Below, one piece after another: positions 1 through 32,000 of a DNA stretch of 32,000 nucleotides. How positions within the stretch are numbered: the first letter of the stretch is position 1; the number at the start of each line of letters is the position of its first letter. Made by a program: the position numbers and the translations under genes. The stretch covers positions 2,580,001 through 2,612,000 of the forward strand of contig NZ_CP042911.1 in assembly GCF_008065095.1 (NCBI RefSeq), in the 5' to 3' direction. This stretch comes from Gemmata obscuriglobus (GTDB lineage Bacteria > Planctomycetota > Planctomycetia > Gemmatales > Gemmataceae). Below the pieces are notes generated by a model. The model ran no database searches, was not told where the DNA came from, and saw nothing but the letters and a program-made list of their open reading frames with translations.

Positions 1-14
1 CCGGGAGCGCTGGT

Positions 15-641
15 ATGAGCGCCGACTCCGCCGACACGACGCGCGTGACGCTGCTCCACCGGCTCCACCAGAACCCGGCCGACCAGCTCTCGTGGGGCGA
101 GTTCTTTCGCACCTACAGCCCCGCCATCCGCGGGTGGCTGCTGCACTGGGGGCTCCAGGAGGCCGACGCCCAGGACGTGGCGCAGAACGTCCTGATGCGG
201 CTCACGAAGAAGCTCCCGCAGTTCAAGTACGACCCGTCGAAGAGCTTCCGCGGGTGGCTCAAGACGCTGACGCACCACGCCTGGCACGACTTCGTCACGG
301 AGGCCGGGTACCGGACCCGCGGGAGCGGCGACACCAGCGTCCTCGACCAGCTCCAGTCGGTCGAGGCGCGGGAGGACCTCGCCGCCCGGGTCGAAGCGAC
401 GTTCGACCGGGAGCTGCTGGAAATGGCACTGGTGCGCGCCCGCGAGCGGGTGGCCGAGAACACCTGGCTGGCGTTCAAGCTGTCGGCGCTGGACGGCGTG
501 GCCCCGCAAACGGTGGCGGACCAGGTCGGCATCCGGGTGTCGCAGGTGTACCTCGCGAAGCACCGGGTGCAGAAGCTCGTTCAGGAAGAGATCCGGGCGC
601 TCGAAGGGGCGGACGGCGAGGACGAGCCCCGCCGCTCGTGA
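15..641 (+). CDS. ECF-type RNA polymerase sigma factor (sigma-70 family), kinase-associated type
   Basis: 208-aa ORF starting at ATG 15. Region-2-like segment WGEFFRTYSPAIRGWLLHWGLQEADAQDVAQNVLMRL. C-terminal region-4 helix-turn-helix VADQVGIRVSQVYLAKHRVQKL. It lies 27-96 nt upstream of a Ser/Thr kinase gene on the same strand. Confidence 0.85.
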   Translation: MSADSADTTRVTLLHRLHQNPADQLSWGEFFRTYSPAIRGWLLHWGLQEADAQDVAQNVLMRLTKKLPQFKYDPSKSFRGWLKTLTHHAWHDFVTEAGYRTRGSGDTSVLDQLQSVEAREDLAARVEATFDRELLEMALVRARERVAENTWLAFKLSALDGVAPQTVADQVGIRVSQVYLAKHRVQKLVQEEIRALEGADGEDEPRRS

Positions 642-737
642 GGCGCGACCGCTTCCGCGGCGCGAGACTTGACGCCACCGGTCGGGCTGAAGCCGACGCC
701 ACCCCCTGCCTTCGTACCCCCACCCGACACCTCTCCC

Positions 738-3700
738 ATGCCCGACTGCCCTGACGACACCGAACTGGCCGGGTTCCTCAACGATTCGCTCGGGCCGGAG
801 CGGGGCGCGTGCGTGTCGGGCCACGTGGACGGGTGCCCCGCGTGCCAGGCCCGGCTCGACCGGCTCACCGAGCAGACCAGCGGGGCCGTGGCCCGGTACC
901 GCGAGCGGCCCCTGACGGAGCTGCCCGACGCGCGCTCGGGGGACGGCGCGCCGCACGCGGAGGCGGACACGCAGATCGTCGGCGCCCGGCCGGCGGTCGC
1001 GGTGTTCGGCGGCCCGCCGCCGGTGCCCGGGTTCGAGGTGCTCGGCGAGATCGGCCGCGGCGGCATGGGCGTCGTGTTCAAGGCCCGGCACCGGCGGCTC
1101 AACCGGCTGGTGGCGCTCAAGATGATCCTCTCCGGCGCCCCCGACGGCCGCGCGACGCAGCGGTTCCTCTTCGAGGGCGAGGTGCTCGCCCGGGTTCGGC
1201 ACCCGCAGGTGGTGACCGTGTTCGAGGTGGGCACCTACGAGGGGCCGAACCGCCTCCCGGTGCCGTACCTCGCGATGGAACTGCTCGAGGGCGGGTCGCT
1301 CGGGAGCCGGCTCCGCGCGGCCCACGAGGGGGCGGCCGAGCGGTTCAGCCCGCGCGCCGCCGCCGAACTGCTCGAAGGGCTGGCCCGGGCGGTCCACGTC
1401 GCGCACCTCCAGGGCGTCGTTCACCGCGACCTGAAGCCGGGCAACATTCTGTTCAGTGCGGACGACGGCGGGGCGGTGAAAACGGACGGCGTGTCCGGTT
1501 CGGCCACGCTTTCCACGCCTTACCCAGCGTTTCGGCCCAAGGTCACCGATTTCGGGCTCGCGAAACTCACACGGGACTCCGGGGCCGACCTGACGCAGAC
1601 GGGGCAGGTGCTCGGGACCCCGCAGTACATGGCCCCCGAGCAGGCGGCCGGCGCGCGCCAGATCGGCCCCGCGGCGGACGTGTACGCGCTGGGCGCGATC
1701 CTGTTCGAGTGCCTCGCCGGGCGCCCCCCGTTCGTCGGCACCGAGCCGATGAGCGTCATGCTCCGGGTGCTCAACGACCCGCCGCCGGACGTGCGCGCGC
1801 TGCGGCCGGACGTGCCCCGCGACCTGGCGGCGGTCGTGGCGACGTGCCTCGCGAAGGCGCCGGAGCGCCGGTACGCCTCGGCCGAGGCGCTCGCGGACGA
1901 CCTGCGCCGGTTCCTCGACGGGCGCCCCACCCAGGCGCGGCCGGTTACGAACCTGGAGCGGCTGTGGCTTTTGGCCCGGCGCAACCCGGCGGTCGCGGGG
2001 CTGCTGGCGGCGCTGGCGGTCACGCTGACCGCCGGGTTCGTGGCCGTGGCGGCGCTGTGGGTGCGGGCCGAGGAGCGGGCGCGGACCGAAGCGGGGCTGC
2101 GGGCGTTCGCGCAAGCGGCCGGCGCGCAGGCGCAAGAGGAGCAGCGGCTCGCCCAGGAGGCCCGCGCCCGCGCCGTGGCCGAGGTCGGGCAGCGCCAGCG
2201 GCACGAGGCCCGACTGGAGTTCGCCCGCGCGGTCGAGTGGTGCGAGGACGGGCGCGTGGCGGACGGGCTCGAACTGTTCGTGCGGGCCGTCGAACTCGCC
2301 GAAGCCACCGGCGACGCCGCCCTCGCCCGGGTCGCGCGGGTCAACCTCGCGGCGTGGGGGCGCGAGCTGCCGAAGCCGCCGCGCCGGTTCAGGCACACCG
2401 AGCAGCCGCGGCTGGCGGCGTTCCACCCGGACGGCAAACACATGGTGTCCGCCGGGCGCGGCCGCGAGCTGTACCTCTGGGACCTGGGGACCGGGGCGCG
2501 GGTCCGGACGTACCGGCCCTCGTTCGACCCGGTCGGCCTGTTGCCCCAAAAGCCGGTCTACTGGACCGTGGGCGTCAGCCCGGACGGGCGCCTCGTCGCC
2601 GCGGGCGGCACCGACGGGGGCGTCACCCTGTGGGAGGCGGACCCGAGCGGACCGGCCGCGGCCCCCTCTCTCGCGCACTTCAAACTGCCCGCCCCGAACG
2701 TGCCCGGGGTGTCCGAAGTGAACCTGTGGACCCTGGCGTTCACGGGGCCCCGCGCGCTCTGGACCAACGACGGCGCGAACGGGCTGCGGCGGTGGAACGT
2801 GACCGACCCGAAGAAGCCGACGAGCGAGCGGTTCGTTCCGGGGGGCGGGGAGAACGCTTCGACACTTCAGATCCTGGCCGCGTCCCCGGACGGGCGCGCG
2901 CTGTACACCGGGGACCGGGCCGGCCGGGTGCGGGCGTGGGACGCCGCGACCGGGGCCGAGCGGCGGAGCTGGCACGTGCGGGGGTGGGTCACCGACGTGG
3001 CGGTTTCGCCCGACGGCACCCGCTTGGCCGCGGTCGGGACCGGCGGCACCGTGTCGGTTCTCGATCTCACGGCAGAGCCGAAGGACGACCCGAACGGGGA
3101 GAAACGGGTGCTCGAGTTGAGCCTGGCGGGGGCGTACGGGAACGGGGTCGCGTTCGCGCCGGCGGGGCCGCAACTGGTGGCGTCCGACGGGGACGGCAAC
3201 GTGCGGTGCTGGCACCGCGAGACCGGCCAGCCGATGGGCCTCGCGCGGCAGTTCCACGGCGAGGTCACGCGGATGCGGTTCCGCCCGGGCTCGGGCGAGT
3301 TCGCCGTTCCCGCGGGCGATTCGGTGTACCTGTGTGCGGCCCCGGTTCTGTCCGGGGAACTGCTCTGGCCCGGGCGCAACTCCCGGACCCGCGGGCTGGA
3401 CTTCGCGCCCGGCGGTGAGGCGCTGGTGATCGCGGACGAGCGGGGGTGCGGGGTGCTCGACCTGCGCACCCGGGTGGCGCGCGGGATCGCGCCGGACGAC
3501 GAGGCCCTGGCCGTTCGGTTCGATCCGGACCCGGCGCGGGCGCGGGTGTTCCGCGGCCTGCGCGCCGGCTTCGACCTGCTCGCGCTGCCCGGGGGCGCCC
3601 GCACGCCGGGGGACCGAACGCACCGCATGCGGACGCCGCGGATCGAATTGCCGCGGAACGGGAGCGGCGTGTACATGCTGACCGCGCTCATGGTTGCCCG

Positions 3701-4286
3701 GTACGACCCGGTGTCCCTGAAGCGGACCGCGATCGGGCGCCCGACCGGCAAGATCCCGGCGGGTGTGGAACTGAGCGCGCTGGCGGTGCGCCCGGACGGG
3801 GGGGAGGTGTTCGTGTCCTTCGGCGACGGCGCCGCGGTTCTGAAGGGGGACACGCTCGCGCCGCTCCGCGAGTGGGCGATCGGAGACGAGGTGCTGGACG
3901 CCCGGTACACGCCGGACGGGGCGAAGATCCTGCTCGGCCGGCGGACCGGCGCCGCCGAGCTGCGCGACGCCCGGACCGGCACCCTTGTACTGCCCCCGAT
4001 GCCGCACAAGGGCACGATCACGGGCGTGGCCGTGGCGCCGGACGGGGCCACGCTCGTGACCGCCAGCCGCGACGGCACGGCCCGGTTCTGGGACGCCGCC
4101 ACCGGGCTCCCGTTGGGGCCGTCGCTGCTCCACGCCGGCCCGGTGACGCACGTCGCGTACGCGCCCGACGGCCGCCGCGTCGCCACCGGCACGGGGGCCG
4201 GGCACGTCACCTTGTGGGACGTGCCCCCGCCCCCGTTGGGCGGAACGGCCGACGAACTGAGAGCGGCATCCGGCACCGGGGAGTGA
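738..4286 (+). CDS. Ser/Thr protein kinase with N-terminal ZAS-type (HxxxCxxC) anti-sigma-like domain, one TM helix and a C-terminal WD40 repeat region
   Basis: The ORF is open from TTG 669, and ATG 738 (MPDCPDD...) is the more likely start. HVDGCPAC = HxxxCxxC at nt 822-845. Hanks kinase motifs are present: GRGGMGVVFKA, VALK, HRDLKPGN, DFG, APE (about nt 1032-1916). Hydrophobic helix AVAGLLAALAVTLTAGFVAVAALWV at about nt 1989-2063. At least 6 WD40-like units follow (SPDGRLVAAGGTDGGVTLWE, APDGATLVTASRDGTARFWD, APDGRRVATGTGAGHVTLWD and others). Confidence 0.9.
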   Translation: MPDCPDDTELAGFLNDSLGPERGACVSGHVDGCPACQARLDRLTEQTSGAVARYRERPLTELPDARSGDGAPHAEADTQIVGARPAVAVFGGPPPVPGFEVLGEIGRGGMGVVFKARHRRLNRLVALKMILSGAPDGRATQRFLFEGEVLARVRHPQVVTVFEVGTYEGPNRLPVPYLAMELLEGGSLGSRLRAAHEGAAERFSPRAAAELLEGLARAVHVAHLQGVVHRDLKPGNILFSADDGGAVKTDGVSGSATLSTPYPAFRPKVTDFGLAKLTRDSGADLTQTGQVLGTPQYMAPEQAAGARQIGPAADVYALGAILFECLAGRPPFVGTEPMSVMLRVLNDPPPDVRALRPDVPRDLAAVVATCLAKAPERRYASAEALADDLRRFLDGRPTQARPVTNLERLWLLARRNPAVAGLLAALAVTLTAGFVAVAALWVRAEERARTEAGLRAFAQAAGAQAQEEQRLAQEARARAVAEVGQRQRHEARLEFARAVEWCEDGRVADGLELFVRAVELAEATGDAALARVARVNLAAWGRELPKPPRRFRHTEQPRLAAFHPDGKHMVSAGRGRELYLWDLGTGARVRTYRPSFDPVGLLPQKPVYWTVGVSPDGRLVAAGGTDGGVTLWEADPSGPAAAPSLAHFKLPAPNVPGVSEVNLWTLAFTGPRALWTNDGANGLRRWNVTDPKKPTSERFVPGGGENASTLQILAASPDGRALYTGDRAGRVRAWDAATGAERRSWHVRGWVTDVAVSPDGTRLAAVGTGGTVSVLDLTAEPKDDPNGEKRVLELSLAGAYGNGVAFAPAGPQLVASDGDGNVRCWHRETGQPMGLARQFHGEVTRMRFRPGSGEFAVPAGDSVYLCAAPVLSGELLWPGRNSRTRGLDFAPGGEALVIADERGCGVLDLRTRVARGIAPDDEALAVRFDPDPARARVFRGLRAGFDLLALPGGARTPGDRTHRMRTPRIELPRNGSGVYMLTALMVARYDPVSLKRTAIGRPTGKIPAGVELSALAVRPDGGEVFVSFGDGAAVLKGDTLAPLREWAIGDEVLDARYTPDGAKILLGRRTGAAELRDARTGTLVLPPMPHKGTITGVAVAPDGATLVTASRDGTARFWDAATGLPLGPSLLHAGPVTHVAYAPDGRRVATGTGAGHVTLWDVPPPPLGGTADELRAASGTGE

Positions 4287-4601
4287 TATTTTCGTCGGTG
4301 AAGTGAATTGGGCTTTTTTATTCTCATCGCGTAGCGTATTATTCCTTGACGGGTGGCGGGTGCCACCTACTCAGGAGCTACGAATCGCTTTGCTGCTATC
4401 TGCTTCGACACTTCTTGGTTCTTCGACTCTGAGCTACCCTCACAGCCTCCAAGACAGTCAAGCCGGCCTCGCAGAGTGTGTAGTGGGGCGTCCCCGCGCG
4501 TGAAGCCGCGTGGTGTGATCGTTCCCGGTCCGTTCCTGTCCTTTGCGCGGGGGTTCCGCGCGTGTCCTATGCGGGCAGCACGCCCAGAGTTTTGAAGACC
4601 T

Positions 4602-4991
4602 ATGGCGAAGAAGTTGTACGTCGGTAACATCTCGTTCCAGACCACCAGCGACGACCTGATCCAGGCGTTCTCCCAGTACGGTACCGTGCTGGGCGCGCAG
4701 ATCGTTGCCGACCGCGAAACCGGCCGCAGCCGCGGGTTCGCGTTCGTCGAAATGCACGACGGCGCGGAAGAGGCGATCGCGGCCCTGAACGGGGCCCAGC
4801 TCTCCGGCCGCACCCTGACCGTGAACGAAGCCAAGCCCCGCGAAGAGCGGCCGCGTAGCGGCGGCGGTGGTGGCTACGGCGGTGGCGGCGGCGGGTACGG
4901 CGGCGGCGGTGGTGGCTACGGCGGTGGCGGCGGCCGCAGCGGTGGTGGCTACGGCGGTGGCGGTGGTGGCGGCCGTCGCGGCGGCTACTAA
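4602..4991 (+). CDS. RRM (RNP-1/RNP-2) RNA-binding protein with glycine/tyrosine-rich C-terminal tail
   Basis: RNP-2 motif LYVGNI and RNP-1 motif RGFAFVEM. The C-terminal 45 aa are GGGGGY-type repeats with RGG-like elements. Confidence 0.9.
   Translation: MAKKLYVGNISFQTTSDDLIQAFSQYGTVLGAQIVADRETGRSRGFAFVEMHDGAEEAIAALNGAQLSGRTLTVNEAKPREERPRSGGGGGYGGGGGGYGGGGGGYGGGGGRSGGGYGGGGGGGRRGGY
4858..4988 (+). repeat. Coding low-complexity GGN/TAC tandem repeat (encodes the GGGGGGY units of the RRM protein tail)
   Basis: Reiterated ggcggtggtggctacggc-like units are visible directly. They generate spurious poly-Ala/Thr ORFs in other frames. Confidence 0.8.
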
Positions 4992-5379
4992 GTCGCACGC
5001 GGCAAAATATTCCGGAACCCGTTCGATAAGTAGTATGTTCGCCCGCCCCTTCCGACGCAAGTGAAGGGGAAAGAAGGAACACGTTTCCGATCAGCCGGGG
5101 CCGGCGGCTCACTGGCTACTCCATCTCCTCCGCGCCTCGCGGCCCGTGTAGTCCACGGCCGCGACGTGTGAGCGGAAACCGACTCGCGGGACCAACGGGG
5201 AAGATTCCCGTTCGCCCGCAGCGCCGGTCCCGCGAGCGGTCGAGAGCGAGTAGTCGGCGAGGCGCCGGCCCTCGGTGCGTTTGCACGTCGCCGACTAACG
5301 TCTGCTGCCGCCCCACCCTTGCGGGTCGATCGCGCCTCGGTTAGGCTTCACCTCCCCGCCCACTTCAGGAAGCCTCATT

Positions 5380-6426
5380 ATGCTGAAGCGATTTGCCCTT
5401 CTCGCCGTCGTCGGCTGCGCGCTCGCGCTGGCCGTGTACGCGGCCGCAGACAAACCGGCGGAAGGGGCCAAACAACTGCCCGTGCCGGAGATGAAGTTCA
5501 ACGAGGTTAAGGAGATCGCGCCGGGCGTGTTCTTCCGCTACTCGTCCATCTCGGCCAACGACAAGAATATCCCGTTCGGCGGCAGCAACCACACCTGGGT
5601 CGTGTTCAAGGACTACGTGGTGGTGATCGACGCGAACTTCCCGAAGGAAGCCGCGGACGTGATCGCGGACATCAAGAAGACCACCAACAAGCCCATCAAG
5701 TACGTGCTGGACACGCACCACCACGGCGACCACGCCTACGGCAACGCGGTTTGGGCCAAGGAGGGGGCCAAGATCATCGCGCACACGAACGCGGCGCGGC
5801 TGATGAAGACCAACGGCCCGAAGCAGTGGGAGGAGGCCGCCAAGGACCGCAAGGACATCAAGGACAGCGAACTGAAGCAGGTGGACATCTCGTTCGACGA
5901 CAAGTACGAGCTGAAGGACGACACACAGCACGTCGTGTTCATGCACTTCGGGCACATGCACACCGCCGGCGACGCGAGCGCCTACCTGCCCAAGCACAAG
6001 ATCCTCTGCACCGGGGACGCGTGTGTGAACGGGGCGTTCAACTACATGGGGCACTCGAACTCGGCGAGCTGGATCAAGTGTCTGGAGGCGATGGACAAGC
6101 TCGACATCGACCTGATCTGCCCCGGGCACGGCAAGCCGGCCCGTAAGGACCTGCTCGCGAAGGAAACGCGCTACTTCACCGAACTGCGCGACGCGGTGAA
6201 AAAGGGCATCGACGCGAAGAAGTCCGTCGAGGAGATCACGAAGGGGTTGGACCTCGCGTGGTACAAGGAGTGGACCGGCGTGGGCGTGGTCGAAACCGAC
6301 ATGAACAAGGACAGCGTGAAGCACGTGTACAACGAGCTACAGGGCAAGATCGACCACGACCGGCTCGGGGCCACCTCCGCGCCGCTCAACTGGCGCCAGC
6401 CCCCGACCGGGATCGCGTCGCGCTAA
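5380..6426 (+). CDS. Secreted metallo-beta-lactamase-fold hydrolase
   Basis: N-terminal signal peptide MLKRFALLAVVGCALALAVYAAA. HxHxDH motif as DTHHHGDH. Downstream conserved His/Asp/Cys ligand candidates (HFGHMHTAGD, CTGDAC, PGHG). Confidence 0.85.
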   Translation: MLKRFALLAVVGCALALAVYAAADKPAEGAKQLPVPEMKFNEVKEIAPGVFFRYSSISANDKNIPFGGSNHTWVVFKDYVVVIDANFPKEAADVIADIKKTTNKPIKYVLDTHHHGDHAYGNAVWAKEGAKIIAHTNAARLMKTNGPKQWEEAAKDRKDIKDSELKQVDISFDDKYELKDDTQHVVFMHFGHMHTAGDASAYLPKHKILCTGDACVNGAFNYMGHSNSASWIKCLEAMDKLDIDLICPGHGKPARKDLLAKETRYFTELRDAVKKGIDAKKSVEEITKGLDLAWYKEWTGVGVVETDMNKDSVKHVYNELQGKIDHDRLGATSAPLNWRQPPTGIASR

Positions 6427-6444
6427 CGGCGGCGGGCCGTTTCT

Positions 6445-6508
6445 CGTAACGAGTCGGGCGGGTGGGGGCCGGGGCAACGTTGCTCACCCACCCGCCCGAC
6501 TCGTTACG
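6445..6508. terminator. Bidirectional terminator-like hairpin between convergent genes
   Basis: Perfect 22-bp stem: 6445-6466 cgtaacgagtcgggcgggtggg pairs with 6487-6508 cccacccgcccgactcgttacg, with a 20-nt loop. It sits between the stop codons at 6426 (+) and 6551 (-). There is no U-tract. Confidence 0.6.
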
Positions 6509-6550
6509 AACCATGCATCTTCCGACGGCAGGCGGGAGGCGCTCGACGTT

Positions 6551-7018
6551 TTAGCCGCCCATTGGCGCGAAGCCGCCGCCGTGGCGCTCGTTCAGCCCCG
6601 ATTGGAGCGCCCGCAGCCGTTTCTTCGACTCCGCGGCGGCCCGGTTCGAGGTCGCGAACGCGTTGGCCATTTCCTTCGACCCCCGCAGCATCGCGGGGTC
6701 GCTGTCCACCATGTCGGCCCGCCGGAGCACTTCGGCCTCGCACCGGATCAGGTCCTGCACGGCCGCGACGAGCGCGTCGTCCACGCCTTCGGGGTTCAAC
6801 CCGCGCAGCGCCTCGGTCTGGGTGCGCACCAGGCTCACGTACGCCGGTATGTCCTGGCCCGTGGGCTTCTGGGCCAGGATGCCGCTCACCTGGCCCCAGT
6901 AGGCGTGCGTCGGGGTGCGGTTCGCGGTCTCGGTCAGCGTGACCGGCTTGGTGAGGAAGCACCCGCACGCGAACACCACGACGCACACCGGAACCGCTCG
7001 AAGCGTGAACCCGCGCAT
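6551..7018 (-). CDS. Hypothetical lipoprotein
   Basis: 155-aa ORF with signal peptide and Cys-containing lipobox-like VVVFACGC. The amino-acid composition is non-biased, unlike the overlapping Arg/Pro-rich frames. No recognisable catalytic motif. Confidence 0.6.
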   Translation of the reverse strand: MRGFTLRAVPVCVVVFACGCFLTKPVTLTETANRTPTHAYWGQVSGILAQKPTGQDIPAYVSLVRTQTEALRGLNPEGVDDALVAAVQDLIRCEAEVLRRADMVDSDPAMLRGSKEMANAFATSNRAAAESKKRLRALQSGLNERHGGGFAPMGG

Positions 7019-7157
7019 GACCCGCCCCTGGCTTGTGTGAGAAGGCCGCCGCTATACCGCGCCGCCCCCCGGGCACAACCCCAAGCGCTTCCCGCGGGGC
7101 GCGTTCGCGATACAATCGCCGACTGAGCGCTCGCACCTTCCGACGGACCCGAACCCC

Positions 7158-7703
7158 ATGACCGACGAGCACCCGACCCCGAACTCGCCGTCCTCCGCCA
7201 ACCCGCCCCCGCGGGTGGGCATCATCATGGGGTCGCACTCGGACTGGAACACGATGCAGCACGCGGCCCGCGTGCTCACGGAACTGCAGATCCCGCACGA
7301 GGAGCGGGTGGTGTCCGCGCACCGCACCCCGGACCTGCTGTTCCGCTACGCCGAGCGGGCGGAGGAGCGGGGGCTGGAGGTGATCATCGCCGGGGCCGGG
7401 GGCGCGGCCCACCTGCCCGGGATGTGCGCCTCCAAGACCGTGCTCCCGGTGCTCGGCGTGCCGATCGAGTCCGCGGTCCTGCGGGGCGTCGATTCTTTGC
7501 TCTCGATCGTGCAGATGCCGTCCGGCGTGCCGGTCGGGACGCTGGCGATCGGCACCGCCGGCGCGGTCAACGCGGCGCTGCTCGCGGCCTCGATCCTGGC
7601 GGTTAACACCCCCGCGATTCGCGAGGCCCTGCGCACCTTCCGCAAGGTGCAAACGCAGAAGGTGCTTGACCACCCGAACCCGCGGCAGCCGGCCGCCTCC
7701 TGA
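7158..7703 (+). CDS. purE: N5-carboxyaminoimidazole ribonucleotide mutase
   Basis: Hallmark PurE sequence: [11 protein letters not shown]..., [27 protein letters not shown]. It is immediately followed by purK. Confidence 0.95.
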
Positions 7704-7728
7704 CGCGCGACTCAACACCCCCGGACCC

Positions 7729-8829
7729 ATGAACCTTGGCATTCTCGGCGGCGGTCAACTGGGCCGCATGATCGCACTGGCCGGCTACCCACTCGGGGCG
7801 CGCGCGACCGTGCTGGAGCCCGGCACGAACTCGTCCGCGGGGCAGGTGTGCGCCCACCTCCCGGGCGAGTTCGACGACCTCCAGGCGCTGTACCGGCTCG
7901 CGCAGGCGTCCGACGTGGTGACGTTCGAGTTCGAGAACGTGCCGGTGGAGGCGGCGCGGTGGCTCGCGGAGCGCGTGCCGGTGTACCCGCCCCCCGGGGC
8001 GCTGGAGGTGTCGCAGGAGCGGCTCGCGGAGAAACAGTTCTTCCAGCGGCTCGGCATCCCGACGCCGCCGTTCGCGGCCATCGAGACGGAGGCCGACTTC
8101 CGCGCCGCGGTCGCCGAGATCGGGCTGCCCGCGGTGCTGAAGACGCGCCGGTTCGGCTACGACGGCAAGGGCCAGGCGGTGATCCGCACGCCGCAGGACG
8201 CCGACGCCGCGTGGCAGAAGCTCGGCGGCCGGCCACTGATCCTGGAAGGGTTCGTACCGTTCGACCGCGAACTGTCGCTGGTCGCGGTGCGCGGCCGCGA
8301 CGGGCAAATTGTGACGTACCCGCTGATCGAGAACGTTCACCAGGACGGCATCCTGCACCGCTCGGTCGCGCCCGCGCCCGACCTGGGCGAAGAGCTGAGT
8401 GAGCGCGCCGCGGAGTTCGCGGCCCGCGTGCTGACCGAACTGAATTACGTCGGGGTGCTGACGATCGAGTGGTTCCAGGAGGGCGCGCGGCTGCTCGCGA
8501 ACGAGATGGCGCCGCGGGTCCACAACTCCGGCCACTGGACGATCGAGGGGGCGCTGACGAGCCAGTTCGAGAACCACGTCCGCGCGGTGTGCGGGCTGCC
8601 GCTGGGGCGCGCCGACGCGGTGGGCTGTTCGGTGATGTACAACTTCATCGGCTCGGTGCCGCCGACGGAGCAGGTGCTGGCGAACCCGGACGCGCACCTG
8701 CACCTGTACGGCAAGGGGCCGCGCCCGGGCCGGAAGGTCGGGCACGTCACGTTACGCGCGGCGAGCGCGGCCGAGCTGCAAGAGAAGCTGCCCGAGTGGG
8801 ACGCGCAGTTCGCCCGCGGCCCGCAGTGA
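7729..8829 (+). CDS. purK: N5-carboxyaminoimidazole ribonucleotide synthase (ATP-grasp)
   Basis: MNLGILGGGQLGRM N-terminus; ATP-grasp core (PAVLKTRRFGYDGKGQ); NEMAPRVHNSGHWT motif. ATG 7729 is chosen because the ORF-track start at 7666 overlaps the end of purE. Confidence 0.93.
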   Translation: MNLGILGGGQLGRMIALAGYPLGARATVLEPGTNSSAGQVCAHLPGEFDDLQALYRLAQASDVVTFEFENVPVEAARWLAERVPVYPPPGALEVSQERLAEKQFFQRLGIPTPPFAAIETEADFRAAVAEIGLPAVLKTRRFGYDGKGQAVIRTPQDADAAWQKLGGRPLILEGFVPFDRELSLVAVRGRDGQIVTYPLIENVHQDGILHRSVAPAPDLGEELSERAAEFAARVLTELNYVGVLTIEWFQEGARLLANEMAPRVHNSGHWTIEGALTSQFENHVRAVCGLPLGRADAVGCSVMYNFIGSVPPTEQVLANPDAHLHLYGKGPRPGRKVGHVTLRAASAAELQEKLPEWDAQFARGPQ

Positions 8830-8913
8830 GCGAAGGCGCGGCTTTGGGACTGCTGGCGGCGTAGAGGGGTCGTGACTTCGTTCCGACCCACACGGTCCTC
8901 GCGTTCACAAAGA

Positions 8914-9002
8914 AAGATTTCTGACAGGATGAACAGGATTCACCTGATGAAGACTGTTTGGCTCAAAAGCCTGTTCATCCTGTGAATCCTGTCAGAAATC
9001 TT
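8914..9002. repeat. Imperfect palindromic intergenic element built from ACAGGAT sub-repeats
   Basis: Outer 17-bp perfect inverted repeat: 8914-8930 aagatttctgacaggat pairs with 8986-9002. Inner blocks gatgaacagg (8928-8937 / 8970-8979) and caggattcac (8934-8943 / 8982-8991) are permuted between the arms. It shares tgacaggat and aacaggat with the palindrome at 16092-16177. Confidence 0.65.
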
Positions 9003-9075
9003 CTGGGCTTGCCCATCAAGTCTCGGTGACGTCCGGTCGTGAGCTTGCAGTGCAGCTTCGAGACTGGAGGGGCGT

Positions 9076-9504
9076 GTGACGATCCGTTCGCGGTTGTGGT
9101 TACTACTCCCGGCCGTGACGTTATGCGCCGTTGACATCGGGCTGACACTCGTCGGGCAGTCGGGCGAATACTGGTTGGGGCAGTATGAGTCGGCACACGA
9201 GGCGAACCCGTTCGCGCGTCCGGCTCTGGCGCGTGGCCCGGTAACGTTCGCCTCTTTCGGGTTCGCGTATGCGGCTGTGGTTGTGGCGGTGGTATGCTGG
9301 TGGCGTTCGGCGTGTGTGTGGGTGGCGGCGCTGGTGACCGTCGCACATGCGGTCGGCGGGGCAGGGTGGTTGGTGCGGTTCGGTCCGTGGGGTTGGGGCG
9401 CGGCCGTGGTGTTCCTGCTGGCCGCGGCCGAGGGCTCGGCCCGGTGCTGGCGCCGCGCGACCCGGCGGGTCGAACACGGCGGAGCCCCTGGCGCTGCCGC
9501 CTGA
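9076..9504 (+). CDS. Small multi-pass membrane protein (DUF5658-like pattern)
   Basis: 142-aa ORF with a GTG start and 3-4 hydrophobic helices. The D..LT....(x)..EANP pattern (AVDIGLTLVG...HEANPFARP) resembles DUF5658 proteins. The opposite-strand ORFs here are Arg/Pro-rich artefacts. Confidence 0.5.
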   Translation: MTIRSRLWLLLPAVTLCAVDIGLTLVGQSGEYWLGQYESAHEANPFARPALARGPVTFASFGFAYAAVVVAVVCWWRSACVWVAALVTVAHAVGGAGWLVRFGPWGWGAAVVFLLAAAEGSARCWRRATRRVEHGGAPGAAA

Positions 9505-9578
9505 TGCGGAGCGTGTTGCTGGCAGGAACAGGTAAACTGCTCTTCATTAGCCGCATACAGGAATCCATCTGCGGTGTC

Positions 9579-9659
9579 GCTTGTGTTGACGAGCCGCGGC
9601 CGCCAGGGAGGGGTGCCACGTACCCCGCTCCCTGGCGGTCGCGGCTCGTCAACACAAGC
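9579..9659. repeat. Intergenic inverted repeat with 32-bp arms
   Basis: 9579-9610 gcttgtgttgacgagccgcggccgccagggag versus 9628-9659 ctccctggcggtcgcggctcgtcaacacaagc. 31 of 32 positions are complementary, with a 17-nt spacer. Confidence 0.65.
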
Positions 9660-9793
9660 AACGGTACTTCCGGGTACGTGTATCCGCTCGGACAATTTTC
9701 GCTCGCCGATACACCCCGAGTGGCGAACAGGTTATTCTCCCTGGTGGAACTTACCAACCCGGACCGATCGGTACCAACACGAGGTGCCCTGTC

Positions 9794-11560
9794 GTGTTTC
9801 ACCGCTTGTCGCTTGTGCTGTCCGTTGCAGCCGTTTTCTCACTCACCGCGTCGGCCCAGGATGCCGCGAAGATCGGTGAACGGGTCGGGAAGATCACGCT
9901 CACCGACATCCGCGCCCTACCCCGGACGCTGGCCGATTTTGGCGAGCGGAAGGCGCTCGTTCTCGTGTTCACGAACACCACCTGTCCGCTCGCCCAGCGC
10001 TACCTGCCGACCCTGAAGTCGCTTGAGAAAGCGTACCGCGACAAGGGCGTGCCGTTCGTTGCGGTGAACGCCGCCGAGGACGACACACTTCTGACAATGG
10101 CAACGCACGCCGTGAAGTACGAGGTGGAGTTTCCGACCGTCAAGGATTTCGGCGGGAACGCGGCGCGGGCGCTCGGCGTCAAGAGGACCCCTGAAGCGGT
10201 CGTTCTTGATGCGGAGAACAAAGTTCGTTACCGCGGCCGGATCGACGACCAGTTCCGGCTCGGCGGATCGCGGAAGGAGCCGACCAAGCAAGAACTGAAA
10301 GACGCCATCGAAGCTGTTCTCGCGAACAAGCCGGTTGATGTCGCCGAGACCGAGGTCGACGGCTGCCCGATCGAGTTCGCGGCGCCCCGGAAGGCGAAAG
10401 GGGTGAACTTCGCCGAACACGTCGCGCCGATTCTGAAGAAGCACTGTTGGGAGTGCCACCGATCGGGGGGCTCGGCTCCGTTCGCGCTCACCACCGCCAA
10501 ACAAGCGGCGGCGCGGGCCAAATCGGTAGCCGAGGCGGTGGCCACCCAGCGGATGCCGCCGTGGTTCGCCGGCCACGAGTCGGTTCCGTTCGCGAATCGC
10601 CGCGCGCTCAGCGATGCCGAACGCGAAACCCTCGCCGACTGGGCGCGGACCGGGGCGGAACCGGGCGACCCCGACAAGGCACCCGCGCCGCCGGAACCGC
10701 TCACCGGCAAATGGCAGATCGGCACCCCCGACCTTGTTCTGGAGACGGGCGTCATCGACCTGCCTGCGAGGGGTGACATCCCGTACCGGTACGCCGTTCT
10801 TCCCCACATCTTCAGAGACGAAACGTGGTTGCAGGACGTTCAAATCCTGCCGGACAACCCGCAGTCGTTGCACCATTGCAACATGGCCTTCGCCACGCTG
10901 ACCGAAGGGTTCAAGGAAGAGAACTTCATCACCGGGCAGGTGCCAGGCGGCGAACCGATGACCCTCGATCCCGGCGTGGGGTGTCGGATTCCGAAGGGGG
11001 CGCTGCTCGTACTCCAGATGCACTTCGTCAGCACCGGCAAGCCGGAGAAGTGTCGCGTGTCGGTGGGGTTCCGCTACCCCCGCGGGGTAGTTGACAAACA
11101 GTTGCGGAACATGCAGCTCACCCGGCGCGACTTCGCCGTCCCTCCGGGGGCGCCCGCCCACAAAGTCGCTGCCAGCCGCACCCTCGAAGCCGACGCCGTC
11201 GGGGTCGGGCTGTTCGCGCACATGCACCTTCGCGGGAAGGACATGACCTTCACCGCGCACCCGCCGGCCGGGAAGAGCGAACCGCTCCTGGTTATTCCGA
11301 ATTACAACTTCTCGTGGCAGATCCCGTACCGGTGGGAACCGGGCCAGATGAAGCTGGCGAAGGGTACGAAACTGGAGTGCGTGGCGCACTTCGACAACTC
11401 GTCGTTCAACCCGTACAACCCGGACCCCCGCGCGACCGTCCGTAACGGCCCGCAAACGCACCACGAGATGATGATCGGCTTCTTCTTCTACACGCACGCG
11501 ACCGAGAAACTGAACCTGACCATCGACGCGAAAACCGGGCGGGTGAAGGAAATGAAGTGA
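9794..11560 (+). CDS. Secreted fusion protein: thioredoxin-fold redoxin domain + CXXCH haem-c motif + copper type II monooxygenase C-terminal-like domain
   Basis: Signal peptide (GTG start, MFHRLSLVLSVAAVFSLTASAQD). AhpC/TSA-redoxin-like N-domain with single Cys (FTNTTCPLAQRY). CWECH haem-binding motif. C-terminal domain with HHCNM, FAHMHLRGKDM and HHEMM, resembling the PHM/DBH CuM-site domain. Confidence 0.85.
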   Translation: MFHRLSLVLSVAAVFSLTASAQDAAKIGERVGKITLTDIRALPRTLADFGERKALVLVFTNTTCPLAQRYLPTLKSLEKAYRDKGVPFVAVNAAEDDTLLTMATHAVKYEVEFPTVKDFGGNAARALGVKRTPEAVVLDAENKVRYRGRIDDQFRLGGSRKEPTKQELKDAIEAVLANKPVDVAETEVDGCPIEFAAPRKAKGVNFAEHVAPILKKHCWECHRSGGSAPFALTTAKQAAARAKSVAEAVATQRMPPWFAGHESVPFANRRALSDAERETLADWARTGAEPGDPDKAPAPPEPLTGKWQIGTPDLVLETGVIDLPARGDIPYRYAVLPHIFRDETWLQDVQILPDNPQSLHHCNMAFATLTEGFKEENFITGQVPGGEPMTLDPGVGCRIPKGALLVLQMHFVSTGKPEKCRVSVGFRYPRGVVDKQLRNMQLTRRDFAVPPGAPAHKVAASRTLEADAVGVGLFAHMHLRGKDMTFTAHPPAGKSEPLLVIPNYNFSWQIPYRWEPGQMKLAKGTKLECVAHFDNSSFNPYNPDPRATVRNGPQTHHEMMIGFFFYTHATEKLNLTIDAKTGRVKEMK

Positions 11561-11624
11561 CCGGGCGGGCGTTTTCGACCGAAGCGGCACACGTGTACCA
11601 TTCGGGCCGCAAGGAGGGGCTGCG

Positions 11625-12110
11625 ATGGACCTGCGCGTCGTCGAGGGGGATCTGCTCGATCAGGATGTCGAGGTGATCGTTAACGCCTGGAACCGGAACG
11701 TGATCCCGTGGTGGCTGCTCATCCCGCAGGGGGTGTCGCGGGCCATCAAGCGGCGTGCCGGGCGTGGGCCGTTCCGCGAAGTGGCCCGCAACGGCGCGAT
11801 TCCGCTCGGCGGGGCGGTCGAGACCGGGGCCGGCGACCTGCCGTTCAAGGCCATCATTCACGTCGCCGGGATCAACCTGCTGTGGCGCGCGTCGGAGTGG
11901 TCCGTCCGGGAGTCGGTGCGCAACGCGCTGGCCCTGGCGACAGGGCGCGGGTACCGATCCGTGGCCCTTCCGCTCATCGGCGCCGGATCGGGCGGCGGTA
12001 AGGCCGATCGGGTGCAAGCGTGGATGTTGGACGAACTGCGGCGGACCGAGTTCGACGGAACGGTTGTCGTCGTGCGGTACAAGCCGAGCGGCCCGAACGC
12101 GCCCGCGTGA
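11625..12110 (+). CDS. Macro domain protein (ADP-ribose binding / ADP-ribosyl hydrolase family)
   Basis: 161 aa with VIVNAWNRN, AIIHVAG and ALPLIGAGSGGG motifs typical of macro domains. AAGGAGG is present upstream. Confidence 0.88.
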   Translation: MDLRVVEGDLLDQDVEVIVNAWNRNVIPWWLLIPQGVSRAIKRRAGRGPFREVARNGAIPLGGAVETGAGDLPFKAIIHVAGINLLWRASEWSVRESVRNALALATGRGYRSVALPLIGAGSGGGKADRVQAWMLDELRRTEFDGTVVVVRYKPSGPNAPA

Positions 12111-12240
12111 GTCCGGCCCGACCGGTGGAATCGGGACCCGGCCTTGAGTACGTGCCGCGCGTAGTGGCTGAAGCCGCTCGCTTCCTGTATCTGTGGCACA
12201 GCCACGATCAGCCGGGCCACTGTCTCCGAAAGGATCGCCT

Positions 12241-12624
12241 ATGTCGGTTCGATTCGTTCCTATCCTGTGCGCGGTGGGGCTGCTCGCGTTCGCCGGTTGC
12301 GGCCCGGCGAAACTGGACGTCACACTAACACTCTCACTTGAAGCCGGAAGGCCCAAGGGGCAAATACTGGAGGTGCAGAAGAAGCCCCAGAAAGTAACTA
12401 TCGAGTACACCTCGTCTGCCAGCGAGGTGTCGGTTTACGTGTTCAAGACGAGCGACGCCGACGCACTGGAAGAGCCTGAGAAGTACAAAGATAAGGCCCT
12501 TGCGACCAAAACGGGCAAGAGCGAGACGTTCGCTGTGGAGGTGCCCGCGAACGTCGAGGTGCAGGTCGTGTTCTGGTCGCTGAAGAAGACCGAGGTGAAC
12601 GCGAAACTCACGAACCGGAAATGA
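12241..12624 (+). CDS. Hypothetical lipoprotein
   Basis: ATG 12241 gives MSVRFVPILCAVGLLAFAGC with a lipobox (LAFAGC). The rest is Lys/Glu/Thr/Val-rich and beta-strand-like. GC is lower than in the neighbours. Confidence 0.65.
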   Translation: MSVRFVPILCAVGLLAFAGCGPAKLDVTLTLSLEAGRPKGQILEVQKKPQKVTIEYTSSASEVSVYVFKTSDADALEEPEKYKDKALATKTGKSETFAVEVPANVEVQVVFWSLKKTEVNAKLTNRK

Positions 12625-12696
12625 CCGCCGGGCCGTCGGTTTGCTCAGCCGGGCCAAGAGCGTGACTACGCAAACCAACGGCGTAACCCGGAACGT

Positions 12697-14232
12697 TCAG
12701 CACGGCCGCCGGCCTTCGAGCCAACGCTCGAAGGTCTCCAACCCGCCGGCATACGCCGCGGCCCACTCCGGCCGCGGGTGGACGCGGTCGCGGAACTTCA
12801 CCATCGCGGCCACCGCGTCGACCGCGGTGTACGGTTCGGCGATGCCCTGTTGCTTCCGCAAGTGGCTCTCCAACCCCGCGAGCGCGCCGACCGCGGCCCC
12901 GAGCGCCGGCCCTTCGTCGGAAACGAGCCGTTCGAGCGGCCGGTTCAGTACGCTCGCGAGCACCTCGCACATCAACTGGCTCTTCGCCATCCCACCAGAC
13001 ACCGTGATGCGCGTCACCACCTGACCGGCGGACTCGTGTTCCTTCACCGCCCGGGCGAGGAGGAACGCCAGGGCCTCCACGCACGCCCGCACCTTCACCG
13101 CGCGGTTCTCGGGTACGCTTGGGGACCACTCGATTCGCGGCGCGTCCACGCCCACCGACGGTTCGGAGAGCAGGAACGGTAGGACGCTCGTGCCGCCGCA
13201 CAGCGGCGGTACGTTCGCCGCTTCTTCGACCTTGAACCAGTCCTTGCCCGCGACCTCATCGAGGAACAGCGCCCCGTTGGAATAGCACCGCATCCAGAGG
13301 TACGGCCCCCAGTTGAGTTTCATGGCGTCGAGCGTGCCCGATTGCGGGAGCCGGGCGGACGACGAGTTCACCACCGCAGAGTTGCCGAGAATAATCGCCA
13401 CCTGGCCGGCCTCGACCGCGCCGCCCCCAATGAGCCCGGCCGCCTGGTCGTCGAGCGTCGGGAACACGAGGGGCCGCACCCCGGCCGGCAACCCCGCGTC
13501 CAGTGCGACCGACTCCGAGAGCGGCCCGACCGGTTCGTTCATGTCGATAATGTCGGGCAGACAGTCCCACGCCAGCTCGCGCAACTCGGGCTTCGCGAGT
13601 GCGTCGAGCATCTCCCGCCGCCACTGGTTCGTGCGCAGGTCCATCAGGCCGGTGGACGCGGCGGACGAAACGCTGGTCGCGTTGAAGCGGCCGGTGAGGT
13701 AGCCGGCCGCGAGCGGCCCGTGCGGCAGAATCAGGTCGGTTCGTTTCCAGTCCGCTTCGCTCAGCGCCGCTTCGTCCTTCACGAGGTGCGAGAGCGAATA
13801 CCGCACGGCCCACGGGCCGCCGGTCAACTCCTTCGCGCGCTCCTGGCCCCCGAGCCGCGCGAGCCCTTCGGCGTGATACTTGCCGAGCGTCTGGTCGTTC
13901 CAGCAGATCGCCCGGCGAACTTGGTTGCCGGTCCAATCGATTCGCCCGGCTGTGTGGTGCGTGGCGGAGATGCCGCACGCGGCGATCGCACCGTTGTCCC
14001 CGCCGCCGTCCAGAGCCTTCGTGAGCGCGCGAGTAGCGGCGCGGGCTTGCCCTTCGAGCTGCATCAGGTTCAATTCGGAGACGCCGCCTTCGGTCCAGAG
14101 GTCCGTTGTCAGGCGGATCGCCGCACAGGTCTGGCCGCCCACGGTGAACGCGAGCGCCTTCACGCCGCCGGTGCTGAAGTCGTACCCGACGATGATCGCG
14201 TGCGGGCTGACACAACGAAGCTGTTCGGCCAT
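12697..14232 (-). CDS. FGGY-family carbohydrate kinase (xylulokinase/glycerol-kinase-like)
   Basis: N-terminal VGYDFSTGGVKA phosphate-1 motif, ICWNDQT, and C-terminal GGMAKS motif. ATG 14232 (MAEQLRC...) gives 511 aa. The ORF-track extension to 14436 is Arg/Pro-rich. Confidence 0.88.
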   Translation of the reverse strand: MAEQLRCVSPHAIIVGYDFSTGGVKALAFTVGGQTCAAIRLTTDLWTEGGVSELNLMQLEGQARAATRALTKALDGGGDNGAIAACGISATHHTAGRIDWTGNQVRRAICWNDQTLGKYHAEGLARLGGQERAKELTGGPWAVRYSLSHLVKDEAALSEADWKRTDLILPHGPLAAGYLTGRFNATSVSSAASTGLMDLRTNQWRREMLDALAKPELRELAWDCLPDIIDMNEPVGPLSESVALDAGLPAGVRPLVFPTLDDQAAGLIGGGAVEAGQVAIILGNSAVVNSSSARLPQSGTLDAMKLNWGPYLWMRCYSNGALFLDEVAGKDWFKVEEAANVPPLCGGTSVLPFLLSEPSVGVDAPRIEWSPSVPENRAVKVRACVEALAFLLARAVKEHESAGQVVTRITVSGGMAKSQLMCEVLASVLNRPLERLVSDEGPALGAAVGALAGLESHLRKQQGIAEPYTAVDAVAAMVKFRDRVHPRPEWAAAYAGGLETFERWLEGRRPC

Positions 14233-14448
14233 CTGGAGAGGCTCCCGGTGACGGGGGTAAGAAGGGTTAACGAGAAGTGTAGCGACTCGGCCGTGGTCCC
14301 GGAAACCGGCGTTGCTGTACCGAAACGTTTGAATGCCGGCGCGCGCTGGGTCCGGTCGGCACGCTGTGCCGGCGCCGTCTTCGTGCCAGAGCGTTGGGCG
14401 CTCCGAATGTCGGTGCGGGCGTGCGCCGCGGCGCACGGAACGGCGGGC

Positions 14449-14793
14449 TCACTTTTTCGCCGACTTGGCCGGCTTACGCAGGTCGTCGAGATTCGCCTGG
14501 CAGTACGGGCACCCGACGGTGGTGAGGTGGAAGGTGATGTAGTCGAGCATCTCCGGGTCGCCGGCGCCGAGCAGGTAGCCACCCAGTTGTTCCCGCGAGA
14601 CGCAACTGATCCGCTCGCGGCGCCAGATCGCGCCGACCGTGTGTTCGCCGCGGTCCTCGTGCTCGATCACTTCTTTGTAAAGGGCGCGCAACTCCGCCGA
14701 CTCGCGCAGCGCCTTCTCGACGGCCGCCAGTTCGGCGTCGGGGAGCGCGTCGTGCATATAGTCGCGCAGCATCTGGCGAGTGATCGCGGACAT
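14449..14793 (-). CDS. Small hypothetical protein with C-terminal Cys/His cluster
   Basis: 114 aa with balanced composition and the motif C-x27-H-x6-C-x2-C (ISCVS...FHLTTVGCPYC). It is on the same strand as, and upstream of, the FGGY kinase. Confidence 0.6.
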   Translation of the reverse strand: MSAITRQMLRDYMHDALPDAELAAVEKALRESAELRALYKEVIEHEDRGEHTVGAIWRRERISCVSREQLGGYLLGAGDPEMLDYITFHLTTVGCPYCQANLDDLRKPAKSAKK

Positions 14794-15100
14794 GCGTGGG
14801 TCTCGCGGTGCGGAGGCGCGTCTCAGTATACCGCTCGAACCGCCGCCGGGCGAATTCGAACTTGCGCTGGGGCGATAACCCGATGCGGCGCGCTTGAATT
14901 CCCGACACCCCGAACTAATTAATCGTTACAATCTTCCCATCTTGTATTTTCTCCTTTGTACTATGTGCTAGATTGGGCGGCTTCTGCCGTTTACACCGAA
15001 CTCATGGGAGAGTACAACTAATTCGGATGTAGTGACTGCATCCACTCTGCCGATACTGGCAATGAATGTGTCGGTTCCGTCTTCCCTGTTGAGACGCCCC

Positions 15101-15889
15101 ATGAAAATCCGCCTATTGGTGGCGGTGATTGCGGTCGCCGGGTTCCTGAACCTGTCGCCGCGCGCATCCGCTGAACTGCTCACGCTGAACTACCAGGGCG
15201 AGACGACCAGCCCTGGTAACCCGACACTGGCGGTGAGCCTTAACGGCCAATCGTTCTCGCACACCCCGCCCGGCCCGTTCTACTGGAGCCAGAACCAGTC
15301 TCCACCGAACGCGAACTTCCCGCCGCCGATCGCCACGTTCTGTATCGAGCTGTCGGCCTCGCAGCTTCTGCCGCCTCTGGGCTCGAACGTGGTGTTCGAT
15401 GTGGTGCCACCGAGCGCCTCGCCGACCATTGGTAACGACCCGCTCAAGATCGCGGCCATCGCCGAACTGTACGGCCGGTACTACGACTTCGCCTGGAACG
15501 ACAAGAGCACGTTCCACGGCTCCGTCGAGTCGGCGGCCTTCCAACTGGCCCTGTGGGAACTGGTTTACGACGGTGTCGGTGGTAAGAACTTGAGCGCTGG
15601 CGCCTTCCAGGCGGGTGGGCTGGGGTCCTACACGACGACCGCCCAGAACATGCTGAACAGCCTCAACGGGAGCAACGCGTTCGAAACGAACCTCGGCGGG
15701 TACGAACTGGTGGCGCTGCTCGCCCCGGCAACGTCCGAGCCGACGAAGCCCCAGAACCAGATCCAGGACCAACTCCTGTTGAAGCCGAAGCCGATTCCGG
15801 CACCGCCGGCAGCGCTGCTCGCGGGGATTGGGGTGCTGGCACTTATCGGCCGCGCCCGGTTCGTCCGACGGTTCTCTGCAACGGCTTGA
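15101..15889 (+). CDS. PEP-CTERM sorting-signal secreted protein
   Basis: ATG 15101 gives signal peptide MKIRLLVAVIAVAGFLNLSPRASA. The C-terminus PAPPAALLAGIGVLALIGRARFVRR has the PEP-like motif, TM helix and Arg cluster. The body contains FCIEL and AAFQLALWEL motifs. Confidence 0.8.
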   Translation: MKIRLLVAVIAVAGFLNLSPRASAELLTLNYQGETTSPGNPTLAVSLNGQSFSHTPPGPFYWSQNQSPPNANFPPPIATFCIELSASQLLPPLGSNVVFDVVPPSASPTIGNDPLKIAAIAELYGRYYDFAWNDKSTFHGSVESAAFQLALWELVYDGVGGKNLSAGAFQAGGLGSYTTTAQNMLNSLNGSNAFETNLGGYELVALLAPATSEPTKPQNQIQDQLLLKPKPIPAPPAALLAGIGVLALIGRARFVRRFSATA

Positions 15890-15910
15890 ACCGACAACTG
15901 AGTAACGGAA

Positions 15911-15956
15911 CGGAACAGGGCGGCCCGCACGAGTTCGTGCGGGCCGCCCTGTTCCG
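15911..15956 (+). terminator. Terminator-like perfect hairpin downstream of the PEP-CTERM gene
   Basis: 15911-15932 cggaacagggcggcccgcacga is the exact reverse complement of 15935-15956. The 22-nt arms are separated by 2 nt, so the effective stem is about 20 bp. No U-tract. Confidence 0.6.
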
Positions 15957-16091
15957 TTACCGCGGTTCACGCGACGGCTTATAAAGGGAACGATGGAGCA
16001 GAGGGCCGGCGGTGCTGTTATTTGGTCTGAGCGACCGGTGGGATGGTCGCGGTTTCGTTTCGGCCCGTGCCGGCCGCATGATTCACGAAGA

Positions 16092-16177
16092 CAGCTTTTG
16101 ACAGGATCGACCGGATCAACAGGATGAAGGCAGATCTGTCTTCATCCTGTTGATCCGGTCGATCCTGTCAAAAGCTG
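16092..16177. repeat. Near-perfect 86-bp palindrome (ACAGGAT/ACCGGAT sub-repeat element)
   Basis: 38-nt arms at 16092-16129 and 16140-16177 are exact reverse complements (cagcttttgacaggatcgaccggatcaacaggatgaag). The 10-nt centre gcagatctgt contains the palindrome cagatctg. It lies between convergent genes. Confidence 0.8.
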
Positions 16178-16264
16178 CTTGGTCTCTCATCGAGCGTTGG
16201 TGACCCAGGCTTTCGCCGCGGGCCGGCCGCGCTACCCCGAGCGGAACTCATTCCGTTACCACTA

Positions 16265-16299
16265 GTTCCAAGTTCCAGGTTCCAGGTTCCAAGTTCCAA
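16265..16299. repeat. Tandem heptanucleotide repeat GTTCCAR x5
   Basis: gttccaa gttccag gttccag gttccaa gttccaa, read directly from the sequence. An inverted 15-nt partner ggaacctggaacttg lies at 16356-16370. Confidence 0.8.
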
Positions 16300-16416
16300 G
16301 TTGGGAACCGGCTCGGCAAAAGCCCCAGGCGATTCGTCTGCCTCTAACTTTACGTGGAACCTGGAACTTGAAACCACCGTTAACGTCTTGACGTCGGAAT
16401 TCGGCACGACACGCGT

Positions 16417-19400
16417 TTACTTTTGTGATCGCGCGTCGAGCTTCTGCTGTAGCTCGCGGATCTGATTGTCGACCTCGTTGAACCGCTGCGGCCAGGTGCG
16501 GCTGCGGAGCTTCTTGAGTGTTCCCGTGGCGGCGGCGAACTCTTTGGCCTCGACCTGCGCCGCCCCCAGCTTCAGCAGCCCGGTGGGCTCGAGCGCACGC
16601 AGCTCGGCGACCCGCTTCCAGTGCGCGACGGCGTCGGCCCAGCGGCCCTGTCGCTCGCGCACCTCGGCCAGCCGCGCGTGCCCCTCGGACTCGTTCGGTA
16701 GAGCTTCCACGATCGACGTGTTCGCCCGCTCGGACTCGGCGGGGCGGTCCAGTTGCGCGTACCGGCGGCCGAGTTGTTCGTACAGCTTCGCGTCCCGGCG
16801 CGACACCTCGACCGCGTCCAGCAGCAGTTGCACGGCCTCGGTCTGGAGCCCGATATTGTCGAAACACGTGAGGAGCAACTCGTACGTGTTCGAGTCGGGC
16901 TGTAGCTCGGCCGCGAGTCGCAGGTGCGGGACCGCTCGCGCGTGGTCGTTCTTCTGGATGAACGCCCGGCCCACGGCCTTACGGATCACGGCGCTCTGGA
17001 GCGGCTCCCGGTCGAGCCACGCGAGGTAGCCGGCCAGGTCCGGCGCGCCGGCCAGCACCTCCACGACCGCGGTCAGTGCCCGCTCCCGCTGCTCGTGGTG
17101 CGGACCCCACGTCACCACCGCCCCGCTCGCCATATCGACGGCCTCACGGGTCTTGCCGAGCGCGGCGTAGGCGCGGGCCGCCTCGGAGTAGTACCGCGAC
17201 AACTCAGAGTCGCCGGTGCCGCGGCGGGCGGCGCCGCCCTGGCGCTTCGGGATCAGCTCCTGGTAGTAGGTGACCGCCTGCTCGAAGAGCCGGTTCTCCA
17301 GGCAACTGTACGCGACCGCCGCGAGCGCGCTCTCGGTCCACCGGTCCTTCTCGTGGAAGTGCGTGTCGGTGGCCTTGAGCAGCGCGTGCAGTTCGGCGTG
17401 GCGCCCGGTGCGGAAGTACGCGTGCATCAGCCGGGTGCGGTATGCGAGTTGGTCGGGGCGATCGGCGACCAGTGCGAGTAGCACCGGCACCGACTCCGCG
17501 AACCGCTCCCGGCGGTGCAGGTAGTCCGCCAGTTGCGAGCGGCCGGATTCGCTCAACAGCTTTTGTTCGTAAGCCGCGAGCAACACCGCGACGGCCTTCG
17601 CCTCATGCGGCAGGCCCCAGAAGAGGTACTCGGCGACGTACTCGGCCGCGGCGCCGGAGCCCTTTTGCTCCGCAAGCACCTCCTCCGCGACCCGTGCGAA
17701 CTCGTCGCCCTTGTCGGTCCAGAAGTAGCTGTACCGTTTGTCGTACCCGGTACGGCTGCGGACCGCGCGCGAACGCAGGTCGCGCCGCAGTTCGGCTAGC
17801 ACCAATTTGAGGAGGCGCGGTTCGAGATCGCCGAGCGGCTTCGCCTGCTCCCGCCACCGCGCGAGCGCGTCGCGGAACTGGCTCCAGGTGTTCTGGTCCG
17901 TGTACCGTGCCCATTCGGGTTCCTCGTCGGCGCGGTCCAGAACGAACCGGAGCGCCTCGCGCGGCCCGATCACGTCGCCGAGCGTGCCGGCGATGCTCCC
18001 GAGCGTCGAATAGTGGTTCGTGACCTGCTCGCGGAGCAGCTTCGGCAGCCGGGTGAACGCGCTCGTCCGCAGATCGTCGCTCGCCTGATCGATCTGGAGG
18101 TTGTGCGCGGTGCGGTAGAGCTGCATCAGTCGCCCGATCGTGCCGGACCGGTGGTTCTGATCCGCTTCGGTCAGTTCCGCGAGCAGCTTGGCTTCCAGCG
18201 CCCGATACAGCGTCGCGCCTTCACCCAGCGAGACGGTCCCGCGGTTGCTCAGCGCGGTCTGGTACAGGTCGAACAACTGGTTGGTGAGCCAGCGCTGCTG
18301 TTCCAAATGAACCGGGTGCTTCAGCCGGGTGCGGAGGACGCCTTCGGCCCGGTCGTAGTGCTTGGCATTGGAGTGCATCCACACGAGTGTCGCGATCGCA
18401 TCGTTCGCGGAGTTCGGCAGCACCCCACCACTGGCTTCCTCGAATTCGTCGAGCGCGGCGGAAAGAACATCGATAGCGCCCGGGGTGCGGGCATGCGCGC
18501 TAAGTGCGCTGGCGTACCGGGTCGCGATGTGGAACCGGTCGTAGGAACCCTGCGGGGCGTCGCGGTGGAGCGCTTCGAACTGCCGCAGTTGTTCCGCCGC
18601 GAGCGCCGGTTGCGGGACCGCGCCGAGGTGGGCGAGGAAGTCGGCCATGAGCCGCGGCTCACCCGCCGCCCACTCGCGTTTGAACGCCCGCTGAAGCGCC
18701 GCGAGCGCCGTCTCGGTGTGCGGTCCGGGCTGGTTGTGCAGGTCCGCGGCCCGGCGTTCCACACTCAGTTCCAGCAGATCGAGGGCGCGCTGATCGACCG
18801 GCGTTTTGGCGCTTTTGCGCACCTCGGCGAGGCGTGCGATCAGTTCGTCGGCGACGGCCTCGTCGCGCACCTCGCCCAGCACGCCGCTCATCCCCTGGAG
18901 GAACGGGTACACGCGCTCCGCGGTGTGCCCGACGACGGCGTCGGGCAGCGCCCGAAGCAGACGGAAGTCGCGCGACGCGCCGTAGAACTGCTGCAACTGT
19001 GAAAGGTAATTCTGCGGAGCGGACGACTTCGCGAACAGCACCTTGAAGATTTCAAGCACCTCGGGGGCCAGCGTGGTGGGAAGCGGGCCGCCCGAAACGC
19101 GCCACGGACCAAGGTAGGCGTTCAGCAGTGCGCTGAGCTGGTACTCGTCGGTCGTTTGGTAGACCGCGGTCCGCGCCCGGTCGGCGTCGGCGCGGCGGTT
19201 CTCGGCCGTGTACCACTCGATCAGGCTCCGGTGGGCGGAGGCGGGGAGTTCGTCGGCGCGCTCCACCGCTTCCAGTTGTCGGATCGCGTCCGCAACTTTC
19301 CCGCGTTCGGCGAGCAGGTAGCCGAGCGCGAGGCGCCAGCGGTTCTCGGACTCCGGGCCGGTGGTCCAGCGGACGAGTTCGGCTTCCAGTTCGTTCGAGC

Positions 19401-22400
19401 GGTCGAGGGCGATGTACAACCGGTACTTCTCGCCGCGCCACCGCGGCGCGTCCGGGGCGTCCGCGGTCTGCCGGTCGACGTACTTCACGAGCCGCTCGAC
19501 GAGCGCCGGGTCGGCACCCTTGCGGGCCGCGAGGTGTTCCAGCGTCACGACCGCACGCGCGTGCAGCATTTCGTCGAGCATTGCGGCGAGGTTGTTGCCC
19601 TCGGCCGGGTGCGGTGTGCGCTTCGTCACGGGCCGGGCCACGATCGCCCAGCAGTCGTCGGCCGCGGACTTGAGGTCGCGGTCGAGTTGCACGTCCAGCC
19701 ACACGCGCTCGGCGGTGATCCAGTCCGCGAACGGCTTCGGCTGCTTGGCGGCTTCCTTGCGGAGCCGGTCCGCGAAGCCCGTTCGCGCGGCCTTCCGCGC
19801 CTCTTCCTGCTTCTTGAGTAGCTCCGTGCGGGGCAATTGTTCGGGCTTCTCCACCGCCTTCATGAGCGCCCGGAAGCGGTGTTCCGTGATCACATCCGTG
19901 AGCCGGTGCAGCGCCGCAACCTTGGTGAACAGCACGCCCGCCGGCTCGTCGCCGTCGGACAACGTGTCGAGCAGGGAGAACAGCTCGTCTTCGGCGGCCG
20001 GCGTCCAGTCGCGTTCGAGGAGGGCGTCGAACAGTTGCTGGGCGTACCGGGAGCGGTACCCCTCCGCGGCGGTTTCGAGCTGGCGGCGCCGGAAGTCCAG
20101 CAACCCGCCGCCTTCGAGGGCCGTCAGCGCCCGCGCGACCTGTTGCCCGATCTGGTGCTTGCGGTGCGGTTCCTTCTCGGCCTCCCACCGCTTGCGCAGC
20201 GCCGCGGCGACGGCTTGCCACGTGGCCCCGTCGGTGTCGGCGTGGGGCAAGAGGTAATCGAGCAGGAAAGAGACCCGCGCGAGCGAGAGGGCGTCGATGC
20301 TCCTGACGAATTTCTCCGCGAACTGCTTACGCAGTGCCCGGCCGGTGTCGGTGGAGCCGAACCGCGACAAGTTCAGGATGCTGGCGACGAGGCCGAGTTG
20401 GTCGTCGCGGCGGACGAAGAACGTGGCCACTTCGGCGAGCGGGGCGTTCCACCGTTCGTCCGGCCGGTTCGTGGACAGTTCGTGGCCGCGCCCGAGTGCG
20501 AAGTTGACCGCCGCACCGAGCCGGGCCGCCACCGCGGGGGGCAACTCGCCCTCCTTCTGCGCCTCCCGCATCCATTGCGCGGTCAGGGCTTCCGCCCGTT
20601 CGGACCGGCTGCTCCACACCAGCGCCGACAGGTACCGGGCGTAAGGGCTCTCGCTTTCGGGTGACCCTTCGACCCAGGCGCCGAGGTAGTCGGCGAGGTC
20701 GCGGTACCGACCCTGCTGCCGGAGCAGATGCGCGTACTGCTCGCGGAGCGTGTACTCGTACTGCGGGTGGTCCCACTTGACTTCCGGGGCCAGCACGCGG
20801 TCGAGCCAGGCGTATGCCGCTGCGTAGTCGCCGCTGCCGGCTAGCATCTGAACGTACCGGTACTGCGCGGAGTGGTCGCGCGGGTAATCGGTCGCGATCT
20901 CCTTTGCGAGCACGCGCGCCTGATCGGCCTGGCGGGTCTCTTCGAGTAGCCCGAGGCGCCGGTTGCGCCAGCTCTTCACCGCCCCCAGGTGCGCGGGCTG
21001 CCGCTCGTAGACTTTGAGAAGCCGGTCGTTGAGTGCGAGCCGCTCGTCGGCCTGGAGCATCTGCACCGCGGTGCTGATGAGGTGTTCGGCCAGGGCGTAA
21101 TCGTTGGCCCGGGTGTCCGGGTCGTCGGTCGCGACGAGCGCCGCGGCCTCGGCGAGGAGCCGCTGGCGGAGTTCTTCGTGCCGTCGGGCGGCGAGCAGGA
21201 ACGCGTCTTTGAGCCACCGCACGCCGACCTTTCGGGGTGCGAGCTTCTCCAACTCTTGCAGGTGAGTCGCCGCGCGGTCCCACTGCTGCGTGGCCGCGAA
21301 GTGCAGCGTGAGCACGGCCCGGTCGTCGAAGGTCGCTTTCCCCTCCGCAGCCCGCTTTTTCGCGTCGGTGACCGACGGCAGCGGCGCGCGGAGGAACTGG
21401 ACCTTTGCCCGCCCTTCCAGTTCCCGGGCCAGCGCGCGGGCGAAGTCGGCGTCCGGAACTGCGGTCACCGTTTGCGTCGTCAGGGCGGTGCGGCGCTCGT
21501 CGGCGTTAAGCGTCTCCACCCGTCGCGCCCACCACTGTCCGCCGGCCTCAATGAAATCGCTGAAGCGGGTCTGGCCGGTCACTTTGTTCTTGTGCCGCGA
21601 TTCGACGCTGAGCACCACCCGGTGCTCGGTGTCGATCAGCACGCGGGTTTCGTAATCCGGGTGTTCCGGTTCCTTCAGAACCAGAAGCGCCCGGTCCTTC
21701 GCGATGGTTTCCACCGCGGGGACCATGCGCGCGTAAACGATGTGCAGCGCGGAGAGCGAGTGATCGGTCAGCCCGAGTGACGGTCGCTTCAGGTCGTTCG
21801 GGTGGGAGGGGCGGACGCTGCCGAGCTGGAACCCGGTGACGTACACGCCGCGCTCCTTTGCGTCGCACCACTCGACCGTAACCTGACCGCCGTCCGGTGC
21901 GGTGCGGGCGAGCCACGCGCCGGGCGAAACGAGTTCCGTGCCGCTGCGCCGCCCGCTCAACTCGCCGCGGGAGTCGAACGTGTCGCTCTGGCGGGTGACG
22001 ACGATCCCGCCCTTCAGTTGGGCCAGCTTGTTGGCCCGGAGCAGGCTTTGGGACAGAGCAACGACGGGTGCGGGCCAGAGCGATTTCGGTTCCTTCGGCG
22101 TGTGCGGGATGCTCGTGAGTCGCGGGAAGAGCGTGCCGACCCACGAAAGCGGTGTCGGCCGGACGCGGCGCTCGTAGCGAGAGTACGGGTTCGCATAGTA
22201 CGGCTGTGCGGCTGGTGCACGCCCCTTGAGTTCTAGGAGACCGTCCCGATCGATTGTCGTTCCAGTGGGCATGTCGAGACGGAGCCCGAGCGTCCACGCG
22301 TTGAACGGTGTGTTGGTTTCGAGGCCGTCAGTCAGTCCGTGGTCGCCTGTGATTAATAGATTCCCGCTATACAGCCCCGTTCGGCCATTTTCGCCTAGAA

Positions 22401-25356
22401 GCCTTTTGCCCAAATCTGACGCCATTTGTGAGTAATCGGTCCGTGGACTTATGTCGAAGCCGTCAAAGTAACCGAGAGGGTTTGCTTCGGCATCGTTCAG
22501 CCCACGCAGGACAGGACGTTCACGGTCTTCGAGAAACTTCAGGAAGTGAGGCTCCCTGTCCGCTTTTCCGAATTCTGCGAGTCGACTTCCGTCGGTCGTG
22601 AGGTCATCAACGGCCACCCCGAGCCCTGCGTATGAGTTCATCGAATAGCCAGGCTGATCGACTTCCGTCTGAAAAACGCCTCCCCCCAGGCCCGCCACGT
22701 CATACTGGGCGAAAGCGCGTAGGTCCGGCCGCGGGCGGTGGAACGCGTGCGCGTTTCGTCCCAGTGATTCGAGTTCCGACAGCACGCGGCGGCGCAGCGC
22801 GGTGCGGTACTCGGCCGCGAGCCGCATTTGCTTCTGGCGCAGCTCGAACGCCGCGTTGTCGCGCCCATCGGCAAAGAACCGCTCGCCGTCCCGCATCTGG
22901 AACTGGCGCTTCACCGCGAACCGCTCGCGGTCGGCGTCCGTTTCCAGCACCAGCAGCGACGTGTACGGCGTGATGATGTTGAACTCCTCGCTCAGCGCGA
23001 TCACGTCCTGCCTCACGTTCTCCGTGCGCCCCTGCTCGAGCAGCGCGTCGAGGTGCATCCGCGCCCAGAGGCGCGGGACGAACGAGTTGCCCTGCTCGGC
23101 GTCCTTGAGCGCCACCTTCGATGTGTACCGCACCGGCTTCCCGCCGAGCGTGCCGGTCACGACGATTTCTCCGCTCTGGTCTTTGCCTTCGGGTAGGTAA
23201 CGGCCGAGCAGGATTTGTTGCGTCCCGGCCGGGACGTTGGGCAGCACCTCGGGGTAGACGCGGGCGGTTCGCAACCCGCGGAACTCGACCTTCAGGTCGC
23301 GCAGCGACGGGGCCGCGATCTCCGTGAGCAGGTCGAGCGCCGTGGCCTGCGGGGGCCGGTCCGCGGACACGCGGCGCACCGATCCGCCGCCCAGGCTGCC
23401 GATCGCCTTCAGCGCCGCGGGCTCGTAAGAGCTGCCGAGCGCGACCGCGTGGAAGGTGCCGGTTTTGCCCTCGTAGAGGCGCCGCAACCGCTGGGCGAAC
23501 GCGACCGGGTCCGCGTTGCCGGTCGTGGGGACCGCGTCGCCCAGGTAAACGACGTGCGTCCCGGGCTCGGTCATCTTGAGCGCCGACGCGAACGCCTGAT
23601 CGAGGTCGGTCCACCCGAGCGCCGACCGCTTCTCCAGGAACTGTTGGACCGCGGCGACGTTCGCGGGCGCGGCCGGCACCGGCTTTTCAAACACCCATTC
23701 GCAGCCCACGTCGCACGCGGCGACGTTAACCGTGTCTTTCGGGGTCAGCGCGCCCAGCAGGGCATTCAGAAGGGCGGTCTGGTTCGCGCGCTGGGATTTG
23801 TCCATCGACGCGGAGGTGTCCGCGACGACCAGCAACCGGATCGGCGTGCCTCCGGGAACGAGGGGCCGCTCCCAGTCGGCCGCGGCGCCCGGCGGCGTGA
23901 GCTGCACCATGAAGTACCCGTCGTCGCCGCGGCGGTGCGGCACCACGACCACGTCGGGGCGCCCCGGCTCGACTTCCACCACCGCCTCGAAGTCACGGGT
24001 CGGGGTGTACTCCTGTGCGGCGAATTCGACGCGGCCCGAGTGCTCGGTCGTGCGGACGCGGGCCGGGTGCGTGGGCGAACTTACGCCCTTGAGCGGGGCG
24101 GCGGAGTTGACCGTCACGTCGATCTTGAGTTCGCGCAGCGGGTGCTGCTTCAGCAACTCGCTCTGAAGGGCGTAGCTGTACCGGTAGCGGTTCCCCTGGA
24201 GCGGGAGCACCTGCGTGTAGGTGATCTTGATGCGCTTCTCGGAGCGGCCCGGGATGGGGTACACGCGCGCCTTGAAGATGTTCCCGCCGGCCCACTCCAA
24301 CAGGCCCGGGTCCCGCTTCTCGCGGAGGATCTCTTCGTAGATCTCGCGCGCCCGCTGCTTCTCCACCACATCGGCCTCGACGAGCTTGTCACCGATCCAC
24401 ATGCCGAACCCCGAGATCGAGGCATCCTGCGGCAGTGGGAAGTGGAACACGCCCTCCAGAACGTCCCCGGTGGTGTTGACGAACGATTCCTCAATGGTCG
24501 TCCGCGCGATCTGGTCGCGGATGTCCACGGTGACGTGGTGATACCCGACCGTGAGCGGCACGTTGCGGCCGTCGACCTTGGCGATCAGCGAGCCGACGGA
24601 CTCGGTCGTTGCGGTGCCCCGGAACCCTTGCAGCCAGCGCGGCTCGTGTTCGGTGCGAACGAGCTTCTCCTTTTCGATCCGGAAGAGCTGCCGGGACTTT
24701 ACGGTGACCGTTTGCTTGTCGGGACCGGTTAGTTCCACCGGCGCGGCCTCGGTCGCGCTGACCTCAAGTTCGCCATTGAGGAGGTGGATTTTGTTGGTCG
24801 TGACGAGTTCGACGAGTGAGTGCGGCCCGACGACCAGTTGCGCCGACTTCAGCAACTTCACCGCTGCGGCGTTGGCGCCGCGGGCGTCGGTGCGGACCCA
24901 GTCGCCGGGTTTGAGCATCAGGCCCGCCTGAACCGGCGACCAGCGCTCGGCCTGCACCGGCTTCACCGCGACGACGCCCTGGGCGTCGGCCACCTTGCCG
25001 ATGCGCCCGTCGTCGGTCAGTTTGTCCTCAAAAACGAACTTCTGTTCCCGGGGCGGCGGTTCGGGCGCGGGCTGCTGGGTCGCGATCCAGTACGCGGTGA
25101 CCAGGCCGGCGACCAGCACCGCGGCGGCGGCGGTGGCGATCCAGCGAAGGGAGAACATGGTTTTGGGCTTCGGTTGGTGGTGTGTTGCGGGGGCGGCCGG
25201 TCCGGCCGCCTCGAACGCGGCGCACGATCGCGCGCGCAGTCGGTCCAGGAACGCGCGGTCCACTTCGGGAGCGTCCTTTGCGGTCGCGCCGAGCAGGTCG
25301 GCGAGCGGGTCGTCGGTCGGCCGGGGTTCGGGTTCGTTCACGGTACGCCTCCGCAT
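16417..25356 (-). CDS. Giant (2,979 aa) single-pass membrane protein: short cytoplasmic N-terminus, TM, FecR-like domain, VIT domain, vWA domain (intact MIDAS), about 2,000-aa helical/TPR-like repeat region; putative anti-sigma/sensor
   Basis: Uninterrupted ORF, with ATG 25356 (MRRRTVNEPEP...) chosen as start. TM WIATAAAAVLVAGLVTAYWIA at about nt 25081-25143. FecR-like GVVAVKPVQAERWSPVQAGLMLKPGDWVRTDARGANAAAVKL at about 24664-25002. VIT-like VTVDIRDQIARTTIEESFVNTTGDVLEGVFHFPLPQDASISGFGMWIGDK at about 24184-24570. vWA with DTSAS MIDAS at 23806-23820 (domain about 23359-23844). The C-terminal third has clear TPR-like repeats (AVTYYQELI..., ARAYAALGKTREAVDM..., AELQPDSNTYELLLTCF...). Confidence 0.85.
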   Translation of the reverse strand: MRRRTVNEPEPRPTDDPLADLLGATAKDAPEVDRAFLDRLRARSCAAFEAAGPAAPATHHQPKPKTMFSLRWIATAAAAVLVAGLVTAYWIATQQPAPEPPPREQKFVFEDKLTDDGRIGKVADAQGVVAVKPVQAERWSPVQAGLMLKPGDWVRTDARGANAAAVKLLKSAQLVVGPHSLVELVTTNKIHLLNGELEVSATEAAPVELTGPDKQTVTVKSRQLFRIEKEKLVRTEHEPRWLQGFRGTATTESVGSLIAKVDGRNVPLTVGYHHVTVDIRDQIARTTIEESFVNTTGDVLEGVFHFPLPQDASISGFGMWIGDKLVEADVVEKQRAREIYEEILREKRDPGLLEWAGGNIFKARVYPIPGRSEKRIKITYTQVLPLQGNRYRYSYALQSELLKQHPLRELKIDVTVNSAAPLKGVSSPTHPARVRTTEHSGRVEFAAQEYTPTRDFEAVVEVEPGRPDVVVVPHRRGDDGYFMVQLTPPGAAADWERPLVPGGTPIRLLVVADTSASMDKSQRANQTALLNALLGALTPKDTVNVAACDVGCEWVFEKPVPAAPANVAAVQQFLEKRSALGWTDLDQAFASALKMTEPGTHVVYLGDAVPTTGNADPVAFAQRLRRLYEGKTGTFHAVALGSSYEPAALKAIGSLGGGSVRRVSADRPPQATALDLLTEIAAPSLRDLKVEFRGLRTARVYPEVLPNVPAGTQQILLGRYLPEGKDQSGEIVVTGTLGGKPVRYTSKVALKDAEQGNSFVPRLWARMHLDALLEQGRTENVRQDVIALSEEFNIITPYTSLLVLETDADRERFAVKRQFQMRDGERFFADGRDNAAFELRQKQMRLAAEYRTALRRRVLSELESLGRNAHAFHRPRPDLRAFAQYDVAGLGGGVFQTEVDQPGYSMNSYAGLGVAVDDLTTDGSRLAEFGKADREPHFLKFLEDRERPVLRGLNDAEANPLGYFDGFDISPRTDYSQMASDLGKRLLGENGRTGLYSGNLLITGDHGLTDGLETNTPFNAWTLGLRLDMPTGTTIDRDGLLELKGRAPAAQPYYANPYSRYERRVRPTPLSWVGTLFPRLTSIPHTPKEPKSLWPAPVVALSQSLLRANKLAQLKGGIVVTRQSDTFDSRGELSGRRSGTELVSPGAWLARTAPDGGQVTVEWCDAKERGVYVTGFQLGSVRPSHPNDLKRPSLGLTDHSLSALHIVYARMVPAVETIAKDRALLVLKEPEHPDYETRVLIDTEHRVVLSVESRHKNKVTGQTRFSDFIEAGGQWWARRVETLNADERRTALTTQTVTAVPDADFARALARELEGRAKVQFLRAPLPSVTDAKKRAAEGKATFDDRAVLTLHFAATQQWDRAATHLQELEKLAPRKVGVRWLKDAFLLAARRHEELRQRLLAEAAALVATDDPDTRANDYALAEHLISTAVQMLQADERLALNDRLLKVYERQPAHLGAVKSWRNRRLGLLEETRQADQARVLAKEIATDYPRDHSAQYRYVQMLAGSGDYAAAYAWLDRVLAPEVKWDHPQYEYTLREQYAHLLRQQGRYRDLADYLGAWVEGSPESESPYARYLSALVWSSRSERAEALTAQWMREAQKEGELPPAVAARLGAAVNFALGRGHELSTNRPDERWNAPLAEVATFFVRRDDQLGLVASILNLSRFGSTDTGRALRKQFAEKFVRSIDALSLARVSFLLDYLLPHADTDGATWQAVAAALRKRWEAEKEPHRKHQIGQQVARALTALEGGGLLDFRRRQLETAAEGYRSRYAQQLFDALLERDWTPAAEDELFSLLDTLSDGDEPAGVLFTKVAALHRLTDVITEHRFRALMKAVEKPEQLPRTELLKKQEEARKAARTGFADRLRKEAAKQPKPFADWITAERVWLDVQLDRDLKSAADDCWAIVARPVTKRTPHPAEGNNLAAMLDEMLHARAVVTLEHLAARKGADPALVERLVKYVDRQTADAPDAPRWRGEKYRLYIALDRSNELEAELVRWTTGPESENRWRLALGYLLAERGKVADAIRQLEAVERADELPASAHRSLIEWYTAENRRADADRARTAVYQTTDEYQLSALLNAYLGPWRVSGGPLPTTLAPEVLEIFKVLFAKSSAPQNYLSQLQQFYGASRDFRLLRALPDAVVGHTAERVYPFLQGMSGVLGEVRDEAVADELIARLAEVRKSAKTPVDQRALDLLELSVERRAADLHNQPGPHTETALAALQRAFKREWAAGEPRLMADFLAHLGAVPQPALAAEQLRQFEALHRDAPQGSYDRFHIATRYASALSAHARTPGAIDVLSAALDEFEEASGGVLPNSANDAIATLVWMHSNAKHYDRAEGVLRTRLKHPVHLEQQRWLTNQLFDLYQTALSNRGTVSLGEGATLYRALEAKLLAELTEADQNHRSGTIGRLMQLYRTAHNLQIDQASDDLRTSAFTRLPKLLREQVTNHYSTLGSIAGTLGDVIGPREALRFVLDRADEEPEWARYTDQNTWSQFRDALARWREQAKPLGDLEPRLLKLVLAELRRDLRSRAVRSRTGYDKRYSYFWTDKGDEFARVAEEVLAEQKGSGAAAEYVAEYLFWGLPHEAKAVAVLLAAYEQKLLSESGRSQLADYLHRRERFAESVPVLLALVADRPDQLAYRTRLMHAYFRTGRHAELHALLKATDTHFHEKDRWTESALAAVAYSCLENRLFEQAVTYYQELIPKRQGGAARRGTGDSELSRYYSEAARAYAALGKTREAVDMASGAVVTWGPHHEQRERALTAVVEVLAGAPDLAGYLAWLDREPLQSAVIRKAVGRAFIQKNDHARAVPHLRLAAELQPDSNTYELLLTCFDNIGLQTEAVQLLLDAVEVSRRDAKLYEQLGRRYAQLDRPAESERANTSIVEALPNESEGHARLAEVRERQGRWADAVAHWKRVAELRALEPTGLLKLGAAQVEAKEFAAATGTLKKLRSRTWPQRFNEVDNQIRELQQKLDARSQK

Positions 25357-25961
25357 TGCGGTTCGGCGTCGGTCGAGCTGTGGGAGAGCCGCAGGAAGGC
25401 GGTTCGGAACGCCTCCCGCGCGCGGGCCAGCTTCGAGCGCACGGCCGTTTCGGTCGTCTGGTTGCGGGCGGCGAGCTGTTCGACGGCCACCCCGTCGAGG
25501 TACTTGTCGGTCAGGAGCGTCCCGTACTCGTCGGGGAGTTCCGCGAGTACGAGCCGGACGAGGGCGATCGTTTCGCCGGTTTCGAGCAGGTCCGGGGGCG
25601 GGTCTTCGGACCCGTCGAGCCAGCGGGCGAGGCGGTCGCGGTGCGGTGCGAGCCACCCGTCGGCGCTTTTGAACCGGTCCTGGCGCTTCAGCTTGCGGAA
25701 GTGCAACGCCACCTGGAGCCGGGCGATGCCGCACAACCAGTGCCAGAGCGGCCCGCACGCCGGGTCGTAGGTCCGGGCCGAGCGGGCGGCGGCGAGCATG
25801 GTCTCCTGGACCACGTCGGCGACATCGGCCGAGGAGGGGCCGACGAGTCGCGCGACGAGGCACCAGACGCGCTCCGCGAACGCGTCGTACAGCGCCCGCC
25901 AGGCGTCCGGCCGCCCGTCGCGGAGACCGCGGGCGACCTCGCGCGCGAGGTGTTCGTCCAT
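25338..25961 (-). CDS. ECF-type RNA polymerase sigma factor
   Basis: 207 aa from ATG 25961 (MDEHLAREVARGLRDGRPDAWRALYDAFAERVW...). Region 2 (ADVADVVQETMLAA, YDPACGPLWHWLCGIARL) and region 4 (LPDEYGTLLTDKYLDGVAVEQLAARNQTTETAVRSKLARAREAF). The stop codon overlaps the start of the giant gene by 19 nt. Confidence 0.85.
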   Translation of the reverse strand: MDEHLAREVARGLRDGRPDAWRALYDAFAERVWCLVARLVGPSSADVADVVQETMLAAARSARTYDPACGPLWHWLCGIARLQVALHFRKLKRQDRFKSADGWLAPHRDRLARWLDGSEDPPPDLLETGETIALVRLVLAELPDEYGTLLTDKYLDGVAVEQLAARNQTTETAVRSKLARAREAFRTAFLRLSHSSTDAEPQCGGVP

Positions 25962-26091
25962 AAAGCCGGGTGTCCGCGGGGCTTCCGGTTCGCGCGAGCC
26001 CGCCACCGCACTCGCGTTGGCCCGGGCCGACGCTATCCTATTTGCGCCGAGGGGCGGGAATGTGTCGCGGAATTTGTGGGACTGTGCCCCT

Positions 26092-26115
26092 GCGCTGTAA
26101 CCCCCGTTACAGCGC
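26092..26115. promoter_or_regulatory. Perfect 10-bp-arm palindrome in a divergent promoter region (candidate operator or leader hairpin)
   Basis: gcgctgtaac-cccc-gttacagcgc, 24 nt upstream of the hydratase ATG (26139) and 131 nt upstream of the divergent ECF sigma start (25961). Confidence 0.3.
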
Positions 26116-26138
26116 GGCTTCCAACACCGGGTGGGATC

Positions 26139-26933
26139 ATGGATCGCGTCGAAGCGGCGGCCGAGTACCTGTTCGAGTTGCGCGATCACCGGCGCCGGGT
26201 CGCGGCGCTGCCGCCGGAGATCGCCCCGCGCACGCTCGCCGAGGGGTACGCGGTTCAGGACGTACTGGTGCAGAAGCTGATGGACCGGTTCGGGAGCCGG
26301 CCCATCGGGTACAAGATCGCGTGTACCAGTCCGCTCGCGCAGCAGGCGCTCGCGGTGGACGCGCCGTTCTTCGGGGTGATGCTGACGCACTCGTCGCACC
26401 CGTCCCCGGCGATTCGCCCCGGGGCAGAGTTCACCGTTCGTTGTGCGGAGGCCGAGTTCGGTTTCGAGATGGCGGCGGACGTGCCCGGCGGCGTGGCGTA
26501 CACCGCCGAGAGCGTGAAGCCGTTCGTCGGCGCGGTGCTCCCTTCGCTGGAGATCGTCGATCACCGTTATCACGACTGGAAAACCGTGGACGCGGCGTCG
26601 CTGCTCGCGGACAACGCCATTCACGGAGCATGGGTGTTCGGCGAGCCGGTCCGGGACGGGTGGCGCGACCTCGACCTCGCCGCGCACGCCACGGCGCTGA
26701 TCGTGAACGGAACGACGGTTTTACCGGGCTCGGGCGCGGCGGTGCTGGGGAACCCGTTGAACGTGGTGGCGTGGCTGGCGAACGAACTGCCCAAGTTCGG
26801 CCGCAAGTTGAGCAAGGGCGACCGTATCACCACCGGCCTCACGACTGCCGTTTACCTGGCCGAACCGGGGGACCGCCTCGAAGCCGACTTCGGGGCGCTT
26901 GGGCGCGTGGCACTCACGCTGAGCGGGGACTGA
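26139..26933 (+). CDS. 2-keto-4-pentenoate hydratase / 2-oxohepta-3-ene-1,7-dioate hydratase family enzyme
   Basis: 264 aa starting at MDRVEAAAEYL. Family pattern GYKIACTSPLAQQALAVDAPFFGVM, EAEFGFEM, NPLNVVAWLAN, GDRITTG. The upstream part of the ORF-track entry (25182-26138) is Arg/Gly-rich non-coding read-through. Confidence 0.82.
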   Translation: MDRVEAAAEYLFELRDHRRRVAALPPEIAPRTLAEGYAVQDVLVQKLMDRFGSRPIGYKIACTSPLAQQALAVDAPFFGVMLTHSSHPSPAIRPGAEFTVRCAEAEFGFEMAADVPGGVAYTAESVKPFVGAVLPSLEIVDHRYHDWKTVDAASLLADNAIHGAWVFGEPVRDGWRDLDLAAHATALIVNGTTVLPGSGAAVLGNPLNVVAWLANELPKFGRKLSKGDRITTGLTTAVYLAEPGDRLEADFGALGRVALTLSGD

Positions 26934-26939
26934 AGAGGT

Positions 26940-27165
26940 GAGTGTGGTCGGCTCACTCCGTGAGCAGTTGCTCCGCGCATCAGACCCGCCCCGCGGGCTG
27001 ACCAGTTCGTGGTGCTGGCCTTTGAGTGTGGTCCGCTCACTCCGTGAGCGGTCGCTTGGCGCATCAGACCCGCCCCGCGGGCTGACCAGTCCCGTCGTTG
27101 TGCGCAAAGCGAATCCTATACCCGAAGCGACCGCTCACGGAGTGAGCGGACCACACTCAAAGGCC
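26940..27165. repeat. Composite intergenic repeat cluster: two 67-bp direct repeats plus a 40-bp perfect inverted repeat
   Basis: Direct copies at 26940-27006 and 27024-27090 have 62/67 identical positions. 27017-27056 is the exact reverse complement of 27126-27165. Each unit contains the small hairpin ccgctcac-tcc-gtgagcgg. Confidence 0.8.
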
Positions 27166-27211
27166 ACCGCAGAAGGGAAGGGCGGGGATACAGATCAGCC
27201 GCCTTGCACGC

Positions 27212-28831
27212 TCACTCCAGGTCCATGCGCCACCACGCGAGCGCCGTGAACGCGGCGCCGAACGCGCACAGCACCCCGCACGCGGTCAGCACGACGGTGA
27301 TGTTCGGTTCCGGAACGGTGAGGAGCTGGTTGTAGGCGTCGAGCGCCCACGCGTGCGGGGTGACGAGGCTCGCGGTCTTCATTTGTTCGGGCATCAGGTC
27401 GCGCGGCATCAGCGACCCGCTCACCCCGCCCAGAACCAGCACGAGTAACGTCCCGTACACGGCCACCTGCGTTTCGGTCCGCGCGACGCTCGCCACGAGC
27501 ACCGCCAGACCGACCGCCGCGAACGACGTGCTCGCCACCAGGGGCAGCAGCAACTCGGGCCGGTGCCCCCACGTCATCCCGAAAATGACCCGCCCCGCGA
27601 TCAGCAAAAACGCGCCCTGCAACAGCGACACGACGAGGCACGGGAGCAGCTTCCCGAGCAAGATCTCACCGCGCGTGAGTGGAGCCGCCCGCAGCCGCAT
27701 TAGCGTCCCGTGCTTCCGCTCCGCGACGAACAGCCAGCCCACGCTCAGTACCAGGAAGAACGCGAACATCACCGTGTAGGACGGCACCAGGAACTGGTAC
27801 CGCAGCGCGCCGCGGCTCAGCGGGCCGCTCCCGGCCGCGTCGCGGTACTCGTCGCGGTTCGCCGTGTTGCCTTCGCGGGCCTCGCTCTTGACCAGATCGG
27901 TCCAGCGCGAGGCCTCGAAGTTGTAATCGGAGAACAGGTCGCCCACGCCCGTCTTCACGGTCGGCCCGATCTCCTTGCGGACGGCCGGGGTGAGCACCTT
28001 ACCGAACAGCACCTTCTTCCCGACCCGGCGCGCGATCTCGGGGTCTTTGAGCGCGACGTCAACAACCGCGCGGAAGCCGGGCATCTGGCCCTTGATCACC
28101 TGAGCCGGCAGGCGCCCGAACTTGTCCGTCATAAGCTTCTGAAACTTCTCGTCCGCGACCAGGGCGTCGAGCACGTCGAGCACCACCGGGTCGAGTTCCT
28201 CAATCACCTTGGGCGGCACGGTGCTCGTGCTCAGCCGCTCGGCGACCAGCTCCATGAACTTCTCGTCGCCGACCCGCTGGAACGCCTTCCCGATCATCCA
28301 CGGGATCACCACGCGGAGCAGCGTGACCTGCGTGACCTGCTCGATGACGGACGCCGACACCGGCTGCGTCGGGTCGCGCAGGAGGGCGGCCCCGAGCTTG
28401 TCCATACGCACCCCGTCGCGGCCGAACGGGTTGACCGCCCCGCCCTGGTTCAGGAACGAGCAGCGGTGCATCCGTGCGCTGAAGTCCTCCTCGAACACCA
28501 GCACCGCCGCCCGCCGGTTCTTCGCGATCAGTTTCTCGGCCGAGGCGCGGTCGGAAATGATTTCGAGCCGGATGTCCTGGGTGGCGCTGAGGTCGTCGAT
28601 CACCACCTCCGACCACGGCTTTTCGGGGAAGGGCGCCTGCTCGGGTAACCCGCGGTCGAGGTTGACGATCGAGACGCGCAGCCGCTCGTCGGGCTTCTCG
28701 CCGAACCCCTCGCCGAGCGCGAGGCCCAGGACGAGGATGAGCACCAGCGGGGTGACGAACAGGATGACCGCGCTCCGCGCGTCGCGCAGGAGCAGGCGCA
28801 GGTCTTTGGCCGCAATAGTAAGAATGGGCAT
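27212..28831 (-). CDS. ABC-2 type transporter permease with large extracytoplasmic loop
   Basis: 539 aa. N-terminal TM (AVILFVTPLVLILVLGLAL), an approximately 330-aa soluble loop, then 5 C-terminal TM helices typical of YhhJ/YbhS-like ABC-2 permeases. It starts 3 nt after the ATPase gene. Confidence 0.85.
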   Translation of the reverse strand: MPILTIAAKDLRLLLRDARSAVILFVTPLVLILVLGLALGEGFGEKPDERLRVSIVNLDRGLPEQAPFPEKPWSEVVIDDLSATQDIRLEIISDRASAEKLIAKNRRAAVLVFEEDFSARMHRCSFLNQGGAVNPFGRDGVRMDKLGAALLRDPTQPVSASVIEQVTQVTLLRVVIPWMIGKAFQRVGDEKFMELVAERLSTSTVPPKVIEELDPVVLDVLDALVADEKFQKLMTDKFGRLPAQVIKGQMPGFRAVVDVALKDPEIARRVGKKVLFGKVLTPAVRKEIGPTVKTGVGDLFSDYNFEASRWTDLVKSEAREGNTANRDEYRDAAGSGPLSRGALRYQFLVPSYTVMFAFFLVLSVGWLFVAERKHGTLMRLRAAPLTRGEILLGKLLPCLVVSLLQGAFLLIAGRVIFGMTWGHRPELLLPLVASTSFAAVGLAVLVASVARTETQVAVYGTLLVLVLGGVSGSLMPRDLMPEQMKTASLVTPHAWALDAYNQLLTVPEPNITVVLTACGVLCAFGAAFTALAWWRMDLE

Positions 28832-28834
28832 CGG

Positions 28835-29818
28835 CTAATCTCTCAGCCCGCGGCCGGTGAGGTGCAGGAACACGCGCTCCAAGGTCGGTTCGGTGGTGGC
28901 GGCGCTGAGAAGCGCCACCCTGCGGGCCGCGCACTCGGACGCGACCCGCGCCAGCGCCGGGCCGATTTCGTCTACCACGAGCACGAAGGTAGAGTGCCCA
29001 CCTTCGCCCCCCCTCACTGGCACGGAAGGCGTGGTGGGCGGATTGCTTTCCTGCACCCGTTTCACGCTCGGGATCGCACCTAGCACCTGCGCGAAATCGG
29101 CTGTGGCACCCGCCACGGTCATGTGGATCGTGGCGTCCAGGCGCTTGAGCAGGTTCGGCAGGGTGTCGCTGGCCCGCAGGCGCCCGGCGTCGATGATCGC
29201 GATGCGGTTACACAGCGCCTGCACTTCTTCCATGTAGTGGCTGGTGTAGATCACCGTGAGCCCGGCGGCGTTGAGCGCCTTAACCTGCTCGAAGATGTGG
29301 TTCCGGCTCTGCGGGTCCACGCCCGTCGTCGGCTCGTCGAGGATCAGAAGCTTCGGGTCGTGGACCACCGCGACCGCGAGGTTCAGCCGCCGTTTCATGC
29401 CACCCGAGAAGGTGCCGGCGCGGTCGCCGGCGCGGTCGGTGAGGCCGACAGCCGCTAACACCGCGTCCACCCGCGCCGTCAGGTGCCGGCCCGATAACCC
29501 GTATAGCTTTCCGAAGAAGCGCAGGTTCTCGCGCGCGGTCAGGTCCGGATAAATCGCCAGGTCTTGCGTGCCGATCCCAACGAGGTGCCGGAGGTCGCGC
29601 GACTCGTGTGTGAACACGTTTCCGAACAGTTCCACCCGGCCCGAGTCGGAACGGGCCAGCCCGGCCGCGATCGAGAGCAGGGTGGTTTTCCCGGCCCCGT
29701 TCGGGCCGAGGAGCCCGAACACCTCGCCCTTGCGAACGGTCAGCGAAACGCCGTCGAGCGCGATCAGGCCACCGTACCGCTTGCGCAGGTTCGCGATTTC
29801 GAGCACCGGTTCGCCCAT
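28835..29818 (-). CDS. ABC transporter ATP-binding protein
   Basis: Walker A GPNGAGKTT, Q-loop, signature FSGGMKRRL, Walker B LLILDEP and H-loop TSHYMEE, plus an approximately 90-aa C-terminal extension. Confidence 0.93.
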   Translation of the reverse strand: MGEPVLEIANLRKRYGGLIALDGVSLTVRKGEVFGLLGPNGAGKTTLLSIAAGLARSDSGRVELFGNVFTHESRDLRHLVGIGTQDLAIYPDLTARENLRFFGKLYGLSGRHLTARVDAVLAAVGLTDRAGDRAGTFSGGMKRRLNLAVAVVHDPKLLILDEPTTGVDPQSRNHIFEQVKALNAAGLTVIYTSHYMEEVQALCNRIAIIDAGRLRASDTLPNLLKRLDATIHMTVAGATADFAQVLGAIPSVKRVQESNPPTTPSVPVRGGEGGHSTFVLVVDEIGPALARVASECAARRVALLSAATTEPTLERVFLHLTGRGLRD

Positions 29819-29918
29819 GATGCCTATCGTAGGGCGCCCCGGTTATGTGCGGCACTCGCTTCGCGGTTCCATCGGGCCGGGCCGGCAGAGTGACCGCGCC
29901 CCCGCCGCGAGACCGATC

Positions 29919-31493
29919 ATGACCGACGACCGCATCCGCTTCGCGAACGCCGCCCGCCCGAACCCGAACGGCCGGTACGTGCTGTACTGGCCGCAGATGT
30001 TTCGTCGGCTGCACTCGAACCATGCCCTCGACCACGCTCTGAAACTGGCGGGGGAGCACAAGAAGCCGCTGGTGGTGTACGAGGGGCTGAAGCTGAACTA
30101 CCCGTGGGCGAACGCGCGGCACCACACGTTCATTCTCCAGGGGATGCGAGACAACGCCCGCGCGGCGCAGAAACTCGGGCTGGCGTACTGGCCGTTCGTG
30201 GAGACGCCCGACGACCCGGGGCGCGGGCTGGTGGCACGGCTGTCTAAGGATGCTGTGTGCGTCGTGACCGACGACTACCCGGCGTACATCGTGCCCGCGC
30301 ACAACCGGGCTCTCGCGGACAAGATCGACGTGCCGCTGGTCCTGGTGGACGGCAGCAGCGTGGTGCCGCTGTCCCGCTTGGGGGCGCCGGTCGCCGCAGC
30401 CGCGCACCTGCGGCCTCGAATTCACAAGCTCTTCGCCGAGGCGTGGCGGCATCGTGCGAAAAATGCGCCTGACGTGCCAAAGGTCGCCCGGAGCACACTC
30501 GCGCCGCCGTTCGAGCCGTGGGACGCGACCCAAGACATCGCCAAGTTCGTTGCCGGACTGCCGATCGACCAGAGCGTCCCCGCAGTCGCCGGCGCGACGG
30601 GCGGCGCGGCCGCAGGAACCGCCGCCCTTGAAGCCTTCGTGTCCGACAAACTCCCCCGCTACTCCGAAGAACGCAACGCGCCCGACGACCCGGCCAAGAG
30701 TGCGGCCAGCGCGCTCAGTGCGTATCTGCACTACGGGCACATTTCAATCGAGCAGGTGACGCAGGCCGTCCTTGGCGACTCGTGGAGCGAACAGGAGATC
30801 AACCCGAAGACCCGCAACAAGGACGACTTCTTCTGCCGCGACCCGAACGTCAACGACTTCCTCGACGAGGCGATCACCTGGCGCGACGTCGGCTACCACT
30901 GGCACTTCCGGAGAAATTTGGAGTGTGACAATCGGGATGCGGAATTGAAGAACGTGAGTTGGAGTGGGGCTTCAAGTTCTGCCGTGCCACAGTTCAATTT
31001 CGAGACGATGGACTTCGCCTCCGGTGGCGAGCTCACCCTGGACGTGGTTCTGCCGGAGTGGGCGCGGGCCTCCTTGAAGAAGCACGCTGGCGACCCGCGC
31101 GAGCACATTTACTCGCTCGGCGAGTTCGAGGGCGCCCGGACCCACGATCCGCTCTGGAACGCGGCACAGACCGAACTGATATGCACCGGACGTATTCACA
31201 ACTACCTGCGGATGCTCTGGGCCAAGAAGGTGCTTGAGTGGAGTGCCACGCCCGCGGACGCGTATCGCACGCTGGAGCACCTGAACAACAAGTACGCGCT
31301 CGACGGCCGCGACCCGAACTCGTACACGGGCATTCACTGGTGCTTCGGGCTGTTCGACCGCCCGTGGCCGCCCGAGCGCCCGGTGTTCGGCTCGCTCCGG
31401 TACATGTCGAGCGCTAACACGGCGAAGAAGTTCGACCTCGACGGATATTACGATTATGTCGCCGGGATCTCGCAGTCCGCTCCGCGCCGGTAA
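29919..31493 (+). CDS. Deoxyribodipyrimidine photolyase, class II (CPD photolyase)
   Basis: ATG 29919 (MTDDRIRF...). Class II signature blocks: LSAYLHYGHIS, THDPLWNAAQTEL..GRIHNYLRMLWAKKVLEW, NKYALDGRDPNSYTGIHWCFGLFDRPW, SLRYMS. The ORF-track extension to 29568 overlaps the ABC ATPase gene on the other strand. Confidence 0.9.
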   Translation: MTDDRIRFANAARPNPNGRYVLYWPQMFRRLHSNHALDHALKLAGEHKKPLVVYEGLKLNYPWANARHHTFILQGMRDNARAAQKLGLAYWPFVETPDDPGRGLVARLSKDAVCVVTDDYPAYIVPAHNRALADKIDVPLVLVDGSSVVPLSRLGAPVAAAAHLRPRIHKLFAEAWRHRAKNAPDVPKVARSTLAPPFEPWDATQDIAKFVAGLPIDQSVPAVAGATGGAAAGTAALEAFVSDKLPRYSEERNAPDDPAKSAASALSAYLHYGHISIEQVTQAVLGDSWSEQEINPKTRNKDDFFCRDPNVNDFLDEAITWRDVGYHWHFRRNLECDNRDAELKNVSWSGASSSAVPQFNFETMDFASGGELTLDVVLPEWARASLKKHAGDPREHIYSLGEFEGARTHDPLWNAAQTELICTGRIHNYLRMLWAKKVLEWSATPADAYRTLEHLNNKYALDGRDPNSYTGIHWCFGLFDRPWPPERPVFGSLRYMSSANTAKKFDLDGYYDYVAGISQSAPRR

Positions 31494-31680
31494 TGTTGTG
31501 CTCTATACTTGTTACAACAGACATCGGACGCGACGGCGTTCGGCCGACCCGGGAGCCGGGAAGCGGCAGCCGCCCCGAGGTGGACGACGGGCGTCGTTGT
31601 GTCGATAATTTCTGAACGGCTCCGGTCGCGGGCGGGCGCCCAGACGGCCCGCACCTGGAGCCGGTAAGCGAACACCACCT

Positions 31681-31762
31681 CCGTGAGGGGCGCTGCAACG
31701 GGACGCACTGGGCGTACTTGCCAGGCTCGCGGGGATGGGCATTCACGTGCAACGGCGCCCGT
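31681..31762 (+). ncRNA. Candidate SAH (S-adenosylhomocysteine) riboswitch aptamer in the ahcY leader
   Basis: Matches the remembered SAH-element core: CCGUGAG/CUCGCGG P1 (31681-31687 / 31726-31732); GGGCGC (31688-31693) pairing with GCGCCC (31755-31760) as the pseudoknot; conserved UGCAAC, CCAGGCUCG and CAACGGCGC strings. AGGAG SD at 31772-31776 and GTG start at 31786. Confidence 0.7.
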
Positions 31763-31773
31763 TCATCGTTTAG

Positions 31774-32000
<227 letters not shown>

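What the first reader, a model, noticed from the sequence alone, without database searches (positions are those of the whole stretch)
16417..25961. ECF sigma factor translationally overlapped with a 2,979-aa FecR-VIT-vWA-helical-solenoid membrane protein: candidate giant anti-sigma/sensor system
What the sequence shows:
- An ECF sigma gene (25338-25961, minus strand) ends 19 nt inside the start of one uninterrupted 8.9-kb ORF.
- The ORF product has about 70 cytoplasmic residues (no HxxxCxxC motif), one TM helix, and a FecR-like periplasmic domain.
- Next come a VIT domain and a vWA domain with a complete MIDAS (DTSAS plus downstream T and D).
- These are followed by about 500 aa of unassigned sequence and about 1,800 aa of helical/TPR-like repeats.

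Established knowledge: FecR-type anti-sigma factors are normally about 300 aa. VIT-vWA modules are metal-dependent ligand-binding or adhesion modules.

Inference: this is an ECF signalling pair in which the sensor is an extracytoplasmic ligand-capture module (VIT-vWA) attached to a very large scaffold. I do not recognise this architecture as a characterised anti-sigma class.
Basis: partly seen in the sequence, partly recalled or inferred. Interest (0 to 1): 0.8.

Follow-up and report, generated by a model that had tools for sequence, protein, structure and literature searches.

The report
ECF sigma with giant periplasmic anti-sigma
A small alternative sigma factor gene in Gemmata obscuriglobus is translationally coupled to a ~2,975-residue membrane-anchored periplasmic protein, and this uncharacterised two-gene unit is conserved across planctomycetes in a way that points to a giant, unconventional anti-sigma factor or envelope sensor.

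Summary
The window is Gemmata obscuriglobus.

**What is there**
- A 207-aa ECF sigma gene (25338-25961, minus strand) overlaps an intact 8.9-kb ORF.
- Pfam confirms VIT, a vWA domain with an invariant MIDAS, and C-terminal TPRs.

- The start supported by homologues is GTG 25341. That gives a 4-nt GTGA overlap and 2,974 aa, not ATG 25356.
- Pfam FecR is not recovered. Only a weak fold resemblance to FecR/PupR periplasmic domains is seen.
- The "unassigned 500 aa" is a ~200-aa hypervariable linker followed by a confidently modelled LolA/RseB-fold domain.

**New evidence**
- At least 403 species genomes encode a full-length relative.
- The sigma gene lies directly upstream in 49 of 57 informative loci, usually with start/stop overlap.
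- The six relatives without a sigma gene also lack the ~60-aa cytoplasmic N-terminus (Fisher p = 8e-7).
- Sigma and N-terminus co-diverge (partial Mantel r = 0.50).
- A bipartite motif, GCGACACAT-N12-GCGCAAAT, occurs once per locus, always just upstream of sigma.

**Verdict**
This is most likely an autoregulated ECF sigma/anti-sigma operon. Its anti-sigma is a giant periplasmic envelope sensor or scaffold with a non-canonical two-helix sigma-binding segment. It is a new variant of a known kind. The signal and the regulon are unknown.

The parts
26040..26068 (-). Bipartite promoter-like motif GCGACACAT-N12-GCGCAAAT, 78 nt upstream of the sigma ATG. Candidate autoregulated ECF promoter.
   Evidence: It is the only match in the window even with 3 mismatches allowed. 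The same motif occurs once per locus, always on the coding strand just upstream of sigma, in the window and 33 related loci. There is no other hit in the related loci on either strand. No sigma-70-type promoter is found in this intergenic region.
25338..25961 (-). [quoted passage not shown]
   Evidence: Pfam Sigma70_r2 and Sigma70_r4_2. NCBIfam TIGR02937 is above its cut-off, while all subfamily models are below theirs. Orthologues lie directly upstream of the giant gene in 49 loci and in Telmatocola by independent gene calls.
16417..25341 (-). The stop is at 16417-16419.
   Evidence: Intact ORF. It is 100% identical to the public G. obscuriglobus protein P0001 of 2,974 aa. Start-codon choice comes from the orthologue alignment and the GTGA overlap.
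25189..25341 (-). Cytoplasmic N-terminal segment (residues 6-56). Two predicted helices carry the conserved signature DE..A.LL....AP.PD..FL.RLR..S..AF. Putative sigma-binding (anti-sigma) module.
   Evidence: AlphaFold helices at 16-27 and 34-51. Conserved across orthologues. Present only where a sigma gene, or a remnant of one, is present. Co-diverges with sigma. No match to known anti-sigma domains.
25081..25155 (-). Single transmembrane helix (residues ~68-92), preceded by basic residues (N-in topology).
   Evidence: Hydropathy scan of the public protein and homologues. AlphaFold helix at 73-93. Basic residues precede it in the window (KPK) and more strongly in orthologues (RKR/RRRR).
24637..25014 (-). 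Juxtamembrane beta-rich periplasmic domain (residues ~115-240) with a weakly FecR-like fold.
   Evidence: AlphaFold block-mean pLDDT about 83-97. Foldseek: 5ix9 cell-surface anchoring domain E 6e-4; PupR signalling domain prob 0.98, E 0.23; BDI_1681 putative anti-sigma factor. Pfam FecR and the PDB profile search were negative.
24217..24540 (-). VIT domain (residues 273-380), the most conserved part of the protein.
   Evidence: Pfam PF08487, 2e-30. 80-91% mean identity to 119 homologues.
23380..23838 (-). vWA domain (residues 507-659) with a complete MIDAS. DTSAS lies at 23806-23820. T583 and D607 complete the site.
   Evidence: Pfam VWA_3, 3e-13. MIDAS residues are invariant in 16 diverse homologues. 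The PDB profile hits the ITIH4 vWA region.
22747..23379 (-). Conserved post-vWA region (residues 660-870), of the kind that follows VIT-vWA in ITIH-type and sortase-target proteins.
   Evidence: NCBIfam TIGR03788 aligns over 402-812 (5e-58, below the family cut-off). The ITIH4 profile match extends past the vWA domain. 56-82% identity to homologues.
22132..22746 (-). Hypervariable linker, probably disordered (residues 871-1075).
   Evidence: 4-10% identity and 31-52% alignment occupancy across 119 homologues over residues 871-1050, rising at the 1051-1075 boundary. Both sides are at 45-80%.
21397..22074 (-). LolA/LolB/RseB-fold domain (residues ~1095-1320). Candidate acyl-chain or lipid-binding module.
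   Evidence: AlphaFold model of residues 1060-1420 has pLDDT 91. Foldseek finds 54 PDB matches at E<=1e-3, nearly all LolA, LolB, RseB or MucB; the best is 8e-10. No sequence-level hit in Pfam or PDB.
16420..21396 (-). C-terminal ~1,650-aa region, helical where modelled, with scattered TPR-like units. Canonical TPRs lie at residues ~2716-2960 (16477-17211).
   Evidence: Helices from residue ~1302 onward in the model. Pfam TPR_19 at 1475-1533 and TPR_2/TPR_11 at 2891-2935. NCBIfam MamA/PrsT-like TPR. PDB consensus-TPR and OGT hits fall only at the extreme C-terminus. Internal similarity is weak. 40-70% identity to homologues along its length.

Best explanation
This is an autoregulated two-gene ECF sigma/anti-sigma operon, conserved across planctomycete lineages.

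**Proposed mechanism**
- The sigma factor is made together with the giant protein by translational coupling.
- It is held at the cytoplasmic membrane by the giant protein's short two-helix N-terminal segment.
- One membrane-spanning helix follows. About 2,890 residues then lie in the periplasm.
- In order, the periplasmic parts are: a beta domain with weak FecR-like fold; a VIT-vWA module with a metal-ion-dependent adhesion site; a variable linker; a LolA/RseB-fold domain; and a long helical/TPR region.
- A change in the envelope, sensed by one or more of these modules, releases the sigma factor. The most likely route is proteolysis or a conformational change of the anchor.
- The closest analogy is RseB sensing lipidic intermediates in the sigma-E system. 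The free sigma then transcribes from GCGACACAT-N12-GCGCAAAT promoters, including its own.

**Shown:** gene structure, domain content, conservation, coupling, co-occurrence and co-divergence of sigma with the N-terminus, and the conserved upstream motif.

**Inferred:** physical sigma binding, the sign of regulation (inhibitory rather than activating), the release mechanism, the signal, and any regulon beyond the operon.
For: - **Sigma identity:**
- **Tight operon:** start and stop codons overlap in 34 of 49 loci, 19 of them with the ATGA/GTGA form. In the window the overlap is GTGA. Independent gene calls in Telmatocola show the same overlap.
- **Synteny:** sigma lies immediately upstream, on the same strand, in 49 of 57 loci with enough upstream DNA. 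By record names these include Gemmata, Zavarzinella, Thermoguttaceae, Pirellulales, Schlesneria, Thalassoglobus and Planctomicrobium. No other neighbouring gene is conserved.
- **Co-occurrence:** all six relatives that start with a signal peptide or anchor and lack the ~60-aa N-terminus also lack sigma and the motif. No locus has sigma without a cytoplasmic N-terminus (Fisher p = 7.7e-7).
- **Co-divergence:** the two loci with a divergent sigma have a divergent N-terminus. Partial Mantel r(sigma, N-terminus | VIT-vWA body) = 0.50, p <= 0.0005.
- **Topology:** a long basic n-region, one transmembrane helix and extracytoplasmic-type domains.
- **Promoter:** the motif occurs once per locus, only upstream of sigma. 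Among 120 metagenomic exact matches, the only recurring downstream gene is this sigma.
- **Sensor-type modules:** a LolA/RseB fold and an invariant MIDAS.
- **Selection on the whole protein:** 45-60% identity over ~3,000 aa across lineages, and 480 clusters at 50% identity with the same layout.
Against: - The N-terminus matches no known anti-sigma domain by sequence. It has only two predicted helices, whereas class I domains have four. Binding was not modelled or measured.
- The periplasmic body exists without sigma in some lineages and paralogues. It therefore has a function of its own that need not be sensing.
- Two related MAGs keep the N-terminus but have only a ~50-aa sigma remnant upstream.
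- The motif is unlike textbook ECF promoters (my recollection: AAC in the -35, CGT in the -10). It could be another regulator's site.
- No regulon member other than the operon was found.
- The Mantel and Fisher tests are not fully corrected for phylogeny.
- FecR-type partners can act as activators, so 'anti' is an assumption.
Confidence: 0.6

Rival explanations
1. The giant protein is primarily a structural periplasmic component, such as a tether, spacer or assembly platform of the planctomycete envelope. On this view the sigma/N-terminus pairing is only a dosage feedback. Free sigma signals a shortage of the protein and drives the operon until enough anchor is made. No external signal is sensed.
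For: - The body occurs without sigma in other lineages and in paralogues.
- Its layout is rigid, and conservation along ~3,000 aa is very high, which is more typical of structural or machine proteins.
- The only promoter-motif copy found is that of the operon itself.
- A long helical/TPR region and an adhesion-type VIT-vWA module suit a scaffold.
Against: - Only ~20 kb per genome was scanned, so a wider regulon is not excluded.
- LolA/RseB-fold and MIDAS modules are ligand-binding modules.
- ECF pairs that have been studied generally respond to signals (PMC8103513).
Confidence: 0.22
2. The two genes are merely co-transcribed, and the N-terminal segment does not bind the sigma factor. It could be a membrane-insertion or localisation signal. 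The sigma would then be controlled by something else.
For: - There is no sequence similarity to any anti-sigma domain.
- Only two short helices are predicted.
- Two MAGs keep the N-terminus without an intact sigma gene next to it.
Against: - The N-terminus and sigma are strictly lost together.
- They co-diverge beyond the divergence of the protein body.
- Start/stop coupling favours 1:1 synthesis.
Confidence: 0.08
3. This is a FecR-type cell-surface signalling system. The juxtamembrane beta domain would contact an outer-membrane TonB-dependent transducer, and the giant protein would act as a sigma regulator (activator) as FecR does.
For: - Weak Foldseek similarity of residues 120-235 to the PupR signalling domain and to a Bacteroidales FecR-family anti-sigma factor.
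- The layout is single-pass with N-in topology.
Against: - Pfam FecR is not detected.
- No TonB-dependent receptor or any other gene is conserved next to the pair.
- The N-terminus is ~50 aa with two helices and is unrelated in sequence to known anti-sigma domains.
- The sigma falls below every subfamily cut-off in NCBIfam.
Confidence: 0.05

Closest known systems
RpoE-RseA-RseB envelope-stress system (E. coli) and AlgU-MucA-MucB (Pseudomonas)
   Same: - An ECF sigma is co-transcribed with a single-pass N-in anti-sigma factor.
- A LolA-fold periplasmic module (RseB/MucB) gates release of sigma in response to lipidic signals (PMC8103513). RseB and MucB structures are among the Foldseek matches of residues 1095-1320.
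- The operon appears to be autoregulated.
   Different: - Here the LolA-fold module is part of the same polypeptide, ~1,000 residues from the membrane.
- No RseA-type domains were detected.
- The anti-sigma segment has two helices and matches no known domain.
- The protein is about 14 times larger than RseA (my recollection of its size) and adds VIT-vWA and ~1,650 aa of helical repeats.
- No protease genes are linked.
FecI-FecR / PupI-PupR cell-surface signalling regulators
   Same: - Single-pass inner-membrane sigma regulator.
- The first periplasmic domain has a beta-rich fold. The PupR C-terminal domain is the second Foldseek hit.
   Different: - It fails the Pfam FecR model.
- No conserved TonB-dependent transducer is present.
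- The N-terminal domain is much shorter and unrelated in sequence.
- About 2,600 additional periplasmic residues follow.
ECF289-type pairs, whose putative anti-sigma factor carries a von Willebrand A domain fused to DUF3520 (Casas-Pastor et al. 2021, PMC7826278)
   Same: It is a precedent for a vWA domain in the extracytoplasmic part of a predicted ECF anti-sigma factor.
   Different: - The domain set differs. DUF3520 was not among the Pfam hits here. VIT, the LolA-fold domain and the giant helical region are present instead.
- I could not classify this sigma against the ECF Hub groups. The group descriptions (supplementary text) were not available.
CnrH-CnrY and EcfG-NepR (class II anti-sigma domains)
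   Same: The sigma-binding segment is short and helical rather than the four-helix class I domain (PMC8103513). Here two helices are predicted.
   Different: There is no detectable sequence relationship, and the complex geometry is untested. This is a resemblance in size only.
VIT-vWA proteins: inter-alpha-trypsin inhibitor heavy chains and the marine proteobacterial sortase target protein (TIGR03788)
   Same: VIT, a vWA domain with MIDAS, and the conserved post-vWA region align over residues ~270-830.
   Different: - The score is far below the TIGR03788 family cut-off (197 vs 552 bits).
- Here the module is embedded in a membrane-anchored, sigma-coupled giant protein rather than being a secreted or sortase-anchored protein.

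Membership tests
ECF (group IV) sigma-70 factors | [quoted passage not shown] | tested here: met
   Sigma70_r2 and Sigma70_r4_2 are the only Pfam hits. The protein is 207 aa. TIGR02937 scores 53.5 bits against a cut-off of 42.9.
ECF (group IV) sigma-70 factors | Membership of a named ECF subgroup. | tested here: not met
   The best NCBIfam subfamily models (TIGR02989 at 68 bits, TIGR02984 at 55 bits) are well below their cut-offs of 125 and 184. ECF Hub models were not available.
ECF (group IV) sigma-70 factors | Autoregulated group-specific bipartite promoter. | tested here: inconclusive
   The conserved motif GCGACACAT-N12-GCGCAAAT is found only upstream of sigma. No transcription start or sigma dependence has been measured.
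Membrane-bound anti-sigma factors (functional class) | Encoded next to, and co-transcribed with, its sigma factor. | tested here: met
   Overlapping stop and start codons; conserved in 49 loci.
Membrane-bound anti-sigma factors (functional class) | Cytoplasmic N-terminal segment, one transmembrane helix, extracytoplasmic C-terminus. | tested here: met
   The N-terminus is present only where sigma is present.
Membrane-bound anti-sigma factors (functional class) | Direct binding and inhibition of the sigma factor. | not testable with these tools
   Only indirect support is available: co-occurrence and co-divergence.
Class I anti-sigma domain (ASDI; zf-HC2/RskA/RseA_N type) | Four-helix domain of ~80-90 aa recognised by family HMMs, often with HxxxCxxC. 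| tested here: not met
   No Pfam hit at E<=5. The best NCBIfam 'antisigma' model scores 16 bits against a cut-off of 100. Two helices are predicted. There is no HxxxCxxC.
FecR-family sigma regulators | Periplasmic FecR domain (PF04773). | tested here: not met
   Not found at E<=5. The fold resemblance is weak.
FecR-family sigma regulators | Linked TonB-dependent transducer. | tested here: not met
   No neighbouring gene is conserved. None is present in the window or in the Telmatocola locus.
VIT-vWA module (ITIH-like) | VIT domain followed by a vWA domain with DxSxS...T...D MIDAS. | tested here: met
   PF08487 at 2e-30 and PF13768 at 3e-13. D513, S515, S517, T583 and D607 are invariant.
Marine proteobacterial sortase target protein (TIGR03788) | Score above the equivalog cut-off. 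| tested here: not met
   197 bits against a cut-off of 552.
LolA/LolB/RseB superfamily | Open beta-barrel fold with a helical plug. | tested here: met
   Model pLDDT 91. Foldseek probability is 1.00 to many LolA, LolB, RseB and MucB structures; the best E-value is 8e-10.
LolA/LolB/RseB superfamily | Family HMM match, or binding of acyl chains. | tested here: not met
   The window protein has no Pfam or PDB sequence hit in this region. Lipid binding cannot be tested with these tools.
TPR repeat proteins | Tandem 34-residue TPR motifs. | tested here: met
   This holds for the last ~250 residues (TPR_2 and TPR_11 above or near cut-off; consensus-TPR PDB hits). For residues 1321-2700 the result is inconclusive.

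The most novel reading that the evidence does not exclude
The pair may be the core envelope-integrity sensor of planctomycetes, using a new class of two-helix anti-sigma domain. On this reading the giant protein is a ~300-kDa inner-membrane-anchored periplasmic 'probe'. It combines a built-in RseB-like lipid sensor, a metal-dependent adhesion site and a long solenoid that reaches across their unusually wide periplasm. It would report the state, or the distance, of the outer layers to transcription.
Probability: 0.15. Interest if true: 0.85.

Novelty: new variant of a known kind. Interest (0 to 1): 0.6.

Why it matters
- **Unstudied biology.** Planctomycetes have an unusual, much-debated cell envelope and very large numbers of ECF sigma factors, and I found none that has been studied experimentally (my knowledge).
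- **Scale of conservation.** This pair is one of the few ECF units conserved across the group, with at least 403 species genomes. Its partner is a ~3,000-residue periplasmic protein kept at 45-60% identity across lineages, which implies an important function.
- **Directly testable.** The analysis yields a defined sigma, a short candidate binding segment, a precise candidate promoter for reporter fusions, and natural sigma-less variants for comparison.
- **Wider relevance.** If the two-helix N-terminus binds sigma, it would add a new anti-sigma domain type. The fusion of a LolA/RseB-fold module into the anti-sigma chain would show an alternative wiring of the sigma-E logic.

Tried and rejected
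- **FecR by sequence.** Pfam at E<=5 and a PDB profile search for the juxtamembrane domain gave nothing significant. The best PDB hit was MtxA at E 0.3.
- **Mid domain by sequence.** A PDB profile search gave no hit. Only the structure model revealed the LolA fold.
- **N-terminus against known anti-sigma domains.** Pfam on 39 orthologous N-termini and a PDB profile search gave nothing.
- **N-terminal module in other proteins.** A search with alignment A6 returned only 4 short fragments and not even the known orthologues. This is uninformative, not negative.
- **Conserved neighbours.** tblastn of all other window ORFs against 80 loci found none. ABC-transporter and kinase hits were sporadic and at varying positions.
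- **Regulon.** A PWM scan of the window and all related loci, plus one metagenome scan of the degenerate motif, was run. 8 of 107 usable metagenome hits precede the sigma orthologue. The remainder look like chance matches with no recurring gene family. No further regulon member was identified.
- **Internal repeats in the helical region.** hhalign between four blocks gave only weak similarity (probability <= 40%).
- **Literature.** No paper describes this pair. Jogler 2012 and Wiegand 2020 are not held in the library. The supplementary group descriptions of the ECF reclassification are not held either, so the ECF Hub group could not be assigned.
- **Promoter and terminator scans.** No sigma-70-type promoter upstream of sigma, and no convincing terminator after the giant gene.
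- **Not examined.** The PADLOC defence and phage libraries were not searched.

Full report
**Numbering.** Subtract 5 for the public 2,974-aa protein.

**1. Is it there?**

Yes. The window has about 68% G+C. The giant product is 100% identical to a Gemmata obscuriglobus 'VIT domain-containing protein' of 2,974 aa (P0001).

On the minus strand an uninterrupted reading frame runs from the stop at 16417-16419 up to 25356. Immediately upstream lies a 207-aa gene at 25338-25961. Its only Pfam hits are Sigma70_r2 and Sigma70_r4_2. It passes the NCBIfam ECF superfamily model but none of the subfamily models.

The junction reads ...CCGTGAACGAA.... The sigma stop codon TGA (25338-25340) is embedded in GTGA, and GTG 25341 is in the giant frame. 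Orthologues start MN.P[DE] exactly at this position, and the public annotation uses it. The likely overlap is therefore 4 nt (GTGA), not 19 nt. Either start leaves a cytoplasmic N-terminus.

**2. Anatomy of the giant protein**

*Cytoplasmic segment.* Residues 6-~62 are cytoplasmic. AlphaFold, run with 39 homologues, predicts two helices at 16-27 and 34-51. They carry a signature conserved across orthologues: DE..A.LL....AP.PD..FL.RLR..S..AF. There is no HxxxCxxC.

*Membrane anchor.* A basic stretch and one hydrophobic helix (about 68-92) follow. The rest of the protein should therefore be periplasmic.

*Juxtamembrane beta domain.* Residues ~115-240 form a beta-rich domain, modelled with block-mean pLDDT of about 83-97.
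- Pfam FecR is not detected even at E<=5.
- A 54-sequence profile finds nothing significant in the PDB.
- Foldseek gives a small 'cell surface anchoring domain' (5ix9, E 6e-4). It then gives the PupR C-terminal cell-surface signalling domain (prob 0.98, E 0.23) and a Parabacteroides putative anti-sigma factor.
- 'FecR-like' therefore survives only as a weak fold resemblance.

*VIT-vWA module.* VIT (273-380, 2e-30) and VWA_3 (507-659, 3e-13) are solid.
- The MIDAS residues D513, S515, S517, T583 and D607 are invariant in 16 diverse full-length homologues.
- The module, with its conserved post-vWA region, aligns to the marine sortase-target family TIGR03788 and to ITIH4. It scores far below the family cut-off.

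*Linker.* Residues 871-1075 are hypervariable. Over 871-1050, identity to 119 homologues is 4-10% with low alignment occupancy. This is probably a disordered linker.

Residues ~1095-1320 were modelled at pLDDT 91. They adopt the LolA/LolB/RseB fold, with 54 PDB matches at E<=1e-3, nearly all LolA, LolB, RseB or MucB. The best is 8e-10.

*C-terminal region.* From about residue 1302 the model is helical.
- TPR-type HMMs hit patchily (for example 1475-1533).
- Canonical TPRs are clear only at about 2716-2960.
- Internal similarity between blocks is weak.
- A continuous solenoid is plausible but was not modelled beyond residue 1420.

**3. Comparative evidence**

*Size and shape of the family.*
- More than 900 proteins match the whole protein. 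The best 120 are almost all 2,900-3,300 aa, at 45-91% identity.
- A scan of one genome per species finds relatives in at least 403 species.
- An exhaustive HMMER search with residues 1075-2274 finds 480 clusters (at 50% identity) at E<=1e-30. The query region sits at the same relative position in the full-length members.
- Conservation is unusually high for so large a protein. It is 80-91% in VIT and 40-70% elsewhere, apart from the linker.

*The sigma gene travels with it.*
- In 80 retrieved loci, an orthologue of the window sigma lies immediately upstream on the same strand wherever the giant gene has the cytoplasmic N-terminus.
- That is 49 of 57 loci with enough upstream DNA. By record names they include Gemmata, Zavarzinella, Thermoguttaceae, Pirellulales, Schlesneria, Thalassoglobus and Planctomicrobium.
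- Independent gene calls in cultured Telmatocola sphagniphila show a 206-aa sigma overlapping a 2,935-aa gene by 14 nt.
- In 34 of 49 loci, stop and start overlap by 1-17 nt. Nineteen of these use the ATGA/GTGA form.
- No other neighbouring gene is conserved.

*Sigma-less relatives.*
- Six relatives have no sigma gene and no motif: L018, L028, L031, L057, L063 and L077. Several come from MAGs labelled Verrucomicrobia or from other bins. One is a Thermoguttaceae locus (L063) that looks like a second, sigma-less type; another Thermoguttaceae MAG carries two copies.
- In all six the protein starts directly with a signal peptide or membrane anchor, without the ~60-aa N-terminus.
- The resulting 2x2 table (49/2/0/6) gives Fisher p = 7.7e-7, not corrected for phylogeny.

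*Co-divergence.*
- Two loci with a strongly divergent sigma (L032, L070) also have a divergent N-terminus.
- Across 29 loci, sigma and N-terminus distances correlate beyond what the VIT-vWA body predicts (partial Mantel r = 0.50, p <= 0.0005).

*Exceptions and variants.*
- Two related MAGs (L003, L027) keep the N-terminus but have only a ~50-aa sigma-4 remnant upstream.
- Most non-Gemmataceae orthologues carry an extra ~160-aa domain between the membrane helix and the beta domain. It has a weak LolA signature (Pfam LolA E 0.0018 in P0064). The window protein lacks it.

**4. Candidate promoter**

A search for bipartite words upstream of the sigma genes, refined with a PWM, recovers GCGACACAT-N12-GCGCAAAT.
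- The window carries a perfect copy at 26040-26068 (minus strand), 78 nt upstream of the sigma ATG. It is the only match in 32 kb even with three mismatches allowed.
- Scanning all 80 loci on both strands gives one site in each of 33 loci at PWM >= 18 (the shuffled maximum is 13.8). Every site lies on the coding strand just upstream of sigma, and there are none elsewhere.
- The two conserved blocks are not palindromic. They are spaced like -35 and -10 elements, for example GACACA-N16-CAAAT.
- No sigma-70-type promoter is found in this intergenic region.
Most are chance matches in unrelated DNA. Eight of the 107 with enough downstream sequence are followed by this sigma, and it is the only recurring downstream gene.
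- I read the motif as the autoregulated promoter of the operon. A wider regulon could be neither found nor excluded.

**5. How it most likely works**

The gene order, coupling, topology, co-loss and co-divergence together make the anti-sigma (or sigma-regulator) relationship likely. I put that relationship alone at about 0.8.

The two-helix N-terminus matches no Pfam, NCBIfam or PDB anti-sigma domain. It is therefore not a class I domain. In size it recalls the short class II domains of CnrY and NepR (PMC8103513). That is a resemblance, not a test.

The nature of the signal is inference. The LolA/RseB fold suggests recognition of acyl chains or lipidic intermediates, as RseB does in the sigma-E system (PMC8103513). 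The invariant MIDAS suggests metal-dependent capture of an acidic ligand. The long helical region suggests a platform or spacer in the wide planctomycete periplasm.

The main rival is that the protein is chiefly structural and the sigma pairing merely sets its dosage (0.22). Sigma-less relatives and the lack of other motif sites are compatible with that view. A FecR-type cell-surface signalling reading is weak, because FecR is not detected and no TonB-dependent partner is conserved.

**6. Relation to known systems and novelty**

It works like a membrane-bound ECF anti-sigma system. The RpoE-RseA-RseB logic is closest, with the RseB-like module fused into the anti-sigma chain. Predicted anti-sigma factors containing a vWA domain have a precedent in ECF289 (PMC7826278).

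It is not a member of the class I anti-sigma, FecR, RseA or TIGR03788 families by their defining models. I found no publication on this pair, and public names are generic ('VIT domain-containing protein'). It may already sit in an ECF Hub group with a context note, but I could not check that.

I rate it a new variant of a known kind. It is of moderate to high interest because of its conservation across planctomycetes, its size, and the experimental handles it now offers.

Noticed in passing
L003:5770-6010 and L027:5853-6013: Two related planctomycete MAGs keep the giant gene with its N-terminal segment. Upstream, only a ~50-aa remnant of the sigma C-terminus (sigma-4) remains, directly after an unrelated 316-aa gene. 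L003 still has a recognisable copy of the promoter-like motif. This looks like lineage-specific loss of the sigma-2 part rather than an assembly error, because both MAGs share it.
   Followed up: partly
L063 (Thermoguttaceae MAG); L007 and L071 (same MAG, DATKZH01): One Thermoguttaceae MAG (DATKZH01) carries two copies. One copy (L071) has sigma and the N-terminus; the other (L007) is cut at its 5' end, so its type is unknown. In a different Thermoguttaceae MAG, L063 starts at the membrane helix, has no sigma, and sits next to Fe-S oxidoreductase-like genes.
   Followed up: partly
Homologues P0035, P0064, P0092 etc., residues ~90-260; absent from the window protein: Most non-Gemmataceae orthologues have an extra ~160-aa domain between the membrane helix and the beta domain. 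Its consensus is VLEN..A.TLHL...W...G.Y.IA...W.VDEKAN, with a weak Pfam LolA hit (E 0.0018). These proteins would therefore carry two LolA-like modules.
   Followed up: partly
window 26014-26033: An 8-bp G+C-rich hairpin lies between the promoter-like motif and the sigma start codon, in the predicted 5' leader of the sigma mRNA. The terminator scan flagged it on the opposite strand. Its significance is unknown.
   Followed up: no
window 669-4286 (+): A 1,205-aa Ser/Thr protein kinase is fused to WD40 beta-propellers.
   Followed up: no
window 27212-29818 (-); L201:1400-3187: An ABC-2 permease and ABC ATPase pair lies a few kb upstream of the sigma gene in Gemmata. A similar pair lies near the sigma gene in Telmatocola, on the opposite strand. 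It recurs only sporadically and at varying positions in other loci, so this is probably coincidence.
   Followed up: partly
L072:5102-5245: In one Pirellulaceae MAG, sigma and the giant gene are separated by a ~130-nt insert. It contains three tandem copies of GTAGCCACGCTCGCGCAGA.
   Followed up: no
L018, L028, L031, L057, L077: Sigma-less relatives begin with signal peptides. L028 has a lipobox-like LAAC, suggesting a lipoprotein form. Several of these come from MAGs labelled Verrucomicrobia or Myxococcales. The labels may reflect mis-binning and were not checked.
   Followed up: no
window 26350-26933 (+): A fumarylacetoacetate-hydrolase-family gene is transcribed divergently from the sigma gene. 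The promoter-like motif lies in the shared intergenic region.
   Followed up: no
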